DNA from: a plasmid
Strand: one strand, 5' to 3'
Sequence record: NZ_CP118109.1
Length of the DNA: 64,000 nucleotides
Part shown: positions 1 through 64,000 of the stretch, piece by piece
How positions within the stretch are numbered: the first letter of the stretch is position 1
How the letters are laid out: each line of letters opens with the position of its first letter
Made by a program: the position numbers and the translations under genes
The notes under the pieces: model-generated
What the model saw: only the letters and a program-made list of their open reading frames with translations
Told to the model about the DNA's origin: nothing
Databases searched by the model: none

Positions 1-119
1 ATGCAATATAAGGCAAAACCGAAAGCCCACATCGGATCGATGAAGTGGTAAACGGCAATAAATATGCCAACCATGATTAAAATTCGAATGCGATTGATCA
101 ACGTTTTGCTAATCTCCAT
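1..119 (-). CDS. partial CDS (N-terminal 39 aa; hydrophobic, membrane-protein-like), runs off window start
   Basis: Minus-strand ATG at 119-117 preceded by AAGGAG RBS (revcomp of 120-135). Translation MEISKTLINRIRILIMVGIFIAVYHFIDPMWAFGFALYC is strongly hydrophobic and the reading frame stays open to base 1. Confidence 0.3.
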   Translation of the reverse strand, partial: MEISKTLINRIRILIMVGIFIAVYHFIDPMWAFGFALYC

Positions 120-173
120 ACTGATAACTCCTTCTTCAGCGGCTGGGCAGATGACAGCAACCTCTCTCAGAGG

Positions 174-449
174 TTACTTTCTATTTTTCTTTCTTGATGC
201 TTTAGCATGAGCAGACTGCTTCTTGCTCTTATCTTTTTTCTTCTTCTCAGCTGCACGACGATTCTCAACATCTTCAATGCCATTAAACTTGCGCCATGCT
301 TTTGCAATTGATCGCCTTTCTTCCCTGGTCTCGGCAACCAACATTTCATCGATTTCCTTTGGATAGCCCCATTCGTTATATTCGTCCTGAGTATTTTCCG
401 GCTCACCAAAGGCAAAACGTGTAAGCTCCCTTGAATCGCGTGTATCCAT
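174..449 (-). CDS. hypothetical small charged protein (K/R-rich C-terminus)
   Basis: 91-aa ORF in co-oriented gene string; no recognised motif. Confidence 0.45.
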   Translation of the reverse strand: MDTRDSRELTRFAFGEPENTQDEYNEWGYPKEIDEMLVAETREERRSIAKAWRKFNGIEDVENRRAAEKKKKDKSKKQSAHAKASRKKNRK

Positions 450-469
450 CCCCTGTATCTCCCCCTGTG

Positions 470-769
470 CTAATTTGGCCTATGGAATCGAAGAATCTTC
501 TCCGTGCTCCAGTCTTCAAACAGATCCACCCCTGCTTCACCAAGGGTCAATGAAAGGTCGATCAATGCATCGAGGTCATCCTCCGATCGGTGATGTTTAA
601 TCTGGTTCCAAGAGAAGCTATCAGATATTCCATCATCAAATCGGACGAGATATCTCATCTTCTCATTTGAAGCTTCATAGATCGTACCGATCATCCCTTC
701 AAGTGGATGCAATGGACAAACGACAGCAACAATGTCCCTAGGCTCGTAATGAACAAAGTCCTTCTTCAT
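470..769 (-). CDS. hypothetical protein
   Basis: ORF 470..778. GAGGTG RBS sits 6 nt upstream of the ATG at 769 (MKKDF...), so the start was trimmed to 769. Confidence 0.5.
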   Translation of the reverse strand: MKKDFVHYEPRDIVAVVCPLHPLEGMIGTIYEASNEKMRYLVRFDDGISDSFSWNQIKHHRSEDDLDALIDLSLTLGEAGVDLFEDWSTEKILRFHRPN

Positions 770-862
770 CAGGCTCACCTCACAGTGTCCTGCTACTTTC
801 TTTTTAGGCTGCCTTTCTTCTTCCCTGGAATAAGGATAGCCGTGCCAGTGGTCATAGCCATG

Positions 863-1858
863 CTATTCACCAAAAACAAATTTAACTTGTGATATAGATT
901 GGCTCCACTGAGCAATCATGCCGATCGCAGCTGCAACATCTCTGGAAGGCGCATAAGCCACACCATTTTCAACAATCGTATTATCAAGTACGACTTCGTT
1001 TATTGATGCTTTCTTTGTTTTGTTATCAAATCCAACAGACTTACCGGCAACAATAGATACAGCTTTCACCGGAACATATGAAGTGCCTTTGTTAATAAAT
1101 CCAGGTGTTGAGAGAGGTCGAAGAGACCCATTTTCTTTTTCTACTACAACAGTTGCTGGTGGGTATTTAGATGCCTCTTCTTCTTTCTTAGAAGTAGAGA
1201 TACCACCTACTGCCGTATTCTCAATAAATGTAACACCAAGATATTCGCATATAGCTTGGGCTACTTCTTTACCGGTTTCGCGTCGGTAGTTATCATCAAT
1301 GAGCAACTTTGCTTCTTCGAGGTTATCCATGAAGCCGCATTCGATTAGGACGGAAGCCATATGCTCGTGAGTCTCACGAAGAACTTGATAGCTGTTCGAT
1401 TTAACGCCACGACTGGATTGTTTCGTTCCCATCAACAGATGCTTTTGCATGATATTTGCAAGCTTGATGCTGTCAGATCCAGCGCCTGTTTGATAATAAG
1501 TCTCTACCCCTTTAGCGCTATTCCATTTGCCATTATTAGCATTAGCATGAACGCTTACGAATACATCTGCTTTAGCATTGCGTGCAATCCAAGAACGTGT
1601 AGCCAGCGGAACATCGCCATCACCTGCAGCTGACTCAATAACTTTGATACCACAGCGCTCCAGATGATCCTTTGCATACTTCACAACAGCGCGATTAAAT
1701 TCGTTCTCATGCATGAAGTTGCCCGTTTCGCTCTTCATCCCGCTTCCTGCAGGGAAGATCGGTGTGCGCTTGCCAATTGTCTGCATACCGTGGCCATCAT
1801 CTAGGACAACCACATATTGTTTCAAGGCAGCTGCAATAAATTCGCTTTTGCTCAACAT
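863..1858 (-). CDS. endolysin, N-acetylmuramoyl-L-alanine amidase (Amidase_3/CwlC-like catalytic domain plus C-terminal putative wall-binding region)
   Basis: N-terminal VVLDDGHG...FVSVHANA...GVETYY pattern typical of MurNAc-LAA amidase_3. 331 aa. Preceded by the TATAAT plus palindrome promoter element at 1883-1911. Confidence 0.85.
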   Translation of the reverse strand: MLSKSEFIAAALKQYVVVLDDGHGMQTIGKRTPIFPAGSGMKSETGNFMHENEFNRAVVKYAKDHLERCGIKVIESAAGDGDVPLATRSWIARNAKADVFVSVHANANNGKWNSAKGVETYYQTGAGSDSIKLANIMQKHLLMGTKQSSRGVKSNSYQVLRETHEHMASVLIECGFMDNLEEAKLLIDDNYRRETGKEVAQAICEYLGVTFIENTAVGGISTSKKEEEASKYPPATVVVEKENGSLRPLSTPGFINKGTSYVPVKAVSIVAGKSVGFDNKTKKASINEVVLDNTIVENGVAYAPSRDVAAAIGMIAQWSQSISQVKFVFGE

Positions 1859-1882
1859 TGAGCCTCACTCCTTTTTAGTTAT

Positions 1883-1911
1883 AATGTAATGCATTACATT
1901 TTTGATTATAC
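1883..1911 (-). promoter_or_regulatory. TATAAT -10 box followed by perfect dyad AATGTAATGCATTACATT upstream of endolysin
   Basis: On the minus strand, TATAAT (+1906-1911) then CAAAA then the palindrome (1883-1900), about 25 nt upstream of the start codon at 1858. Confidence 0.6.
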
Positions 1912-1940
1912 TACTTATTTATCATAAATTCGACATGTCA

Positions 1941-2393
1941 TTATACTTTTGTCTCAATATGAACTGCCTCAAGGTCGGTATAAATGGATCCATCAAAGAC
2001 GAGCGTGCCAACAATGATTCCTCTTATGAAATGCTGCTTAGTAAGTATTTCAATGGAGGTTCTATCTTGCCACTCTATAAATTTTCTCATATCTTTTAAA
2101 TTGCTAAATGTAAAAGGTATGCTTGCGATTACTCTTGAAGTTGTGAATGCACTCGAAGGACGCAAGTGCATATCAAACGAGCCAGTCGTATTTGAATATA
2201 TGTGATCATTAAGTTTCTCGATCTTTACAGAAGTAGCATAGCCTTTAATAATTTCATCCGTCATTGGATTATAAATAAGCGCCATGTTTTCTTCATGCCA
2301 ATGCTTTTCACTTTCAGGAACATTCAGCTTCATAGAGAATAGCCATTTATATACATCCAGATCTCTTTTTAGATAAGTGCTCATCAATTCCAT
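1941..2393 (-). CDS. hypothetical protein, MELM-N-terminus family member (MELMSTY)
   Basis: 150-aa ORF. AAGGAA RBS 8 nt upstream. Start codon overlaps stop of upstream gene (TAATG). Confidence 0.55.
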   Translation of the reverse strand: MELMSTYLKRDLDVYKWLFSMKLNVPESEKHWHEENMALIYNPMTDEIIKGYATSVKIEKLNDHIYSNTTGSFDMHLRPSSAFTTSRVIASIPFTFSNLKDMRKFIEWQDRTSIEILTKQHFIRGIIVGTLVFDGSIYTDLEAVHIETKV

Positions 2394-2737
2394 TATTCGT
2401 ATTCCTTACAATTGAATGTGAGCAGCCAGCTACCGTCCATTTGCCGGCCAAGCCTATGATAGACAATTTGATATGCCCGCTCTCCCCCGCCTATGAATTT
2501 CATCATCAAAACACGCATGCGATCTTCCCATCCATCCATAGATGGATCGTCTTTAAGTTCTTCCATGACCCACTCTTCAATAATGACTTTGCCCTGTGTT
2601 ACATCTGAATAGTCCGGATGGGGCCTAAACTCCTCTAATCGTGACACCGTCAGAGATACGGTTTGCTTCCTTTTATTTACTATCCAGAGCATAAAGCTCT
2701 CGACAGTTTGATCTAAATAGACTTCCATGAGATTCAC
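2393..2737 (-). CDS. hypothetical protein, MELM-family N-terminus (GTG start; M-N-L-M-E-V-Y)
   Basis: 114-aa ORF. GGAGGAG RBS 6 nt upstream of GTG at 2737. Confidence 0.5.
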   Translation of the reverse strand: MNLMEVYLDQTVESFMLWIVNKRKQTVSLTVSRLEEFRPHPDYSDVTQGKVIIEEWVMEELKDDPSMDGWEDRMRVLMMKFIGGGERAYQIVYHRLGRQMDGSWLLTFNCKEYE

Positions 2738-2755
2738 AGATGACTCCTCCTCTTA

Positions 2756-5700
2756 TTAGCTAAATTCCACCTGGAACTGATTCATTATTTCCTCTTCCGA
2801 TTGTTCGGCATGATCCATGTACGTAATTTTATCTACGATGAGATCTGAACCGCTTCGTTTGCCGACGACTTTAATCTTGCGTCCGATAATGAAGTCATCT
2901 GCATTCTTGCTCCATATCTTATTGAAGATGACTAGACTCAATTCATCCTCTGCCGTCTCTATCTTCGCCTTACCTGTTACCTTGCCGCTACTCTTGGCTG
3001 TGAAAGGCTTAGACTCTATAATGTAGCCGGTGAACGTGATATTCTCTCTGCCATCTTCAATGCTATCCCACCGAGAACGAATGCTTACATTTGTGCCGAG
3101 CATTTCACGCTCATAGGCGATAATGTCCTTCTTCGTTGTTTTGGATGGCATATGTTCAAACTCTTCGCCGCGGTATTCGAAATATCTGCGCAATAAGAGA
3201 TTGCGGTTGTCGGATATTGTATCGAAACTTCCGGACTTAATGAGATTGGATGTTTTTGTTTTATTGAGTTTCATTGTTCTATTGGCCAATAAGAAATCAT
3301 CAAATTCTTTGAATGGTCGGCATTCCGTAATGACATCAAGATCTTTGCTGCTGACTCCTGCGATACTTGCAAGGCCATACAAAATCTTACCAAGACCTTC
3401 TTCGCCCTCTTGAGCATTGATTGGTGTCCAGCTGTCGTTAGAGTAGTTGATATCTGGTGGCAGGATGCTGATTCCCATTTCTTCGCATTCTTTCATGTAT
3501 GCAACGTTACGGGGAACACCATCTTTCAGCTTGCCCTCTGAGATTGTCATGAGCGCAGCCATAAACTCTGTTGGATAGTAAGCCTTCAGATAAGCTGTCA
3601 TAACAGAGAGTACTGCGTAGCAAGCGCTATGCGCATAGTTGAAGCAGTAGTCACCGAACTTGATCCAGTCTTCTTTGATTTTAAGAAGTGTTGCCTCGTC
3701 ATATCCAAGGGAAATAGCTCCTGGAATGTTAAGTGGCTCTTTGCCTTTAGCGATTAGCTCAGCATCTTTTTCAGCGCTGCCATAGATCATGTAGTTGATC
3801 CATTCTTCCATTAGTGCGTGATTCTTTTTCGAGATGGCTTTACGCAGGATATCAGATTGACCGGTAGTGAATCCTCCAAGAATCATGGAAGCTTTCATGA
3901 TCTGCTCTTGGTAGACCCAAATACCATAGGTCTTTCCAAGAACCGGCTCTAAGCTATCGAACGGATAAGTAACTCTCTCTTGTCCTTTCTTTCTTCGGAT
4001 ATAAGAGGGAATAAGGTCGAGTGGTCCTGGTCTGCCTAACGCTACGATAACGGAAATATCCTCTACATTTGAAGGCTCCATGTCTTTGATGATTCCGCGG
4101 AATAGATCAGACTCGCACTGGAAGATTCCTGAGAGATTCAGCTTATTATAAATTTCTTCATAAATCTTCGGATCATTAAAGTTAATTGTATTCAGATCAA
4201 GCTCCATAATCCCTGCATTCTGCTTCGTCTTCTTGATCAGGTCGAGGGTAGACAGCTTAAGAATGTCGAATTTAACTAGGAACTTTTCGATCCACTCCAT
4301 ATCGTATTGAGTTGTCGTAAGTCCTTCCTTATCCAGTCGAAGAGGTACGGTGTTCGTAAGCGGCTTAGGTGAAAGAACGATGCCTCCAGCATGCACTCCT
4401 GCACTTCTGACGTGCCCCTCAAGTGCTTTGGCAGCTTGCCACCATTCAGGATATCTATCTGCATACATCCGAGTTTCAGGTGATATCTGATAAGCACCAT
4501 CCACTTCTTTTCCGTTTTTATTAATATACTTGTCTAATGTAATGCCTGGCGTTTCGGGAATAGACTTCGCAAACCGGTCTTGATCCTGCGCACCGTATCC
4601 AAGTGCCTTACCAACTGCACGAATAACCGATCTACCTGCAAGAGTTCCATAGGTGCCAATCTGAGCTACGTTAAGATCACCGTATTTCTGCTTCATGTAT
4701 TCCTGTACAGCTCTAGCGCCTTCATAGGAGAAGTCTACGTCGATATCTGGATAGCCTGCGCGTTCTGGATTCAGGAAGCGCTCAAACATTAGATCCCATT
4801 TAATCGGATCGATCGTTGTAATGCCAATAACGAAAGCAACGAGTGAACCGGCAGCGGATCCCCTTCCAGGTCCTACTTCGAATCCATTTTCCTTCGCCCA
4901 GTTAATATAGTCAGATACAATCAGAAAGTAATCAGCAAATCCAAGTGGATTAATAACACTCAGCTCATATTGAAGCTGTTGACTGTATTGCTCCAGATCA
5001 ATCGGCGTCTTTAATGCGTAGGTGAACAGCCGGTTCCATGCCAGCTTCTCTAGCTGCTCTTCCGCTGTATCATTCTCATCAACAATGTATTTAGGGAACA
5101 AAGGATCTTTGGGCAAGTCTACATCGACCAACTCTGCAATTCTGAGCGTATTTTCAATGGCTTCATCATCGTTAATAATCTCACGAATCTCATCCTCTGA
5201 TTTCATCCAGAACTCATGAGCGTATACCAAGCGATCATTATCATGAATACATTTATTCATACTGGATGCAACTAGAATATCGTGGATGTCACGGTCGTCT
5301 TTATTGGCATAGTGAACATCTGTTGTTACGATTTTCGGCGTGTTTGTTTCCAGAGCCAGCTGGTCAATGATTTCATTAAGCCTGATTTGCTCTGGGATGC
5401 GCGTTGCCTGCTTCTCCAAATAAAATGAGTGAAACGTCTCTTTGCACTCCTGTATGAATGAGCGACACTCTGCCAGATCACCAGCAAGGGCAAAGCGAGC
5501 AAGGTAACTACCAAGACAAGCAGAGGTAGCAATAATGTGCTTGCCAAGACCACGATCACGAATAAAGGCAAGATCGGTACGAGGATTACTATAAAAACCG
5601 CTGATATGAGCATCTGAAATAATTTCATATAAGTCCTCCAATCCTTGTTGGTTAGTGGCCATCAGGACAATATGAAAGTTATCATGCTTGATTAGTTCAT

Positions 5701-6211
5701 AGAACTCTTTCCGGAAGTCTTCAAGCGCATCGTCTGGCGAAAACCCTACAACGAGTGGTTTCTCTTCTTCCATCATGCCGAAACCAAACAAGTCTAATTC
5801 TTCTTCTGATCCACTAGCCATAGACTTAAGATCTTCACGCATGATGTAGTCCTTTAGCAGCTCCCGAGCTTCAAGCATAAAGTTATCAGGATTGTTTCTC
5901 ACTGCTTTCCGAAATGCCTTCCAAGCCTTGTCCTTGATGCCGTATTTCTCTAAAAAAATAGCTTTTGAAGCTTTATGGAAATCACTTTTAAGGTGGCGAT
6001 TCTTCGTCATATAAGCTTCGCAGCCTGGGATCGGTTTGATCCCTTCCTCTTTGCATGCCGTTATAAAATCGGGAATAGCCCCGCAAACGCCGTGATCCGT
6101 AATGGCGAGCGCGGAGCTACCGATTTCCTTTGCACGCTTGACGAGGTCTTTTACGGTAGAAAGACCATCAAGCTCTGAGTATTCACAGTGTACATGTAAA
6201 TGATTGATCAT
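2756..6211 (-). CDS. dnaE: DNA polymerase III alpha subunit, DnaE-type (PHP domain N-terminus)
   Basis: 1151 aa. N-terminal HVHCEYSELDG...ITDHG PHP motif. Length and overall pattern typical of DnaE. Confidence 0.9.
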   Translation of the reverse strand: MINHLHVHCEYSELDGLSTVKDLVKRAKEIGSSALAITDHGVCGAIPDFITACKEEGIKPIPGCEAYMTKNRHLKSDFHKASKAIFLEKYGIKDKAWKAFRKAVRNNPDNFMLEARELLKDYIMREDLKSMASGSEEELDLFGFGMMEEEKPLVVGFSPDDALEDFRKEFYELIKHDNFHIVLMATNQQGLEDLYEIISDAHISGFYSNPRTDLAFIRDRGLGKHIIATSACLGSYLARFALAGDLAECRSFIQECKETFHSFYLEKQATRIPEQIRLNEIIDQLALETNTPKIVTTDVHYANKDDRDIHDILVASSMNKCIHDNDRLVYAHEFWMKSEDEIREIINDDEAIENTLRIAELVDVDLPKDPLFPKYIVDENDTAEEQLEKLAWNRLFTYALKTPIDLEQYSQQLQYELSVINPLGFADYFLIVSDYINWAKENGFEVGPGRGSAAGSLVAFVIGITTIDPIKWDLMFERFLNPERAGYPDIDVDFSYEGARAVQEYMKQKYGDLNVAQIGTYGTLAGRSVIRAVGKALGYGAQDQDRFAKSIPETPGITLDKYINKNGKEVDGAYQISPETRMYADRYPEWWQAAKALEGHVRSAGVHAGGIVLSPKPLTNTVPLRLDKEGLTTTQYDMEWIEKFLVKFDILKLSTLDLIKKTKQNAGIMELDLNTINFNDPKIYEEIYNKLNLSGIFQCESDLFRGIIKDMEPSNVEDISVIVALGRPGPLDLIPSYIRRKKGQERVTYPFDSLEPVLGKTYGIWVYQEQIMKASMILGGFTTGQSDILRKAISKKNHALMEEWINYMIYGSAEKDAELIAKGKEPLNIPGAISLGYDEATLLKIKEDWIKFGDYCFNYAHSACYAVLSVMTAYLKAYYPTEFMAALMTISEGKLKDGVPRNVAYMKECEEMGISILPPDINYSNDSWTPINAQEGEEGLGKILYGLASIAGVSSKDLDVITECRPFKEFDDFLLANRTMKLNKTKTSNLIKSGSFDTISDNRNLLLRRYFEYRGEEFEHMPSKTTKKDIIAYEREMLGTNVSIRSRWDSIEDGRENITFTGYIIESKPFTAKSSGKVTGKAKIETAEDELSLVIFNKIWSKNADDFIIGRKIKVVGKRSGSDLIVDKITYMDHAEQSEEEIMNQFQVEFS

Positions 6212-6233
6212 AGATGACTCGCTCTCCTTGCGA

Positions 6234-6530
6234 TTAATCTTTCGACTGGCCTTCCCCGATCACGTCGAGCGATGAAATAATTGGCCCAAATCTTCCATCT
6301 GCGCGCTTTACAACAGTAGTTGGAGCTACAGGCGATCCAATAACAACCATGCCTCCTACGCCGCTAGTTAGAATGATGGAGCGTGTTTTTCTTCCTTGTG
6401 TCATGTCCACATAGCGCCCATCGTCTTTAGCTTGAGTCATCATGCGACGTATTGGTGAGCTGTCTGGACGACTGATTGAAATGATCTTGCTTTCTTCAAT
6501 GAAATTTCCAAAACCGATATCGATGTACAT
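6234..6530 (-). CDS. RemA/DUF370-family DNA-binding protein homolog
   Basis: YIDIGFGNFI...ISRPDSSPIRRMM..AKDDGRYVDMTQGRKTRSIIL...VIGSPVAPTTVVKR matches the RemA (B. subtilis YlzA) consensus IGfGN...SaPiKR...lIDaTyGRrTR..I..d..vilS.vqPeT..R. Confidence 0.7.
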   Translation of the reverse strand: MYIDIGFGNFIEESKIISISRPDSSPIRRMMTQAKDDGRYVDMTQGRKTRSIILTSGVGGMVVIGSPVAPTTVVKRADGRFGPIISSLDVIGEGQSKD

Positions 6531-6533
6531 AAG

Positions 6534-7397
6534 TTAATCCACCTTTGAGAAAGTTATATTTTTCTCAGCTACTTCGCGCACAAGATCTCCATTTGTGTCG
6601 CCGGTGATTACGTCGGGGATAGGTCTGCCTTCTTTTATAGCAGCTCTGATATTTTCGACATCCTTATAAGCTTCGCTGCCGAAGTTAAACGGATTAGGAT
6701 TACGGATACTACCATCATTCTTGGCACTATCTGAGTGGCAGTAGATATTAAAAGGGCAATCTTTGCACTTATAATTGCTCGGCGTATATCCTTTTTCAAG
6801 CGGAGGGAGCATTCTGTCTTTGGCCAGCTGTATACATTCGTTTGCTTTTTGCTCTAGCTTCTTGCCGTATACAGGGTCGTAATTCATGTGGTATTCCCAA
6901 ACGTCTTGTGTATCCTTCTCTTCAACGAAAATGATTCCTTTGTGGATGCCAGATAAATGCATGTAAAACGTAAGCTGCGCTTTATGTTCAGCCTTTGGTT
7001 TATTGTTTTCTTTCATCCACTTAAAGCTATGACTGAATGCGCTCTTTAGTTCCACCAAGAACTTTTCCCCAAAGGGATTTAGAAAGCTTGGAATACTGAT
7101 AAGCGCATCCGTATGTCCGCTGATATCGTCCCGCTCTAACTTCATTTCTGCCTGAACGAGGACTCCCATATCAGCGAACAATTTCTCGTAACGGTGATGC
7201 ATGCTATGACCATTTTCGAAGATTCGGATGAGCTGCGGATCAGTTTCTGGCTTCGGAACCATAAGCATATCGAATACGATTTTCCGCTTACACATGCCGA
7301 TCGTAGAAGGATGAAGCTTTCTCATCGGCCTTGTTTCATTGGCTAGTTTCTTTTTTTGATGTCGTTCGATATAGGTTTGAAGCAATCCCGCCATCAT
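6534..7397 (-). CDS. Cas4/RecB-like PD-(D/E)XK nuclease with Cys cluster
   Basis: N-terminal Cys (STIGMCKRK). D...E-L-K core (GHTDALI...LVELKS). C-terminal C-x2-C-x5-C (YKCKDCPFNIYC). 287 aa. Strong GGAGGGGG RBS. Confidence 0.6.
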   Translation of the reverse strand: MMAGLLQTYIERHQKKKLANETRPMRKLHPSTIGMCKRKIVFDMLMVPKPETDPQLIRIFENGHSMHHRYEKLFADMGVLVQAEMKLERDDISGHTDALISIPSFLNPFGEKFLVELKSAFSHSFKWMKENNKPKAEHKAQLTFYMHLSGIHKGIIFVEEKDTQDVWEYHMNYDPVYGKKLEQKANECIQLAKDRMLPPLEKGYTPSNYKCKDCPFNIYCHSDSAKNDGSIRNPNPFNFGSEAYKDVENIRAAIKEGRPIPDVITGDTNGDLVREVAEKNITFSKVD

Positions 7398-7412
7398 CCG
7401 ACCCCCTCCATG

Positions 7413-7463
7413 AAATGTAATGCGTTACATTTCAATTATAAACGAGATAATAGAAGGAATCAA
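7413..7463 (-). promoter_or_regulatory. sigma-A-type promoter TTGATT-N17-TATAAT with dyad AAATGTAACGCATTACATTT at +1
   Basis: On the minus strand, TTGATT (+7458-7463), 17-nt spacer, TATAAT (+7435-7440), palindrome 7413-7432, then GGAGGGGG RBS and ATG at 7397. Lies downstream of terminator 7465-7495. Confidence 0.7.
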
Positions 7464-7464
7464 G

Positions 7465-7495
7465 AGAAAAACGGAGATAAACTTAATTATCTCCG
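7465..7495 (-). terminator. rho-independent terminator (minus strand)
   Basis: 8-bp stem CGGAGATA/TATCTCCG with 8-nt loop, followed on the minus strand by UUUUUU (A-run 7466-7471 on +). Confidence 0.6.
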
Positions 7496-7731
7496 CTTAC
7501 TGCCTCTTCATCTTCGGTTGTGAGATCTGAATACATTTCTCGGTTGCATAAGACAATTTGATTAAAGAACTTACTGGGTACAATTAGATTTCCTGCAACA
7601 ACATAGTTATCTCGTTCAGTGATTTCTTTCAGTCTTAGTTCCAATGGAAAATGATTTAAGTTGTTCGAACAATCCAAGGTGGCAACTCCAGCAATCATAG
7701 TGTTCTCGTTAAAGTTCATCATCGTAGACAT
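7483..7731 (-). CDS. hypothetical protein
   Basis: 82-aa ORF; stop lies inside the terminator hairpin 7472-7495. Confidence 0.45.
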   Translation of the reverse strand: MSTMMNFNENTMIAGVATLDCSNNLNHFPLELRLKEITERDNYVVAGNLIVPSKFFNQIVLCNREMYSDLTTEDEEAVSGDN

Positions 7732-8498
7732 TTTATTTCTCCCTTTACACGTTTTTCGCGGAAGCTATCAGCGATTCGTTTTCGAATGCGATAAACAGAT
7801 CGATGATGGAGCCCGTTAATTCGAGCAATCTCTCTATCTGTCATGCCTTCATCGTAAGCCTTAAGAAGAATAAATCTTTCGCTATAACTCAGTTCTTTGA
7901 ACAAATCGCTACCTACTATGCCGTTCAACCACAGAATATTGTCCAGTTCAGTATACTCATCAACCTCCATATTTAGAGGCTCATAATAATACTTGTTTTC
8001 TATGATGCTGTCTATGGCTCGATCGTCATTTATGTAGCGGTCATCTTTGTAAGAGTACTGTTCTTCTTCCATACTCTCGAACATCTTATTATCCACAAAC
8101 CGCTTTACTCGGTATCTAAACACACTGTATACATATCGGCTAAAGCCGAATCCCATTTCTTTATAGGAGTGCGCACATTCTAACAATACGATTAGCAGCT
8201 CATGCTCAATCTCCGCTATATCATAGACGGAGAAAGTGTCTCGAATGTTCTTGATGACATCATAAACCTTCTCGATCGTTTCGCTTTTGCATCCTCCAGC
8301 TTTACAAAGATCATTGATGATTTCAGCTTCCCGAATGAAGCAGGATAAAAATCGCTTAGAATCATAGCTTTTAAAATCCATTTCTCCGTAGACGAGAAGC
8401 CTGCTGTATCTTCGTATCATCTTGTGATATCTTCTCATCAGAGGATTGGCATCGCCTTCTTCAAGATAACTATGAAGCGGATCGTGTTGCTTCTTCAT
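7719..8498 (-). CDS. sigma-70-family sigma factor-like protein (region 4 HTH at C-terminus)
   Basis: C-terminal SERFILLKAYDEGMTDREIARINGLHHRSVYRIRKRI resembles sigma region 4.2. Upstream F..Y....R block resembles region 2. 259 aa. Confidence 0.5.
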   Translation of the reverse strand: MKKQHDPLHSYLEEGDANPLMRRYHKMIRRYSRLLVYGEMDFKSYDSKRFLSCFIREAEIINDLCKAGGCKSETIEKVYDVIKNIRDTFSVYDIAEIEHELLIVLLECAHSYKEMGFGFSRYVYSVFRYRVKRFVDNKMFESMEEEQYSYKDDRYINDDRAIDSIIENKYYYEPLNMEVDEYTELDNILWLNGIVGSDLFKELSYSERFILLKAYDEGMTDREIARINGLHHRSVYRIRKRIADSFREKRVKGEIKCLR

Positions 8499-9054
8499 AT
8501 TCCTTCCTCACGTCCTCCAGATCAATCTCGTCAGCTTTCCGAAAGATCCGAAGCTCGAAGTAAGGCTGAATGCCGGAATCTTTTTCTAAATAGTGAAAAT
8601 CTTTTACTCTTGGCAGGGCATAGTGGTCGTTCTTGTAAATGACGCCTTCTAAAGCATCCATCATTAGCTTGAAGACATTATGAGTATCACGTTTCTTCTC
8701 ATCTGGAAAGTAGGCTGTAAGTTCAAGCACGACTTTATCTTTTGTCGTCATTTTCCAATCATTTTTTAAGCTCCAGGCGTAAGCCAAAGCGTGCCATTTT
8801 TCAAATAGATCTTCTGCCGGCTTCGTCAGCTTCTTGCCGCCTCTGCCCGTATTTTCATAGATATGGTTAACGGAAGGGTAGAAACCAGGGTCTCCAAGTG
8901 CCTCTACATGGGTGTAAACTTTCTTCACTGGCTTTAGCTTGCCCTTGCCGTTTAACTCCTTTTTAATCTTCCATCTTCCAGTGACGGGGTCCTTTTCTTT
9001 CTCATAAGACTTATAGCTCCCGAACATCATCATCGGCAGGATAAGTGTTTCCAT
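8470..9054 (-). CDS. rusA: RusA-family Holliday junction resolvase (with N-terminal extension)
   Basis: YPSVNHIY.ENTGRGG...KVVLELTAYFPDEKKRDTHNVFKLMMDALEGVIYKNDHYAL...YFELRI parallels E. coli RusA PPSNNRYY..NRGR...[40 protein letters not shown]...RLELTI. Confidence 0.7.
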   Translation of the reverse strand: METLILPMMMFGSYKSYEKEKDPVTGRWKIKKELNGKGKLKPVKKVYTHVEALGDPGFYPSVNHIYENTGRGGKKLTKPAEDLFEKWHALAYAWSLKNDWKMTTKDKVVLELTAYFPDEKKRDTHNVFKLMMDALEGVIYKNDHYALPRVKDFHYLEKDSGIQPYFELRIFRKADEIDLEDVRKEYEEATRSAS

Positions 9055-9067
9055 GATCGGTATCTCC

Positions 9068-9322
9068 TTAGTAGTAAATAATGCGAATATCGAAGTCGTC
9101 GTGGATCAATACTAATGGCTTGATAATCTGAAGCACCTTTATATGACCCTCGGACTCCCTCATTGATAAAGGAAGTAACACTTTGTCGTATTGCTTACCC
9201 CTCATTGCTTCTTTCGTGAGACTATCGAATCCGATCACATCTATATGACTTAGCTTGGTTACTGTTTTAACACAGGAGGTTTCGCCCTCTATGATCATTA
9301 AGATGTCTGTATTTTTAGCCAT
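9068..9322 (-). CDS. hypothetical protein
   Basis: 84-aa ORF in operon context. Confidence 0.45.
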   Translation of the reverse strand: MAKNTDILMIIEGETSCVKTVTKLSHIDVIGFDSLTKEAMRGKQYDKVLLPLSMRESEGHIKVLQIIKPLVLIHDDFDIRIIYY

Positions 9323-9786
9323 TATTTATTCACCTTTATTGCCATCGTGGGAATGTGCATACATGTGATAATTAATGCTTCACCAATGAAGCGTCCTTCA
9401 CTATCGTATCGCTTGTTGTAATTAAGATCACGGCCAGTAAATTTTTCTGGATCAAGTCCGTATTCTTGCTTTACATACTTCAAGACTGTCGCCTCTAAGA
9501 TAGCGTCACGAGTAATATTCACCTGATCTTTCATTCGGAGCTCGTCCCATTCAGCTTCTTCCTCGTCAGCGATCTTATTCATAACAGCGCAGAACTCATC
9601 GAAGGTTAGTCTGCAGGTGCGGCCAAGTTCATCAAACTGCTCCGGCTCCAAGATAAAGTCAATGTTCGTGACTCCTTGTTCGGACTTTTTTGACATCTTT
9701 ACAAGTTTCTCATCTTCCTTGCTCTCCGTCTGCTGGCTTTCCACTGCCCAATTCCTTTTCGGACCGATCCTCATTCTCTTTGACAT
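9322..9786 (-). CDS. hypothetical acidic protein
   Basis: 154-aa ORF. AAAGGAG RBS. About 100-nt leader downstream of the promoter/palindrome at 9908-9936. Confidence 0.5.
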   Translation of the reverse strand: MSKRMRIGPKRNWAVESQQTESKEDEKLVKMSKKSEQGVTNIDFILEPEQFDELGRTCRLTFDEFCAVMNKIADEEEAEWDELRMKDQVNITRDAILEATVLKYVKQEYGLDPEKFTGRDLNYNKRYDSEGRFIGEALIITCMHIPTMAIKVNK

Positions 9787-9907
9787 CTCCTTTCTTAGGT
9801 GCTAAATCTTCCGTGAATACACCACGACCTAGGTCTTCAATAATACGATATCCTCCCATGTTTTCACCACCATTCTCCATTATAGTCTCTATATCTCTTG
9901 TTTACTT

Positions 9908-9936
9908 AAAATGTAATGCGTTACGTTTTACATTAT
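9908..9936 (-). promoter_or_regulatory. extended -10 (TGTTATAAT) promoter with dyad AAAACGTAACGCATTACATTTT
   Basis: On the minus strand, TGTTATAAT directly followed by the palindrome (9908-9929). Lies immediately downstream of terminator 9953-9977 and upstream of gene 9322..9786. Confidence 0.6.
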
Positions 9937-9952
9937 AACACAATTTCTGCAT

Positions 9953-9977
9953 AAAAAAAGAGGGGATTTCACCCCTC
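9953..9977 (-). terminator. rho-independent terminator after protease gene
   Basis: GAGGGG-attTca-CCCCTC hairpin followed by a 7-U run on the minus strand. Confidence 0.7.
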
Positions 9978-9980
9978 CTA

Positions 9981-10874
9981 TTAGCCGATTAATTTTTCGA
10001 GATCGATAAGCCCATCGCCAGTATAAATGTCTCTGCCTGGAATACTTAAATCCTCACAGGATTCTTCTAGCTTTGCATGAACTTCTTCTAGCGTGGGCTC
10101 TACTCCTTGCCCTCTGCAGAAGCTAATATACAGTGCAATACATCCAGAGATAATAGGCGCTGCCATGCTGGTGCCGGATAGCTTCGCATAACCTCCATCT
10201 TTATACGTAGAGAAGATGTCTACACCAGGAGCCATGACTTCATTCTTGATGCCATAGTTACTGAATGGAGCTCTCTCTTTCCCTGGAGACATTGCAGATA
10301 CAGCGATTACTTCGTCATACATGGCTGGCCAACATACACCTGTATTTTCATTGCCTGTAGCAGCAACAACTATAATACCTGCGGCAGCCGCTTCTTTAAT
10401 GGCTTTGTGTAATTCCAGAGGCGGCTCGCTTGCACAGCCGAGACTCATGTTGATGATATCTACATTTTGCTCAATTGCCCACCGCAAGCCATTGATAATG
10501 GATTGAAAGTTGCCTCCTCCATTGTCTCCAAGGACTTTTGCGACATACAGCTCTGCATCAGGTGCGATCCCCACAACTCCTATTCCGTTGTCTGCCGCTC
10601 CAATGATGCCAGCAACATGTGTTCCATGCCCTTGTTTGTCTTCAGGTCCATACGGAGAGCGAGTGAAGTCTGCATAGACTTTCAAGTTCGGCTGCAGGTC
10701 TGGATGATCACGATCCACGCCCGTATCAAGGACAGCCACTTTGACTCCTTTACCGGTTGTGGTATTCCATACATCGGGTGCATTTACGGCTTCAATACCC
10801 CAATCAATAATGTCATCGCGCATCTCTGCGCCATGGGTTTGGACGATTTTATAGTCCGCCTGGGTGTCACTCAT
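9981..10874 (-). CDS. subtilisin-like serine protease (peptidase S8)
   Basis: Catalytic triad motifs VAVLDTGVD (Asp), HGTHVAGII (His), GTSMAAPIISG (Ser). 297 aa. AGGAGG RBS. Rho-independent terminator immediately downstream. Confidence 0.9.
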   Translation of the reverse strand: MSDTQADYKIVQTHGAEMRDDIIDWGIEAVNAPDVWNTTTGKGVKVAVLDTGVDRDHPDLQPNLKVYADFTRSPYGPEDKQGHGTHVAGIIGAADNGIGVVGIAPDAELYVAKVLGDNGGGNFQSIINGLRWAIEQNVDIINMSLGCASEPPLELHKAIKEAAAAGIIVVAATGNENTGVCWPAMYDEVIAVSAMSPGKERAPFSNYGIKNEVMAPGVDIFSTYKDGGYAKLSGTSMAAPIISGCIALYISFCRGQGVEPTLEEVHAKLEESCEDLSIPGRDIYTGDGLIDLEKLIG

Positions 10875-10914
10875 AGTTTCCTCCTATGTTTTCACCCTGT
10901 ATCCTATCTTCTAT

Positions 10915-10935
10915 AATTGTAACACGTTACATTTT
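10915..10935 (-). promoter_or_regulatory. dyad ATTGTAACACGTTACATTTT upstream of protease gene
   Basis: Palindrome overlaps the stop of 10934..11302 and lies 40-60 nt upstream of the protease start at 10874. No clear -35/-10 assigned. Confidence 0.4.
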
Positions 10936-11302
10936 ACTTTTCAGTAGTTTGTGAAAAATCTATAAAGAGGTCTTGTTCTTTGATTTGATCCATATAAGCC
11001 TGGAGTTCTTCATCGGTAACAGCTATATATACTCCACATGATCGGTCGGTGATACTGCATTTTCTTCTTTCTTCAACTCTTACTCTTCCGGACATTGTCA
11101 TTTCTGTTAGTCTCGGATGAACCAGATTGCGATCCCATCCTTTTAAGAGGTCGGCCTCGTACATTTTAGCTGCAATTTCGTTAGCTGTTAAGCCATCTTC
11201 ATATTGAAGAAGAAAGCTATGTATGATGTTCTGACGAGTTGCTACATCCTGTTTAACCAGATCGAAAGACTCTTTGCGGGTGCTGCTTGTTATTGTTGAC
11301 AT
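10934..11302 (-). CDS. putative winged-helix DNA-binding protein
   Basis: LTANEIAAKMY....G.....V.PRLTEMTMSGRV pattern resembles a wHTH. 122 aa. Weak. Confidence 0.35.
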   Translation of the reverse strand: MSTITSSTRKESFDLVKQDVATRQNIIHSFLLQYEDGLTANEIAAKMYEADLLKGWDRNLVHPRLTEMTMSGRVRVEERRKCSITDRSCGVYIAVTDEELQAYMDQIKEQDLFIDFSQTTEK

Positions 11303-11317
11303 GTTAATTCGCTCCTT

Positions 11318-11812
11318 TTATGAGTTTAGAAATGCATTTATGACTGACGATAATATCAATAAAGATCCTGTAACTATTGCCATTCGCCATAATCGGTCTT
11401 CTTTCTTTTTTGTGGCTTCCCTTGTCTTTGCAGCTTTTTCTAAGTCAGCAAGTGCCTTGGCTGCTAATTCTTCTCTTTCTTGCGCCCGTCGCATGGTATC
11501 TTCGAGCCTTCTATCTTCGAGTATTCTCTCAGCTTCTCGATTATAATCTACAATGTCGGAACCTCCGGAACGACGCTGCTCTTCTTCCAGTAGATCTTGC
11601 CAGTTGCGTATTTCTTCCGGTATATACGTAACACTTCCAGGATCCTGAAGAATAGTCGCAGGCCGTATGGATATTCGCTCCATCTCTTCTCTCGCATCAA
11701 CCGGCACTGGTATATTCCAACCTATAATCTGCCCAGTGCCTTTGTGTCCTCTTAAATATATATCTTTAATTTCATCCCTTACCTTTTGCTGGTAGTTTGA
11801 CAATAGCTCCAT
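11318..11812 (-). CDS. hypothetical protein with C-terminal transmembrane helix; MELM-family N-terminus (MELLSNYQQK)
   Basis: ORF 11318..11839. GGGGGAG RBS 8 nt upstream of the internal ATG at 11812, so the start was trimmed. C-terminal IVTGSLLILSSVINAFL is hydrophobic. Confidence 0.5.
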   Translation of the reverse strand: MELLSNYQQKVRDEIKDIYLRGHKGTGQIIGWNIPVPVDAREEMERISIRPATILQDPGSVTYIPEEIRNWQDLLEEEQRRSGGSDIVDYNREAERILEDRRLEDTMRRAQEREELAAKALADLEKAAKTREATKKKEDRLWRMAIVTGSLLILSSVINAFLNS

Positions 11813-11816
11813 ATGA

Positions 11817-12083
11817 TTACTCCCCCAAATTCTGAACAATAAACGAAATGATAACGAGTATGCCGATCCCTACCATTGTCCATCCAAATCTCCGAAACGC
11901 CTTATCCACTTCTGGCCACCCGCATGTATTTACTTTCTTCGTTCCTCTGCCTCGCGGACGTACTCCTTCATGCACAATAGTACCCTTTGGCCGATCCATG
12001 CCTAGCGTTCTTGGTGTAGACGCAGGAACCTTTATCACATTCCTATGACGATCTTGATATCTTTTCATCATCTCCATGGGCAT
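11817..12083 (-). CDS. small membrane protein; N-terminus M(P)MEMMKRY resembles the MELM family
   Basis: 88 aa. C-terminal hydrophobic stretch WTMVGIGILVIISFIV. Confidence 0.45.
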   Translation of the reverse strand: MPMEMMKRYQDRHRNVIKVPASTPRTLGMDRPKGTIVHEGVRPRGRGTKKVNTCGWPEVDKAFRRFGWTMVGIGILVIISFIVQNLGE

Positions 12084-12452
12084 TTACCATTGAACCGCAT
12101 ATCTTGGAGTAACGCCTTTTTTGTTATAGTGATTAAGTGCATTACTGCTCATGACTCCTGTTAAATCCCCTTTCGTCTTGGAAGATACATAACGAACAGA
12201 GTGAGTGATTTCTGGCGATGAAGTATCTATTATTACTTGGATATGATCGATAAGCGCTGCTTTTTTCAGTTCACCATGAAGTTCTTCTAACATATTTGTA
12301 ATCCTATATACTCTTTTTTTACCATGCTCATTAATTTCCACAAATTGATTCAAAATGTTATCGACTATAGTCTTTGCCAAGTTTAATTTTACTTCGTTGC
12401 TAGTTAATTCAGCTTCAAAGCCATTTATATAATATTTTTTCATCAATTCCAT
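12084..12452 (-). CDS. hypothetical protein, tandem paralog A (MELMKKYY N-terminus)
   Basis: 122 aa. Shares N-terminal and C-terminal blocks (KKGDLTGVM...Y...G..P...W) with the adjacent 12459..12821 gene. AGGTGG RBS. Confidence 0.55.
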   Translation of the reverse strand: MELMKKYYINGFEAELTSNEVKLNLAKTIVDNILNQFVEINEHGKKRVYRITNMLEELHGELKKAALIDHIQVIIDTSSPEITHSVRYVSSKTKGDLTGVMSSNALNHYNKKGVTPRYAVQW

Positions 12453-12458
12453 GAGGCT

Positions 12459-12821
12459 CTACCACCTAATCCCATGAATTGGAATTATCCCTTCTTCTTT
12501 GTAACGCTCAATATCATGCTCATTCATCACGCCTGTTAAATCTCCCGCTTTTTTGGAACGCATATATCGTAATTGACAGTTAGTACAAGTCTTATTTATT
12601 ACGACGCGGACATGATAGGCAAGATCAGCAACAAGCAGCTTATCATATATTTCTTTTTCCATAGCCCTTGGGTCACTTACAGAGGGAGTTCTGTAGCGAT
12701 CCATTACGAGATGACTTTTCAATACATCTGAAACGATGTTTCCGGCTAACCTCATTATCTGGTCGTTTGTTTTTTCTTCTGCCTCGCTAATATTTAGCCT
12801 ATATCTTCTCATTAATTCCAT
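12459..12821 (-). CDS. hypothetical protein, tandem paralog B (MELMRRY N-terminus)
   Basis: The ORF-track start at 12839 is an extension. GGAGTGG RBS 5 nt upstream of the ATG at 12821, which overlaps the stop of the upstream nuclease gene (TAATG). Confidence 0.55.
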   Translation of the reverse strand: MELMRRYRLNISEAEEKTNDQIMRLAGNIVSDVLKSHLVMDRYRTPSVSDPRAMEKEIYDKLLVADLAYHVRVVINKTCTNCQLRYMRSKKAGDLTGVMNEHDIERYKEEGIIPIHGIRW

Positions 12822-13564
12822 TAGCGCCACTCCATGCAATATTTTTGAGTCGGGCAGCTATCACAGTGGAAGCCTTCCCGAGGGTAGTACCAGCCTTCGT
12901 CCATCGACTTCTTAAGCATTCGAGCTGACTTATACAGTCTTTGATAGTCTGCACGCTTCCGATCTACATAGATGGACTGAGAAGTCTTTAAATGGTGTAA
13001 TACATACGTATCTACTTCTTTTCTATACATTGAATGAAAAGCTAACGCCTGCAGCGTAATACCCATATCTGTTCGCTGATAAAACTCAGTTGGACGCTGT
13101 GCTCTGGTTTGAAAGTTTACAATCTCATGCTTACCTCCTGGTGTCTCTCTGATCACAGGAATACGGCCGACAATATGAAAGTCTGGATCAATCTTTAGTC
13201 GGAAGTCTACATTAACGCCCACAGTCTTATCCGGATTGTACTGTTGCTGTCGATGGAATAGTGCGAGCATACTGAAAGCCTCCAGTTCTTTCTTGCGCTG
13301 ACTCTGCTTCTGATCGAACTTGATCTTATAGATTTTATCCTTGTCATACCAAAGGCCGGTAAACTTATCCTTCAGCTGACTCAGTGTAAGAAATTTACCT
13401 TCATGAAGATTCACATAATAATAGCTGATCGTGGCTAGCATAACCTCACGAAGCCCTTTGCTCTCCTCTGTCTTCAAGCGAGGTAGCTTATCGATATTCG
13501 TAAACTTATATTGCAAAGGGCAGGTTTTGAAATCGTAGAGCTGTTCTATTGTAATTTCTGTCAT
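12821..13564 (-). CDS. Cas4/RecB-like PD-(D/E)XK nuclease with Cys cluster (second copy)
   Basis: N-terminal Cys (FKTCPLQYKF). C-terminal FHCDSCPTQKYC (C-x2-C-x5-C). 247 aa. Same architecture as 6534..7397. Confidence 0.55.
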   Translation of the reverse strand: MTEITIEQLYDFKTCPLQYKFTNIDKLPRLKTEESKGLREVMLATISYYYVNLHEGKFLTLSQLKDKFTGLWYDKDKIYKIKFDQKQSQRKKELEAFSMLALFHRQQQYNPDKTVGVNVDFRLKIDPDFHIVGRIPVIRETPGGKHEIVNFQTRAQRPTEFYQRTDMGITLQALAFHSMYRKEVDTYVLHHLKTSQSIYVDRKRADYQRLYKSARMLKKSMDEGWYYPREGFHCDSCPTQKYCMEWR

Positions 13565-13866
13565 AGTATCAACCTTTCTACCTCTACTACATTACCTTCC
13601 CAATCCCTGACGTCCCAAATTATATTTGCGCTATTGTTCTGTCCTAATACGACCATGACGTCAAAGTAAAGCTTATCATCCATAAGACCATACAGTCTTT
13701 CTCTTGCTCTCTTTGATATCTCTTTACCCATGATCTGCAAGTTTTCGGGAGTCAACATAAGATATTGCATGTCTATAAACGTTTCATTGGCGATTTCAAA
13801 AACCATATTTCTGATCCCCATATAGTCATAGACGTGACTCTTTAAATACGGGCGGAATAGCTCCAC
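13561..13866 (-). CDS. hypothetical protein (GTG start; MELFRPY N-terminus)
   Basis: GAGGGGG RBS 8 nt upstream of GTG at 13866. 101 aa. Overlaps the 3' end of the upstream gene by about 40 nt. Confidence 0.5.
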   Translation of the reverse strand: MELFRPYLKSHVYDYMGIRNMVFEIANETFIDMQYLMLTPENLQIMGKEISKRARERLYGLMDDKLYFDVMVVLGQNNSANIIWDVRDWEGNVVEVERLIL

Positions 13867-14155
13867 GCAGGTTTCCCCCTCTTAATTCTTCAAGTGTTCT
13901 TTGCACTTCGCCCGTTAATCTTGCTCTATTTAGTTCATTGTTCGGCATGCCTACATAAGGAAGCTCAATAGCGTCACTCACTCTTCTGGTCAGACTTCTT
14001 TCAAGTTCAGCTCGAATCTCCTCTTCAAACATACTTTTTCCATATTCATAACTTCTTTTCATTCTTCCTTCGATGACACCGCTCGATCTAATTCTCTCCA
14101 ATATTTCCGAAGCAGTTGACTGCCTGAAACGTTTCCTGTATTCCTGCATTAACTC
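13826..14155 (-). CDS. hypothetical protein (MELMQEY N-terminus)
   Basis: GGAGGG RBS 6 nt upstream of the ATG at 14155. The ORF-track extension to 14269 is rejected because an independent small gene occupies 14175..14363. Confidence 0.5.
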   Translation of the reverse strand, partial: ELMQEYRKRFRQSTASEILERIRSSGVIEGRMKRSYEYGKSMFEEEIRAELERSLTRRVSDAIELPYVGMPNNELNRARLTGEVQRTLEELRGGNLRGAIPPVFKESRL

Positions 14156-14174
14156 CATAAGTAGCCCTCCTACG

Positions 14175-14363
14175 TTATTGATTCTGGCTTGCCTTCTCAA
14201 ATTTTTCTTGTCTGCTCTGAGCTGCTTTAAGGACGCAAACGGAAGATTCCATTTCTCTAATCCTTGCATTGATGTTATAGCTTGTTCTCATATGTCGATC
14301 TCTCATGCGGCGATATACGCTGATTCGCTCCTCAAGGCAGCGGATTGCATTTTCGTGAGCCAT
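14175..14363 (-). CDS. hypothetical small protein (62 aa)
   Basis: AGGAGG RBS upstream. Its stop codon is immediately followed by the RBS of the 13826..14155 gene, giving tight operon spacing. Confidence 0.5.
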   Translation of the reverse strand: MAHENAIRCLEERISVYRRMRDRHMRTSYNINARIREMESSVCVLKAAQSRQEKFEKASQNQ

Positions 14364-14389
14364 GCGGCCTCCTATGTACCAAGAGGAGC

Positions 14390-14839
14390 CTAAGCTCCCA
14401 CAAGGTTCTTTCTTGCTGTGTCATATTGACGGGCAATCGCTGCTGCGAGTTTATCATAAGGATCTTCCCATCCTTCTGGCTTCATTACTTTGCCGTCTTC
14501 TTTGTAATGAGGCTTGCCGTCTGGCCACAATTTGCTCATGTTTGCATGCTGAACGACATCCATGAGTTCTTGAGGTTTTACACCCAGCTCTACCAGTGTA
14601 CCGATAGCAAAGTAGATCACGTCAATCATAGCGTCAGCTTGATCGACAACAGTTTTAGCATCCAAAAATTCTTGTACTTCTTCATTAACCCAATTCATGC
14701 GCTTTGCCGCGCGTTCCGCATTCATGAGTGTTGGCAGCTCACTTACCGGATGATTAAATGCTTCCTGGAAAGCTTTCACCTGATCGTAAGCGTAGTCTAG
14801 CCCCTTGCCTTCATATTGATATGGTTGCATTAATTCCAT
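14390..14839 (-). CDS. MazG-like all-alpha nucleoside triphosphate pyrophosphohydrolase (MELMQPY N-terminus)
   Basis: E-E-x-x-E ... D acidic motif (NEEVQEFLDA...DQADAMIDVIYFA) typical of the MazG/HisE-like fold. 149 aa. AAGAGG RBS. Confidence 0.55.
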   Translation of the reverse strand: MELMQPYQYEGKGLDYAYDQVKAFQEAFNHPVSELPTLMNAERAAKRMNWVNEEVQEFLDAKTVVDQADAMIDVIYFAIGTLVELGVKPQELMDVVQHANMSKLWPDGKPHYKEDGKVMKPEGWEDPYDKLAAAIARQYDTARKNLVGA

Positions 14840-14866
14840 GCTGTATATCCTCTTTTCTATATATTT

Positions 14867-15907
14867 TTATAGATCATCGAAGCCGTTATCGTCACTGGTT
14901 TTTCCGTAGTTACGAGACTTGGTTTCGAAGAAGTCAGATTTAGTAGCGTTCAATGCTTCATCAGAGAATGGCTTGATCCAAGGCATGCAGTTTACATCAA
15001 CGCCTTCGTAAGCTTTCTCCAGACCGAGCATCTTCAGACGGCGGTTGGCCATGTATTTGATATAGTCAGACAGCTCTTCAAGATCGATGCCGCGGACTTC
15101 TTTTAGTGTGTAGTAGGCCCAGTTAGTTTCCAGCTGTACAGCACGATCAATAGTGTCGTAGGCATACTGAATGTTCTCAGGCGTGTTCAGCTCAGGGAAG
15201 TCTGCAAGCAGCTGCTTGAATACCTCTGCGAAGAAGTAGCAGTGCTGATTTTCATCCCGTTGGATATATGAGATCATCTGGCTAGTGCCGATCATCTTTT
15301 GGTCTCGAGCCAGGTTATAGAAGAATGCAAATGTACTGTAGAAGAAGATACCTTCAAGGATCAGGTCAGCCACCATGGCCTTGAAGAAGGTTTGTGGCGT
15401 CTGCTCATCACGGAACTCTTGGTAGATTTCTGAGATAAATGTATTGCGCTCCAACAGAACCGGATCATGCTTCCAATATTCAAAGATTTCTCGCTGCTCC
15501 TGCTCAGAAACCAAGGACGACAGTACATAGGAGTAGGACTGATTATGAACAACTTCCTGCTGTCCGATAATGGCCGAGATTGCTTCTAGTGAAGAGTCCG
15601 TAAAGTAACGCTTTACATCGCCGACAAACATGGTCTGCATGGAATCCAAGACTGCCAAGAGGCCGATATTGATCTTGAATGTACGCTGCTCTTCTGCATC
15701 CAGAAGCGGGAATTGCTGAGCATCCTTACTCATTGGGATTTCATCAGCGATCCAATGATTCAATAGCAGAACCTTGTAGAGCTTGTACATATGCGGCATG
15801 CGGATATCGTTCCAGTTGAGAATCCCTGAGTTCTCGCCTTCGATAATCCGAGTTGATTTATTTGGTGCTTCTGTATTGAAGATTTTTTGCATTTTCATCT
15901 TATTCAC
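14867..15907 (-). CDS. nrdF: ribonucleotide reductase class Ib beta subunit (NrdF)
   Basis: 346 aa. Ferritin-like RNR small-subunit pattern (...EGIFFYSTFAFFY...ISYIQRDENQHCYFF). Gene order nrdI-nrdE-nrdF. Confidence 0.9.
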   Translation of the reverse strand: MNKMKMQKIFNTEAPNKSTRIIEGENSGILNWNDIRMPHMYKLYKVLLLNHWIADEIPMSKDAQQFPLLDAEEQRTFKINIGLLAVLDSMQTMFVGDVKRYFTDSSLEAISAIIGQQEVVHNQSYSYVLSSLVSEQEQREIFEYWKHDPVLLERNTFISEIYQEFRDEQTPQTFFKAMVADLILEGIFFYSTFAFFYNLARDQKMIGTSQMISYIQRDENQHCYFFAEVFKQLLADFPELNTPENIQYAYDTIDRAVQLETNWAYYTLKEVRGIDLEELSDYIKYMANRRLKMLGLEKAYEGVDVNCMPWIKPFSDEALNATKSDFFETKSRNYGKTSDDNGFDDL

Positions 15908-16133
15908 TCTTCTTTCTCATTTTCTTTTCCCTGTAATAATCCGTTATAAATTGAACGAATAGCTTTTTGACTTTAAACATGATTAATATTGCACTAAACG
16001 TGTGGTCCCAAGCCCAAATCATGAACCATATCAGCAGACCCAAGGTTGTAAGGCCACCAAGGATAAAGGTGGCCCATACATACCAGATCAAGATTTCGCT
16101 TGATGGATCTATCATGAAGCGCAGTTCTCGCAT
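15900..16133 (-). CDS. small membrane protein (77 aa)
   Basis: Hydrophobic helix (WATFILGGLTTLGLLIWFMIWAW). Overlaps both neighbours slightly. Could be spurious. Confidence 0.3.
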   Translation of the reverse strand: MRELRFMIDPSSEILIWYVWATFILGGLTTLGLLIWFMIWAWDHTFSAILIMFKVKKLFVQFITDYYREKKMRKKSE

Positions 16134-18445
16134 TCTTCAATTGTCAATGCGCGGCTGCGGAGATAGTAGCTCGTCTTGATTCCGTTCTCCCAAACAGCCA
16201 TATGCAAATCCAAAAGATCACTTGCTTTGATGTCTGGAGTTACATAAAGGTTGAAGCTTTGAGCCTGGTCAATATGTCTCGATCGAGCACCGGCCATCTT
16301 AATGCTAGCGTGTTGATCAATCAAGAACGCAGTCTTGTAATACCAAAGTGTATCGTTATTCAGATCCGGAGCAGGATTGGCCACTTTATACGTTGTCTTT
16401 TCTTCATAAGAAACAAGTTCGTAAATCGGATCAATGGTTGCTGTAGAGCCGGCAATAATGGATGTGGTACCATTTGGCGCTATTGCTATCAGGTTCGCAT
16501 TGCGGATACCGTATTTACGGATCTCACCGGCAAGCTCCGCCCACTCAGTGCTGTTGTATCCTCGATCGGTAAAGTAGTTCCCGTTTTGCCATTCGCTGCC
16601 TTCAAACTTCGGATAGGCTCCTTTTTCTTTGGCCAAATCCATACTTGTCTTAATCGCAAGGAAGTTGATTTTCTCATAGAGCTTGTCGTTATAATCAACA
16701 GCAGCATCGGATTCCCATCGAATCTTCAGCAGGGCAAGTAAGTGATGAAGACCAAATGTTCCTAGACCAACGGCACGATACTGGTTGTTTGTGTGCTGTG
16801 CCTGAAGCACTTCGATGTTGTTGATGTCGATAACGTTATCTAGCATCCGAATTTGGATTGGAACAAGGCGTTCTAGCACATTGTCCGGAACCGCTCTGGA
16901 TAGATTAATTGAGTTCAGGTTACATACAACAAAGTCACCTGGAATTTTAGTAATGATGATCCGTGTTTCTCCATCCTTAGTTACAAGCTCTTCGGACTCA
17001 ACTACTGTTGGAGATTGGTTTTGCATGATCTCTGTACAGAGGTTTGAAGAATATATCATGCCGTGAGCTTTATTCGGATTCGTCCGGTTTACTGTATCAC
17101 GGTAGAACATGAACGGCGTGCCTGTCTCAAGCTGGGACTTCATAATGCGCTTCATAACATCAATAGCTTGAACAGTAATACGTGGCAGCAGTGGGTTTGC
17201 TACAGCTTCAGCATATTTCTCACGGAACGCTCCGCTTCCAAGCTTCTCATCATAGAAGTCTTCTAAGCCCAATTTGCGCCCCTTCTCATCTGTCCAACCC
17301 ATAATACTCTTCACTTCGTGAGGGCAGAACAGGTGCCATTCTTCGCGCTCACGAACAGCTTCCATGAATAGATCCGGCAGACATACGGCGTGGAAGATGT
17401 CATGCGCTCTCATACGCTCGTCACCGTTGTTCAATTTAAGATCCAAGAAGGACAGAATATCTTTATGGAAAACATCCAGATAGACAGCTACAGCGCCTTT
17501 ACGAGTGCCAAGCTGGTCAACGCTGACTGCCGTATTGTTCAGCTGGCGGATCCAAGGGATAACGCCGGAACTTGTATTCTTGTGCCCGCGGATATCGGAG
17601 CCTCTGGAACGTACTTTTCCAAGGTATACACCGATACCGCCACCCATTTTGCTGAGACGTGCTACATCGGTATTGGAATCAAAGATACCTTCAAGAGAGT
17701 CGTCAACCGTATCAATGAAGCAGCTGGACAGCTGTCCGCCAGAAGCTTTACCTGCATTAGATAAAGTCGGTGTAGCCACTGTCATGTATAGGTTGCTCAT
17801 AGCCCAGTAAGATTCTTTAACTAGCTCGATTCGCTTCTCTGCAGGCTCCTGGTGCATCAAGAACATAGAAATAATCATATAGCGCTCTTGCGGCAGCTCC
17901 ATTACCTTACCGTCATAATCGCTAGTCAAGTAGCGTTCATTGAGTGTCATGAGGCCAATGTAGTCGAACAGCAGATCTCTTTCTGGAGCGATAGTAGCTT
18001 CAAGCTCTTCGATTTCTTCTTTGGTGTAAGCTTCTAATAGTTCTTTTCTGAATAGCTTCTTCTCGACCAATGTCGTGATCAAGCTGTAGAAGGATCCATA
18101 AGGCTTATCTGTATATGATTTATAATTACGATTGAAAGCTGCCTTTTTATATAAGGATGTTAAAAAGGAACGAGCAGCCGCAAACTTCCAATTCGGTTCT
18201 TCTTTCGAAATCAATTCCAATGCAGACATAGTAAATGCATTTGTAATCTCATCGGCGGTTACTTCTTTGTATCTAAGCTTAGATAATACGCCACGAATTA
18301 AGCGTTGAATATTCAGGGGTTCTCCCTGCGAATCTTTTAAGTCTGCCATGATGCGTTCTGCGAATGCTTGGATTCGGTTAACGTCAAATGCCAGTTCTCT
18401 ATTATTGGGCTTTGTAACCTTTAGCGGTGTTGCGCTCAATTTCAT
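16112..18445 (-). CDS. nrdE: ribonucleotide reductase class Ib alpha subunit (NrdE)
   Basis: 777 aa. Active-site NLCTEI motif (SSNLCTEIMQ). C-terminal Cys pair. Typical RNR large-subunit length. Confidence 0.9.
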   Translation of the reverse strand: MKLSATPLKVTKPNNRELAFDVNRIQAFAERIMADLKDSQGEPLNIQRLIRGVLSKLRYKEVTADEITNAFTMSALELISKEEPNWKFAAARSFLTSLYKKAAFNRNYKSYTDKPYGSFYSLITTLVEKKLFRKELLEAYTKEEIEELEATIAPERDLLFDYIGLMTLNERYLTSDYDGKVMELPQERYMIISMFLMHQEPAEKRIELVKESYWAMSNLYMTVATPTLSNAGKASGGQLSSCFIDTVDDSLEGIFDSNTDVARLSKMGGGIGVYLGKVRSRGSDIRGHKNTSSGVIPWIRQLNNTAVSVDQLGTRKGAVAVYLDVFHKDILSFLDLKLNNGDERMRAHDIFHAVCLPDLFMEAVREREEWHLFCPHEVKSIMGWTDEKGRKLGLEDFYDEKLGSGAFREKYAEAVANPLLPRITVQAIDVMKRIMKSQLETGTPFMFYRDTVNRTNPNKAHGMIYSSNLCTEIMQNQSPTVVESEELVTKDGETRIIITKIPGDFVVCNLNSINLSRAVPDNVLERLVPIQIRMLDNVIDINNIEVLQAQHTNNQYRAVGLGTFGLHHLLALLKIRWESDAAVDYNDKLYEKINFLAIKTSMDLAKEKGAYPKFEGSEWQNGNYFTDRGYNSTEWAELAGEIRKYGIRNANLIAIAPNGTTSIIAGSTATIDPIYELVSYEEKTTYKVANPAPDLNNDTLWYYKTAFLIDQHASIKMAGARSRHIDQAQSFNLYVTPDIKASDLLDLHMAVWENGIKTSYYLRSRALTIEECENCAS

Positions 18446-18743
18446 TCACCTCTTTTATAAATTTCTCAACAGAATCTGATGAGATATATGGAACAGCCTG
18501 GCTCAATTCATGAAGTTCTTCCCTGCTGTATCGGCCGATAATGCTGCACCCAACCATAAGATTATGGTTATGTATAAGAAAGTCAGATACTTCTTCGGGC
18601 ATTTTACCTGTTTCTTCGGTGCTTGTAATCAGCACATAGGGCTGCTGCATTCGAAGCGCAGGGCCGATCCTTACGGCATGCATTCCCGTTTTCTTAACGA
18701 AACTCTCTGCTTTGCCAGATAAAGAATAATAACTCAATAACAT
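18402..18743 (-). CDS. nrdI: NrdI flavodoxin-like protein
   Basis: MLLSYYSLSGKAESFVKKTG...PYVLITSTEETGKMPEEVSDFL parallels B. subtilis NrdI (IIFDSKTGNVQRFVNKTG...PFVLVTYTTNFGQVP). The ORF-track start at 18785 reads through the promoter palindrome. AAGGAAGG RBS upstream of the ATG at 18743. Confidence 0.8.
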   Translation of the reverse strand: MLLSYYSLSGKAESFVKKTGMHAVRIGPALRMQQPYVLITSTEETGKMPEEVSDFLIHNHNLMVGCSIIGRYSREELHELSQAVPYISSDSVEKFIKEVNEIERNTAKGYKAQ

Positions 18744-18756
18744 GTGAAACCTTCCT

Positions 18757-18776
18757 TTTTGTAACGCATTACATTT
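18757..18776 (-). promoter_or_regulatory. dyad TTTGTAACGCATTACATTTA immediately upstream of nrdI RBS
   Basis: Core TGTAACGCATTACA at 18760-18773, 17 nt upstream of the nrdI ATG at 18743. The -10 is less clear (GATAAA). Confidence 0.45.
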
Positions 18777-18880
18777 ATCGTGCAATAGTTATTGTATTCT
18801 ATATTTCTCTTCATTTAAAGTCTTGACATTCGAAAAACCCCAACATGTAGTGCTGAGGTCTTCCGAAATATACAAGGTTT

Positions 18881-19258
18881 CTACTTTTTCACAAGCTGTT
18901 CAAGGTATTCTCCTTCAGCATCACAAACTTCTCTGATTTGTTCCATTGCTACGGTTGATCCAATCGACCGCAGCTTCTTAAACACAAATAGATCACGTTC
19001 CTCTTCATTATAGACAGGATCGCCTTCTCCATCCTCGGGAGCATTTCTGACAAGTCCTTCAGTCAACTGAATCATTTCAATCTTAAGTACTTTTCCATCC
19101 ACGGAATGGTTGAATACCTCCAAGGCGCGAGTCAGGTACCCACCATAAAAATGATTGCTGAAAGTTTCTTCAGTAAGGGCGCCGATCTCATCGTACATTT
19201 CATCCATGTTCTTGATTTTCTTTAGATTACCCAAGTATTCTTCTAACACTGATTTCAT
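18881..19258 (-). CDS. hypothetical acidic protein
   Basis: 125-aa ORF. Confidence 0.5.
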   Translation of the reverse strand: MKSVLEEYLGNLKKIKNMDEMYDEIGALTEETFSNHFYGGYLTRALEVFNHSVDGKVLKIEMIQLTEGLVRNAPEDGEGDPVYNEEERDLFVFKKLRSIGSTVAMEQIREVCDAEGEYLEQLVKK

Positions 19259-19279
19259 CTAAACAACCTCGCTCTCTAC

Positions 19280-19759
19280 TTATTGGTATAGGTTTGCTAC
19301 AAAGATTCCGTCTTCATCAGTCGGACGAATGACATATCGCTTTGCTTCTGCCCCTTTTTCATTTATCCATTTCACAAGTCCAGCACTGAAGCATTTAAAA
19401 CCGCTACCTTTGTTGTTACCTTTTATAGCTCTAAGACGCATGCCGTCTTCTGATTTTCTTAGTACGATTTGACGAGGGCTGCCTCTGAATCCAATCTGAA
19501 CCTTGTCACCTTCTTTAATCCCTAGAAGTGCGCCAGCCTCTTTATTAATATGGATTCCTCCAGATTTTTGAAAACCAATGCTTGGATCTTTGACATTGAT
19601 ACTATTGGAATACCACTCAACTTCTTTGCTCGGAATATCGCTCATCTTGATACCATACCTTTCCGCTTCTTCGGGCGTCACTTGCCTAGTCTGCAATCCT
19701 TGCTGAAAAGGGAGTTTACCTGGATCGCTCGGATTTTTCCGCGGCCTGCCTCTTGTCAT
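19280..19759 (-). CDS. AbrB/MazE/SpoVT-family swapped-hairpin DNA-binding protein with N-terminal AT-hook-like GRPRK
   Basis: IHINKEAGALLGIKEGDKVQIGF resembles the AbrB/SpoVT core (IPKEIR..LGIKEGD.LEI). N-terminus MTRGRPRKNP. 159 aa. Confidence 0.5.
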   Translation of the reverse strand: MTRGRPRKNPSDPGKLPFQQGLQTRQVTPEEAERYGIKMSDIPSKEVEWYSNSINVKDPSIGFQKSGGIHINKEAGALLGIKEGDKVQIGFRGSPRQIVLRKSEDGMRLRAIKGNNKGSGFKCFSAGLVKWINEKGAEAKRYVIRPTDEDGIFVANLYQ

Positions 19760-19764
19760 AGTGA

Positions 19765-19887
19765 TTATTCCTCCTCTTCTTCCTCTTCAATATCCTCTTC
19801 ACGCTTCTGACAGTCTGGACAGAAGCTCTCATTGCAGCAGGGACAGCTAACAAAAAAAGACATGCAATCTTTGCAATACATATTCAT
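19765..19887 (-). CDS. small Cys-rich zinc-ribbon protein (40 aa), not in ORF track
   Basis: Translation MNMYCKDCMSFFVSCPCCNESFCPDCQKREEDIEEEEEEE. AAAGG RBS upstream. Stop is 5 nt before the start of the downstream 19280..19759 gene. Preceded by degenerate palindrome 19899-19914. Confidence 0.4.
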   Translation of the reverse strand: MNMYCKDCMSFFVSCPCCNESFCPDCQKREEDIEEEEEEE

Positions 19888-19898
19888 TCACCTTTCTT

Positions 19899-19914
19899 AA
19901 AATGTAATACATTT
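19899..19914 (-). promoter_or_regulatory. degenerate/short dyad AAAATGTAATACATTT upstream of the zinc-ribbon/AbrB-like unit
   Basis: Shares AAATGTAAT / ACATTT arms but lacks the central GCG. Immediately upstream of the RBS of small gene 19765..19887. Confidence 0.3.
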
Positions 19915-19927
19915 CATTTAGGTAATA

Positions 19928-20095
19928 TTATGAAGGAAGGTGGTCTTCCAGTATGTTGAGTATTTGTTCGGCGTACTTACTACTCCATCTTTTTGGATAA
20001 AAATAGTCATACATCTCTTTAATTTCTCTATTGGAAAGAGTTAGCTGATAAAAGGGTTTATCAAGCCCTTCTTTCTGAACGATTTTTACGTCCAA
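19928..20095 (-). CDS. possible small ORF (55 aa, TTG start)
   Basis: GAGGAGG RBS 7 nt upstream of TTG at 20095. No known motif. Confidence 0.2.
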   Translation of the reverse strand: MDVKIVQKEGLDKPFYQLTLSNREIKEMYDYFYPKRWSSKYAEQILNILEDHLPS

Positions 20096-20129
20096 CTGCC
20101 CGCCTCCTCAGAAAAAAATCGCTTAAAAC

Positions 20130-20165
20130 TAAAACTGCGTAAAATCTTAATTATACGCAGTTTTT
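20130..20165. terminator. bidirectional terminator hairpin
   Basis: 11-bp stem AAAACTGCGTA/TACGCAGTTTT flanked by A-run and T-run; immediately downstream of gene 20164..20455. Confidence 0.55.
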
Positions 20166-20455
20166 ATAGTTCGCTAAACGGCGTGACGTTCGTTATATGA
20201 ATTTTTCCATCTGAATCTATACGCTGTTCCAATGATATGTTTTCCAATCGACTACCTGGATAGACTATTGGAAACCTCTCATCTTTGGTCTTCACAGCGA
20301 ACCCGATGCAATCTGCATAGTATAAGCTTTCTGCGTGGCTTACTTGGACCTGCACACCCAACTTCTCACTTAAGATGTGAGATAGCAATTCGCGAGAGAT
20401 GGGGATTACCCCGCCTCGTGTTATCGGCAGGCTCTCTTTTCTCTTCTTTTCTCCC
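20164..20455 (-). CDS. hypothetical protein
   Basis: ORF 20164..20544 trimmed to the ATG at 20455 (MGEKKRK), which has a GGAAGAGG RBS 6 nt upstream. The upstream part is instead occupied by a small TM ORF in another frame. Confidence 0.45.
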
Positions 20456-20471
20456 ATATATACCTCTTCCT

Positions 20472-20636
20472 TTACCCCCAGATTTCTTTGAGACGAGCCG
20501 CAACTAATAGCAAATAAACAATCGTGAAAGCTAAAAAGACCCATTGAATTTTTAAATTGCGCTTACGGCTATCCCCATAAAAATGTGCACTAAGACTTAA
20601 AATTAAAATATTGACTGCAAGCATAATGTGATCCAT
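20472..20636 (-). CDS. possible small transmembrane protein (54 aa), not in ORF track
   Basis: AAGGAG RBS. Translation MDHIMLAVNILILSLSAHFYGDSRKRNLKIQWVFLAFTIVYLLLVAARLKEIWG. Its stop abuts the RBS of the 20455 gene. Confidence 0.35.
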   Translation of the reverse strand: MDHIMLAVNILILSLSAHFYGDSRKRNLKIQWVFLAFTIVYLLLVAARLKEIWG

Positions 20637-20651
20637 TTAATTAATTGCTCC

Positions 20652-20957
20652 TTAATATGGCGTTTGCTTGGTTGCATACCAGTCTGAGGCAAACAAATCC
20701 GCCTGAGCAGGAAGCCAGCCTGGCTGCCATTCATCCGTTTCGCCATTAAAAAATGCGATATACGGCTGCGAATTAAGAGGCGTATTTACACCAATATGTT
20801 TTGCTGTGCGATCGTTAACCTTCAAAAATGTACTAGCTGTACTAAAAGGCGGCAGATAAAGAGAAGGCATCATTACAATGAAGCTGCCAGGTGCCCAAGA
20901 ATCGCGTCTTAACTTTTCTTCTTTCTCTAAGAGCTCAAGTGCATGTCCGAATTTCAT
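20652..20957 (-). CDS. DUF2829-family protein (Thoeris anti-defense Tad2-like fold candidate)
   Basis: MKFGHALELLEKEEKLRRDSW...YIAFFNGETDEWQPGWLPAQADLFASDWY matches DUF2829 hallmarks (F..A...L..G....R..W near N-terminus; W.P...DL.A.DW at C-terminus). Start trimmed to the second ATG, which has a GGGGAAG RBS. Confidence 0.55.
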   Translation of the reverse strand: MKFGHALELLEKEEKLRRDSWAPGSFIVMMPSLYLPPFSTASTFLKVNDRTAKHIGVNTPLNSQPYIAFFNGETDEWQPGWLPAQADLFASDWYATKQTPY

Positions 20958-20982
20958 TTCTTCCCCTGCTTTCATTTAAACT

Positions 20983-21312
20983 TTACTTGATTTCTTTTTC
21001 GTATTGCGGATGACTGCTTCTGTAATGATCTATGAAGATGCTATCTGCAATTTGTATTGCATCCTTGACTGAATCCATCATTCGTCTCGTATCATGATCC
21101 TGCGGCATCTTTTTTAAGATGATTAAAGCATTCGCTAATTGATCAACCACGTTTTTATGAGCAATCGTAAAGTCAAAAGTATATTTTTCTATCAGCCCTT
21201 TTATTTCTTCGCTATTGTCATCAGCATCAACTTCCAAGATGACTTTGCCAGTTTCCACTTCGATTAGAGAGATGCGATCAACTACTTTTTTTGCTACAAC
21301 ATTTTTGTCCAT
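20983..21312 (-). CDS. hypothetical protein
   Basis: 109-aa ORF. Confidence 0.45.
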   Translation of the reverse strand: MDKNVVAKKVVDRISLIEVETGKVILEVDADDNSEEIKGLIEKYTFDFTIAHKNVVDQLANALIILKKMPQDHDTRRMMDSVKDAIQIADSIFIDHYRSSHPQYEKEIK

Positions 21313-21326
21313 TTAAATACAGCTCC

Positions 21327-21812
21327 TCAGTCTTTAAATTCAATGAAATTGAAGCGTGCAACCTTGTTGGCCATTGCCAATAAAAAAGCGGAATTTGTTG
21401 GCTTTGGTTCCAGCAACGGGGACGGAGATTGATCGGCCTCATGGCTTTCGACCATGCCAAGAATGGCATCAAAGATATTAGTCTGAAGATCTTTTTTCAG
21501 AGGTGCAAGGAAGGTGCGGACCATAACCGGATGAATACGACGATACGCATCGCCAGTTTCATTGAAGCACAGATCCTGAAGTAAAGCTCCTGCACGGAAT
21601 GCATCGGCTAGGCCTCGAATCTTGGACTCTTCCCCCAAGAAACCCATAAGTATGCGGTATACGTTCTTTGTATAAGTAACGAGCTCCTCATCATTGTAGA
21701 AGCTTTCTGGCGCCATAGATAATGCATTCTGAGTAAAACTTTGAATCTCAGGATCGTTAAATTGCTCCAATTCCTCTTTAAAAATAAGTACGGCTGGCTT
21801 TACTTCTGACAT
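21327..21812 (-). CDS. hypothetical protein
   Basis: ORF trimmed to the ATG at 21812 (MSEVKP...), which has an AAGGAGG RBS 8 nt upstream. Confidence 0.5.
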   Translation of the reverse strand: MSEVKPAVLIFKEELEQFNDPEIQSFTQNALSMAPESFYNDEELVTYTKNVYRILMGFLGEESKIRGLADAFRAGALLQDLCFNETGDAYRRIHPVMVRTFLAPLKKDLQTNIFDAILGMVESHEADQSPSPLLEPKPTNSAFLLAMANKVARFNFIEFKD

Positions 21813-21813
21813 G

Positions 21814-22035
21814 TTAGCGTCCTCCTTGATTTTCGCTTGCACATTTTACATGGCAATGATTTTTAATTTCCCAATCCAAATTTCTTCTCCAAGCTCCATT
21901 ATTTCCTCCTGGAGAATTGCTGCTTGGGGTTTTTACATTCATTCCGCAAAAGCGACAGTACACAGGTTGCTCAACGCTTTGATAAGATTGCTGGATCATA
22001 ATCTGCTCAAAGCTCATAGGGCTATTCTTTTTCAC
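21814..22035 (-). CDS. small zinc-ribbon protein (GTG start)
   Basis: CRFCGMNVK...HCHVKC Cys/His pairs. 73 aa. Confidence 0.4.
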   Translation of the reverse strand: MKKNSPMSFEQIMIQQSYQSVEQPVYCRFCGMNVKTPSSNSPGGNNGAWRRNLDWEIKNHCHVKCASENQGGR

Positions 22036-22195
22036 TAGGTCTTACCTCTGGCTCTTCAAGTTTCGGTGGCCTGATATATCTGCGATCGAATAGAATAATC
22101 GCGTTCCTAAGAGGACCCTCAGCATCATGAAGCCCCGAAATTGCGAGCATCTATGAGCAGTTGAATATAATCCATGTGTTCTTTTACTGTTAGAT

Positions 22196-22789
22196 TCATT
22201 TTGCGTTAACCTCCTTTAAAGAGAAGACGCCTAAATGGTCAGCATCTTTCAGGATGAATTTGCCTTGGGATTCGTTATTAACGAAGTACTCAAGCTTCTG
22301 CCCGATGAATGGGATCATCGTTGATGTATCAGCATCCGACTCTTCTTCGCTGCGTAAAATAACTTTGCCACCAGGCAAGATAATCTTGTGCACCCCGCTG
22401 TGGCCATCCTCGCAATGCACATCAAATAATTTGAAGTCAGTTCCATCCAAATCAACACGCTGCCTGCGGATCATCATGTTCAGAATCTTCTCGTTATGCT
22501 TTTCTGTATTGCAAATGGAGCCCTCTTCAAAGAGGATACAGCTGCGGCATTCGGAGTCAGAAGAATTGAAGTTTCTGCATTTAAAGCACAGCGGGCATTC
22601 GTGGAAACGAATGCACTCGCCGTACACTTGATGTCTTGGCATATTCAGCGGATCTTCTTTGGATAGTACCTTCCCTTTCGGTGCCTTAAAGCTTTCCTGC
22701 TTCATCATGCCAGCTTTGTATTGTTCCAGCATCTCTCTGCGATCGCTCTCTGTAAGGCCGCCTTGATAGGCTTTCTCCATAAAATCCAT
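22196..22789 (-). CDS. Cys-rich metal-binding protein (unknown function)
   Basis: Dense Cys cluster (CIRFHECPLCFKCRNFNSSDSECRSCILFEEGSIC). 197 aa. Confidence 0.5.
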   Translation of the reverse strand: MDFMEKAYQGGLTESDRREMLEQYKAGMMKQESFKAPKGKVLSKEDPLNMPRHQVYGECIRFHECPLCFKCRNFNSSDSECRSCILFEEGSICNTEKHNEKILNMMIRRQRVDLDGTDFKLFDVHCEDGHSGVHKIILPGGKVILRSEEESDADTSTMIPFIGQKLEYFVNNESQGKFILKDADHLGVFSLKEVNAK

Positions 22790-22804
22790 GAACTTAAATC
22801 CCCT

Positions 22805-23170
22805 TTATTCTTCGTTTTCTACAACAGGCTCTTCCGGATCTTCAACACCTAGGCGGAGCATGTCGTTTAGAGACAACATTGTTTTTTGGCTGGCTACATT
22901 AGGATCTTTTTCGATGGCTTTTTCAGCTTCATCGACTTTTTGCTCTAGCCAAACTCCTTCATTCATTTTGTCTTCAATGATCTCCCTAAGCTGCTTCAGC
23001 TTCATAGGGCGTTCGTCATCTTTATTCTTCTGAGGTGGATTAGAAGCCATATCTTTGTTTAAATCGTTGTACTCTTTTTGCAGCTTACGAGTCTCCATAT
23101 CCAGATCCGTAATCTTGTCTTTCATGATTGTCATAAGCTCTTCGGTTGTAAAATGTTTACCAATTAACAT
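22805..23170 (-). CDS. hypothetical coiled-coil protein
   Basis: 121 aa; charged, heptad-like composition. Confidence 0.5.
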   Translation of the reverse strand: MLIGKHFTTEELMTIMKDKITDLDMETRKLQKEYNDLNKDMASNPPQKNKDDERPMKLKQLREIIEDKMNEGVWLEQKVDEAEKAIEKDPNVASQKTMLSLNDMLRLGVEDPEEPVVENEE

Positions 23171-23181
23171 TGTGATTCTCC

Positions 23182-24933
23182 TTATTTGTAGAATTTAATG
23201 ACCAGGTTATCGAGGTAAACCGGAATACGATTTCCCCATTCAATTTGGGGATCATCCAATGTAAAAGTAACAGGCTCACTGGATGGAGATACGATAGATC
23301 CTGATTTTGCTGTAACCTGAATGCTGTATTCTTTGTCCTCAATCAGATTAGAAAGAATCGCCTCATTAACTCCTTCCACTTCTATCCCAAGGAATACTCC
23401 ACGGTTATAAATACGGAAGGTAGCATCTGGACCATCATAAGTCCATGTGAGCTTGACGGTGTTATCCTCTTGGATAATTGCCTGCAGGTCGCTTGGAGCC
23501 GGAAGTGACTCTTCTAGCGCCTGATACATTTCAACTTCATGAATGATCCAGGATTGATCCACCATGCGCGCTTCCCAAGCTTCCCCGGTATCAGGGAAGC
23601 TGACGATCGGTGAGGCAGCTACTAAGCGCCAGTATCTTGCTATGGCATTGACGCTTAGATCGATAGATACAAGTGGCTGACTGTGGGTGCTGACAGATTC
23701 AACATAAGTCCATGTGTTGCCATCTTCAGATGTTTCGATATCTATAAGGTCTACCCCACAATCCTCTGACTGCTTAAATGTAATGTTCCGCAGTCCGGTT
23801 GGCACCTTTAGATCAAAACCAATCCATGCCAGACCGTCTACGTTACCGGCTTGCACTGATCCCCAAGCTGTAGTTTCATTGTTATCAATTGCATTCTTGG
23901 CATCCCATTCACCAGCAATGCCAAGTCGATCCCCGCCGCTGAACACTTCAGATCCTTCAGTTAGATCGATATCTGTCGCAGCTGCCATCGTTTTAAATGC
24001 CATAGCGTTAATTTCGGCTTCCTGTGCAATCAGGTTGACGAACTGAATTGTTTGGCCGGCATTGTAATCCACGATAAATTGCTTGTTAAAATAAGTGATC
24101 GTGAGCTTGCCAGTGCCGTTGCCGGAGATTGTAAGCTTCGATGCAGGAACAAATGCATTATTATAATAGAACAAATCTGGAGTAAGTCTTGTTTCCAGAG
24201 GGATCTTAATAGCATTGTTGTAATCATCCCCTTCGTTCACATACACCATGTTCTCTTTTTGGAAGTCAAAGCGACCGACGCCATCAATATTTATCCAGAA
24301 GATTGAATTTCCTTTAGGAACTACATTGCGCGGAGCAATGTTCATCTCAACAGAGAAAGCAGTATAAGCATCGATTTCCTGCGGGAGGATCTGTTCGAAT
24401 CCTTTCAACTGATACATTAAGCGCTGACTATTATATTCAGCCGTTTCGGAGCTAAAGCCAATCGGGTACTCAGGTGTAGCAAACGTTGTATACACAAGCG
24501 TTTGTGTGAGCACTGGCGGCTGATACTCCTGTTCAAGGACGGCCAAGTTGTTTGCTTTCAGCTCTGCCTTATAGCTTGGAGTATCATGGTAAATGTCTTC
24601 TCCTAATGGGTTGGCAGCAGCCGTCTTACTAATTAGCCCTACAATCACATCTTGAGAGGCATTCTTATTGTTTTTCACATGGAAGACCCATTTGTTTTGC
24701 TCAGCAATTCGGATGCGCTGCAGATCAACGTCATGACTTGAATTACCGGCAGGAAATACGAAAGTGCCTGTCTTTGATTCTGTTCGAGCTTGTGTGTTAT
24801 CAATGAACTCAGTTACACGAGCAATAAAGACTAATTCAATGTCTCCATTATTTCTAGCTCGATAGCTTTGGACTTCGAATGAGTAATCAATGCGGTGTGA
24901 CTTTTCTTCATTAAAGAAGTAAGAGTATCTCAA
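23182..24933 (-). CDS. structural-type protein with discoidin-like (F5/8 type C) domain and C-terminal FN3-like region
   Basis: NAIDNNETTAWGS motif. Paralogous signature also in the 30698, 33875, 40935 and 42763 genes. 583 aa. Confidence 0.55.
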   Translation of the reverse strand: MRYSYFFNEEKSHRIDYSFEVQSYRARNNGDIELVFIARVTEFIDNTQARTESKTGTFVFPAGNSSHDVDLQRIRIAEQNKWVFHVKNNKNASQDVIVGLISKTAAANPLGEDIYHDTPSYKAELKANNLAVLEQEYQPPVLTQTLVYTTFATPEYPIGFSSETAEYNSQRLMYQLKGFEQILPQEIDAYTAFSVEMNIAPRNVVPKGNSIFWINIDGVGRFDFQKENMVYVNEGDDYNNAIKIPLETRLTPDLFYYNNAFVPASKLTISGNGTGKLTITYFNKQFIVDYNAGQTIQFVNLIAQEAEINAMAFKTMAAATDIDLTEGSEVFSGGDRLGIAGEWDAKNAIDNNETTAWGSVQAGNVDGLAWIGFDLKVPTGLRNITFKQSEDCGVDLIDIETSEDGNTWTYVESVSTHSQPLVSIDLSVNAIARYWRLVAASPIVSFPDTGEAWEARMVDQSWIIHEVEMYQALEESLPAPSDLQAIIQEDNTVKLTWTYDGPDATFRIYNRGVFLGIEVEGVNEAILSNLIEDKEYSIQVTAKSGSIVSPSSEPVTFTLDDPQIEWGNRIPVYLDNLVIKFYK

Positions 24934-25452
24934 TTAGTTCCCCTCCCGTATTAGGGTTATTTTTAGCTGAGAGCTGTCCTTCCAAGAGGTTAGGGATGTA
25001 CCGATAATAGATTCAACGCTGCCCCCTGGCTCGAATGTGAGCCCTTGTGATACTGGCTCAAATTCTACATTGTCTCGAAGGCCAAACAGGAGTGCAACAA
25101 AGCCTCCTTGTTCTATTTCGATTTCAGATAAAGCAACCATGTGAGCCTGGCTATCTTCTACCATTTCATGATTCCGCTCTTTCAAATGCTGCAAATACTT
25201 TTGAACGGTGAATTTCATGAGCTCCATACGGCTCAATCGGCTTGACGCTTTATCAGCCATCTCATCATTCTTCATAGCCCGCATGGTTTCCGCCTGATCA
25301 ACGACTTCCTCAGTTAGCTCGTCCAACTGCACCTCATAAAGCTTAATGGTTTCTTCTAGCCGAATCTTTTGGGAGATTTCTTCCTGTAGGTAAGTCCGGA
25401 GATAGTTCCGGTTCTGGTCTGGCGTGTTGGCCATGATCTTAATTTGATCCAA
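24934..25452 (-). CDS. hypothetical coiled-coil protein
   Basis: 172-aa ORF. Confidence 0.5.
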   Translation of the reverse strand: MDQIKIMANTPDQNRNYLRTYLQEEISQKIRLEETIKLYEVQLDELTEEVVDQAETMRAMKNDEMADKASSRLSRMELMKFTVQKYLQHLKERNHEMVEDSQAHMVALSEIEIEQGGFVALLFGLRDNVEFEPVSQGLTFEPGGSVESIIGTSLTSWKDSSQLKITLIREGN

Positions 25453-25464
25453 ATCAATTCCTCC

Positions 25465-26568
25465 TTAGTTTTGATAAATCTTAGAGGCGAATCGGCGCTG
25501 AGCTTCATCTTCCGCTTGGATAAACAGAGAGTAATCGGGAATAAAATTAAAGAACTTAGTACTCTTCATGGATGCGTGCTTATTCTTAGCGAACTTCACT
25601 TCCACGACAGGCATCTTCAAGTCTTCATCTTCATCGACCCAATAGATTTCAGCATTCTCTTCCTTGATGCCGACTTCGTTGTACATAAGGCAGACCATTG
25701 TTGCTTCATAACGAAGAGTGATTGTATCCTTCAGATCATCCTCTATCGGACGCTTGCCGTTCGTTTTACGCAAGTGAGCTGTACACATAACGACAACATC
25801 AAATCTTGTAGCCCAGCCTTTGATCGTTTTAGATACGTGAGCCGTCTTATCATCATTGTTGCTGAAGGTCTTGCTCTCTACTGTCAAGTCATTGAAGGAG
25901 TCAATTGCAATTACGATTCGAGTGCCTTCAGGCATCGTCATCTTAATATCCTTGATGTGCTCTTCAATGGCTTCAACGCTGGTCATATCATTGGAATCGA
26001 ACATGCCGAAGCGGTCTACTCTGCGATACAGGTTCTTGATTCCTTCATTACGCTTATTGATAATCTCTTCATCGTCTTCATACTTAGCTGGCGACTTTGC
26101 TTGGCCGATCGTGATTTGTTGATCGTTGGCAATATAGCGCGGCATAAGATCGTTATTGGCATCATCAAGCGAATGATACGAAACATAGACCTTTTCATTT
26201 CTCTCTGATATTCCTTTACATACTTGAAGCATGTAGGCGGATTTACCGACGTTTGGTGCAGCGGCAAATAAGATAAGCCCAGGCTGAGCCCCGCCTTCAA
26301 AGGCGTCATCGAATGATTGCAACCCTGAAATTAATCCCCCGTTTTTCCCTCTGGCCCATGAGTGAGCATCCATATTCATGATATTGCGGAGCATCTTTTC
26401 TTCGATTCTGTTTAACGGACGACCAAGTATTCCCTCGACATTTGTAACAATAACCTTTTTTCTCATTTCGGGCTCAAAGCCGAATGCATTTGGATCTTGC
26501 TGCATTTGTCTTTCAACTTGATGCATGATGTCCGTAAAACTAAATTGTCCTGGCTGTGTATTGCTCAT
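25465..26568 (-). CDS. replicative DNA helicase, DnaB-like RecA-fold ATPase
   Basis: Walker A AAPNVGKS. SLDDA (DnaB SLEM-like). Walker B IVIAIDSFNDL. The ORF-track start at 26727 is rejected because GGAAGGAG RBS lies 6 nt upstream of the ATG at 26568 (MSNTQPG...). Confidence 0.75.
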   Translation of the reverse strand: MSNTQPGQFSFTDIMHQVERQMQQDPNAFGFEPEMRKKVIVTNVEGILGRPLNRIEEKMLRNIMNMDAHSWARGKNGGLISGLQSFDDAFEGGAQPGLILFAAAPNVGKSAYMLQVCKGISERNEKVYVSYHSLDDANNDLMPRYIANDQQITIGQAKSPAKYEDDEEIINKRNEGIKNLYRRVDRFGMFDSNDMTSVEAIEEHIKDIKMTMPEGTRIVIAIDSFNDLTVESKTFSNNDDKTAHVSKTIKGWATRFDVVVMCTAHLRKTNGKRPIEDDLKDTITLRYEATMVCLMYNEVGIKEENAEIYWVDEDEDLKMPVVEVKFAKNKHASMKSTKFFNFIPDYSLFIQAEDEAQRRFASKIYQN

Positions 26569-26585
26569 AGCTGCTCCTTCCATAC

Positions 26586-26742
26586 GGCTTATCTCTCTCC
26601 CGTGTAATACCTGCGAGTGTTCGTAAGCATTACACAGGGAGAGATCCCTGTGTGTTGTGTGTTGGGTGAAGTTGAGGTTCGAGCAGGGTCCTAAGCTGCC
26701 CCTTACAAGGTGCGTATAAAAACACAACCCTCTAAGGGACGC
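26586..26742 (-). other. GC-rich, highly structured non-coding element between primase and helicase genes (candidate RNase III processing site, ncRNA or replication-origin-like element)
   Basis: About 52% GC versus about 40% for flanking sequence. On the minus strand an about 17-bp imperfect stem (AUCUCUCCCUGUGUAAU...AUUACACGGGAGAGAGAU) ends 10 nt before the helicase RBS. A second enclosed helix pairs GGCCUAAGC with GCUUAGGACC. CA-repeat ACACACAACACACA. The ORF-track frame through it lacks an RBS, whereas the helicase has a strong one at 26569-26580. Confidence 0.45.
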
Positions 26743-27840
26743 TTAGGCCTTTTTCTCTTCCTCTGCTTTTTTATTCAACTCTTTATTAAAGAGAGGACAT
26801 TTATCTTTATCGCATACGCCGCTCAGTCTAGCAAAAGCTTCACAGCCGTATCGGTATTGTCCGTTATAAACTGAGTTCACAATAGTTTCGATATCTCTTC
26901 TGTTCAATCGAGGCATGCAGTTCTCTTCGCCCCATATGAGCATCCGCGCCATTGCTTCATCTCGTTCCATTCCTTGCTGCATATAGAAGCTGGTAAGTGC
27001 AGTCCCAGAGTTATTACGCTCGTCCACAGTTTCTTTAAATGTACGCTCAAGCATGGTCTGAATGCATGGCGGCAGAGTTTCTAGCTTGCGAATCTTCCCT
27101 TGGTATTCCTTTGCTTTTATATTCCGTTCGGTCCATTTTTGGATGTACCGATCAAGGGATAACTTAGCTCTATTTGATGTTACCAGTGGAGCAGGTTGAA
27201 GGAATCTCGGTTCTTTTGCCAGTTCCTTAATTTGTTCTAGTGTACAAGTGCGAAGCTCCTGCTGCGTTATGGGTATCTTATAATGACCACCCTTCTTATT
27301 GAAGGAGTTGACCATTCGAAACATGCGCTTATCATCGTATATTGCTGTATCCATTGTTCCAAACAGTGTGTACTTCGCGATATCAAGTGCAATCTCACGG
27401 TAGATTTGATTCAGGGATACGTGCGGATTTAGCCCAAGCACATGTCCGCTGACAGTCAAGTGAATCCCTTTGTGTCCCGAATAAAATACATTGATCTGAT
27501 CAGGCTCGATTGAAAGAATATGCTTAAGATAACGAAAGGCAATATGCACGTCATACTTTAATTTGGTGTAATCCTCTTCTGTCTCTAATGGCTTATCAAA
27601 GTCCAGATAAAGATCGCCCCATTTCAGAGCATCCCTTGCATTCAATACCCATTTCCCTTTTTCATTTTGAAAGAACTCAGGGTTAATGTATTGCATTACA
27701 GTCTCATAGACGCCTATGTTGTTGTAGTAATTCCGAAACTTGATGGTCTCGGAAGGATGCATATAATGCTTTCGTGTAAATGGAAACTTTTCCGAATTGG
27801 TGTCCGCTCCGCATTCCACAAAAAGCTGGAACTCATTCAC
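26743..27840 (-). CDS. DNA primase, archaeo-eukaryotic primase (AEP/Prim-Pol) superfamily with C-terminal Cys4 zinc element
   Basis: Motif I YLDFD, motif II SGHKGIHLTV, motif III RMVNSFNKK. C-terminal C...C...C..C (YGCEAFARLSGVCDKDKCPLF). 365 aa. Confidence 0.7.
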   Translation of the reverse strand: MNEFQLFVECGADTNSEKFPFTRKHYMHPSETIKFRNYYNNIGVYETVMQYINPEFFQNEKGKWVLNARDALKWGDLYLDFDKPLETEEDYTKLKYDVHIAFRYLKHILSIEPDQINVFYSGHKGIHLTVSGHVLGLNPHVSLNQIYREIALDIAKYTLFGTMDTAIYDDKRMFRMVNSFNKKGGHYKIPITQQELRTCTLEQIKELAKEPRFLQPAPLVTSNRAKLSLDRYIQKWTERNIKAKEYQGKIRKLETLPPCIQTMLERTFKETVDERNNSGTALTSFYMQQGMERDEAMARMLIWGEENCMPRLNRRDIETIVNSVYNGQYRYGCEAFARLSGVCDKDKCPLFNKELNKKAEEEKKA

Positions 27841-28523
27841 TGTGCGATCACCTGTTTTCGAATCACTCGGTTAATCCCATGTATCTGATGAATATTCTTC
27901 TTTTGTGATATCGTCTCTCTAGCTTCATCTACATATTTCTCAATATCAAAAGCGTTTCGAAGAAGGCTCCGTTGCCAGCTTAAGCGAATGCGCTTTGCTT
28001 CATCGATGGCAAACAGGATTTCGTCCAGATCATAGATGCCGAGTAAGTAATTAAATTTTCCTTCATCCTGCTTAATCATATGAGGATTGCTCTGAATGTT
28101 CATCTTTTCATACCAGTACTCAAGCAGTTCTTCCATCGTAAAGCGTTTCTTCATCTCCAAGAAGAACGGCTCCACTTCTTGAATATATTTGCCGTCCGGT
28201 CCTTTACGCATCTTAGGCGCAGGAGAAGTTTCCCTCAGCCGGTTGTGATAGTAGAAGATATCCGGATTCATGATATTCTTCGGTGGTTTCTTTGTGGCGA
28301 AAATCTCTTCAAGCATATAAATTCGTTTGACCATATCCGGGTAATCTTGGGCAAACTTCTCGATCTCTGCTTGAATCTCTTCCAGCTCCCATCCATCCTT
28401 AACTAATTTCTGAATAGATGATATGTTAGTCCGGATACGAGAGTCGGCATTCTGTATCGGAATACCGACTATCGTGCATACGAACCATCCTGAGAGCTGA
28501 TAAATCAACCCATCTCGATTCAT
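27837..28523 (-). CDS. hypothetical protein in replication module
   Basis: 228 aa, sits between primase and SSAP; no motif recognised. Confidence 0.45.
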   Translation of the reverse strand: MNRDGLIYQLSGWFVCTIVGIPIQNADSRIRTNISSIQKLVKDGWELEEIQAEIEKFAQDYPDMVKRIYMLEEIFATKKPPKNIMNPDIFYYHNRLRETSPAPKMRKGPDGKYIQEVEPFFLEMKKRFTMEELLEYWYEKMNIQSNPHMIKQDEGKFNYLLGIYDLDEILFAIDEAKRIRLSWQRSLLRNAFDIEKYVDEARETISQKKNIHQIHGINRVIRKQVIAQ

Positions 28524-29725
28524 TAGGCGGCAAACTTCTCCAAGAAGATATTAAATTCAGCTAAATTCCCCGGAGTTAAATCGCCTGGAACTGCATCCTC
28601 TTTCTTCAAGAACTCTCTGAGTAAAGGAAGCATGTCGTTATCGGTTTGTATATTGAGCCTTGCCTTGTGCTGATGTATCTTTTGTATCTCAACCTGATCC
28701 CATTGCGGCGGAATAGCACTTTGCTGCGGAGCACTCTGTGCCTCAGTTTGAACCGGCGCGCCAACTGGTTTAGCTTCAGCCTTGAATGCTTGCGGCGTTG
28801 CTTCCGCTTGAGGGGTCGCTTGGAACGACTGCTCTTTAGCAGCTTCTGGTTGCTTGTTCGGCAGATTGCGCTGATCCCAAGCAATGGCTTCTGGTGTGTT
28901 TGGCTCATGAGGATTAAATGGATATTGATCTTCATGAAGCTCTGGCGCTACATTAAAATTTCCGTTAGCCTCGTTATTTACATCTACAGCCCAGTTCGTT
29001 TGCTGTTGTGGTGCGCCCCACTGTCCGTTAAAGCCACCTTGCTGTTGTTGTGAAAACTGCTGCTGCTGTTCAGGCGTAGGTTGGAAATAAGCTTGCTGTT
29101 GCTGTTGTTGATACGGATCAGTATAAGGCTGTCCGAAGCTTTGCTGAGGCTGAGCATAAGTTTCTTGCGGCTGCTGGAACCCACCTTGCGGTTGGTGTTG
29201 GAATTGATACTGTCCGCTTTGCTGCATTTGATCATAAGCGTTTTGTTCCTCATCAGCATCCGTTTCGACTTTAATTTTGGAATAGATAGACTCGCCTACG
29301 CCAAAGAGTGATGCCGCTTTTACTAAGACATTAGAAGCAGCTGCCTTATAAGCACTGTCTTGATTATCCTTGCCGCCGACAGCAATTTTGCAACCATATT
29401 GCTCACGCTGGCCAAGTCCGGGAATGAACAGGAAGCCGCGAGCGTGATAAACATATCCATCAAAGGACCATGTCTTGGAATCCTTATCATACTTGTAGAC
29501 TTCTTCTCTCCAATTATCAATCAAGCCGAAGTCCCAATACGTATATCCTGACACAGCGTTATCTAAAATTTGGCGAACGGTGTTTACGCCCATATACTTA
29601 CTTGCAGGTTTCTTTCCGCTCCCCGGTTTGGTTTCTAGCCATTCGTCCTTACATTCCTTCAAAGACTCACGGATCTTTTTGATCTGATCCATGTCCGGAA
29701 GGTATTTCTCAATTGTAGGTCTCAT
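28523..29725 (-). CDS. single-strand annealing protein, Rad52/Sak family, with Q/P-rich low-complexity C-terminal tail
   Basis: GYTYWDF...GYVYHARGFLFIPGLGQREQYGCKIAVGG...AYKAAASNVLVKAASLFGVGESIY parallels the Rad52 N-terminal domain (GW...G.G.....K.A.TDALKRAL..FGN.LG). The ORF-track start at 29821 reads through the promoter palindrome. AGGAGG RBS upstream of the ATG at 29725. Confidence 0.65.
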   Translation of the reverse strand: MRPTIEKYLPDMDQIKKIRESLKECKDEWLETKPGSGKKPASKYMGVNTVRQILDNAVSGYTYWDFGLIDNWREEVYKYDKDSKTWSFDGYVYHARGFLFIPGLGQREQYGCKIAVGGKDNQDSAYKAAASNVLVKAASLFGVGESIYSKIKVETDADEEQNAYDQMQQSGQYQFQHQPQGGFQQPQETYAQPQQSFGQPYTDPYQQQQQQAYFQPTPEQQQQFSQQQQGGFNGQWGAPQQQTNWAVDVNNEANGNFNVAPELHEDQYPFNPHEPNTPEAIAWDQRNLPNKQPEAAKEQSFQATPQAEATPQAFKAEAKPVGAPVQTEAQSAPQQSAIPPQWDQVEIQKIHQHKARLNIQTDNDMLPLLREFLKKEDAVPGDLTPGNLAEFNIFLEKFAA

Positions 29726-29789
29726 AGACGCCTCCTGTATACTGACTGCTTTCTTATTATATTCTTCAACAGATGCCGAAGCAACACCT

Positions 29790-29840
29790 AAATGTAATGC
29801 GTTACATTTGTATGATAGCACGCTGAATTTTAGGAATCAA
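29790..29840 (-). promoter_or_regulatory. sigma-A-type promoter TTGATT-N17-TATCAT with dyad AAATGTAACGCATTACATTT at +1 (near-duplicate of the 7413-7463 promoter)
   Basis: On the minus strand, TTTTTCTCTTGATTCCT block (shared 17-mer with 7452-7468), 17-nt spacer, TATCAT (+29812-29817), palindrome 29790-29809. Lies downstream of terminator 29852-29883 and upstream of the SSAP gene. Confidence 0.7.
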
Positions 29841-29851
29841 GAGAAAAATTG

Positions 29852-29883
29852 AAAAAACGCAAGATATCGAGAGATATCTTGCG
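29852..29883 (-). terminator. rho-independent terminator (minus strand) downstream of 29903..30181
   Basis: 11-bp stem CGCAAGATATC/GATATCTTGCG, GAGA loop, preceded on + by AAAAAA (U-run on the minus strand). Confidence 0.7.
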
Positions 29884-29902
29884 CTAGAAAGAGATAGAAG
29901 TA

Positions 29903-30181
29903 TTAAGCTTCTTTCTTTTTAAACGTGCCAACGAGATTATGGAAGCTGACAACAATATCGACAGTGCTTCCTGCAACTCTCAGAACGAACGACTCAGAGA
30001 CTTTAAGTGCGAACACTCCATTAACCTCTGCGTAGACTACTCTGACAGTATCAAGAACAGCCTGTTTCTTCTCTGCACCGTTGCCCTCTGTTTCGAAAAG
30101 AGCAACCAAGGTGAAGACCAATTGAACGACAGCCGGCGTAATTGCTAGATATTCAAGAGCTTTGCGAACGCTTGTTAACAT
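29903..30181 (-). CDS. small membrane protein adjacent to holin (possible holin partner)
   Basis: 92 aa. TM segment LAITPAVVQLVFTLVALF. GGGGGA RBS. Confidence 0.45.
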   Translation of the reverse strand: MLTSVRKALEYLAITPAVVQLVFTLVALFETEGNGAEKKQAVLDTVRVVYAEVNGVFALKVSESFVLRVAGSTVDIVVSFHNLVGTFKKKEA

Positions 30182-30192
30182 TTCGTTTCCCC

Positions 30193-30681
30193 CTATTTCT
30201 CTTCCGTATTTTTGGAAGATCGATTAGATTTATTTTCAATCTCAGATTGAACAAAGTTAATGATGCTGTTTGGAATCCACTTCTCCCATCCAGCTCGTAC
30301 AGAGTTAGCCGTTAAGCTGTTGAAGGTGTGGAAGATCAAGCCCGTCGTTACAAAATAGAAGATAACGCCTGGCGTGTTTAATACATAGTCAAGCATGTTG
30401 GCTGCTGCCGGAAAACAAAGTATGAATAAAGTCCTCAGTACGCCATTGATACCATATTCGGAAGAATAACTTCCATCTTTCTTGGAAGCGGCGATCCCAC
30501 TGATCCAGTCCATAAAGATAAAGAATGCATAGATGGCAATCATAAATTTCCGCTCTTCTCCGCCGCCGTATACGGTTTCTACGATCGACCCGAAAACTCC
30601 ACCTATTGTTGCCCATACTGCAGTAGATGAAGAAGCTATATTATCTAAGCTAAGTGTTTTTCCGAGCTCAAAGCGACTCAT
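30193..30681 (-). CDS. holin (phage_holin_4_1 / Hol44-like family)
   Basis: FMIAIYAFFIFMDWISGIAASKK...GINGVLRTLFIL...YFVTTGLIFHTFNSLTANSVRAGW resembles the family consensus (DyitGv.aA..k..sS...Gi.kK...yi.nE.lSIlEN). Multiple TM segments. Start trimmed to the ATG at 30681 (AAGAGGTG RBS). Confidence 0.6.
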   Translation of the reverse strand: MSRFELGKTLSLDNIASSSTAVWATIGGVFGSIVETVYGGGEERKFMIAIYAFFIFMDWISGIAASKKDGSYSSEYGINGVLRTLFILCFPAAANMLDYVLNTPGVIFYFVTTGLIFHTFNSLTANSVRAGWEKWIPNSIINFVQSEIENKSNRSSKNTEEK

Positions 30682-30697
30682 CGGTTTCACCTCTTTC

Positions 30698-31936
30698 TCA
30701 TCGAGAATAATTAAGCCTTACCGCATGCAGGCATGGATTCACGCCGTTGTACATCAGCAGCTTTGTACGAACCCATATCCGCTCCGAAAACTGACCTGAC
30801 CATTCAGTATTCTTGAGGGGAGTAAGGAAGCCATCTGCTTCCTCTCTCAGTAATTCGTACTCAAAAACTCGTCCTTCCATAAGCTGATCCAAGTTGCGAT
30901 CAATACCAAATGCATCACGATTGAGAAAGACGTGTTCTACAGATTCAATGTTATAGATGCCTTCCATATCGAATGGTGTTAATATTGTGCCGCCGCCTGG
31001 TTCAAACATCGTCAAGTAAACGCCGATCTCTTGCGCTCCGAGAACGAATACCTTCTTACCGCCAATATCAAGGGGATTTTTTTGAACCAGCGTAATGCGA
31101 ATCTTCTGAACGGGAACGCCAGGGAAAAACCATTTCTTGCGAGGTGTATATTCGTTGCTGTTTACAGCGGCCATATCTGGTTGAATAAATCCCTGAATGG
31201 TATTCCAAGCGCTATTATAATGAATCTCCACATTCTTGACCTGAACGCCTCTTTCCGGATGTGGATGGATTTGCACCGTGTTGATGTTGAGATTGTTTAC
31301 TAGATGGCTAGGAAGTTCAATCTCAAGGATGACATCTTCTTGATCCGGACATTCAGCAATATTATATGTTACTGTTCTGTGCCAGTAAGACTCATTATCT
31401 CCGTTGAAGGCATTAAGCAGGTTATTGTCGATGACTTCACCCTTGGTATTTGTGCGACCTACTTGAACCTTCAGCTCCGTAGGAACCACCACAGTACCGG
31501 TCTTTTCATTGACCGTGTGTGTCTTTGGTATCTGATGAATCAGAGGAACAGTCGCATAGCGATAATTCAGGTCTACATCACAACGTAGGCTCGTCTCTCC
31601 GTTCTCTTGGGAGATGTTTGGGTAAACTGTCGTCATGTCTTGTACGAAGCCGGTCTTAAAGAAGATCGGATCGTAAGGCCCTGCTGATTCAATTCGATTC
31701 ATCTGTGCTTCTAACTCTACGGTCTTACGCTCAAGCATCATCGCATAGTTGTGTAGGGCTGTATTCGCTGCAAGGATGATCTGATGGGCTTCCGAAAGAT
31801 TCTGGATATTCAGATTGCTTTGACGATACAGCTCTACAAGCTCTAGGTATTTATTATCTTCGTTGTTATTGTAATCCGAGGAAGAAGTAGCTCCCCTAAA
31901 CTGGGCGCCTCCTGGTTTACTTGTAGGCATTCTCAT
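30698..31936 (-). CDS. virion structural protein with discoidin-like motif
   Basis: NAFNGDNESYWH motif. 412 aa. First gene of the long structural operon. Confidence 0.5.
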   Translation of the reverse strand: MRMPTSKPGGAQFRGATSSSDYNNNEDNKYLELVELYRQSNLNIQNLSEAHQIILAANTALHNYAMMLERKTVELEAQMNRIESAGPYDPIFFKTGFVQDMTTVYPNISQENGETSLRCDVDLNYRYATVPLIHQIPKTHTVNEKTGTVVVPTELKVQVGRTNTKGEVIDNNLLNAFNGDNESYWHRTVTYNIAECPDQEDVILEIELPSHLVNNLNINTVQIHPHPERGVQVKNVEIHYNSAWNTIQGFIQPDMAAVNSNEYTPRKKWFFPGVPVQKIRITLVQKNPLDIGGKKVFVLGAQEIGVYLTMFEPGGGTILTPFDMEGIYNIESVEHVFLNRDAFGIDRNLDQLMEGRVFEYELLREEADGFLTPLKNTEWSGQFSERIWVRTKLLMYNGVNPCLHAVRLNYSR

Positions 31937-33866
31937 AGCTCTGAAGTCTCCTCTCTAATTCAGACAGATGCTCATTCATCTGATTCATCCTTTTTGCCAC
32001 AGGATAAAGGCCGTTCATCTTCTGTTCGGCCACCGCAACCGTTACAGTGTACTCGACTTTCATATCTCCATTTTGTAACGCGTTACTTTTTAGTTTTATA
32101 TATCCATTTTCGAACACAAAATCCCCAGGACTATTGAGTTCTGCTCCATCTAAGGATATCACAAGCCTTGAAAAAGAGCTTTCTTCAACTCCCGGCATGA
32201 GCAGATAGCTGGTCTGTTCCATATTTATATTGAACGTTTTTACTGCAGAATACGTAATATTTTCCACTCCAGCTTCGTTTTCCCCCTGAAACCACGATTT
32301 TACGGCATCATCTTGATTTTTTGTATGATTTTCTATCATCATGTGATTCAGTCGGATGTCCAAAATCTGTTCTTGGTGATCAGATAATACTTTCTCTGAT
32401 TCACGTTGCCCCCGATATCTTGCATTACGCTTCATGATATTTGGGTAGTGGTAATTATCATCCCTGCGCTCCACGATCACTAGATCGTACCCGTCATCAG
32501 CCGTGGCAATCCATCTTAATTCATAGAATCTCGTGAGCGTTTGCCCTTGATCATCATTCATGACAGCTTTAAGGATAATCGTATACCTCTTGCGAGCAAC
32601 GTAATCACGCAGTGCTGCACGGATTCGGTATTCTCCACCAGCGGCAATCGTTACCGATTCTTGTATCTGAGTACGCCCATCCATGTAGATGAATGATTCT
32701 GCGCCGACCTCTACCTTAAATTCGACAAATTTCCAAGCCGAATCTCCGCTATTTTTGTAGGATAGAAAAATATCATCCTTATTGATCGGCAGCTCATTCA
32801 TCATAATCGAAGGATTAACTTGCACTTGGCCATCATTAGTACCAATCCATAATTCTATTCCTGGCTTTTTCTTTGGTGGCTCCAATACGGAAACGACAAC
32901 TGAATCTTCGCCTTGCGATCCCTCTACATTCTCAGCATAGAACTTGATCGTATACGTTCCAAGGCGATTAAAGCTGAGTATAGCCTGCCCTCCATTCTGG
33001 TTAAGAATATCTACTCCGGTCGGAATGTCCCACCTTCTGAGGCTGATTTCGGCTTCTGATTCGGCAATAGCATCCAGGGTCAGGCTCTCACCTTGTGACA
33101 AAGAGTGTGTACTTGGTTGAAGGATATCAACGAGTATAGGCGCAGGATCAGCGACATATATGGGCGCACTTATTGTGAAATTTTCACCTATTGTATTATT
33201 CACATTGTACTTTACGTGATATGCCCCTGCTTTGCTAAATCGAGCACTATTGGTTAAATCCGTGAACGAGATTGGTCTTACAATGGTTGAGTCTGCATCA
33301 TAGAACCAATCACAATCTCTAATGGCTGTATTGCTACCGGTTAAAGTGATCTTGAAGCTGGCCGTTTCTCCAATCCGGATGCGTGCTTCGGGAGGGTCAA
33401 TTGTTCCCGATAGCGGTATATGTGGTGGCGGCGGATCCTGATACGCTTCAATTCTGTACTCTACATAATCCTGTGCTTCAACATATCCGATGTATGGCTT
33501 TCGGTACCGGGCATCGCTTCGAACTTGGCTGATTGTTTTTCCATCAACCCAATTCCCTATTGCTACTTCCAGATTACTTGAATTAGGTCCGTACCGAACA
33601 ACTTCTTCTATCCAACTCTTTACCCCATTATCGTAAACATAAGCAATCCCTAAGAGACTACCAAATTTATTTGATGGCGAGGACAGCGGTGGAGCAAAGT
33701 TTACGATGCGGATCGTCAGGTTGTCTGCACTCTGAATCTCAGGCACAATGCTATAGCCTTCCGATGTGCTGATACCGGTATTGCCAAGCACATCAGCGAA
33801 GTCCATTTCGTAAGGAAATACATTATCATCATCAAAATAAAATAATACTTTTTCTATTGTTGGCAT
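31917..33866 (-). CDS. virion structural protein (Ig-like/beta-rich repeats)
   Basis: 649 aa; beta-rich, T/S/N-rich composition typical of tail or baseplate proteins. Confidence 0.5.
   Translation of the reverse strand: MPTIEKVLFYFDDDNVFPYEMDFADVLGNTGISTSEGYSIVPEIQSADNLTIRIVNFAPPLSSPSNKFGSLLGIAYVYDNGVKSWIEEVVRYGPNSSNLEVAIGNWVDGKTISQVRSDARYRKPYIGYVEAQDYVEYRIEAYQDPPPPHIPLSGTIDPPEARIRIGETASFKITLTGSNTAIRDCDWFYDADSTIVRPISFTDLTNSARFSKAGAYHVKYNVNNTIGENFTISAPIYVADPAPILVDILQPSTHSLSQGESLTLDAIAESEAEISLRRWDIPTGVDILNQNGGQAILSFNRLGTYTIKFYAENVEGSQGEDSVVVSVLEPPKKKPGIELWIGTNDGQVQVNPSIMMNELPINKDDIFLSYKNSGDSAWKFVEFKVEVGAESFIYMDGRTQIQESVTIAAGGEYRIRAALRDYVARKRYTIILKAVMNDDQGQTLTRFYELRWIATADDGYDLVIVERRDDNYHYPNIMKRNARYRGQRESEKVLSDHQEQILDIRLNHMMIENHTKNQDDAVKSWFQGENEAGVENITYSAVKTFNINMEQTSYLLMPGVEESSFSRLVISLDGAELNSPGDFVFENGYIKLKSNALQNGDMKVEYTVTVAVAEQKMNGLYPVAKRMNQMNEHLSELERRLQSYENAYK
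32074..32087 (-). promoter_or_regulatory. intragenic perfect dyad TGTAACGCGTTAC inside structural gene 31917..33866
   Basis: Palindrome core is the same as at the intergenic sites but the flanks are T-rich. About 140 nt upstream of the 30698..31936 start. Function uncertain. Confidence 0.25.
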
Positions 33867-33874
33867 AAGCTACC

Positions 33875-35941
33875 TCACTTCGCTTGCAGCTGCAGACGCA
33901 TTATTTTCGGTGTGATGTGTGGAATGCTTTCTTCCCGCCTCATCGAAGCTCTCACCACGACTTGATTATTCTGAATAGAACTATCAATGACTTCATAGAC
34001 CAATTGAAAAATGCAGTTTGATGGCAGGTAGTTCAGAACTACTTGGTTTTCATAAATCGCAAAGTAGTCTCTGTTATTCGGGGAGATATTGTAATACAGC
34101 GAATGCTCGTCCACGATTTTAAGACTATCCTTATCTGCCCTTACCCGTTTCTCCAAGAGGAAGTTGAATTTGCCTAGTAGGGTTTCATTAGGCAGATTGC
34201 CATCTGTAAAATCCTGCCGAAGCTGCATATCTCCCCAATGGAATAGGATTTGAATCTCACTCCATCCTGCCGCCAGCGTCAAAGTTACTTCTTCATTGGA
34301 CGGTACCATGCGTTTACCATCTACATATACTGCATATGTTCCAATGCGTTTTCTTACGCCGGATACAGTCTGAATGACAGCCAGGGATAATGGTTCTACT
34401 CTGGCTTCTTCGCTATACACGCAAGTGGTGAAGCGGTAGAAGTTATCGGACTTGCCGCCATTCTCACGGCGCAAATTTAATTGGTTTCCGATGGCTTGAT
34501 AGTTAGTACGGATAGAATCTGGCCGGTTATCATATTGCGACTTCCATGTGCTGTTCAGCGGGATGGTGCCGTCAAACTTAATATAAGACCGCTCTCTTCT
34601 CCACTGATTAATCCCGCGAAGCAGGATAGGATTCTGGATATCGTCAAAGCTTTCCGGCAGGGTGCCGTCTTTGTCATCTTTAAGGAGCCTAAATACCCTC
34701 ATGCCATTCTTTACTTCCTGCGTAGCTTCTGCTTGTCCAAACTCTATATTCTTCGATGCGCGAGCGTTAAACTCTACCGTCTTCGAATATTTAGGAGTTG
34801 TGTCTTCAGAGGGGCTGATCGGATACCAGATTAGGCTATCCAGTGCAGTCGTTTCATTCGTTAGCGCAACTTCGTAATCAATCGCTGTCCCGAACGGGAT
34901 ATCCTGTGAGGCGTTAAGTGAAACCATGTTGATATTATCAGAACTAAATACAAATGGCTGCGTAATTAAGGTGCCTTCGCTGAGATAGCTTTTCTTTGAA
35001 ATCGAAATGCTCTTTGCGCCGAAGTAATAGTTATACATGCCGGCAGAATTATCATCATGATCCTTCTTCTCATAAGTGAACTTAATTGCCTTTACCTTTA
35101 GCTGAGAGAAGTTCCATACCGCTCGATTACTTACAGATTGCTTATTATTCTTTTCAGGCAACGGAGTGAATGTCGATCCATCAAGAGAGTATTCTACTTG
35201 GATCAAAACGGGCTTGCCGTGGTGAGCAATATACTCTACTTCATTAATCTCTTCTACACTGGCCAGCCTGATCGTCAGCTCTGCTTTTACGGTGCCTGGT
35301 CCTGTTGTTTTAATTACATGCCACCAAGCTGTATTGATGTTGTCATCGAACGCATTGTTGATCGTTTCGATAGCAGACTGTTTTACGTTAGGCGTAAGTG
35401 CATTAAAGGTTGCTTGAGAGCCTGATAATAAGACTTTATTGCTCTGCCTTTGATTTTCTTTCAATGTGATCTGACCGTTATTCAGATCAATGGCTGCCGT
35501 GCTATTACCGGTGTTCATCCGGCTTGTGTCAATGAAGTCTTCAATAACCGTATCTAAGTAGCTGCTTCCTGCCCCCGACACAAGGAGAAGCTGATCAATC
35601 TTCTTAGATAGCATAGATAGTTCATGGCTGATCTTGGCTCGCTCTGTTTCAACAAAATTGAAGTCATTCATAATTCGAATGGTTTGACTAATTGTGGCGT
35701 CATACAAATCGCCAATGTCCTGTCTAATCATCGTCACATTATCATTGTAGCTTTCGCTGTCCGACTTCTCTTTGCGGAGAACCTTACGAGGCGAAAAGGA
35801 CGGAGCTCCAGGAGTATGTTCCCGGAGCCATTGCCCTAGATGATAAGTGATGGTTTGAATACTGGGATATCTTCCGCGCTGCAGATAGGACCTTACGATC
35901 TTCTCTACTGTGCGTGAGAGCTGTGTCTGCCGGATGCCCAT
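33875..35941 (-). CDS. virion structural protein with discoidin-like motif
   Basis: NAFDDNINTAWWH motif. 688 aa. Confidence 0.5.
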   Translation of the reverse strand: MGIRQTQLSRTVEKIVRSYLQRGRYPSIQTITYHLGQWLREHTPGAPSFSPRKVLRKEKSDSESYNDNVTMIRQDIGDLYDATISQTIRIMNDFNFVETERAKISHELSMLSKKIDQLLLVSGAGSSYLDTVIEDFIDTSRMNTGNSTAAIDLNNGQITLKENQRQSNKVLLSGSQATFNALTPNVKQSAIETINNAFDDNINTAWWHVIKTTGPGTVKAELTIRLASVEEINEVEYIAHHGKPVLIQVEYSLDGSTFTPLPEKNNKQSVSNRAVWNFSQLKVKAIKFTYEKKDHDDNSAGMYNYYFGAKSISISKKSYLSEGTLITQPFVFSSDNINMVSLNASQDIPFGTAIDYEVALTNETTALDSLIWYPISPSEDTTPKYSKTVEFNARASKNIEFGQAEATQEVKNGMRVFRLLKDDKDGTLPESFDDIQNPILLRGINQWRRERSYIKFDGTIPLNSTWKSQYDNRPDSIRTNYQAIGNQLNLRRENGGKSDNFYRFTTCVYSEEARVEPLSLAVIQTVSGVRKRIGTYAVYVDGKRMVPSNEEVTLTLAAGWSEIQILFHWGDMQLRQDFTDGNLPNETLLGKFNFLLEKRVRADKDSLKIVDEHSLYYNISPNNRDYFAIYENQVVLNYLPSNCIFQLVYEVIDSSIQNNQVVVRASMRREESIPHITPKIMRLQLQAK

Positions 35942-35955
35942 AATCTCATCACCTC

Positions 35956-38900
35956 TTAATTTGGAGTTGGATAATCTCTTGGTTCTTTTCTTATTGTAAT
36001 ATCAGATATTTTAGTTTGACCAGGATTTTTTAGAGCAATATCACATACGATGATGGAACGCTTCGAATTGAAGTCAGAAGGATTCAACACAATCGTTTGA
36101 AGTATAGAGCCCGTACCTGCATCTACAATTTCAACTTGCGGTGCTCGATCAAGATCAGAAACATCAACGCCGTAATATTTATCAACTGCTAACGTAAGTG
36201 TTCTGTTTACAAAACCATCCACCGTAATGATTTCCACTTCATTGTTCCAGTGGTCGATTCCACTATTTCGTATATGATCAGCGTAATCGAAGTTGAGATA
36301 AATTTTATTCGCTCCTTCAATATATGATCGATAACTTGGGTAATCAGCATCCACACGGGAACCGTAGAATATATGCTTAGCTTCATCTCTATCAAGGTAT
36401 CCGTGTAGATCCATATCTGATCTCGCATCAGGAGCAGTGCTTGATGGGATGCCCCATCTTAATCTAAAGAGTAAGTCATAGCTGTTTTCGATGCTTCCTT
36501 CATCAGGCGTTGATCCGGGCGGTGGAACTGAGCAATCCACCACATTGATTTTAATTCTCCGCGTTACTATCTTGCCATCTGTACCGGTGGCTGTAATAAC
36601 AACGTATCCAGATAAGAGCTCTCCTGCGTCTTCTGATATCTGGCCAGAAATACTGTTAAGCTGGTTCCCGTAGTCCCCTCTGATATCAAGGTACTGACCA
36701 CCGGTTCCATCGCTAAGCTGCTTTAACGAGAACATTCCTTCTTCCATCGGACCAATGATATTCAAGATCACACCTTTTGCCTTCATAGCACTTATGGTTT
36801 GAGCTGCGGTATAGGCCGACATTTCATCCACTTCTTTATCATGGAAATGTGCATCGGTCACTAAGACAAAGTGCTTCGCGGCATTGTCTCTAAAATCATA
36901 AGTGAGTGCTCCATTTACAGGATCCATAATGGATTCCAGAGCCGATTCTCTTATGTCTCCTCCGCTGGCTAACACAATGGATCTCAGCATGGATTCAAAC
37001 TCTGAAGTGCTTGTAGTCATTGCTGTCTTCGTAGTCGGCTCACCATAGTTTATGTCGCTGTATCGCACACAGCCAAGTCGATAGTTTACGCTGTCATCAT
37101 TCAGCCTTCTGATGAAGTTGTTTACATTGTCTGCTACTGAGGCAATATGTGCTCCCATACTTCCGGAGTAGTCAATCAAGAAGACGATATCTGCAATACC
37201 ACCTTCACTGGTTTCACCCGTTCCGCCTTCTCCGAATGCTCTTGAAGGAATCGTGAAACTAAAGTCTTCGTGAAACGCATTGCCATTTCGTTGATAGAAC
37301 TCTTCTCCATTGAATGTCGCCCTAATCTCAGCAACTTTAGGCGCAATCTCTGCATATCCCCCAATGGTTAATGGGTCTGTATTACAGTGTGTGATCTCTT
37401 CTGGATTAAGTGATGGCACCGTGACTTCAAGAATTGGATCAGCTCCTACCCCTGTTTCCGGGTCAGAGTTATGCTCTGGATCAATGGAGCAGACCTGAGA
37501 AGTAAATAAATCCATGTGCTTGCTTACAATGAAGTCTCCTGTCTTACCGATCACAGGGGCATTGCCGTAGTTTCCTGCATCTACTTCTGCCACCCATGGC
37601 AGCTCATCTAAGTTCTTCGGCCCGCCAGTCATCCAGCCGGTGTTCTTTGCTCCTGCTGTCTTGAAGTTAATATCCGAAGCCCATGCGGTTTTCGAATCAT
37701 CATAGAAGTCTTTGAAGATGATGCCGACTCCCGTTAGGAAGATGTTGTTTGCGCCGGTTGCATTCCGGATCATAAGCGATACGCCTTTATAATAATCCGA
37801 CCATCCTGCAACCAGTGTAACAGGCCCCGCCTTCGTCTCGATCGTCAACTCCTGAGTTACAAGCCATTCCAAAGGCACAATATTCGTCTGCATTTCTTTG
37901 GTCACGTCACTGTAATACTGGAAGATGATCTTATCTAGCATCAAGCAGTCGCGGACTGGATTCTTCTCCGGATCATAATCTGGAACGTTCGGGTTCGTTG
38001 GATCTTCTTCTGGCGAGTCATCATCTTCTGGACGGATAATATCTTTATTGATCGGACATTGATTCGAACTCCAAGCAGAAGGGAATTTGAATTTAACATA
38101 GTCACCTTTCGATCCGATCGATGGGCTTTCCGTATAGCTGCCGCTTGTGAGGATTTGATTCATCCATGAAGTATCTTTACCTGTAGGATCACCAAGCATC
38201 TTCCTGCTGTTCTTTACACCTGCGGTTTCGTAATAGATGTTGGATGCCCAGGCTGTTTTTGCATTATTGTGTTCATCCAAATAATTGACGCCAATCGAGC
38301 TGAGCTGGAATCCGTAGCCACTGCTGTTTCCTCCATCTTTAAACCATGCAGTAATCGTGTCGTCTTCTCCCCATCCGAACATGGCCGTTGCCCCGTCACC
38401 ATTGTTAATTTCATACGGGAGCCAGTCGGCAGGAATATCAAACTTTTTAATGTCTTGAAGATTGGCATCGTAGTATTCCACATGCAGTGTATCGAACATT
38501 AAGCAGTCTCTCACCTTCGGTCCTTCCGGATCAATTGAGCAATCCTTCACTGTGACCGTCATGCTGTCGGATGCCTCGTTACCTTCGCTATCATAAGCCT
38601 TCACTTCAACCACAAAGCTGTCACCTACTTCATGACCAAGCGTTGGGTATCGGAAGTTGAAGGTTTGTTCATAAGGCGAAGCAGCCATCCAGAAAGGACT
38701 ATGGTAGCCATCGATCACAACCGTCTCACTCATTCTTCTGAAGCTTGCCGTGCTCATTACATCAATGGATTCCATGTTCTTAACGTACTTCTCCATGAAT
38801 GCGTATTGCTTAGGGAAGTTGTCTCTCAGGAAACTTGGATTGATAATGTACAATCTGTAAGCTTCAGCGAATCCTTCTGCGGGCTGCGTACATCCATAAG

Positions 38901-40938
38901 CAGTGACAGGTGCTTCTTTTCCGTTGTCTAGCTTCGTTCCCGGATTCGATTTATTTAGCTTGTAGTATTGTCTCATACCCGACCAGTTGATGGAGTCCCA
39001 CCCGCTAATCTCTTGCCATTCTCTGTAGTCGTGCAGGCTCTTACCTATGTCGCTTGCATATTTATGGCCAGCATCAAACTTATAATAGTCCGCCCCGTAG
39101 AATCCAACAGCATGTCCAATCTCATGGATTGCAATCTCTCCTGCAATGTATGGTCGGCATGCGGGCTGATTGTTGTTGAGTGTCTGCAGGTCTGCTGTTC
39201 CTAGCGATCCTACTGGGAGCCAGTAGCTCTTGTATTTGTCCAGCGGCGTCAGCGTGTCGCTCTCATCCCTTGAAGAGTTAGACGTATAATCTGTTGGCCG
39301 GTATGCCATAAGATTGATGACACTGGCATTCAAGGCATCAGGTTCAAAATTAATAAAGGAATAAAATTGCGGCAGCTCCCCATCCTTCGCCCAAGCCGCG
39401 ACACTCGGATTACCTTGAATATCATTGAAGTCGATCCAGTGATAGGTGTACGTATTCGTCTTGGCCACAAGGTCAGACAACGTATCAATAATATCTCCTG
39501 AAAGATATGAGCTTGCACTTGGGAAGAAGAAGCTGATGGCCTTGATCTTATAGGTTGCATAGATGCTGCCCAGCTGAAGCTCCGTCAATCCCGGTAAATT
39601 ACTTACCGCCCACGACTTAAACGTCGACCACGGCTGAGGTAATGTGACTAGTCCTCTTAAGTTGTCTTGATGGAACTTCCATAGATAGGCATGAAAATTC
39701 TGAATACTGATATTGCTTTTGGTATAGATCGTATCTTCTTCAGGAGCAAGCGCTCGTCTAACCTTCTCCATGAAATCAAGCCATTGGTTTCTTCCGGTAA
39801 AGAAGTTAGGCTGTATATTCAGTGGCACGATATTACCTGCAGTAATTTGGACATTCCCGCTAAAGGCTTTATTTCCTGTCCAGTAATCTTGGTTAATACT
39901 TGATGGTGAGATTGAGCCGTCTACAAAATAGCTGATGCTGTTCGGCGTGTTCGGCTCAGTCGGCGTCTCCGGCTCTGTAGGCTCCTCTGTGACGATATCT
40001 TCAAGAGGTGTTCCGTTGACAAGCATAACGACTTTCGTAATTGGATACGGGCCGTCAGCCACTCCAGACACGATTAAATCATCACCATAGCATATCTCTG
40101 TTGTCTTAGGTGTGATGGTGACTTGCAGCTCATCTGGCTGCTCAGGATTAGGATCATCTTTATCTGGAATCCCATCCCCGTCTGTATCTTTATCTGGATC
40201 ATCCTCCTCTTCCCCACAGTTTTCGAATCTCACATAGTCTGTGGTGTGTGTATCTCTTCCTTGGTCCGTATAAACGACAGCAATCAATTGCAGATAAGTT
40301 CTTTCTTTAACTCCCCATTCATCCAATGTTGCCTTTGGTATGACGAGTTCAATGCTCTCTTCAACACTTCCAGGATAGGTGTATTCTTTATAAACAAACT
40401 CTGTTAGCTTGCCACCTTTGTGCCGCATTTTGAATTTGAGAACAATTTTTATAATCTTCTCTTCTTCACTCGCTGTCCAAGCACGCACCTTAACAGGATA
40501 ATCTATTCCTAAGCAGTACTTATCCGGATTGTCTTTTCTTTCAAGGATTCTAATATAGATGCGCCCATTACTCGAGACACCATCACTAGGGTCGTCAGGA
40601 AGATCATCTTCTGGGTCGTCCGTTCCGCCGCCTCCGCCCGGATTGTCAGGATTGCTTCCGCCTCCTGGGTTATCTTCGTCACCCGATCCTCCGCCGCCTC
40701 CTGGATTCTCTGGGTCAGTTGGATTGGTTGGATTCGTCCCACCGCCCCCAGGGTTATCTGGCGCAGACGGATCCGCAGGCTCTGGCGGATAATACGGCGG
40801 ATCAACAACGTCAGAACCGCTGCCGGATTCGCTTGTACTTGCCCTGCGCAGGGAAGCTTCGCTATCGGAAGCCTCCGCGCCAGTGTATGCTTTAATCGTG
40901 AAGCCTTTTAAGAGAGGCGTTTTATTCTTCTGGGTCAT
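35956..40938 (-). CDS. giant virion/tail protein (1660 aa): G/P-rich N-terminal low-complexity region, HExxH zincin metallopeptidase motif, duplicated about 150-aa modules, vWA domain
   Basis: AIHEIGHAVGF at about nt 39112-39126. MIDAS DxSGS (IVFLIDYSGSMG) from about nt 37194. NPGGGG repeats at N-terminus. Internal repeat CSIDPEGPKVRDCLMFD... / ...RDCLMLDKI.... Confidence 0.7.
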   Translation of the reverse strand: MTQKNKTPLLKGFTIKAYTGAEASDSEASLRRASTSESGSGSDVVDPPYYPPEPADPSAPDNPGGGGTNPTNPTDPENPGGGGGSGDEDNPGGGSNPDNPGGGGGTDDPEDDLPDDPSDGVSSNGRIYIRILERKDNPDKYCLGIDYPVKVRAWTASEEEKIIKIVLKFKMRHKGGKLTEFVYKEYTYPGSVEESIELVIPKATLDEWGVKERTYLQLIAVVYTDQGRDTHTTDYVRFENCGEEEDDPDKDTDGDGIPDKDDPNPEQPDELQVTITPKTTEICYGDDLIVSGVADGPYPITKVVMLVNGTPLEDIVTEEPTEPETPTEPNTPNSISYFVDGSISPSSINQDYWTGNKAFSGNVQITAGNIVPLNIQPNFFTGRNQWLDFMEKVRRALAPEEDTIYTKSNISIQNFHAYLWKFHQDNLRGLVTLPQPWSTFKSWAVSNLPGLTELQLGSIYATYKIKAISFFFPSASSYLSGDIIDTLSDLVAKTNTYTYHWIDFNDIQGNPSVAAWAKDGELPQFYSFINFEPDALNASVINLMAYRPTDYTSNSSRDESDTLTPLDKYKSYWLPVGSLGTADLQTLNNNQPACRPYIAGEIAIHEIGHAVGFYGADYYKFDAGHKYASDIGKSLHDYREWQEISGWDSINWSGMRQYYKLNKSNPGTKLDNGKEAPVTAYGCTQPAEGFAEAYRLYIINPSFLRDNFPKQYAFMEKYVKNMESIDVMSTASFRRMSETVVIDGYHSPFWMAASPYEQTFNFRYPTLGHEVGDSFVVEVKAYDSEGNEASDSMTVTVKDCSIDPEGPKVRDCLMFDTLHVEYYDANLQDIKKFDIPADWLPYEINNGDGATAMFGWGEDDTITAWFKDGGNSSGYGFQLSSIGVNYLDEHNNAKTAWASNIYYETAGVKNSRKMLGDPTGKDTSWMNQILTSGSYTESPSIGSKGDYVKFKFPSAWSSNQCPINKDIIRPEDDDSPEEDPTNPNVPDYDPEKNPVRDCLMLDKIIFQYYSDVTKEMQTNIVPLEWLVTQELTIETKAGPVTLVAGWSDYYKGVSLMIRNATGANNIFLTGVGIIFKDFYDDSKTAWASDINFKTAGAKNTGWMTGGPKNLDELPWVAEVDAGNYGNAPVIGKTGDFIVSKHMDLFTSQVCSIDPEHNSDPETGVGADPILEVTVPSLNPEEITHCNTDPLTIGGYAEIAPKVAEIRATFNGEEFYQRNGNAFHEDFSFTIPSRAFGEGGTGETSEGGIADIVFLIDYSGSMGAHIASVADNVNNFIRRLNDDSVNYRLGCVRYSDINYGEPTTKTAMTTSTSEFESMLRSIVLASGGDIRESALESIMDPVNGALTYDFRDNAAKHFVLVTDAHFHDKEVDEMSAYTAAQTISAMKAKGVILNIIGPMEEGMFSLKQLSDGTGGQYLDIRGDYGNQLNSISGQISEDAGELLSGYVVITATGTDGKIVTRRIKINVVDCSVPPPGSTPDEGSIENSYDLLFRLRWGIPSSTAPDARSDMDLHGYLDRDEAKHIFYGSRVDADYPSYRSYIEGANKIYLNFDYADHIRNSGIDHWNNEVEIITVDGFVNRTLTLAVDKYYGVDVSDLDRAPQVEIVDAGTGSILQTIVLNPSDFNSKRSIIVCDIALKNPGQTKISDITIRKEPRDYPTPN

Positions 40939-42770
40939 TCTTCATCCTCCGGTCTTTCGAATAGCATTCTTAATCTGAGACTATATACTGGATATTCTGA
41001 TTCAATATAGCCGGTCTTTGTCGTAAGTGCTTGGCTCGACTTCTCTACCTGCTGCACCGTATATATTTTAGGCGGCGCCTCTTCCCCACCACTGTTATAC
41101 TCTTGATGCTCAAGCGGTGAAATCGGATACCACGTTGCACCATCGTCGATGGAGATAAAGTATTTAATCCATTTATACTCCGTTCCTGGCTGTGCATTTT
41201 CAATCATGAGGGGATTGTCTTCATTTACAGACAGCGTAATCTTCTCAAGCGGCTGTTCAAAGAAATAGGGCTCTGTGACGATCTCTCCGCTTTGTTCATA
41301 CTCATAGGAATAAACGTTAATGTTTCGGATGCCGATAGCGTAGCGCCAGCCCTCGAAGCGCTCTGTGCCGATATCAATCGTCTGCTGTGTGATGCCTCTT
41401 GATAAAGAAGTTATGGCATCATCGAGCACTGGACTTGAAGCGTCTTCGCCTTGAAGCGGATAGTAGGCGCTAACAGACGAATCCTTTACGCTAACTTCAA
41501 CACCGATATCTTGCAGTGCCATGAGCGGGCCTTCCACTCGGGGAAGATAGCCTGGCTTAACCTGCTTGGTTGCGGTATTCATCGCATAGTCGATATCGCT
41601 TCCGGTTTGCTGATTCTGTTCATAGTACTCATGGCCAATATCGGTGTAGTACTTTGTCCGCTGCTCAAACAATACGGAAATGACTTTAGCTGTTCGCGGA
41701 GCAAAATGAAATACATAATCATCATCTTTTTTATTTGACCCGATTACGGATTCTGGCATCCCGCTGCCGTCTGAAATAAGAATGTCTTTTACGATTGCTG
41801 TTCTTGCACCTTGGTTCGGCGGCGTATACATCTCAACATCAATCGCATTTACGGTTGTCGCTTCATTTAGGATGATCTGCATATGAAGCTTCAACACACC
41901 ATTCTCCGGATCTCTTGCCCAATTCAATCTTTGATTTCCATGCACCTGATAAGCGAAGCCTAGATTCTTGGCCACGTTCTGCTTATCATGATCTCGGATA
42001 TTTACCAGCTCGTATTCGAACCATGTATCCGGGTTTCCATCAAGCACGGATCCGTATGCGGCATGGTTGTTCTTACCGCCAACATACTGGTAGGTGTAGT
42101 CATTCTGAGTGTTTCCTCCGCTCACTGTTACCTCATGATTATTGCCAGGGAATCCGTTGGACTCCGTGCCAAGGATGAAGCTGTCGTAAGTCTTGTTTCC
42201 TGGAATGATTGTAACCTGCGCTACCTGACTTAAGTTGATACTATCCGTCTGCGGTAACGTCACAATGCCGTTCTCAATGCTGGCTGCTGTTCCGGTTGTG
42301 CGATCATAATCAATCTTATCGTTATTCAGAAAGTCATTGCGGTGGAACGTGATCTTTCCGTTCGACTGCATATTAGAAGATAGAAGCTGCAGGTCTTTTA
42401 GCTTATCCTGTATCACCCCGAACTGGCTTTGCAGGATGCTGTGCTGTACCATGTTATGATTGAAATCCGTATACAGCGCTCTGCCGATCAGATCAATCTC
42501 CTGATACATAATCTCCATATCTTTTTTAATCTCATCCATCATGCTGTTGTAGTCTTCTGACCATGGCGGCCCGCCTTCGGGAGCAAGACGCAAGACCATC
42601 TGCGGTTGCCCTATCGAAGTGAAGAAACTCTCGAACGCTTGGAAGACGGTCTGTATCAGCTTCGTATTTGTCTTAATGCTTCCATCATCGAATGCGGCTT
42701 TAGCTGCATCGAATTGTGCTTTCGCCTGCTCATACAGGAGCTGCGAATTATTCTTAATAGGTTCACTCAT
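40935..42770 (-). CDS. virion structural protein with discoidin-like motif
   Basis: LDGNPDTWFEY motif. Start trimmed to the ATG at 42770 (MSEPIKNN), which has an AAGAGGTG RBS 5 nt upstream and sits adjacent to the stop of the upstream gene. Confidence 0.5.
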   Translation of the reverse strand: MSEPIKNNSQLLYEQAKAQFDAAKAAFDDGSIKTNTKLIQTVFQAFESFFTSIGQPQMVLRLAPEGGPPWSEDYNSMMDEIKKDMEIMYQEIDLIGRALYTDFNHNMVQHSILQSQFGVIQDKLKDLQLLSSNMQSNGKITFHRNDFLNNDKIDYDRTTGTAASIENGIVTLPQTDSINLSQVAQVTIIPGNKTYDSFILGTESNGFPGNNHEVTVSGGNTQNDYTYQYVGGKNNHAAYGSVLDGNPDTWFEYELVNIRDHDKQNVAKNLGFAYQVHGNQRLNWARDPENGVLKLHMQIILNEATTVNAIDVEMYTPPNQGARTAIVKDILISDGSGMPESVIGSNKKDDDYVFHFAPRTAKVISVLFEQRTKYYTDIGHEYYEQNQQTGSDIDYAMNTATKQVKPGYLPRVEGPLMALQDIGVEVSVKDSSVSAYYPLQGEDASSPVLDDAITSLSRGITQQTIDIGTERFEGWRYAIGIRNINVYSYEYEQSGEIVTEPYFFEQPLEKITLSVNEDNPLMIENAQPGTEYKWIKYFISIDDGATWYPISPLEHQEYNSGGEEAPPKIYTVQQVEKSSQALTTKTGYIESEYPVYSLRLRMLFERPEDEE

Positions 42771-45234
42771 CTCGCACCTCTTGATCATAAGTCTGACAAC
42801 GAATGGACCAGCTATATACGGAAGGTGTAACGCTCTCGTAACCGGCACTATTTCTACGCAGGATCGCTTTTAATCGAACGTCTGTTGTGAGGTAGTAATA
42901 GTCCACCACAATATCTTTCAGCTCTCCATCAAATGTGGAAATAGGGAAGTAAAGGGTGTTGCCAATTTGAGCAAAGTTCCTGCCGTCGTTCTCGTTTTGG
43001 AGCCGGTTCTTATCATAAGTGCCACTAGCATAGTCTGTGATATTCTTGTACTCTGCTCCGCCAACCCGGACGATAACCGGATAATAAAGCTTATCCATGC
43101 TGAGCTGACTGCTGTCTTGTGTGTAGCGGTCATTCTGTGAGTCATAATTGAAGATTTCACTCCGGTAAACGTAAGGGGTATGCTGCAACGTGATCGTGTT
43201 GTTTGCATTCACGCCGTTGAAGTATTCACCTGTTTCCCCTTGTAGGTTGATGTATTGCATTGGCTGCACAGTCTCTGCATCCACGTCAACGTAATAAGCC
43301 TCGCTTACTGGCTTGTAATCTACAGTGTAGATACTGGAAGCAGAATAGAATGATTGTCTGATCCCTATTCTCTTTCCATCATCCGTAATGACATATTGAT
43401 CACCACCGATTGGCACGCCATCCCTCCGGACAGCAACCGTATCTTTGGAGATAACGGGGAAACGGAAGCTGAAGTTAATGGTGTTCTGCAGGAGATAATC
43501 ATCGCCCCCAACTGAGCTGCCTAGTAGGAGTTCACCTCTCACATAATCCTTGTCAGCCGGCATAATAGGATGCCATGCAGTTGGTTCCGGATTCTTTTTG
43601 TAGCTGATGTAGTACTCAACATCCGTGATCCGTGCCTTATCCCCATTCTCTAAATCCATATCATGATGCTTCTCCTCTGTAACAAGGGACATGCGTTTCA
43701 CATTTCCGGACACGGGCAGTCCCTGAGACACGTAGATTGATCTTTGTAAATACTTCCGCCCGGTAATACTGACATTGTATAAGCCATAAAGATAGGATAG
43801 CTTGTTGGCTGCAATATATTGCTGACTCAGTGTGCCTTCATCCACTGTAGCTTGATTCGTATTTGCACTGATCGAACGCAGAGCAAGCATCATAGGGTTT
43901 TGATAGTTACCCATTCTGACCTGCTCCATGGCTGACTTGGCAGCACTTAGAACAGACTTCGCTTTGTCGCCCTGCTTTTCAGCCCACTCTTGAAGCGCTG
44001 TGAGATATTGGCTCCAGCCTGTAAGCTGATTCTTCTTATCGAACTCAGCAATGGTTTCCCCTGGCTCCCGTTGATCGGCAATAGCATCGGTGCCGAGCTG
44101 CATAAGTTCTGCGGAACCTGCAATTTTATTCCACAGCTCCATGTTGTTCTGCTCATCTACATTCACCAGATAGTTTTCTTTTACGTAATTCTCTTGGCGA
44201 AGCAGGATACGAATCTTGGCCACATCGACCGATGGGAATTGGAATGTCATCTGTCCTACAGACTTCTTGCTTCGCTGATGCGGATTCTCATGATTAGGCG
44301 TAACGAGTTTGTAAGTCTTCCCTGCGTAATCGGAAGATTCATATCCATGAATGGCCACAATCTCAAGAGGATAAGAAGCATACGGATCAAGGCTAATCTC
44401 AGATACGGTCGTAATACCGTTCAGCCTAATTTCAAGCTCACACATTGCCCCATCCATCTCATAGCCTTCATAGTCATGTGTCCACAGATCACTGATATTT
44501 TGCGTAATCACATCATCGGCCAGAATGACTTCTGCCCAGAAGGTTTCTTGCGAACCATCTATGGCATTAGATATTGGATGATTATTATTTGTGGCCACTG
44601 TTCCGATCCGGTTCAACACCTGAATCGATGCCAGCTTTCTTCCATAGGGATTCTTAAGCTGGTCTATCGTTTCGAATGAAGCAAGCTGTAGTGAGTCACT
44701 GACAATCTCAGCACTGTATTTGTTATTTAGATATTGGCCATAGCGATCTTTTCTGAGAATTGCAAGCGATGATTCGCTAGTTTCAGTATACTGGGGAGCT
44801 TTGAATTGCTCATGAACCCCTTCCACAAATCCATCGGTATTCTTCATAATCAGTGCTTGCTTTTCAACCTCTGCATTAAGTGCATATATCTTCTTCCGAA
44901 TATCGGAAAGCATTGATCGTGACAACCGTTGATTATCATCCATTAAGCTATCGATCTGATTAGAAGCTTCAAATAATGTGGATAGATCAAAGGCGATCTC
45001 TTCAAGGTTGCTGTTATAACTTTTGGAATCTGTTTTGCCGGTTTGGTGCCGGCCTTGGAAAGTCGGCGTTGCATTTACTGAATCTAATACCTTAAGCAAT
45101 CGTTCAAGCTCAGCTTGAAACTCGGTATCACTCTTGATATATCCCTCTCTTTGCTTTAGCTCCAGAAGCTCCATAAGCTTTTGCTTTTGAGTCTGCGGCA
45201 GTGTAGAAAGGAATTGATCTAAATAGTTACTCAT
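42763..45234 (-). CDS. virion structural protein with discoidin-like motif
   Basis: SNAIDGSQETFWAE motif. 823 aa. Confidence 0.5.
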   Translation of the reverse strand: MSNYLDQFLSTLPQTQKQKLMELLELKQREGYIKSDTEFQAELERLLKVLDSVNATPTFQGRHQTGKTDSKSYNSNLEEIAFDLSTLFEASNQIDSLMDDNQRLSRSMLSDIRKKIYALNAEVEKQALIMKNTDGFVEGVHEQFKAPQYTETSESSLAILRKDRYGQYLNNKYSAEIVSDSLQLASFETIDQLKNPYGRKLASIQVLNRIGTVATNNNHPISNAIDGSQETFWAEVILADDVITQNISDLWTHDYEGYEMDGAMCELEIRLNGITTVSEISLDPYASYPLEIVAIHGYESSDYAGKTYKLVTPNHENPHQRSKKSVGQMTFQFPSVDVAKIRILLRQENYVKENYLVNVDEQNNMELWNKIAGSAELMQLGTDAIADQREPGETIAEFDKKNQLTGWSQYLTALQEWAEKQGDKAKSVLSAAKSAMEQVRMGNYQNPMMLALRSISANTNQATVDEGTLSQQYIAANKLSYLYGLYNVSITGRKYLQRSIYVSQGLPVSGNVKRMSLVTEEKHHDMDLENGDKARITDVEYYISYKKNPEPTAWHPIMPADKDYVRGELLLGSSVGGDDYLLQNTINFSFRFPVISKDTVAVRRDGVPIGGDQYVITDDGKRIGIRQSFYSASSIYTVDYKPVSEAYYVDVDAETVQPMQYINLQGETGEYFNGVNANNTITLQHTPYVYRSEIFNYDSQNDRYTQDSSQLSMDKLYYPVIVRVGGAEYKNITDYASGTYDKNRLQNENDGRNFAQIGNTLYFPISTFDGELKDIVVDYYYLTTDVRLKAILRRNSAGYESVTPSVYSWSIRCQTYDQEVRDE

Positions 45235-45236
45235 CT

Positions 45237-45572
45237 TTATTGTCCGCTCCTTGGTTTAGATGGTCGCCATCCAGGTGGTGGCGGTTTAATAGTGCGACTA
45301 TCCAAATAATCTATATAGCAATTTTCACAGAACGGACCTGACACGAATCCTCTACTACTTTCGTGGTTCCAAGACAATGTATTTGCCCAATGTGATTTTT
45401 TGCAAGTTTTGCACTTCCAGAAGCCAAGCATCCAAAAGAGTAGTTTATAAATAATGACACCAGCCAAAACTACCACTCCTATATTCCAAGAGAACAATAG
45501 CCAAAACAGTGGGACCCTAGTCAAAGCGTTTAACATGCCTCTCCTCCTTTCGTATGTAAAGACAGCCTGCAA
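45237..45572 (-). CDS. small membrane protein with C-terminal zinc-ribbon (CKTCKK...CENCY)
   Basis: 111 aa. Two hydrophobic helices followed by Cys pairs. Embedded in structural operon. Confidence 0.45.
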   Translation of the reverse strand: MQAVFTYERRRGMLNALTRVPLFWLLFSWNIGVVVLAGVIIYKLLFWMLGFWKCKTCKKSHWANTLSWNHESSRGFVSGPFCENCYIDYLDSRTIKPPPPGWRPSKPRSGQ

Positions 45573-45579
45573 GCTGCCT

Positions 45580-46023
45580 TCAATAAATCTCTATAATGAT
45601 GTGCGCGTATTTTCCAGCATACGTTTTCAGGATCGATTCAATATCGTGGTTGCCGATAGTAAAGTTTTCAACTGAATACCCTTCGATCGTATATTCCGAA
45701 TACCCATACCATTCCGTATAGATATCAAGCTCACCGATCGACATCATAATCTGTTTTTCTTCTGCTTCTTCGAGTGAGACTTCTTTGTCACTCAGATGAA
45801 ATCGAAGGAAAACGTTGGGTAGAGAAACGGACATATCCGTATGGTAATCATTTGTTTGGTGTTTGGATTCGTCGTTTCCGGATATCTGAGAAGCAATCGC
45901 TCGGCCGATACTTTCATAAGTGCCATCAAATTTCATCCCGTCTTCGTGATTGTTTAAATATCCTCGCAGGTGTATTCGCTTCTGAATTGTATCTTTCTGG
46001 TATCGGCTCATCAACTCGGTCAT
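45580..46023 (-). CDS. hypothetical protein with MELM-family N-terminus (MTELMSRYQ)
   Basis: 147 aa. AGGGGA RBS. Confidence 0.5.
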   Translation of the reverse strand: MTELMSRYQKDTIQKRIHLRGYLNNHEDGMKFDGTYESIGRAIASQISGNDESKHQTNDYHTDMSVSLPNVFLRFHLSDKEVSLEEAEEKQIMMSIGELDIYTEWYGYSEYTIEGYSVENFTIGNHDIESILKTYAGKYAHIIIEIY

Positions 46024-47078
46024 TTAGAAATAATCCCCTCAGCTCCATCATACGGTTCGAACTCATTGGTTTCTGGATTTAACTTTTCCAGAACAAAGTG
46101 CTTCAAGTTCGGATGATCATTGTAGCTGAACATAGCATGAACATTGCCGTTTTGAACATCTACCTGCAAACCTTTAGGTGTGATGCTCTCCAACAAGATA
46201 TCCTTGCGGTTACGCATAATGCTGTGGTCTACTGTCCAGTTCGTCCCCTTCATGTAGCGGACGTCTGTAAGGATTTCGGTTACGATCGATTCCACTTTCT
46301 GAACGAATGTCAGGGTCGGACTAGACTTCGATAGCATCATCTGCAGCGTATAATACAGGAAGTCTTCTGGTACATCATTGAAATTTAAGCGTGCTGGATA
46401 GATCAGCGTGACCGGCACTTTAGGAGATTCGGAAAGAATAATCAGCCCACTCTCATAGACGGTTCCAGTGATGGCTTCCTGATTTGTCCCAAGCACAACT
46501 CGATCTCCACTGGCATCAAGTACTGTCAAATCCCCTCTGACATACTCCACGCCTTCTTGCGGCTCAAGCTGAACCTCATAATGATTTAATGGGTTGATTG
46601 TCTTATGACTGAAAGGAAGGATGATTTCTTTTTGAGCAAACTCTACTCCTTCTTGAGCCATATCCTGAACTTGCCTAATGCGGTAGTCCAGTTTTAATCC
46701 ATCATGAATTGCACTGTCCACGCCGGCTATCGCATTGTTGATTTCATCTTGAATGTAAGAGTCAATCTCAACGCCTTTGCCTGGCGCATTCTCGGCAATC
46801 TCAATGACTTGTGCTTTCAGATCATCCAGCAGTTTTTTAAGGCGCTGCCCTTTAGCCGCAACGACACCGTAAGTTGCCGTATTAAGCTCTGCTAGTGCAT
46901 CCTCTGCTTTAACGATTGCAGTGATAGCATTCGTGCGGTTGAGGTTGATCTGAGGCAGGGCATTTAGAATTTGGGTTTTATTATTCTCCCAATCTAAAAG
47001 GTCCTGATCTAAGTTATTAATCCTCGATTCAAGATCATTCACAAACTGCACGATATTCCTTGTATCTGTGATTGGCAT
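46020..47078 (-). CDS. structural protein (N-terminal coiled coil; baseplate/tail-fibre-associated?)
   Basis: 352 aa. AGGAGG RBS. Preceded by hairpin 47101-47126 and palindrome 47142-47155. Confidence 0.5.
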   Translation of the reverse strand: MPITDTRNIVQFVNDLESRINNLDQDLLDWENNKTQILNALPQINLNRTNAITAIVKAEDALAELNTATYGVVAAKGQRLKKLLDDLKAQVIEIAENAPGKGVEIDSYIQDEINNAIAGVDSAIHDGLKLDYRIRQVQDMAQEGVEFAQKEIILPFSHKTINPLNHYEVQLEPQEGVEYVRGDLTVLDASGDRVVLGTNQEAITGTVYESGLIILSESPKVPVTLIYPARLNFNDVPEDFLYYTLQMMLSKSSPTLTFVQKVESIVTEILTDVRYMKGTNWTVDHSIMRNRKDILLESITPKGLQVDVQNGNVHAMFSYNDHPNLKHFVLEKLNPETNEFEPYDGAEGIISK

Positions 47079-47094
47079 ACCTTTTCCTCCTTAT

Positions 47095-47126
47095 AAAAAA
47101 CAGCCCGCAGTATATGCGAGCTGCTG
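47095..47126 (-). terminator. hairpin plus U-run (possible attenuating terminator) between giant tail gene and 46020..47078
   Basis: Stem CAGC-C-CGCA / TGCG-A-GCTG with GTATA loop, A6 on + strand. Only 16 nt upstream of the next RBS, so it is probably leaky or regulatory. Confidence 0.35.
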
Positions 47127-47141
47127 TGTATTATCATATCA

Positions 47142-47155
47142 TGTAACGCATTACA
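47142..47155 (-). promoter_or_regulatory. dyad TGTAACGCATTACA overlapping the stop codon of the 1723-aa gene, upstream of gene 46020..47078
   Basis: Core palindrome about 64 nt upstream of the start codon at 47078. A hairpin plus U-run (47095-47126) lies between the palindrome and the RBS. Confidence 0.4.
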
Positions 47156-50100
47156 ATTCTATAAATTCCACTCCATCTATTTCCGTAAATTTCGGGAACA
47201 TCTTAACATAGTCTACAAGAATGCCACCTTTAGCCTCCTTGCTGTTCACCTGAATAATAATGGAATCAACATTGCCGTCATTCATAATGTCAGCCGTATA
47301 GATCATCCAATCTTCGCTGTTGATTGTGGCCATCGGCACTTCTGCCGTTTCTCCGTTTCGATATGCATACCGAATGACAGCTGCTGAACGATCCTCCGCC
47401 TTAGACATCTTCTTCGCTTTGATATCCAAAGTGTAGTCGCTGTATTCCAGATTGGCTGTGGAGAGCAGGATGCCGTATACGCCTCCCTCTGCAATTTGAA
47501 GGATAGAGTTATCGCCAGTACCGAGATCTTGCTGATTAATGAAGTATAATCCGCTTGATAGATTCGCATTATATTCATTCAGGTGCTTGCCGTAAAGGAA
47601 CTCCGGATTGCCAAGCACGTTAAGATCGGTTGGTTGCGGATCGTAATACTCAATGATCGGCAGGATTCCGTATCCTTTATGCTTCGCTACAGCTGCTTGC
47701 ACTTCAGCTTCACTAAATCCGTTTGGATTATTTGGAGTGGCTAGGATACTGCGTGGGAGCCGAACAATAATGACTCCATTTTCCTGATATGCTTCTCCAT
47801 CAAAGTATCCGATATCCCAATGGTAAAGTGATTCTTTATTTACCTTGGCAATGACCGCTTTAGATAATGCTTCATCCAGACCGCCGCCTCTTGTCCGGGT
47901 GTCCATAATGACCACATCTTTCTTAAGGCTGGAGTTGGCTTGGACTGTTACCTTCCCTAGTCGAAGCATGGATGGGTCATAGTTATAATCATCTGGCTCA
48001 AACCAGTAGCCGTCATCCGTATGGAAGATCGCTTGATTACGAGTTGTACCACTAATGAGCTGAGGTCCTGATTCCTCTTGTATCCAGATGGATGTGGGTC
48101 TTAGATAGACGTGCATTTGTCTAACTAATAACTCATTGCTTTGCTTCTCGGTCGTTGTGTACGATTCGCGCAGCGTCACATCTCCTGGAACCCATTCATG
48201 GAATCCATCTTGTGCCATCGTAAATCGGTGTCCTGGACTTGGGTTTAAATCCAGATGGAAGAACTCTCCGCTTCGATTGTATCCGCGGTACGTGTACCAA
48301 TCTTCTACATAAGCATATCTCACAATCACTTCGTCCTGATCTCGAATCCTATCGTGAAGATAAATGATACCTTTTTTCGCATCGATGTCGGAAACTCTTA
48401 GCTTACGAGACTGATTCATTCGGATCGCTTCGACTTCGAGATAGCTTACGCCAGCTTCGGATGCCATCGCAATTGGCGTGAATCCAACTTGAATCGCTTT
48501 ATCATTAAGAATAACAGGATGCTCTCGATCAATCAGAATGACCGGCTCATTGTAGAACTCTTGGTTCGTATATTCCGGTACCGTATAATCCATGATGATT
48601 TCTTTTCGTTCTTCCGGATTCATCGGAGCGTAGGGAATCAGTTCTGGATAGTATACATAGAGCTGCGGCACTTTTTCACCAGCCTCATAATAAGGAAGGA
48701 CGTATCGCTTCTTCACTCTGCCGTTCTTCACCCGTACATACCAGTTGTCGATCTCCGTGTTATCTCGCTCAACCTTTGGCTTCTCCATTTCGATCTTTTT
48801 ATCATCATCAATCTTGATGGCCAGCACCGGTACTGACTCCAGCTCTTCGAAAGTTGTCCACGCTACAAGGTCAGCTGTAAGCCCTTCGATCACATTTTTT
48901 GTTCCCGGCTGCAGGATGTTTTTCATACGCATCCGGTTAACGCCTCGGTTTGCCTGATCCACCTCGAAGTATTCTCGGTTCTGCCAGTTGTAATGCCAGC
49001 GATAGTTCACTCGGTTCTCCCGATTGTTGCCTGCTGCATCCCCTCGCTCGATACGCAGAAGCAATTCATTTGCAGGAACGCTGGATGGAATGTTTAATTT
49101 CTCGAGGATGTTTCCTGTCCCGAAAAGAAGGCCCATTGATTTCATGCCTTCCTGCTTATAAATCTTATCTGTCCCTTCGAGTGGCAAGGTGAGTGGTGCT
49201 CCAATCGCAATGATCGGCGGCACATCAACCTCAGCAGAAACAGAGTTGTCACCGTTAATTCGAATACTTACGCCTTCACCGCTTGTTGCCCATATTCGAT
49301 TCCAAGAGAAGTTCTGAATCTCAATCGGTATATTATCCTTTGTTAGCATTGGCGGGGTGAGTGTTACATTCATGACGCCGTCAGCCCTCATGACCGCCTT
49401 ACCTGTGCCGGTAATATTCTTACGATTATCACTGGTTAGCCAAGGGGTGCTTAATGTCCCTCCTGCCTGGCTGCTGTTCGTAACTGCCCAAATGTAGCCA
49501 TCGTTTCGAACCTCAGCCCGAAGGTCTACCGGATCACCGACAACACTTGGAGTCGTAACAGTATAAGGCATACCATCACCATAGGTGTCTTTCATATATT
49601 GCTCAATGAGTGGTGTTAAGATATCGGCCGGCTTCTTGTCGGACACCTTAACCCAATCGTTACTAGTCAGCGTCACGTTCTCCCAATCTGTACAGAGTTC
49701 GTGAACATCCAGCTCTGTGAATTTCAACTTAGACCATAGTGCATTCTCTTGAGAGATATTACAGATTCCATAAGAGCCTTTACTATAGGTGCTGTCTTCA
49801 GCTTCACATACCAATGTTCCTAATGCATCATCGGAAGTATCGTTACCGATGTAGACCTGAAACTTACTACCGGCAACCACGACGCGAATCTTATATGTCT
49901 CCCCCGGCACCCATCCCTTTGCATTGTAGTTTACGTTGCTCGTAATGTTCTCAAAGGATGTTTCTGTTCGATCTGATTTGTACTGGCAGTTTGGATGTAA
50001 AGCATCAGAGTAAGGCGGCAATGTTGTTGGACTGGCTTTGAATATCCCCTTCTTGCGGTTTTTAAATCCGTAGTCTGACATGTACTTTGTCATATTCGTT

Positions 50101-52322
50101 TCAGCTTCATAAGCGCTGTTAAATTTATTAGGGTCTGGATTCTTGTAATAGAGTACCGCTGACACCCCTCGCTCACCAACGAGTACACGACCTACACCGT
50201 TTCCGTTGGCTCCCGGCTCACGCATGAGCTGGTCTTTTTCCCAAAGGAAGCAGTAATATTCTTTATCGTTGTTAACTCGGAACTGAATCCCAATGACATC
50301 ATCATCGTTGTGATCGTTAACCGTAACGCATGCAGAGAAGATGTAGTTGTCTTTATCTTTGTGAGCACCATTATAATATCCGCTGACTTCAATCTTATTT
50401 ACAGTTAAAAGAAGCACGTCCCTAGCTCGGTTGTATTCCCATTTGCCACGAGTCTCATTGGAGCCAATAAAGTCCCATCCTGTAAATACATCAATAGGCT
50501 TTGCTGCAAACGCCTTCTCAATCGTTACGTTTTGACATACTTTCCATCGTCCTTCGTAGCTCTGTGAAGTAATGATCTCACCTGATCCACTGGCTTCCCA
50601 CGTGAAGTCTACTTCTGACTTCTGCTGCTCAGGATAGATCGTAACCTGATGTTCGATCGGATTGTTCTTCAGTTTGACGTTGCTTCCGCTGACTCCCGTC
50701 CACTTAGCGGTTGTCGTATTTGATTTTGCCTGTGCCGGTGAACTGCCGCTTTCTGCTACAATGCTTTCTACTAGTCCATTATCCGAAGCGGCTTGAGTTG
50801 TATAGAGCAGGTTCCCGCTGGCATCTTCAATCCTGAATACGGCATCCATCGGAAGTGAAGGCATGTCTACTGGCATAATCGATTGAATGAGGCTCCGTGC
50901 GTCTACATATCCGCCGCCAATATTTACGCCCAAGGTTTTATACTCTCCGGTAAACTCAAGCTTCTCATGGGCGAGGAGTGCATCTGCATTCATTGTCCAA
51001 TCGCTTACGTATCCAAAGGTTAATGTGCGTTGGTTGTTCTTGTCATCCAAATAGGTAGCAGATAATTTATAGTTGAATGCGTTACGCGCTCTTGGGTCAT
51101 TCATGGAACGTTGCGGTACCGTAATTTTATATCCATCCTTATCTGGATATTCCTCAATCGAATACACCTCTTGAATGTCCTCGGCTGCCCGCAGGTCTTC
51201 TGCTGTCACCTGCTCGTATGCACCGATCCCATTGATTACTCGGAGCTTGCCGCCCTCAATCAATCCAATATTCCCTTGATTAGAATAAAGCTCCACCGTT
51301 TTTGTGGTGCTCTTAAGTTCTGCATCTGGAGCAGGAGTTTCTACATGATTGTAGCGAACCTTAAAGGTCTGCTCTTCATCCGTATTGCTTTGAATATAAA
51401 TCTTCACCCAATAGATCTTAGGATTCTGCTCAGTCGTTTGAGCATAGATAAGACGCTTGAACTCAGGTCCTAGCAGGTTCCCATTTTCATCGGTTAGCTG
51501 AATTTGGCTGCCTGTGTAACGTATTACCTTCCCTGCTTCTCCTGGATCACTATCGTAATGATACTTCAGCTCAAACTTATAAAACAGCGCACTGGATATT
51601 GTAGTTTCGTTCTGCGTAAATCGTCTAGTGATGTTGATATTCTTGGATGGAAACCTGCTGTATGGCGGACGCATAATGATCGGCTGATCATCGGAAACCA
51701 CATCAGCATAGGAGAGGACGCCGTTTGCATCCGGAACAACTAAGGACTCAATCTGATCAATAGGGATTACATTTTCATTGACCGAAGAGGTGTCGATCAA
51801 TGAAACGTTCTCTTCTACGTTGATCCGCGGACTATGGATATAAGCCAGATTGACATCGCCAGCTGGTACCTGTTCACCCACTCTGAGTGAAAGCTTGCCG
51901 TTAGGCAGCGCCTTATTGAACTCAAATAATTCAAGCCCATAATCTAATCGCTGATCTTTATGATAATAAGCTACTGCTTTCATGGCTCCGTCAGCTGTTT
52001 GAACTTTCTGCTCTACTCCATCTTTATAGAAAACGACTGAAATATCTTTGTGACCTGATTTAGTCTGATAGCCGACAACCACGACTTTGTCGGATTGAAT
52101 CCCATATTCCTGAATGTAATCATCAATCTGCTTCTGGAATGTTTCCTGCATACTCATTCCATCGCAAAGCGTCTGTCCGATTTCAGCTTGATTCATGGTT
52201 TCGTTAATCGTGAAGTAATCATCATATACAAATACCTTATCAAGCTCGGTCTGATCCTTTACTGAGATAATACATGCGATGCGATAAAAGTCTTTAATCA
52301 CTTTTAATCTCCCTTCTTTCAC
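47151..52322 (-). CDS. giant tail fibre/structural protein (1723 aa)
   Basis: Long beta-rich ORF. The palindrome motif overlaps its stop codon. Confidence 0.6.
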   Translation of the reverse strand: MKEGRLKVIKDFYRIACIISVKDQTELDKVFVYDDYFTINETMNQAEIGQTLCDGMSMQETFQKQIDDYIQEYGIQSDKVVVVGYQTKSGHKDISVVFYKDGVEQKVQTADGAMKAVAYYHKDQRLDYGLELFEFNKALPNGKLSLRVGEQVPAGDVNLAYIHSPRINVEENVSLIDTSSVNENVIPIDQIESLVVPDANGVLSYADVVSDDQPIIMRPPYSRFPSKNINITRRFTQNETTISSALFYKFELKYHYDSDPGEAGKVIRYTGSQIQLTDENGNLLGPEFKRLIYAQTTEQNPKIYWVKIYIQSNTDEEQTFKVRYNHVETPAPDAELKSTTKTVELYSNQGNIGLIEGGKLRVINGIGAYEQVTAEDLRAAEDIQEVYSIEEYPDKDGYKITVPQRSMNDPRARNAFNYKLSATYLDDKNNQRTLTFGYVSDWTMNADALLAHEKLEFTGEYKTLGVNIGGGYVDARSLIQSIMPVDMPSLPMDAVFRIEDASGNLLYTTQAASDNGLVESIVAESGSSPAQAKSNTTTAKWTGVSGSNVKLKNNPIEHQVTIYPEQQKSEVDFTWEASGSGEIITSQSYEGRWKVCQNVTIEKAFAAKPIDVFTGWDFIGSNETRGKWEYNRARDVLLLTVNKIEVSGYYNGAHKDKDNYIFSACVTVNDHNDDDVIGIQFRVNNDKEYYCFLWEKDQLMREPGANGNGVGRVLVGERGVSAVLYYKNPDPNKFNSAYEAETNMTKYMSDYGFKNRKKGIFKASPTTLPPYSDALHPNCQYKSDRTETSFENITSNVNYNAKGWVPGETYKIRVVVAGSKFQVYIGNDTSDDALGTLVCEAEDSTYSKGSYGICNISQENALWSKLKFTELDVHELCTDWENVTLTSNDWVKVSDKKPADILTPLIEQYMKDTYGDGMPYTVTTPSVVGDPVDLRAEVRNDGYIWAVTNSSQAGGTLSTPWLTSDNRKNITGTGKAVMRADGVMNVTLTPPMLTKDNIPIEIQNFSWNRIWATSGEGVSIRINGDNSVSAEVDVPPIIAIGAPLTLPLEGTDKIYKQEGMKSMGLLFGTGNILEKLNIPSSVPANELLLRIERGDAAGNNRENRVNYRWHYNWQNREYFEVDQANRGVNRMRMKNILQPGTKNVIEGLTADLVAWTTFEELESVPVLAIKIDDDKKIEMEKPKVERDNTEIDNWYVRVKNGRVKKRYVLPYYEAGEKVPQLYVYYPELIPYAPMNPEERKEIIMDYTVPEYTNQEFYNEPVILIDREHPVILNDKAIQVGFTPIAMASEAGVSYLEVEAIRMNQSRKLRVSDIDAKKGIIYLHDRIRDQDEVIVRYAYVEDWYTYRGYNRSGEFFHLDLNPSPGHRFTMAQDGFHEWVPGDVTLRESYTTTEKQSNELLVRQMHVYLRPTSIWIQEESGPQLISGTTRNQAIFHTDDGYWFEPDDYNYDPSMLRLGKVTVQANSSLKKDVVIMDTRTRGGGLDEALSKAVIAKVNKESLYHWDIGYFDGEAYQENGVIIVRLPRSILATPNNPNGFSEAEVQAAVAKHKGYGILPIIEYYDPQPTDLNVLGNPEFLYGKHLNEYNANLSSGLYFINQQDLGTGDNSILQIAEGGVYGILLSTANLEYSDYTLDIKAKKMSKAEDRSAAVIRYAYRNGETAEVPMATINSEDWMIYTADIMNDGNVDSIIIQVNSKEAKGGILVDYVKMFPKFTEIDGVEFIEL

Positions 52323-52345
52323 CTATGTAAAAAGCAATAGGGGTT

Positions 52346-55300
52346 TTATGCCCCTATTACCTTCAGGTAGATGAAGTTGCTTGCTGTTTCACCTTCCATA
52401 CTGTAAGAAGCTGTTACAGTAATATTGCCTTGCTGTTCATTCAAAGCGGATATTGTCCACTCTGCTTGGCCATACACATTTGTCGTCATTTCAGAAGTAG
52501 TGATATCACCTTTCGTATCACGACAAACAATCTTAATTCTCTCCCCCGCCACGTTCTCCCAGTTCTCATTTCGAAGCGTAATGTAGACGGTTGCCTTATC
52601 ATCCTGCCCCGCTTGAATCGCAGCCTTACTGGTTTTCACTTCAAGGAAGTAGCGATCCTTCATATTAGGAACATAGAAGTTTAGGAGTGTTTGGTTATTT
52701 AAGTCTTCGCAGATAATCTGATATGCGCTAATCATTTCAGCTCTAGGTACTGGCTTATCATAAACGTAAATTTCACCTGCACGGTTTGTTGGACCGCTGT
52801 AGATCAATTCTCCATCACGATATACATCCACGTTCTTGTTCTGAATAGGATTGTTGTATTTGTCCAGTACCTTCCCTGTCACAAGGACCTTTCCTAATCC
52901 ATCGGAAGATAATGTCTTTGGTGATACATTGATCTCTACAGATTTTGGTGTGTCCAATATCTTGTTGGTCAAGTAAAGGAAGCCCTTGTGATTATGAGTA
53001 AGCAGCGGATTCAGTGCGATTTCTTTTGCACGATAGAACGGACTAAACGCATCGCCTTCATAAATTATCTCCATATCCTTCATCTTGTCTGGATCATAGT
53101 TCGAATGAAGAACAATCTTAGCGACATCATTATTCGGATCGTGGTTATAGTCTACAAAATAGCTGTACATTAAGCTATATTCGAAGTTCATTATATCACG
53201 GTTTCCTATATTGTTCATGAACTGAATCGACGATCTCTCTGCATCAAATACATATTTGTCTGCTGAAATTGTAACGCCATTCAATTTAACAACAAGGCTG
53301 TCCGGGTCAATGCCTTTATAGGTGAGATAGTACTTACCATATCCGTTTCCAGTCAGCTCTTCTTTATAGGTTAATGTCTGCTGAATATCAATGAGCAAGC
53401 CATCCTCGTTAAAGACTTCTTCATAGAATGCCGTTTTGCGAAGGATATTCCCTTCATTATCCCTTATGATCATCGGAGCTCCCTGTTGTGGCCGAGGTTG
53501 AATGAGAAGCTGGTGATCAACCGGAGTCATTACATGGCGGGTCTTCTTCGCATATAGGTAGTGCTCTTTATCTTTGAAGTAGTAATAGCCATTATGAATC
53601 ATTGGACTCCATGGCATCGGAGTGGCTTCTTTTACTCTGGCATTTACCGCATAGCCTAATCGAGGTGTAAAGAAATCAGGCGAGATCATAGTTCGATCTG
53701 TTGCCGGGTGTGACCATTCCAGCTTCACACTGGCCGTGCCTTCATTTTCGAAATAGTTAGCGTTGAAGTCGTACCATTTGCCTCCTTGCAGATCAATGCT
53801 GCCCACATGAGTCATTGCAGATTGCAATACCCATTTATCAATGATGAGCTTCTTATCAATCCAGAGTCTGAATCCATCGTCTGAGGTGGAGTAGAAAGTA
53901 TAGGTACCCGATACCGGCGCATAGATGCTTCCTTTCCAGTTGATTGCAAATCCATCGTTTGGTGTCCCCTCATCGGTCGGCTGAATCGGATCAATGTAAG
54001 GCTCTGGCTGATCCGGACTGTAAACGTCCACTGATGTATCCGGTGGTAAGTGCCCTCGGTTTATTTCACGGTAATCAAGCCAAGCAGGTTGCTCAGGCGT
54101 GGATGCCGGACGCGTAATAACGGTAGCCGATACCTTAGCATCATCACTAGATGTAACGATACCTCCTGTTGTAAAGTGCGTCTTGTAATCACTCGTATCG
54201 TTCTTGATAAAGTATTGAAGCGACACATCACTGCGTGAGAATCCATGAGCACTTAGGAAGCTATTTAATTCGCTACTGAAGAACTCAATCATTCGCTGGT
54301 CGTTAACCACCATCTCTTCGGTTCGCAGACTGTCGGTCAGCGATTTTGTCTTCTCTGCACTCATCGGTTTCCGGATCGTTTCTTTTAGAATTTTCGAGGT
54401 GCTGAAATTCCAGAAATACGTATTAGGCTGTGATCTTGTTACTGGCCCCCATGCCCCTGCAATTAATGCATCCGGTGCGTTGTCCACAATATCAAATTTT
54501 AATACGTCATTGGTATAGACTTGGATCGACTGTCCGACGACTCTCACACGGATCTTGTTCGTTTGATTTCCTCCATAAGCCCAGGGTTCGGGAAGGTGAG
54601 CAAGCTTCACTTTGTTATAAGTGAGCTGTGCTGTTCCGTACTGAGATGGGTTTGTACAGATGTTTCGATATATAGCCATCCCTCTTACATCCATGCCATC
54701 TGCATCCCACTCAAACGAATAGAAGTTTTTAGTGGCAGGGCTGAAGCGGAAGATTGCACCATACATATCATTATCACCTGAATTGATCTCTTGCACCAAG
54801 AACTCGAAATCATAATCCGTCATGTCTACATGTTCGGGATTGTACCATCCAGAGCGGTAGCTTTGATTAGCAAGATTCGTTACTTTGTCATAACCAGCTT
54901 CGGGCGGGCCGTGCCAGTTTCCTACATCTGATCCAATGTTTTCATCGAACTTATTCCATACGCCAGTGAAGTTACTGGTGTCGATGACTTCGGATGAAGG
55001 ATAGCTGATCTCCATCTCGACATTCAGATTAAATTTAATCTGATCAGGAATCACGGCCATCATGCGGAAACCGGCAGGTTCCAGGCTTTCCGTGAATGGC
55101 GACTGCGTACCCCAGTTGAAGTTAATGAAAGGATCGATGCGGGACATCTTTACATTACCAAGGTAATTTTCTTTCTGCGGATCGAAGCGCTTGGCCACCC
55201 TGTAGGACTGCAAGTGAACCCAGTCTTTAGGCATGAGTAATTCTTTATCCACCGTAAGAATACGACCGCTGATGCTATATTTCGTTTCATCCAGCTTAGC

Positions 55301-58300
55301 CCCATTTAAGTATACTTCTGGAGATAGCTGCGGCTCATTGGATAAATCAAACGTATTATCAATCTCACCTACACCGTACCTGATTCGAATGACACCTGGC
55401 GTCACATAACTTCCTCTAATCTTAAATGTCTGACCATCAATGTAGTACCCGTTTGTCGTGCTTTCTGGAATCTCCACATCATTTTTTCTAACCGAAAGAA
55501 CCTTGTAAGGCGGTACATCATACATCGGGAAGTCTGTTTGCATTGGCAGCTCTTTGATCTTGATTCCGCCTGCAGAGTAATTCACCTCAATGACATCTTC
55601 ATTTACAATTGGTGCCGTTATAATGACATCCTTACGATCCATAGCGAAAGCCGTAATCGAAGTGCCGTTCACTTTGACCGAAACAGAATCGGGGTCTGGC
55701 ACATAGCTCAGACTAAGCACCTTACGCACCTCAGTGCCAATGTTGGTTGTCACCATATAAGTGGTCTGTGCATTGCCTTGGTTGAATACGCTGATGATCC
55801 ATGTTCCCTCAATCGGCAGCGTGAAGGTCATTACTTCTGCATGTCCGTTGTCTCCAGAGTGCGTATACTGTCTGCAGCTTAAGAAATCGGATGCAGTTGT
55901 TCCCGTAGCAGACCAAGTTCCGTTCATATATTTAACACCAAACTGTTCACCGTTCGGTGCAGTCACAAGCAGGTCAGGATATTTATTTCCTGTATCAATC
56001 ATGAAGTTGGATGCGATTTTAAGAATTGGCTTTCCTGCAGGAACATATACTGTCGCCACCTCGGACTCCGTAGCTCCTTGAATGGTTCCTCTCACCGGCG
56101 CACTGCCGGGAATGAACGTTTCGGTTGCAGGTAGTCCCGGTGTATTTACTGGAGCCACGGCTTCTTCAATGACAAACACCTGCTCTTTGATTTGAAAGCT
56201 GCCGCCGACAACAAACTTCTCAAGCACGTTCTCAATCTCTTGAGGGTAGCGATAGTACGTTCCCAGGAGCCCTGAAGAACTCCCCTCTGCTTGAGTTGGC
56301 CAGACAGAAACAAACGGATTGTTACTGATGACTTCAACGCCTTCAATAGAAACATTATCATCATAGTCTTCCTGATCATCTGGATTGATGGAGATCGGAT
56401 CGCTTATGGTTGTTGTCGTATTCAGATCTGCATGAAATCCTCTCTCATCTTCATGCCAGCTTGTGTACCAATCGGTATACCAAACGTAGGCATCTTTGAA
56501 ATCAGAGCTGAACGTAACCGTTTTTCCCCCGGCATCGATGTTGTAACTTACACGCTCGTCGCTGACCTCGATATACGGGCCTGTAATGTTGACCATATTC
56601 TCAGGGATGAACACTGTATTCGTTGGAACGCCGACCATGTTTGCTCGACCAGCTGAGTCTCCGAAGAATGGGCGCTTTCCATTAACCTTTCCATATCCAA
56701 TTTCTTTCCCTGTTGTATAAGGGATATATCTTGGATCTTCATCACACTTCACCACAACACGATCATTCTGCCGATCCGTCTTGATGATGGGCTTGCCAGT
56801 CAACTGGTTAATAGGCAGTCCGCTGTTGCGGGTTGTGATTCCCGGCTGGCTTTCCCAATACATCCAAGTGAATGTCTGCTTGCCGATAGGCTCCTTGTAC
56901 AGAAGATAATGAACGTTGTCATAGATGCCTGGCATCGGCGTGTTTAGATACGGCTCGATGTAATGTTCATGGTTTGGCGGGATATCAACAAAGCTATCTT
57001 CTTCACTATTAACGATTCCTTCATTCAGGATATCGGCAGGAAATATGCCCTTGTACCACTCTGTTGTTTTGAGCATGAGTACATCGGACGGATCGTGATG
57101 AATGTCTACTGCTCCGCTATTCTGCCATTTCCAAGCGTCATACTGCTCGTTTACGGTTCCTGAGTTATCGTGGAAGGTTAATGTGTAGGTTGCCCAGTTG
57201 CCGCCCACAAAGTCCGTCAGAGGCCGTCCTGCGACCCATCCTTCATAAGCAAATACATTATGCTCATAATCAATCTCGGTCGTTACAATCTCGGGCTCAG
57301 TCTCCCACATCAATAGTCGCTCTTGCGTGAAGTCCTTCTCCGCATCATCAGCAGCTGGCTTCACTAGTGTAAAGGTTGGCACGACACTGCTTGCAGACAT
57401 TTCTGGATGATCACTCTTGAATTTAGCTAGCTCTGCTTTAAAGAACTCCTGAGCATTCGTATAGACTTCGGCAGCCGTATTCAAATCAATATTGTCGGGT
57501 GTAATTCGAATCTGGCCACTCTTCGTAAACTTCTGCGTGATTGGCTCTCCTGCATTAGGTGGATTGTTAGACTTCACCACGATGGCTCCCGTGACAGATG
57601 CTGTAATACTGCCGGCAGAGCTATCCGTTAATTCGCCAGCTACTTCTGTGACTTCATATTTCTGTGATGGCGAGCTGAGCTTGGATACGACTTGATTCTT
57701 CACGTATTCTCTACCAGAAGAAGAAATCGTTTTACTTCCGATACCCGTATATTTATCATAGCCGGTTTCCGGAATACGCCCCTCGATCTGATTCCACTCA
57801 CGTACACGGATACCATGAAACTGAACAGCCTGAGAGATATTGCACATCCCAAAGCTTCCTTCTTCCCAATCAGTATTGAACTCGAAGATTTTCGCATAGT
57901 CACCGCTTAAACTGTGGCGGATATGAAGCTCTACTTTCTTGCCCATGGAGCGAACCATCATACTTTGCATGACATTGAAATCCCATCCATTGCCGCCACC
58001 TAGATCATTTACATTAACCCTACTCATTACTCCATCGGTTACTTTATAGATGCGTCTATGCTGTGTCTTCCACCCCATGCTCTGTGTATACAGCCGCCAT
58101 TCCGATTCGGTCTGATAGCTGGCTCCTCTTACGGATCGCGCGTTCCATTGTTCTGGTGTCCCAGTGTAGATATTGAACCCTTCCAAGTTGTCACCTGTAC
58201 GGTTTGAGTTTCTTGCACGCTCATGGCTTTCAATCAGCAGCATGTAGAAGTTCCGTTTATCTCTTGCTTTGAAGATTAGTCCGATAAGGTCATCGTCTGC

Positions 58301-60709
58301 AATACCTGATGAGTCGCCCGCAATTGGCTTGTAATCAAACTCAGCTTCGTAACTGGTATAGTCATAGTATTTCTTTGCCACAACGCCACTGAACCGGCTG
58401 AGGTTGTATGTGTCATAGACGTATCCGCTGCCGAGTCGCCAAGACAGCTCGGTACCGCTACCGATGAAGTCTCCTTTGTCTCCTCCAGAAACGAACAATC
58501 CTTTTACGTCACCTTCATCATTCACTTCCACATTCGCTTTCCAGTTGACGGCGTACTCCAAATCCTTTTTCGTGACTTGTCCTTCCACGGACATTTCAAC
58601 TTCATAGTCCTTGATTGTTTCAAGCTTGCGGTCTTCTTTGATCGTGAACTCAAACTTCTTCGCTGGATAGGCATCAACACTCACCTTAAACGAAGACTCG
58701 TTATAGGTCACATAGAGATCGCCTTTATACTGAACGCTGTATTGGAATGCGATTTCTGGATAGATCATAATGGAATGGCGCTTCTTTCCGCGAAGACGTG
58801 CTGCATATTGGAATGGTTGGATGCTGTTTTCTAGCTGAGGCTTTTTCACCAACAGGTCGTCTTGATCTCCGATCCCTGAGTGGAAAGCATAATTTGGATC
58901 TTCTTCCCCACTTGTCCGAGTATACATACTCGTCAGCATTCCTGGGTTCTCAATATAGTTCGGTTCTTTTTCTACATCCGTCCATTGTTCTGGAGAATCT
59001 TCTGTCGGAATATAAATCGATCCATCTACAGCCTCGGTACTGAACGCCTGAATCCGGTTCTCGGATACATCGACATAAATCTGTTGCTTCAGCTCCCCTG
59101 CTTTGCAGATGATTGTGGCTTTGCCATTCGTGATAGCTTCAAACACAAGTCTGTTTGCATCTTCGTCTACGATATTAAGGCAACTGTTTTGCTGAATGTC
59201 CCATGTAATCGACCGGCTGCGACCATCATCATTTACGATAGCGGGATAGATCGACTTTCGCTCTCCTGGTGCCATGAGTATATTAGTTTCGGCAAAGTGC
59301 AGGATCGGTTGCGTCTGCCCTACGATATGGATCGTGGCTTCAGCTTCGTTATCATAAACACTTGCTTTTAGTCGGACGACTCCCGAGCCATAACCACCAA
59401 GTACGATATCTTTTCCCTTGTTGTTCTCCAATTGAACAAATTCAGCGCCTTCTACAATGTTCCACTCAATTAAGTAGTCATTGTGATCCATGCCAGCCAG
59501 TGTATTTTGATATTGGGCAGAAAGAGATATCTTGTCCCCTTGCACGATCGTTGCCTCTTCAGGCTGAACATGGAAGCGATACAAATGTTTATCTCGTATC
59601 GGCAGCTTTATGGTTGCCTCCACCACTTCGCTTGTCTTGCTAACAAGACGAACTTCCATCGTTAAAATACCTGAAGTACTAGGGATGATCATAAAAGTTC
59701 TCGTATCTAATTGGAGACTTACTTCACCGCCTTGCACATCATACTCACAGGTGGAAGTCTCGAAGATATCTCCATTCGTATACTCTGGCATCAAGTGGAT
59801 TTGAAAAGGCTGACCTACATAAAAGTTTTTACTATCCAAGGAAGTATGGATCACTGCTTTTGGCTTCTCTACACGGATCGGTGTTTCAGCGATGAATGTT
59901 CCTGCATAGTTAAAACGAATGTTGGTTTCACCAATACTCATGCCTTCAATCCAAATCTTATCTGATTCAACAGCAGAAACTCTTGCGATATTTCGGTTAT
60001 CAATGATGCCCTCAATAAGATCTGCCCTAACACCTAGAACACCTTCAACATCAAGAAAAATCGGAACAGGAATAGCCTCCCGATGAGTTACAACGATCTC
60101 ATTTACATTCACGCTTCCTATGACATTCTCAATCAGAGAAACATCAAAACCAAAGACTTCAATACCTTCCTCAGCAAGTTCCATAATTACATTCTCTTTA
60201 TTGCTGATAATTTCAAGGGATCGAATATCATAGCGAAGAGGGAACTCTATTTCACTATTGCGCTCAAGCAGCTGCTTAAGCTCAGTGCGGTTTAAAATCT
60301 TTGCTGTCTCTTTGGTGCCGTGGATGCTTGTGTCGATCTGCTCTGCTGTTATCCATTTTGTTTCGGTTGTTATCGGTACAGCTGCTCTGGATTCGATCCA
60401 AGCATAAACGGAATCAATGCCATCCTCATTTATTACGATTGATACATTAGGGTCTAGTGAGATCGCCGTATATCCTTGGATGACACTTCCCTCTTCGAGG
60501 TCAATAACTACGCTATCTAATTCGATATGAGCTTTGCTATCATAGCTTGTGTGCTGTTCATTAAGCACTCCGCGCCCCTCATATAACTTATCGTTATACC
60601 TCTCTCCATTTGGCTTCTCTACGTCAGCATAGACGGCGAATTGAAATGGGTGCTCCCACGTTGGGATAATCTCTGCTTTGATTTTATAATCGAAATTGAT
60701 TATGGCCAT
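52346..60709 (-). CDS. giant virion protein (2787 aa) with PA14 domain and N-terminal Ig-like repeats; candidate adhesin/receptor-binding fibre
   Basis: PA14 core GFAINWKGSIYAPVSGTYTFYSTSDDGFRLWIDKKLIIDKWV at about nt 53830-53990 (minus). AAGGAG RBS. Start codon overlaps stop of upstream gene (TAATG). Confidence 0.7.
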   Translation of the reverse strand: MAIINFDYKIKAEIIPTWEHPFQFAVYADVEKPNGERYNDKLYEGRGVLNEQHTSYDSKAHIELDSVVIDLEEGSVIQGYTAISLDPNVSIVINEDGIDSVYAWIESRAAVPITTETKWITAEQIDTSIHGTKETAKILNRTELKQLLERNSEIEFPLRYDIRSLEIISNKENVIMELAEEGIEVFGFDVSLIENVIGSVNVNEIVVTHREAIPVPIFLDVEGVLGVRADLIEGIIDNRNIARVSAVESDKIWIEGMSIGETNIRFNYAGTFIAETPIRVEKPKAVIHTSLDSKNFYVGQPFQIHLMPEYTNGDIFETSTCEYDVQGGEVSLQLDTRTFMIIPSTSGILTMEVRLVSKTSEVVEATIKLPIRDKHLYRFHVQPEEATIVQGDKISLSAQYQNTLAGMDHNDYLIEWNIVEGAEFVQLENNKGKDIVLGGYGSGVVRLKASVYDNEAEATIHIVGQTQPILHFAETNILMAPGERKSIYPAIVNDDGRSRSITWDIQQNSCLNIVDEDANRLVFEAITNGKATIICKAGELKQQIYVDVSENRIQAFSTEAVDGSIYIPTEDSPEQWTDVEKEPNYIENPGMLTSMYTRTSGEEDPNYAFHSGIGDQDDLLVKKPQLENSIQPFQYAARLRGKKRHSIMIYPEIAFQYSVQYKGDLYVTYNESSFKVSVDAYPAKKFEFTIKEDRKLETIKDYEVEMSVEGQVTKKDLEYAVNWKANVEVNDEGDVKGLFVSGGDKGDFIGSGTELSWRLGSGYVYDTYNLSRFSGVVAKKYYDYTSYEAEFDYKPIAGDSSGIADDDLIGLIFKARDKRNFYMLLIESHERARNSNRTGDNLEGFNIYTGTPEQWNARSVRGASYQTESEWRLYTQSMGWKTQHRRIYKVTDGVMSRVNVNDLGGGNGWDFNVMQSMMVRSMGKKVELHIRHSLSGDYAKIFEFNTDWEEGSFGMCNISQAVQFHGIRVREWNQIEGRIPETGYDKYTGIGSKTISSSGREYVKNQVVSKLSSPSQKYEVTEVAGELTDSSAGSITASVTGAIVVKSNNPPNAGEPITQKFTKSGQIRITPDNIDLNTAAEVYTNAQEFFKAELAKFKSDHPEMSASSVVPTFTLVKPAADDAEKDFTQERLLMWETEPEIVTTEIDYEHNVFAYEGWVAGRPLTDFVGGNWATYTLTFHDNSGTVNEQYDAWKWQNSGAVDIHHDPSDVLMLKTTEWYKGIFPADILNEGIVNSEEDSFVDIPPNHEHYIEPYLNTPMPGIYDNVHYLLYKEPIGKQTFTWMYWESQPGITTRNSGLPINQLTGKPIIKTDRQNDRVVVKCDEDPRYIPYTTGKEIGYGKVNGKRPFFGDSAGRANMVGVPTNTVFIPENMVNITGPYIEVSDERVSYNIDAGGKTVTFSSDFKDAYVWYTDWYTSWHEDERGFHADLNTTTTISDPISINPDDQEDYDDNVSIEGVEVISNNPFVSVWPTQAEGSSSGLLGTYYRYPQEIENVLEKFVVGGSFQIKEQVFVIEEAVAPVNTPGLPATETFIPGSAPVRGTIQGATESEVATVYVPAGKPILKIASNFMIDTGNKYPDLLVTAPNGEQFGVKYMNGTWSATGTTASDFLSCRQYTHSGDNGHAEVMTFTLPIEGTWIISVFNQGNAQTTYMVTTNIGTEVRKVLSLSYVPDPDSVSVKVNGTSITAFAMDRKDVIITAPIVNEDVIEVNYSAGGIKIKELPMQTDFPMYDVPPYKVLSVRKNDVEIPESTTNGYYIDGQTFKIRGSYVTPGVIRIRYGVGEIDNTFDLSNEPQLSPEVYLNGAKLDETKYSISGRILTVDKELLMPKDWVHLQSYRVAKRFDPQKENYLGNVKMSRIDPFINFNWGTQSPFTESLEPAGFRMMAVIPDQIKFNLNVEMEISYPSSEVIDTSNFTGVWNKFDENIGSDVGNWHGPPEAGYDKVTNLANQSYRSGWYNPEHVDMTDYDFEFLVQEINSGDNDMYGAIFRFSPATKNFYSFEWDADGMDVRGMAIYRNICTNPSQYGTAQLTYNKVKLAHLPEPWAYGGNQTNKIRVRVVGQSIQVYTNDVLKFDIVDNAPDALIAGAWGPVTRSQPNTYFWNFSTSKILKETIRKPMSAEKTKSLTDSLRTEEMVVNDQRMIEFFSSELNSFLSAHGFSRSDVSLQYFIKNDTSDYKTHFTTGGIVTSSDDAKVSATVITRPASTPEQPAWLDYREINRGHLPPDTSVDVYSPDQPEPYIDPIQPTDEGTPNDGFAINWKGSIYAPVSGTYTFYSTSDDGFRLWIDKKLIIDKWVLQSAMTHVGSIDLQGGKWYDFNANYFENEGTASVKLEWSHPATDRTMISPDFFTPRLGYAVNARVKEATPMPWSPMIHNGYYYFKDKEHYLYAKKTRHVMTPVDHQLLIQPRPQQGAPMIIRDNEGNILRKTAFYEEVFNEDGLLIDIQQTLTYKEELTGNGYGKYYLTYKGIDPDSLVVKLNGVTISADKYVFDAERSSIQFMNNIGNRDIMNFEYSLMYSYFVDYNHDPNNDVAKIVLHSNYDPDKMKDMEIIYEGDAFSPFYRAKEIALNPLLTHNHKGFLYLTNKILDTPKSVEINVSPKTLSSDGLGKVLVTGKVLDKYNNPIQNKNVDVYRDGELIYSGPTNRAGEIYVYDKPVPRAEMISAYQIICEDLNNQTLLNFYVPNMKDRYFLEVKTSKAAIQAGQDDKATVYITLRNENWENVAGERIKIVCRDTKGDITTSEMTTNVYGQAEWTISALNEQQGNITVTASYSMEGETASNFIYLKVIGA

Positions 60710-62151
60710 TAAAACTTCTCCTTCGCTAGGTCTAGTCTGAATGTGTAATCATCCCAGACTTTGATATCTGAATCCCAAATGTTTGGAAGATACCCGATCC
60801 CCGTCAGGTCTCTGCTGATCGTATCCCAGTATCCTTCATCCCAATTGAATTTCCCCCACATCACAGGCGCTACTTCATTGATGTAATTCACCCAATTGAT
60901 TAGCTTATCTGTTGCTTGCCCATCCTCACCGAACATCATTTTGTACAGCTCTTCGTCTTGTTTATCGTACAACTGATGCTTGAAGACATCTTTGATGATG
61001 GAAACGGTATGCTCTTTTCCTTCACGAAACGCCTGAACCATGATGTTTCCGAAACGATCTACTGCGTACATGTTGGACTCTATCTTCTGGCCATCCACAC
61101 GGATCGTGCGGTGGTCTAGCCCGCTGCCCTTGATGTACAAGTTCTTCGTATCGTTTTTCCACACGAATCTCCGGATTAAGCCAAGCTCGCGACCGAGTGC
61201 ATGGGTTAATCCCAACTCGCTGTTGTTTGCCGGGTAACGGAAAGCATCTTTGATGCGTTCACGATACTCTGCATTCCGCTCAAGTGTCAGACGTTTCACG
61301 CCGACTAAAAGCCCGAACTCATCAAAGGCATTCCAGATTAAATGAGGTGCCGGTGTTGATCGGAAGCCCTGCCGGTTATCAATATTCTCGACTACGCCTA
61401 GAATGGTTTCATATCGACGAATCGAGTACATGACTCGAGACTCGTAATCAATAATGACGCCCTTCTGCTCCATGTTATAAAAGAACTCTTTTAGTGAGCT
61501 TAAGATGGGAACCGGTTTACGAAGGTCAGCATCTTCTTGATCATAAATCGTTAGACTGTCTATAGATGAAATCTTAGGGATTGGATAGACATAAACCCAG
61601 TCCATCATATTCGGATCAAGCGTGTCGATGAATCGCTGGCGGCGAATATCTTTAAGATCACCCAAGCCTCTTTCAAATTGCATCCCGAAGTAGTTTAAAA
61701 ATCTCTGGCCAAGACTGAACTTCTTCCCGCGTAGCGTTGTCCATGTAGGAAATTCATCTGCCATGTACTGCGTATATTCTGAATAGAAATATTCGTTTAT
61801 GAATAGTCCAATAATAAGATTCCGTCCGCTGAGTGTCGCCTGGATGATTCGCTTGTCTTGATCGCATGTCGTTTCGACTAAGCGCCAATTGCTGATCTGG
61901 TCGTGAAAGCAGATAACTGAATGTGCTGCATCTGTATCACTCATTCGCTTTGAATAAGGAATCGTGATTCGAACCTGCTGATCGGCATTGGTGACCATTT
62001 TAAATTGCAGGGGAGTCTTCTCATAATCTGCATAGGCAATTTCTTCAGCAAACACATCGTGACTTTGAATGCCTTCTACCTGTTGCAGCTCTCCCGTAAT
62101 GGGCTGATCGCTTTCGAAAACTATATCATTGATCTCAAACCTATATTCCAT
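60709..62151 (-). CDS. structural protein (baseplate-like), first gene after promoter 62166-62192
   Basis: 480 aa. AGGAGG RBS immediately downstream of palindrome. Confidence 0.5.
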   Translation of the reverse strand: MEYRFEINDIVFESDQPITGELQQVEGIQSHDVFAEEIAYADYEKTPLQFKMVTNADQQVRITIPYSKRMSDTDAAHSVICFHDQISNWRLVETTCDQDKRIIQATLSGRNLIIGLFINEYFYSEYTQYMADEFPTWTTLRGKKFSLGQRFLNYFGMQFERGLGDLKDIRRQRFIDTLDPNMMDWVYVYPIPKISSIDSLTIYDQEDADLRKPVPILSSLKEFFYNMEQKGVIIDYESRVMYSIRRYETILGVVENIDNRQGFRSTPAPHLIWNAFDEFGLLVGVKRLTLERNAEYRERIKDAFRYPANNSELGLTHALGRELGLIRRFVWKNDTKNLYIKGSGLDHRTIRVDGQKIESNMYAVDRFGNIMVQAFREGKEHTVSIIKDVFKHQLYDKQDEELYKMMFGEDGQATDKLINWVNYINEVAPVMWGKFNWDEGYWDTISRDLTGIGYLPNIWDSDIKVWDDYTFRLDLAKEKF

Positions 62152-62165
62152 ACCGACCCTCCTTT

Positions 62166-62192
62166 CAATGTAATGCGTTACATTATACCATT
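62166..62192 (-). promoter_or_regulatory. TATAAT -10 box overlapping dyad CAATGTAACGCATTACATTG upstream of structural operon
   Basis: On the minus strand, GGTATAATGTAACGCATTACATTG then GAAAGGAGG RBS and ATG at 62151. Lies downstream of terminator hairpin 62217-62247. Confidence 0.6.
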
Positions 62193-62210
62193 ATAAAGCC
62201 TGCTTATGTA

Positions 62211-62256
62211 TAAAGAAAGGGTGTTCAGCGAAATGCTAAACACCCTTTTGTTTGTT
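62211..62256. terminator. bidirectional terminator hairpin downstream of 62260..62709
   Basis: 9-bp stem AAGGGTGTT/AACACCCTT flanked by A-rich run (minus-strand U-run) and TTTTGTTTG on +. Confidence 0.55.
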
Positions 62257-62259
62257 CGT

Positions 62260-62709
62260 TTATTCTTCTGTGGAACCGATTGTGTTCTTCTTCCGGTTGA
62301 TATGCTCTTGTCTATTCTGCAGGAACTTAGCGGATTTGTCATGAGCATATTCCAAATAGTTAATGAGCCAGTCTGCTTTTGCAGTTGTCCCATCTGTGAT
62401 TTGATGCATGCCTAGGATTCTATCCAGCTCAGTTTTCACTTCCATATCCTCAGCTGTAAGACTCATTCCGATCAGCTGCTTGTTTGCGATTCTCATGAAA
62501 GAGAATAAGATGAACTCCAAAGCGGCCGTGCCTTGATTAGGCTGAATCTTCTCAGAAGACATTTCAAACAATACTTTAGTTACCATAGCTTGTTCTGCTT
62601 CAGAAAGAGTAGCGTATACTTGCGGATTCATTTCACCGGATTCGATTTGACTGCGAAGGTCGGCTTCTTGTTTTACCTCTTCAGCTACTAATGCGATTCT
62701 TTCTCTCAT
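62260..62709 (-). CDS. hypothetical protein
   Basis: 149 aa. Followed by a bidirectional terminator hairpin. Confidence 0.5.
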   Translation of the reverse strand: MRERIALVAEEVKQEADLRSQIESGEMNPQVYATLSEAEQAMVTKVLFEMSSEKIQPNQGTAALEFILFSFMRIANKQLIGMSLTAEDMEVKTELDRILGMHQITDGTTAKADWLINYLEYAHDKSAKFLQNRQEHINRKKNTIGSTEE

Positions 62710-62722
62710 CGTAATCTCTCCT

Positions 62723-63871
62723 TTAGGACCAGGTTAGCCCGTAGTTATATAATTTTGAATTTAACGGCAGCTCTATTTTGATACAGATCTTATTGTCCTT
62801 TGGACTAATCGAATCGCTGAAATAGAATAACGTATCAGGAGTGATACTTTCCCACGTCACTCCGTTATCCCGTGAGATATGGTATAGAGCCCCCTCTGCT
62901 TCAGCAGATACGATCGCTTTGCTTGGGATGGCTTCGGCAATCTCTGGCGTGGTGATAACTACTCCAGCTGGATTATCGACTGGGTTTAAGCCTGCAGCTA
63001 CATAGAAATAATCGTAAGTGTTATTATAGTATCTCGACTGAATTGTAATATATGGAGTAGCGCCGCCATACCCCTGGTTAAGATTTCTGTTGCTTACAAT
63101 TTGCAGGCCGTTTATCCATATGTTCGCTACGCCTAACTCATTGGAAGCAATCAATTCAAACTCTTTCGTCGCATCAAATGTTCCGGCAGGGGCTAGTATT
63201 GTATTAGCTCCGAGGGTAATAGATCCATTTGGATTCGCTCTAATCCTATAGAAACTCCCTACATTAGCCCTTTCTGCAGAACAAATTGTTAGCTCCAAGA
63301 AGCCCTCTGGCTGGCCTTTTGTTCTGAGTTTTACTGTTATTGCACGAGAAGCAGTAAGGTTTCTTCTTAACGTGGCATTCCCGGATATCCAACTTGTGGT
63401 GGTAACTACTGTCGTTGTACCATCGGGATTCACTTCGAATCTTGCATTGGATGCTGTGAATCCAAGGGTAGTAGGAGAAACATCACCTTCCCATTTAGCT
63501 GTCCATGGTACGACTGATCCAAGTTGTGGAGTTACTTCCCCGAGTGCTGCATCCAGTTTATAGCTTGAGCTTCTGCTAGCATCAATACCTGAAGCATCCA
63601 GAAAGTCTTCGAAGACCATGTTGGTCAGCTTATATCGTTTGCTTTGAGCAATGACATTGAGCTTAGCATTTGCCTTCATAATGTTGACGGCATCTTGAAT
63701 GATAAGCTTGTCTGCCATGTACACTACATTCTGAATATAGTCTTCCAGCATATCAACACGCTCTTTTACACTCTCGTAGTCGCCTTGGACTCCTACCCCG
63801 AGTGTGGTGTTCCTCATCTTCTTCTCATCTGAGGCTGCCTTATTGGCCGTTCCATAACTAATTACATCCAT
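62723..63871 (-). CDS. structural protein (tail fibre/baseplate paralog family)
   Basis: 382 aa. C-terminus KLYNYGLTWS resembles the C-terminus of the next upstream partial gene (LELYGLSYSWT). AAGGAGG RBS. Confidence 0.5.
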   Translation of the reverse strand: MDVISYGTANKAASDEKKMRNTTLGVGVQGDYESVKERVDMLEDYIQNVVYMADKLIIQDAVNIMKANAKLNVIAQSKRYKLTNMVFEDFLDASGIDASRSSSYKLDAALGEVTPQLGSVVPWTAKWEGDVSPTTLGFTASNARFEVNPDGTTTVVTTTSWISGNATLRRNLTASRAITVKLRTKGQPEGFLELTICSAERANVGSFYRIRANPNGSITLGANTILAPAGTFDATKEFELIASNELGVANIWINGLQIVSNRNLNQGYGGATPYITIQSRYYNNTYDYFYVAAGLNPVDNPAGVVITTPEIAEAIPSKAIVSAEAEGALYHISRDNGVTWESITPDTLFYFSDSISPKDNKICIKIELPLNSKLYNYGLTWS

Positions 63872-63884
63872 CGTTTAATGCCTC

Positions 63885-64000
63885 CTTAAGTCCAAGAATA
63901 AGATAAGCCGTATAATTCAAGTCCGTTTTCAAGAATCGTTTTTATTTTTAATTCGTTACCTTCCGGTAGATCAGAAAGATTCGTCAGCTCATCTGGAGTT
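63885..64000 (-). CDS. partial CDS (C-terminal 38 aa) of structural paralog, runs off window end
   Basis: Open frame ending ...ELYGLSYSWT. Stop TAA at 63885-63887 overlaps the AAGGAGG RBS of the next gene. Confidence 0.4.

Follow-up and report, generated by a model that had tools for sequence, protein, structure and literature searches.

The 64-kb window, that is, the whole stretch of DNA analysed here, carries all its long open reading frames on the minus strand, and a gap of about 175 bases (26569-26742) separates two of them. The upstream gene (26743..27840) encodes a primase of the archaeo-eukaryotic type with a PriCT_1 C-terminal domain (PF08708, E=4e-7; phrog_16345, E=7e-72), and the downstream gene (25465..26568) encodes a DnaB-like replicative helicase (Pfam DnaB_C, E=5e-23; phrog_243, E=4.5e-39). 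The translation start region of the helicase (26566..26583, minus strand) contains an in-frame AUG at 26583-26581, the Shine-Dalgarno (SD) sequence GGAAGGAG at 26581-26574 and a second AUG at 26568-26566. The helicase most likely starts at the latter, ATG 26568, and the 367-aa protein read from this codon was 100% identical to an NCBI Paenibacillus protein. The distance from the primase stop codon, TAA at 26745-26743, to the helicase SD is about 160 nt.

Relatives of the helicase were found in Paenibacillus, Bacillus, Priestia and Alicyclobacillus, some of them on named plasmids, and the nearest phages by protein were Bacillus jumbo phages, including 0305phi8-36 (33-37% identity). The related plasmid pSCDB14 of B. 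licheniformis encodes ParM, ParB, RecA, DnaN and the Pol III alpha subunit. Because of the helicase identity, the plasmid-borne relatives, the nearest phages and the gene content of pSCDB14, the window is assigned to a phage-plasmid of about 210 kb: it is part of a 0305phi8-36-like Paenibacillus phage-plasmid. In pSCDB14 (L033 and L034, 1-100000), a gene for the flagellin Hag adjoins one for a CsrA-like carbon storage regulator, and a PemK/MazF toxin, an RNase H family protein and a protein with a DnaA N-terminal domain are also encoded.

In consensus scans, a terminator and a promoter that would head the operon were located at 29885-29812 on the minus strand, and no minus-strand promoter or terminator was detected between primase and helicase. 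The region 29812-29885 comprises a strong terminator-like hairpin of 13 bp and then UUUUUCAAUUU, directly followed by a promoter-like TTGATT-17-TATCAT with an upstream TG; it is probably the start of a recombinase-primase-helicase operon.

Composition and predicted fold of the primase-helicase interval

The G+C content over 26550-26749 was 0.50-0.52 compared with 0.38-0.45 in the flanks, a local maximum, and a CA-rich run was found at 26668-26649. The coordinates, the G+C content of about 52% and the CA repeat given in the initial annotation were thereby reproduced.

The primase and helicase reading frames share one frame here (25465-27840) with a single TAA between them, which is regarded as a coincidence because homologues hold many stops in that frame: six in L001, an 85%-identical relative, and 3-7 in the other homologues checked. 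On these counts a split gene or a read-through of the single TAA was rejected. No frame on either strand was open in every homologue. By this comparison the interval is non-coding.

The minimum free energy (MFE) of the minus strand over 191 nt was -85.9 kcal/mol, compared with -50.4 +/- 4.1 kcal/mol for 200 dinucleotide shuffles (z = -8.6). The corresponding z values in relatives were -7.1 (L001) and -6.6 (B. licheniformis pSCDB14). After G+C correction, the part of the interval holding the first hairpin ranked 1st of about 3200 minus-strand windows of 100 nt in the 64 kb. Other structured 100-nt windows of the minus strand were seen at 7381-7500, 52281-52420, 18781-18920 and 28381-28520, with G+C-corrected z values of -3.4 to -4.5; three of these four lie at gene junctions.

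The element has four conserved parts: a hairpin with a G.G mismatch after the stop codon (H1), an alternative hairpin (H1b), a C-rich linker, and a second hairpin with a decoy (H2) before the helicase ribosome-binding site (RBS).

H1 (26687..26749, minus strand) was identified by the MFE fold and by covariation among homologues as a hairpin of 63 nt with about 26 bp and a central G26732.G26706 mismatch. The primase TAA lies within its 5' strand, and its lower stem is formed by GGCCUAAGCGUCCCUUA and UAAGGGGCAGCUUAGGACC. The helix of GGCCUAAGC with GCUUAGGACC proposed in the initial annotation is present as the base of H1; the several small hairpins that it was said to enclose are replaced by one continuous 63-nt hairpin. 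The core helix of H1 was 97% paired over 11 homologues, with six of nine pairs changed on both sides. Ten of the 11 homologues have G.G at the central mismatch, whereas L008 has A.G; the stems on either side of it covary (CCUUA-G-AGGGU here, CCUGU-G-UGGAU in L022, CCUUC-G-AAGAUA in L030). The upstream stop codon, as read from the sequences, was situated 0-12 nt before the H1 5' strand in 9 of 11 loci and 22-37 nt ahead of H1 in L012 and L032. At the H1 apex of three Paenibacillus relatives (L012 at about 2815-2840, L022 at about 2270-2295, L023 at about 2265-2305), 2-3 direct repeats of (G)ATCACGTA with a spacing of 10-11 nt were observed; the H1 of this window has none.

The H1b-like alternative hairpin of this window, GGGCAG-CUUAGGACC-CUGCUC (26681..26701, minus strand), uses a 5' strand that is also part of the H1 base. 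In the relatives H1b has 6-8 bp and a loop of (C/A)UUCGCAUA, found in the Bacillus and most Paenibacillus copies; this loop has diverged to CUUAGGACC in this window and in L001. The H1b stems covary (GGAGUGGG/CCCACUCC, GAAUGGG/CCCAUUC, GAAUGGA/UCCAUUC, GGGGUGG/CCACCCC, GAACAGG/CCUGUUC), and over 11 homologues the helix was 89% paired, with six of seven pairs changed on both sides. Taken singly, the H1b hairpin of this window was not above shuffles (p = 0.54); it is accepted here only because of the family covariation. For three alignment columns, pairing with the H1 base is as good as pairing with the H1b 3' strand, and the H1 base and H1b therefore overlap.

The linker (26654..26686, minus strand) was delimited by composition and by the predicted fold as an unpaired stretch of 33 nt, rich in C (45%) and poor in G (6%), that contains the CA repeats as well as CCUC/CUUC motifs. 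In eight homologues it measured 26-34 nt with 29-50% C (at least 33% in seven of the eight) and 6-18% G.

The decoy hairpin (26632..26653, minus strand) consists of segment 1, ACACAGGGA at 26653-26645, and segment 2, UCCCUGUGU at 26640-26632. Its energy of -14.8 kcal/mol was not reached by any of 1000 shuffles (-3.2 +/- 1.9 kcal/mol), and the pairing was non-random at 13 of 14 loci. Segment 2 doubles as the basal 5' arm of H2, so that decoy and H2 are mutually exclusive; segment 1 is a copy of the 3' partner that segment 2 has in H2, located just upstream.

H2 (26591..26645, minus strand) was predicted by the MFE fold and in 14 loci; here it is a hairpin of 55 nt and 24 bp with three G-U pairs and an energy of -32.8 kcal/mol. 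It corresponds to the imperfect stem of AUCUCUCCCUGUGUAAU with AUUACACGGGAGAGAGAU that had been noticed near the helicase RBS. H2 ends 9 nt ahead of the SD, and the sequence of its 3' arm, ACACGGGAGAGAGAU, is rich in purines and resembles an SD. A stem of 19-37 bp was retained at 14 of 14 loci despite sequence turnover. Inspection by eye for loop-loop pairing of H1b with the apex of H2 gave partners that were inconsistent across lineages, and no claim is made. No intrinsic terminator was called in 26560-26760 of the minus strand, and neither H1 nor the decoy nor H2 is followed by a U-rich tail.

An extra AUG was observed at or just past the H2 3' arm in this window (26581-26583) and in L008, L012, L030 and L032. 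An extra AUG in the helicase frame was present in this window, L001, L006 and L032, with GUG in its place in L022. The extra AUG of L008 and L012 starts a mini-ORF of eight codons whose end overlaps the helicase start as AUGA, and that of L030, upstream of the helicase, starts a mini-ORF of four codons.

The initial annotation also compared the arms of the long stem with the half-sites of a promoter dyad. This comparison did not hold. The heptamer GTGTAAT was found 7 times in the window against 6.4 expected and is not enriched. The 14-nt dyad TGTAAYGCRTTACA had 14 occurrences in the window against 0.63 expected; none of the 14 sites, counted with at most two mismatches, fell inside 26566-26760, and the H2 arm fits the dyad only with one base deleted. 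No TATAAT was found ahead of H2. In Bacillus relatives the dyad is kept, yet the sequences of their H2 arms are unrelated. The resemblance of the H2 arm to the dyad is thus judged coincidental. The dyad sites themselves (1885, 7416, 9912, 10918, 18760, 29793, 32074, 47142, 62169 and others) are mostly intergenic, and several are placed just downstream of a TATAAT-like box on the transcribed strand, e.g. TATAATTGAAATGTAACGCATTACA at 7440-7416; likewise, the -10 box at 29817-29812 precedes a dyad at 29806-29793. Such placement looks like that of an operator at a transcription start. Exact copies of TGTAAYGCRTTACA were found in the Bacillus plasmid relatives L032, L033 and L034, and also in L003.

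Distribution and covariation among relatives

The primase-helicase junctions of 25 distinct genomes were compared, and relatives of the element turned up in phage-plasmids of Paenibacillus and Bacillus that belong to the 0305phi8-36 lineage. The whole element was present in 11 of them (this window, L001, L006, L007, L008, L012, L022, L023, L030, L031 and L032); L022 is a plasmid of P. rhizovicinus, and L030, L032 and L031 are Bacillus plasmids of B. licheniformis, B. halotolerans and B. thuringiensis, respectively, where L030 stands for itself and three near-identical records. The helicase-proximal module occurred by itself in three genomes, after small ORFs in L011 and L016 and after a different ORF of 198 aa in L013. 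The remaining 11 genomes had no element: the genes overlapped or were 2-18 nt apart in L002, L003, L004, L009, L010, L014, L027 and 0305phi8-36, and a small ORF was located in the gap in L025, L026 and phage Edson. This pattern of presence and absence shows that the junction varies between genomes. Among the relatives compared the element is accessory and patchy and, where present, in every case immediately upstream of the helicase gene.

The junction was also seen to be a hotspot for inserted small ORFs of 52-118 aa in relatives (L011 2646-2882, L025 2155-2511, L026 1021-1266, L016 about 2030-2390, L031 3446-3882, L029 2264-2422), and the product of the L011 ORF is Cys-rich and zinc-finger-like.

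DNA similarity against 50,697 phage records, with this window or the B. licheniformis copy as the query, gave no match. An exact 18-mer scan of IMG/VR returned one already known contig and no other, and helicase-profile scans of genomes and metagenomes gained few loci. The Rfam scan suggested in the initial annotation yielded no family match: nothing reached the gathering threshold when 4227 models were run on the window region and eight related loci. The best scores, 13-35 bits, were obtained with models for microRNAs, snoRNAs and intronic RNAs of eukaryotes or viruses, whose thresholds are 40-93 bits.

Folding with covariation across relatives, the other check suggested there, came out in favour of the structure. 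In the alignment of eight sequences, 85.8% of the cells of the whole element pair, and 27 of 42 pairs were changed on both sides compared with 14.1 +/- 2.4 in shuffled alignments (0 of 500 reached 27) and with 7-12 in slid controls. In the same alignment, 14 of the 20 pairs of H2 were changed on both sides. For H1 together with H1b, 12 of 16 pairs were changed on both sides over 11 sequences and 94% of the cells were paired. The element-bearing set is small, with 11 full and three partial copies, and its sequences are related to one another. Of the 96 columns of H1 and H1b just 6 were invariant and 7 near-invariant, and the stems covary freely.

G-U cells outnumbered A-C cells by 26 to 2 in H1 and by 19 to 7 in H2, and the fold is therefore a property of the sense RNA. 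Of eight homologues, five had a lower MFE for the sense than for the antisense strand, one had about the same value for both, and in two the sense MFE was slightly the higher. A covariance model of H1 and H1b gave sense-strand scores of 49-80 bits, with 59 bits in this window, and antisense scores of 12-30 bits, and it gave exactly one match per element-bearing locus; no second copy was found with it in the 64-kb window, in 25 other loci or in 100 kb of pSCDB14. The G-U asymmetry and the covariance-model results together indicate a single-copy structure of the sense strand which is almost certainly RNA. The earlier proposal of a non-coding, structured and conserved element on the transcribed strand is thus corroborated by the covariation, the G-U asymmetry and the absence of a frame open throughout the homologues.

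Candidate functions of the helicase leader

Judged by these alignments, a sense-strand, cis-located RNA structure under selection that forms a helicase leader may be taken as firm, and the element most likely sets the amount of helicase relative to primase. The explanation favoured here, with somewhat less than even confidence, is that the interval is a cis-acting helicase leader which uncouples helicase from primase expression, plausibly via RNase III. The leader would be read from the minus strand within an operon whose promoter lies near 29840. In genomes that have the element, direct translational coupling would give way to separately tuned helicase expression. The most likely route would be post-transcriptional: the two duplexes of 19-37 bp may serve as substrates of the host double-strand-specific RNase III, and the cuts would split the transcript into a primase message that ends with a protective hairpin and a helicase message that starts at the purine-rich stretch beside the SD. 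The decoy would form first in transcription and delay or modulate H2, so that it would govern the frequency of the long duplex.

That the duplexes have kept a uniform length while their sequences turned over completely suggests that they are read as double-stranded RNA, and the host RNase III is the obvious and plausible candidate for the reader. The stems of H1 (about 26 bp) and H2 (24 bp here) reach the approximately two helical turns by which RNase III sites are judged. The targets of B. subtilis RNase III are duplexes of 10-36 bp cut to leave 2-nt overhangs (PMC11780869), a range to be compared with the 19-37 bp of the H2 stems in 14 loci. Stem length is a permissive criterion for RNase III and not a discriminating one. 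In addition, simple processing by RNase III would require neither a conserved loop of 9 nt nor a conserved G.G mismatch nor a decoy strand. Since these features go beyond what RNase III needs, the readings in which a protein binds the element as its operator or a ribosome signal is relayed through it stay alive; the conservation of the mismatch and of the H1b loop suggests a protein as an additional reader of the RNA. The riboregulator of helicase translation, listed as an alternative in the initial annotation, accounts for the data no less well than RNase III processing does.

The helicase SD was predicted to be about half accessible regardless of the state of H1. Pairing of the linker, with its anti-SD-like CCUCC, to the helicase SD was considered and rejected, being not above composition (p = 0.03-0.70). 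With the SD half accessible and this pairing at the composition level, no simple occlusion mechanism is visible. Forcing the decoy at full length cost 9 kcal/mol, and the decoy was the MFE structure only before the H2 3' arm is made. Because of this cost the decoy matters only kinetically, as a co-transcriptional intermediate, or with a bound factor.

A bound factor is central to the reading that the element is an operator for an RNA-binding protein, autogenous or phage-encoded, which would bind the G.G mismatch and/or the UUCGCAUA loop, shift the balance between decoy and H2 and so set helicase translation. The G.G is kept in 10 of 11 homologues though both flanking helices covary, the (C/A)UUCGCAUA loop is kept from Bacillus to Paenibacillus over covarying stems, and the mutually exclusive pairings are conserved. 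However, this window and L001 have lost the conserved loop, the neighbourhoods compared revealed no candidate protein that accompanies the element, and the helicase SD is predicted to be non-occluded in either state; we consider such an operator rather unlikely.

A similarly low probability is given to the broader proposal that an uncatalogued RNA family of Bacillus and Paenibacillus jumbo phage-plasmids forms a two-stage relay, H1 base/H1b and then decoy/H2, turning a signal into the primase-to-helicase ratio. Such a relay would read either ribosomes leaving the upstream gene or a phage protein at the G.G or the UUCGCAUA loop. Of the features of riboswitches, mutually exclusive helices were found (decoy/H2 at 13 of 14 loci; H1 base/H1b), and a core of the kind that binds a ligand was not seen in H1 and H1b, where few columns are invariant.

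In ribosome-sensing coupling, a ribosome ending at the primase stop would melt the H1 5' strand, H1b would form and the change would be relayed to the helicase start across 175 nt; helicase translation would then stay dependent on primase translation, an outcome we hold to be improbable. The position of the stop 0-12 nt before the H1 5' strand in 9 of 11 loci agrees with this mechanism, as do the competition of the H1 base and H1b for three columns with both pairings kept, and the overlapping genes of relatives without the element. When the H1 5' strand was blocked in folding to mimic a terminating ribosome, H1b formed in L001, L008 and L023. However, the same constraint did not raise the predicted accessibility of the helicase RBS, which was 0.38-0.62 compared with 0.40-0.67 in the free RNA with no consistent direction, and H2 stayed folded, so that a ribosome-triggered opening of the RBS was rejected. 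H1 is, moreover, entirely missing from the loci that have H2 only, and the stop is 22-37 nt upstream in L012 and L032.

The composition of the linker (45% C and 6% G here; 29-50% C and 6-18% G in eight homologues), which is untranslated and predicted to be unpaired, would suit a Rho-dependent attenuator, where Rho loads once the ribosomes leave at the primase stop and transcription into the helicase is lowered. The linker is just 26-34 nt long, however, below typical Rho-loading regions, the H2-only loci are without it and the covarying hairpins would be left unexplained; we therefore find attenuation by Rho very improbable. The two stable terminal hairpins around an unpaired C-rich stretch with CCUCC-like motifs would also suit a trans-acting small RNA, cut from the operon transcript and pairing through the linker with the purine-rich RBSs of other mRNAs. 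Against it, consensus scans gave the element neither a promoter nor a terminator of its own, and its position relative to the helicase gene is always the same; the small RNA is just as doubtful as the attenuator.

A DNA-level element, either a replication origin, as in the origin-like alternative of the initial annotation, or primosome-loading hairpins beside replication genes, is very unlikely indeed. Its location between primase and helicase and the 2-3 direct repeats of ATCACGTA at the H1 apex of L012, L022 and L023 would favour it. But about 11 related genomes, many of them close and 0305phi8-36 itself among them, lack the element, the interval is locally the most G+C-rich with no AT-rich unwinding region, and the structure relies on the G-U pairs of one strand. 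The apex repeats are restricted to three relatives and no repeats were found in the window, and in pSCDB14 a gene with a DnaA domain, together with a large intergenic region, is found at another place. A coding or recoded linker, joining primase and helicase in their shared frame by read-through of the one TAA, is refuted with near certainty by the 3-7 stops of the homologues.

Relation to known regulatory RNAs and meaning for the phage-plasmids

The R sites of T7 are RNase III processing hairpins between the cistrons of phage early mRNAs, and the RNase III sites of Bacillus phage SP82 have a purine-rich 5' stabiliser downstream. The element shares with both the long imperfect hairpins of at least 20 bp between genes of one phage operon, which is a predicted one here, and with SP82 the purine-rich, SD-like stretch after the second hairpin. 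It differs from them in its two predicted hairpins and a predicted small third; its G.G mismatch, conserved loop and decoy strand are none of them a known requirement of RNase III sites. In the lambda cIII mRNA and in the leader of the MS2 maturation gene, a kinetic folding trap, as is predicted here, one strand has two exclusive pairings just upstream of the start, one of which is favoured only transiently during synthesis, and in lambda cIII the balance between alternative mRNA structures is shifted by RNase III. In contrast to these two systems, the start codon and the SD are outside both alternative helices here and are predicted to be non-occluded. Chains of competing helices after an upstream reading frame are also common to ermC-type attenuators and riboswitch platforms, whereas the element has no leader peptide, terminator, SD sequestration or invariant ligand-pocket block. 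The element is a new RNA motif, comparatively well supported and of a familiar general kind.

Hardly any structured RNAs have been charted in the large phages and phage-plasmids that Gram-positive bacteria carry. The element is located at the junction of two core primosome genes, and the relatives with and without it constitute a natural comparison set. If the two-stage relay is true, it would be a protein- or ribosome-responsive switch and not a passive nuclease site. If the element controls the ratio of primase to helicase, it would reveal how a replication module can break free of simple translational coupling; beyond this, it enlarges the set of phage cis-regulatory RNAs by one family, with no new principle established.

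What the first reader, a model, noticed from the sequence alone, without database searches (positions are those of the whole stretch)
52346..60709. 2787-aa virion protein with PA14 domain and Ig-like repeats (adhesin-like receptor-binding fibre)
The window's largest ORF carries a textbook PA14 core (GSIYAPVSGTYTFYSTSDDGFRLWIDKKLIIDKW) at about nt 53830-53990 plus Big_2-like Ig repeats near the N-terminus. PA14 is a carbohydrate-binding module typical of bacterial adhesins and glycosidases. On a phage fibre it predicts glycan (teichoic acid or polysaccharide) recognition. The adjacent 1723-aa protein and this one together encode more than 13 kb of fibre.
Basis: partly seen in the sequence, partly recalled or inferred. 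Interest (0 to 1): 0.55.

Follow-up and report, generated by a model that had tools for sequence, protein, structure and literature searches.

The report
Giant phage adhesin with split PA14
This is a real 2787-residue tail/baseplate-region protein of a jumbo phage, built from sugar-binding-type and antibody-like modules and most likely used to grip the host cell wall; its PA14 sugar-binding domain is unusual because it is cut into three pieces by two large inserted blocks of other domains.

Summary
The ORF (52346-60709, minus strand, 2787 aa) is real and is the largest in the window.

By synteny and by its C-terminal ~400 aa, the gene is the counterpart of gp163 of Bacillus jumbo phage 0305phi8-36. 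gp163 was found in virions by mass spectrometry. It lies in the "hyperplastic" orf162-164 region, which was proposed in 2007 as that phage's host-recognition determinant.

The N-terminal 560 aa model as a string of Ig-like beta-sandwiches (pLDDT 71.5). The Big_2 label holds only for one domain of a 48%-identical homologue, not for this protein by profile search. Two ConA-like jelly rolls and C-terminal Big_1/invasin-like Ig domains are also present.

New here: Pfam matches only profile positions 35-140 of PA14. The missing N-terminal strands lie 375 and 770 residues upstream (aa 1480-1488 and 1849-1872). The domain is therefore split by two multi-domain insertions, an arrangement conserved in every relative that has the core.

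Glycan binding, virion location and fibre shape remain inferred. AlphaFold could not confirm that the three pieces assemble. Moderate interest.

The parts
52346..60709 (-). Whole ORF, 2787 aa; positional counterpart of 0305phi8-36 gp163 and Moorella phage MTATph1 CDS0050
   Evidence: PHROG phrog_21285 'virion structural protein', E 6.8e-29, over aa 2401-2629
60125..60709 (-). N-terminal beta-rich domain(s), aa 1-195; function unknown
   Evidence: AlphaFold model, pLDDT mostly 57-86, falling to about 50 after aa 170, all-beta plus one helix; no family hit
59042..60124 (-). Array of about four Ig-like beta-sandwich domains, aa 196-556. aa ~383-452 aligns with the Big_2 hit of homologue P0003. 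This is the most divergent part of the protein among close relatives.
   Evidence: The four units are not detectably similar to each other by HMM.
58430..58912 (-). Conserved scaffold block X, aa ~600-760 (SGIGDxDDL...FQYAARLRG); shared with Moorella CDS0050 aa 180-365 and with P0011, P0013, P0043 and P0105
57785..58432 (-). ConA-like jelly-roll domain 1, aa ~760-975 (DDDLIGLIFKARDKRNFY motif)
   Evidence: Weak reciprocal HMM similarity to ConA2. BLAST to the Moorella CDS0050 N-terminal domain, E 2e-5. TSP_C hints in homologues. All below curated cut-offs.
56300..57352 (-). Conserved scaffold block Y, aa ~1120-1470; homologous to Moorella CDS0050 aa 704-953
56240..56278 (-). PA14 piece 1 (strand beta1), aa 1478-1490, GLLGTYYRYPQ
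   Evidence: The PSSM for GLxGxYYN has its unique best hit at aa 1480, 15.5 bits (next best 7.3; 8 of 1000 shuffles reach it). Invariant in four homologues. It lies 10 aa after the end of the Moorella homology.
55175..56239 (-). Insertion A in the PA14 beta1-beta2 loop, aa 1491-1845. It holds a PPC-like beta-sandwich (aa ~1540-1660) and three small ~55-aa beta domains (aa 1662-1716, 1720-1782, 1785-1842).
   Evidence: PPC hint at E 0.067 only. sb1 is similar to the C-terminal small domain at aa 2455-2516 (E 9e-7 and 6e-4 reciprocally). The insertion is shorter in P0011 and P0013.
55085..55174 (-). PA14 piece 2 (strand beta2 and following loop), aa 1846-1875, KENYLGNVKMSRIDPFINFNWGTQSPFTES
   Evidence: The PSSM for xxRxDPxINFDWGxxxP has a unique hit at aa 1855-1871, 32.8 bits (next best 5.6; 0 of 1000 shuffles reach it, shuffle maximum 17.9). 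phmmer aligned aa 1846-1874 to the N-terminal strand of both PA14 copies of 6QDI.
53984..55084 (-). Insertion B in the PA14 beta2-beta3 loop, aa 1876-2242. It holds ConA-like jelly roll 2 (aa ~1905-2105), a helical element (aa 2128-2180) and a Pro-rich linker.
   Evidence: 3keto-disac_hyd hints: E 0.0098 here, 0.014 in the Moorella protein, 0.025 in P0003. Foldseek of the low-confidence model hits galectin, CBM66 and LNS jelly rolls. BLAST to the Moorella N-terminal domain, E 5e-14. P0003 and P0013 carry an extra ~230-270 aa domain here.
53660..53983 (-). PA14 piece 3 (core, strands beta3-beta10), aa 2243-2350, with D2277-D2278 (DcisD), Y2319 and E2321
   Evidence: Pfam PA14 at 73.9 bits, profile positions 35-140 only. 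6QDI and 6QE7. AlphaFold pLDDT 74-84 for this part. Foldseek to 6qdi/6qe7, rmsd 1.6 A over 99 columns for 6qe7_B.
52940..53647 (-). Conserved C-terminal block Z, aa 2355-2590; shared with gp163 (aa 1745-), Moorella CDS0050 (aa 959-) and other 0305phi8-36-like Bacillus phages
52349..52942 (-). Two C-terminal Big_1 / invasin-intimin-like Ig domains, aa 2590-2787
   Evidence: Big_1 at 29.6 bits (two stretches) and Invasin_D3 at 27.9 bits, both below cut-off here. Above cut-off in P0002 and P0003. An 'intimin domain' is described for gp163 (PMC2147016).
60709..62151 (-). Upstream partner gene, 480 aa; homologue of gp162 and Moorella CDS0049; stop codon overlaps the start of the giant ORF
   Evidence: phrog_21059, E 1.4e-96; BLAST; TAATG overlap
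47151..52322 (-). Downstream partner gene, 1723 aa; homologue of gp164 and Moorella CDS0051; carries its own ConA/TSP_C-like block

Best explanation
The ORF encodes the gp163-type giant host-recognition/adhesin protein of a 0305phi8-36-like jumbo myophage. The host is probably Paenibacillus, because the closest relative (94% identical) sits on a 206-kb contig of a Paenibacillus sp. TCA20 assembly.

**Shown**
- The protein is a mosaic of about 20 globular modules.
- These comprise an N-terminal array of Ig-like sandwiches, lineage-conserved scaffold blocks (X, Y, Z), two ConA-like jelly rolls, one PA14 lectin-type domain and C-terminal Big_1/intimin-like Ig domains.
- The PA14 is discontinuous. 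Strand beta1 is at aa 1480-1488, strand beta2 at aa 1849-1872 and strands beta3-10 at aa 2251-2350.
- A ~355-aa insertion (a PPC-like domain plus three small beta domains) sits in the beta1-beta2 loop.
- A ~370-aa insertion (a ConA-like domain plus a helical element) sits in the beta2-beta3 loop.

**Inferred**
- The protein is incorporated near the baseplate together with its gp162-like and gp164-like neighbours, through the blocks conserved across the lineage, especially the C-terminal ~430 aa.
- The lectin-type modules project outward. PA14 has an intact Asp-cis-Asp/Tyr Ca site.
- They bind cell-wall glycans multivalently and with low affinity per site, giving the first, reversible adsorption step.
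- The fast-evolving N-terminal Ig array and the swappable inserted cassettes tune host range.
For: **ORF and translational coupling**

**PA14**

**Split PA14**
- Pfam covers only profile positions 35-140 here. In all relatives the match likewise starts at profile position 27-40.
- PSSMs built from 10 contiguous PA14 domains find the two missing N-terminal motifs exactly once each, upstream and in the correct order. They score 32.8 and 15.5 bits, and 0/1000 and 8/1000 shuffles reach those scores.
- The three pieces, spliced together, align end to end with the contiguous PA14 of P0010: 37% identity over 146 columns, E 3e-27, 93% coverage.
- The spliced pieces also extend the Pfam match to profile positions 3-141, at 83.1 bits against 80.0.
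- Moorella CDS0050 joins its aa 953 and aa 959 to our aa 1470 and aa 2355. The whole block from piece 1 to the end of the core therefore behaves as one indel.
- All seven family members that have the core also have the upstream N-terminal pieces in order (both scored in six; piece 2 is interrupted by a small insert in P0013, where it was read by eye), with insertions of variable content. The three members without the core (P0043, Moorella CDS0050, gp163) lack both pieces.
- According to PMC6852018, strands 1 and 2 belong to the six-stranded sheet of the PA14 sandwich. A core lacking them would be incomplete.

**Virion and host-recognition role**
- gp163 is a virion protein by mass spectrometry.
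- The published inference is that orf162-164 is the hyperplastic host-recognition region.

**Other points**
- The Ig array is supported.
- The N-terminus is the most divergent part of the protein.
- The lectin-type Ca-site residues are conserved within the closest clade: D2277, D2278, Y2319, E2321 and N2322 are invariant in A1, read.
Against: - The AlphaFold model of aa 1470-2360 was poor (mean pLDDT 44.5, four sequences). It does not show the three pieces packing into one sandwich.
- The Pfam gain on splicing is only 3 bits.
- The beta1 motif is short, and its shuffle frequency (0.008) is modest.
- A string of four or five domains inserted in a loop must return to its starting point. That is sterically demanding, unless assembly is in trans between subunits.
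- Only 14% of the protein is homologous to the MS-verified gp163.
- No virion proteomics, adsorption data or host is known for this phage.
- The CBL2 ligand position holds Glu (E2321), not Asn or Gln.
- In relatives the DcisD motif is N-D (P0011, P0013) or lost (P0105). Sugar binding is therefore not a conserved property of the family's PA14.
- The ConA-like and PPC-like assignments rest on sub-threshold hits and a low-confidence model.
Confidence: 0.62

Rival explanations
1. The protein is a structural baseplate or tail-associated decoration. Its Ig-like, PA14 and ConA-like modules act as assembly and protein-protein interaction scaffolds, or as generic environmental 'stickiness', and do not form the specific receptor-binding protein. 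The true receptor-binding protein would be one of the neighbouring proteins: the 1723-aa gp164-like protein, or the VWA-, discoidin- or PKD-bearing proteins downstream.
For: [quoted passage not shown]
- Several neighbouring virion-module proteins also carry adhesion-type domains: VWA, F5/8 type C and PKD.
- The PA14 Ca-site residues are not conserved in more distant relatives.
- Some family members lack PA14 altogether: P0043, Moorella CDS0050 and gp163.
Against: - The region is the most recombinationally plastic part of the structural module. That is the usual signature of host-recognition genes.
- The closest clade keeps an intact DcisD/Tyr signature.
- The terminal Ig array evolves fastest.
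Confidence: 0.25
2. The PA14 is an N-terminally truncated, contiguous domain made of the core only. On this reading the upstream GLLGTYY and RIDPFINFNWG motifs are relics of a second, degraded PA14 copy, or chance matches, and do not contribute strands to the core.
For: - AlphaFold gave no confident assembly.
- Pfam scores rise by only 3 bits on splicing.
- Tandem PA14 copies are common in bacterial proteins, so a decayed tandem copy is conceivable.
Against: - The beta2 motif scores 32.8 bits, against a maximum of 17.9 in 1000 shuffles. It is almost invariant across relatives at 48-94% identity, which does not fit a decaying relic.
- What follows piece 2 is an independent ConA-like domain that stands alone in other family members, not PA14 core strands.
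- Nothing resembling beta1 or beta2 lies directly upstream of the core, where there is a Pro-rich linker.
- The pieces and the core are present or absent together across ten family members.
- The block boundaries coincide with the indel relative to the Moorella homologue.
Confidence: 0.2
3. The gene is cargo: a bacterial-type surface adhesin gene carried by the phage and expressed for the benefit of the host cell, and not a virion component.
For: - PA14, Big_1, ConA-like and PPC-like modules are typical of bacterial surface adhesins.
- 15,862 representative proteins match the block at E <= 0.001; nearly all of the best 150 listed do so through the PA14 core.
Against: - The N-terminus is not hydrophobic (MAIINFDYKIKAEII...) and so looks unlike a signal peptide, and there is no visible wall-anchor motif at the C-terminus (...IYLKVIGA). 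These were judged by eye, and no predictor was run.
- The gene is translationally coupled to a gp162-like virion gene.
- It sits at a conserved position inside the structural module in five independent genomes.
- Its C-terminus is homologous to an MS-verified virion protein.
Confidence: 0.04

Closest known systems
Bacillus phage 0305phi8-36 gp163 (YP_001429654.1; 'tail fiber protein' / virion structural protein, phrog_21285)
   Same: - Same position, between the gp162-like and gp164-like genes.
- Homologous C-terminal ~400 aa (25.7% identity, E 3e-28), including Big_1/intimin-like Ig domains.
- A ConA-like domain is also present: gp163 aa 72-252 matches our aa 1963-2159.
- Giant mosaic size (2143 aa).
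- Part of the 'hyperplastic' host-recognition region.
   Different: - gp163 has four FN3 domains and no PA14.
- It lacks the N-terminal Ig array, insertion A and most scaffold similarity.
- Only ~14% of our protein aligns to it.
Moorella phage MTATph1 CDS0050 (WPA89537.1, 'hypothetical protein', 1363 aa)
   Same: - Same gene order (CDS0049-0054).
- Shares a ConA-like domain, block X, block Y and the C-terminal block Z plus Ig domains, at 25-32% identity.
   Different: - It has a VWA domain instead.
- It lacks the whole aa 1470-2355 nested PA14 block and the N-terminal 600 aa.
PA14 dyads of clostridial anti-sigma-I factors RsgI4 (C. clariflavum, 6QDI, xylan-binding) and RsgI3 (C. thermocellum, 6QE7, pectin-binding)
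   Same: - Closest solved PA14s (E 3.5e-36 and 1.5e-31; ~40% identity over the core).
- The DcisD motif on beta5 and the stabilising Tyr are conserved.
- These domains show Ca-dependent polysaccharide binding (PMC6852018).
   Different: - They are contiguous tandem domains on a membrane sensor.
- Here there is a single domain, split at the beta1-beta2 loop (their CBL1a Ca loop) and at the beta2-beta3 loop.
- Our CBL2 sequence (ENEGT) matches neither the xylan signature nor the pectin signature.
Lectin-type PA14 of adhesins: Marinomonas primoryensis MpPA14 (6X7J and related entries), yeast Flo5/Epa1
   Same: - A PA14 used as a Ca-dependent sugar-binding head on a giant repetitive adhesin.
- DcisD signature.
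- Foldseek hits to MpPA14.
   Different: - These are cellular adhesins with a contiguous PA14.
- Sequence identity is only ~20%.
Ig-like domains displayed on phage structural proteins (Big_2, I-set, FN3; Fraser et al. 2006, recalled from general knowledge and not checked here)
   Same: - Tandem Ig-like sandwiches are appended to a virion protein.
- They evolve fast and are thought to give weak carbohydrate or cell-surface adherence.
   Different: Here they form a ~360-aa N-terminal array on a 2787-aa protein. They are not a single C-terminal add-on to a capsid or tail-tube protein.
GH3 beta-glucosidases with an inserted PA14 (for example Kluyveromyces marxianus BglI; recalled from general knowledge, not checked here)
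   Same: A nested domain architecture that involves PA14.
   Different: The topology is the opposite. There PA14 is the guest inside a catalytic domain. Here PA14 is the host of two multi-domain guests.

Membership tests
PA14 domain (Pfam PF07691) | Match to the family profile above the curated gathering score | tested here: met
   73.9 bits against a cut-off of 24, E 1.5e-20, aa 2243-2339. Only profile positions 35-140 are covered in the native sequence.
PA14 domain (Pfam PF07691) | Complete 10-stranded beta-sandwich including N-terminal strands beta1 and beta2 | tested here: inconclusive
   Sequence evidence places beta1 at aa 1480-1488 and beta2 at aa 1849-1872. The AlphaFold model of the block was too poor (pLDDT 44.5) to show them packed on the core.
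Lectin-type (Ca-dependent) PA14, as in RsgI, Flo5, Epa1 and MpPA14 | DcisD-N signature: two consecutive Asp on beta5, a stabilising Tyr and a polar Ca ligand in CBL2 | tested here: met
   In the alignment to 6QDI, D2277-D2278 align with D87-N88, Y2319 with Y129 and E2321 with N131, using the numbering of PMC6852018. Glu replaces Asn/Gln at the last position. The cis peptide itself cannot be seen from sequence.
Lectin-type (Ca-dependent) PA14, as in RsgI, Flo5, Epa1 and MpPA14 | Demonstrated Ca-dependent carbohydrate binding | not testable with these tools
   Needs recombinant protein, glycan or cell-wall binding with and without EDTA, and D2277A/D2278A mutants.
0305phi8-36 gp163 family (phrog_21285) of hyperplastic baseplate-region virion proteins | Sequence homology to gp163 | tested here: met
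   phrog_21285 at E 6.8e-29. tblastn/blastp at E 4e-23 and 3e-28 over aa 2379-2767. Homology is limited to the C-terminal block plus a ConA-like domain.
0305phi8-36 gp163 family (phrog_21285) of hyperplastic baseplate-region virion proteins | Conserved position between the gp162-like and gp164-like genes in the structural module | tested here: met
   BLAST of neighbouring ORFs against both annotated phages. The same order is seen in metagenomic relatives.
0305phi8-36 gp163 family (phrog_21285) of hyperplastic baseplate-region virion proteins | Presence in purified virions | not testable with these tools
   Shown for gp163 by mass spectrometry, according to the record annotation. No proteomics exist for this phage.
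Big_2 (Pfam PF02368) bacterial Ig-like domain | Match to the family profile above the gathering score | tested here: not met
   No hit in this protein, even at E <= 1. It is met only in homologue P0003 (28.6 bits against 22.8) at the domain aligned with our aa ~383-452. The fold-level Ig-like assignment is supported.
Big_1 (PF02369) / Invasin_D3 (PF09134) intimin-invasin Ig domains | Match to the family profile above the gathering score | tested here: inconclusive
   29.6 bits (cut-off 34.9) and 27.9 bits (cut-off 33) here. Above cut-off in the aligned region of P0002 (36.1 and 36.2) and P0003 (52.9).
Concanavalin A-like lectin/glucanase fold (3keto-disac_hyd PF06439, TSP_C PF05735, galectin/LamG-like) | Profile match or a confident fold match | tested here: inconclusive
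   Only sub-threshold Pfam hits: E 0.0098 here, and 0.014-0.033 or 3e-4 in homologues. Foldseek hits to galectin, CBM66 and LNS come from a low-confidence model. The independent hints are consistent with each other.
Phage tail fibre (trimeric fibrous receptor-binding protein) | Fibrous trimerising shaft (coiled coil, beta-helix or triple beta-spiral) and an N-terminal baseplate adaptor | not tested
   No tail-fibre family hit in Pfam, PHROGs or the PDB. Oligomeric state and shape were not addressed. The name 'tail fiber protein' on gp163 in RefSeq is an annotation, not a test.

The most novel reading that the evidence does not exclude
The PA14 domain is a genuinely discontinuous fold. Its first two strands are separated from each other and from the core by two multi-domain insertions of about 355 and 370 aa. 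One of these contains another lectin-type (ConA-like) jelly roll. The result would be a 'lectin-within-lectin' nested head of ~880 aa that behaves as a single evolutionary cassette, and the contents of its insertions are swapped between related jumbo phages. If the long inserted strings cannot fold back on themselves, the sandwich may be completed in trans between subunits, which would couple oligomerisation to formation of the sugar-binding site.
Probability: 0.7. Interest if true: 0.5.

Novelty: new variant of a known kind. Interest (0 to 1): 0.4.

Why it matters
**Annotation of the phage lineage**
- The gene gives a concrete, testable candidate for the host-adsorption protein of a poorly known jumbo-phage lineage (0305phi8-36-like) outside Bacillus.
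- It extends the 2007 idea that the gp162-164 region is the host-recognition hot spot.
- The same locus now appears in Paenibacillus-associated and metagenomic genomes with entirely different domain cassettes.

**Protein architecture**
- A PA14 sandwich that tolerates two ~360-aa multi-domain insertions in adjacent loops would be an extreme case of nested domains.
- It is also a warning for annotation pipelines. Pfam reports a truncated PA14 in every family member scanned that has one.

**Practical use**
- The lectin modules could be mined as cell-wall-glycan probes for Paenibacillus-like hosts.

**Limit**
- None of this changes current concepts of phage adsorption.

Tried and rejected
- **Nucleotide search.** Megablast of the gene against 50,697 phage records gave no match. 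Only protein-level relatives exist.
- **AlphaFold of the nested block.** The model of aa 1470-2360 with the only four available homologues had mean pLDDT 44.5.
- **Word-indexed search with the spliced PA14.** It collected only 14 candidates and gave one hit. That was too few for a deep alignment, although the one hit was informative.
- **Solved structures.** A profile of the four full-length homologues against the PDB returned nothing beyond PA14. There are no solved relatives for blocks X, Y or Z.
- **Internal repeats.** HMMs of the four N-terminal Ig-like units do not detect each other. They are not recent tandem duplicates.
- **Exact-sequence look-up.** The protein is not on record. The origin of the window remains inferred from the 94%-identical Paenibacillus sp. 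TCA20 protein.
- **NCBIfam.** The scan gave nothing meaningful.
- **Literature.** A search for a nested or split PA14 found nothing relevant. A search for PA14 on phage tail fibres found only a cryoconite phage cargo gene.
- **Rejected idea: curly fibre.** I considered whether the protein is the 'curly fibre' of 0305phi8-36-type phages. The published candidates are orfs 119-121 and 126-134, not gp163.
- **Rejected idea: P0005, P0006 and P0012 as relatives.** These are bacterial multi-PA14 surface proteins that share only the PA14 core.


Full report
**1. Observation**

The window has an uninterrupted ORF on the minus strand at 52346-60709. It has an ATG start, encodes 2787 aa and is the largest ORF of the window. 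A strong ribosome-binding site (AAGGAG) lies 8 nt upstream. The ATG overlaps the TAA of the preceding 480-aa ORF as TAATG, which indicates translational coupling.

Pfam confirms PA14 (PF07691, 73.9 bits against a cut-off of 24, E 1.5e-20, aa 2243-2339) and the related GLEYA family.

Because the gene is on the minus strand, the PA14 core lies in the C-terminal fifth of the protein. The best solved relatives are the PA14 dyads of clostridial anti-sigma-I factors, 6QDI and 6QE7 (E 3.5e-36 and 1.5e-31; profile search).

**2. Genomic context**

All large ORFs of the window are on the minus strand. The ORFs around the finding match PHROG families built on virion proteins of Bacillus thuringiensis jumbo phage 0305phi8-36.

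No nucleotide-level relative exists among 50,697 phage records. At protein level the gene matches Moorella phage MTATph1 CDS0050, 0305phi8-36 gp163 and related Bacillus jumbo phages.

BLAST of the neighbours shows strict collinearity:

| Window ORF | 0305phi8-36 | Moorella MTATph1 |
|---|---|---|
| 480 aa | gp162 | CDS0049 |
| 2787 aa | gp163 | CDS0050 |
| 1723 aa | gp164 | CDS0051 |
| 352 aa | – | CDS0052 |
| 823 aa | gp171 | CDS0053 |
| 637 aa | gp172 | CDS0054 |

gp163 and gp164 are annotated as identified in virions by mass spectrometry.

Hardies et al. 2007 (PMC2147016) described orfs 162-164 as a 'hyperplastic' region in which domains are substituted rather than diverged. [quoted passage not shown]

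The closest proteins in a 5.8-billion-sequence collection are few:
- P0001, 94% identical, from a 206-kb contig of a Paenibacillus sp. TCA20 assembly, named 'PA14 domain-containing protein'.
- P0002, 77% identical, from metagenome contigs (longest 213 kb).
- P0003, 48% identical over 78% of the query, 3056 aa, from a 208-kb metagenome contig.

The longest contig for each is about 206-213 kb, close to the 219-kb 0305phi8-36 genome. The same gene order is seen there. The window is therefore part of a 0305phi8-36-like jumbo phage, probably of a Paenibacillus host.

**3. Domain map**

- **N-terminus.**
  - Pfam finds no Big_2 in this protein, even at E <= 1.
  - P0003 has a Big_2 hit above cut-off at the domain that aligns with our aa ~383-452.
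  - An AlphaFold model of aa 1-560 reached mean pLDDT 71.5, with the units at aa ~375-550 at 76-92. It is all-beta.
  - Foldseek matches it to strings of Ig, cadherin and S-layer sandwiches (titin I65-I70, contactins, SbsB, EA1, a phage SU10 virion protein) at E 6e-16 to 1e-10. TM-scores are low, as expected for flexible arrays.
  - Ig-like repeats are thus supported at fold level.
- **Divergence along the protein.** The N-terminal 600 aa are the most divergent part among close relatives.

| Relative | Identity over aa 1-600 | Identity over the rest |
|---|---|---|
| P0001 | 77-93% | mostly 94-99% (88-92% in four windows) |
| P0002 | 40-67% | 71-90% |
| P0003 | 19-38% | 40-72% |

- **More distant relatives.** P0011, P0013, P0043, P0105, the Moorella protein and gp163 lack this N-terminal region entirely.
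- **C-terminus.** The C-terminal ~430 aa are the part conserved across the whole lineage. They end in two Big_1/Invasin_D3-like Ig domains. These are below cut-off here and above cut-off in P0002 and P0003.
- **ConA-like blocks.** Two blocks carry the DDDxxGxxF(K/R)xxDxxNFY signature, at aa ~760-975 and ~1905-2105.
  - They are weakly similar to each other.
  - They resemble the N-terminal domains of Moorella CDS0050 and gp163.
  - They give consistent sub-threshold hits to ConA-like families, 3keto-disac_hyd and TSP_C, in several homologues.
  - The low-confidence model of the second block matches galectin, CBM66 and LNS jelly rolls.
  - I treat them as probable ConA-like lectin-fold domains.

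**4. The PA14 domain is split**

In this protein and in every relative, Pfam covers only profile positions ~27-40 through 140. The first two strands are missing next to the core, which is preceded by a Pro-rich linker.

phmmer against the PDB aligned aa 1846-1874 (YLGNVKMSRIDPFINFNWGTQSP) with the N-terminal strand of both PA14 copies of 6QDI. I built position-specific matrices from 10 contiguous PA14 domains and scanned the whole protein:
- The beta2 motif (xxRxDPxINFDWGxxxP) has a single hit at aa 1855-1871, at 32.8 bits. The next best hit scores 5.6, the maximum of 1000 composition-preserving shuffles is 17.9, and none reaches the observed value.
- The beta1 motif (GLxGxYYN) has its best hit at aa 1480, at 15.5 bits. 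The next best scores 7.3, and 8 of 1000 shuffles reach it.

Further evidence points the same way:
- **Splicing.** aa 1478-1492, 1846-1875 and 2243-2352, spliced together, align end to end with the contiguous PA14 of P0010 (37% identity over 146 columns, E 3e-27, 93% coverage). Splicing also extends the Pfam match to positions 3-141, but the score rises only from 80.0 to 83.1 bits.
- **Indel boundaries.** Moorella CDS0050 joins its residues 953 and 959 to our residues 1470 and 2355. The block that begins 10 aa before beta1 and ends 5 aa after the core is therefore one indel.
- **Co-occurrence.** A full HMMER scan of 1.84 billion representatives found additional family members.
  - In ours, P0001-3, P0011 and P0105 the beta1 motif, the beta2 motif and the core occur together and in order. 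In P0013 beta2 is interrupted by a small insert, so its motif scores only 4.1 bits and was recognised by eye.
  - The intervening lengths vary. beta1 to beta2 is 170-381 aa, and beta2 to core is 189-650 aa.
  - P0043, Moorella CDS0050 and gp163 lack all three elements.
- **Structural need.** In the solved dyads, strands 1 and 2 belong to the six-stranded sheet of the sandwich (PMC6852018). The core cannot be complete without them.

The contents of the insertions are as follows:
- Insertion A sits in the beta1-beta2 loop, which is the CBL1a loop of RsgI PA14s. It holds a PPC-like sandwich (a hint only, E 0.067) and three small ~55-aa beta domains. One of these resembles a domain in the C-terminal block.
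- Insertion B sits in the beta2-beta3 loop. It holds the second ConA-like domain and a helical element.
- P0003 and P0013 add a further ~230-270-aa domain in insertion B. P0043 carries that same domain at a different site.

The one direct structural test failed. AlphaFold on aa 1470-2360 with four sequences gave mean pLDDT 44.5, and only the core reached 74-84. Foldseek still superposed that core on 6QE7 at 1.6 A over 99 columns. I rate the split-domain reading at about 0.7-0.75.

**5. Likely mechanism**

*Shown.* The protein has a mosaic of Ig-like and lectin-type modules, a position and C-terminal homology equivalent to gp163, and translational coupling to the gp162-like gene. Lectin-type PA14 residues are conserved: D2277-D2278 align with the Asp-cis-Asp/Asn pair, Y2319 with the stabilising Tyr, and E2321 with the Asn/Gln Ca ligand of CBL2.

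*Inferred.* The protein is mounted near the baseplate through the lineage-conserved blocks, most plausibly the C-terminal ~430 aa and blocks X and Y, together with its two neighbours. It exposes the accessory modules. PA14 and the ConA-like domains bind cell-wall glycans with Ca dependence and multivalency, giving initial reversible adsorption. The variable N-terminal Ig array and the exchangeable cassettes set host specificity.

The CBL2 loop (ENEGT) matches neither the xylan nor the pectin signature of the RsgI modules, so the ligand cannot be named. Relatives have N-D (P0011, P0013) or have lost the motif (P0105), so lectin activity may be clade-specific.

Nothing here shows a fibre in the strict sense, and no fibrous or trimerisation family was detected.

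**6. Comparison with what is known**

*Functional resemblance.* The protein resembles giant modular adhesins with a PA14 lectin head, such as MpIBP and Flo/Epa. It also resembles phage proteins decorated with Ig-like domains.

*Membership.*
- It is a member of the gp163 family by C-terminal homology and synteny.
- It is a PA14-domain protein by profile.
- It fails the Big_2 profile test in its own sequence.
- Big_1 and ConA-like membership are inconclusive.

*Rarity of PA14 in phages.* PA14 is rare in deposited phage genomes. Only 6 of 50,697 records match the core, including two 0305phi8-36-like Bacillus phages (Edson and vB_BceM_WH1 gp079 'virion structural protein') and a Tunturiibacter phage tail protein.

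*Prior reports of a split PA14.* I found no report of a PA14 that hosts nested domains in the searchable literature. This is absence within that library only.

**7. Verdict**

- An adhesin-like, host-recognition virion protein is the best reading, and it agrees with published inference for the homologous locus.
- Virion location, fibre shape, the Big_2 label and the ligand remain unproven.
- The added value is the discontinuous PA14 with two multi-domain insertions, which behaves as one mobile cassette within a hyperplastic locus.

Interest is moderate (0.4). This is a new domain-architecture variant inside a known kind of phage gene, not a new system.

Noticed in passing
window 35956-40938 (-), 33875-35941 (-), 31917-33866 (-): Three further large virion-module proteins downstream carry adhesion-type domains. 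The 1660-aa protein has VWA (E 3.5e-13), the 688-aa protein has an F5/8 type C discoidin domain (31.4 bits, above cut-off), and the 649-aa protein has PKD (28.8 bits, above cut-off). The particle seems to display many different binding modules, not only the PA14 protein.
   Followed up: partly
window 47151-52322 (-): The 1723-aa neighbour is the gp164/Moorella CDS0051 homologue. It contains its own ConA/TSP_C-like block (aa ~616-711), 36% identical to the N-terminal domain of Moorella CDS0050. The same lectin-fold cassette therefore occurs three times across the two giant genes. Its listed GTG start at 52322 may not be the true start, because an AAGGGAG-like site lies just downstream.
   Followed up: partly
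window 45237-45572 (-) and 45580-46023 (-): Two small ORFs lie between structural genes. The 111-aa ORF has a weak Endonuclease VII hit (E 0.007, below cut-off) and could be a homing-endonuclease remnant. The 147-aa ORF has a weak Tad6 (Thoeris inhibitor) hit (E 0.005, below cut-off) and matches phrog_20281.
   Followed up: no
P0003 aa ~2190-2460, P0013 aa ~1590-1850, P0043 aa ~1480-1700 (relatives, not in the window): An extra ~230-270-aa domain (motif ...LTFTPADCNA...IIFSHDTG...YYSE(T/A)GHS...) sits inside PA14 insertion B in P0003 and P0013. In P0043 it sits inside the C-terminal conserved block, and P0043 has the ConA2-plus-helix cassette without any PA14. These domains behave as mobile cassettes. 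The domain was not identified.
   Followed up: partly
window 58910-60709 (-), aa 1-600 of the giant protein: The N-terminal 600 aa diverge much faster than the rest among close relatives: 40-67% identity against 71-90% for P0002. More distant family members lack the region. This fits an exposed, host-range-related or immune-evasive tip. dN/dS was not computed.
   Followed up: partly
window 1-64000: Nearly every ORF of 150 aa or more is on the minus strand, and GC skew is negative throughout. This fits a single long transcriptional block of a phage genome.
   Followed up: no
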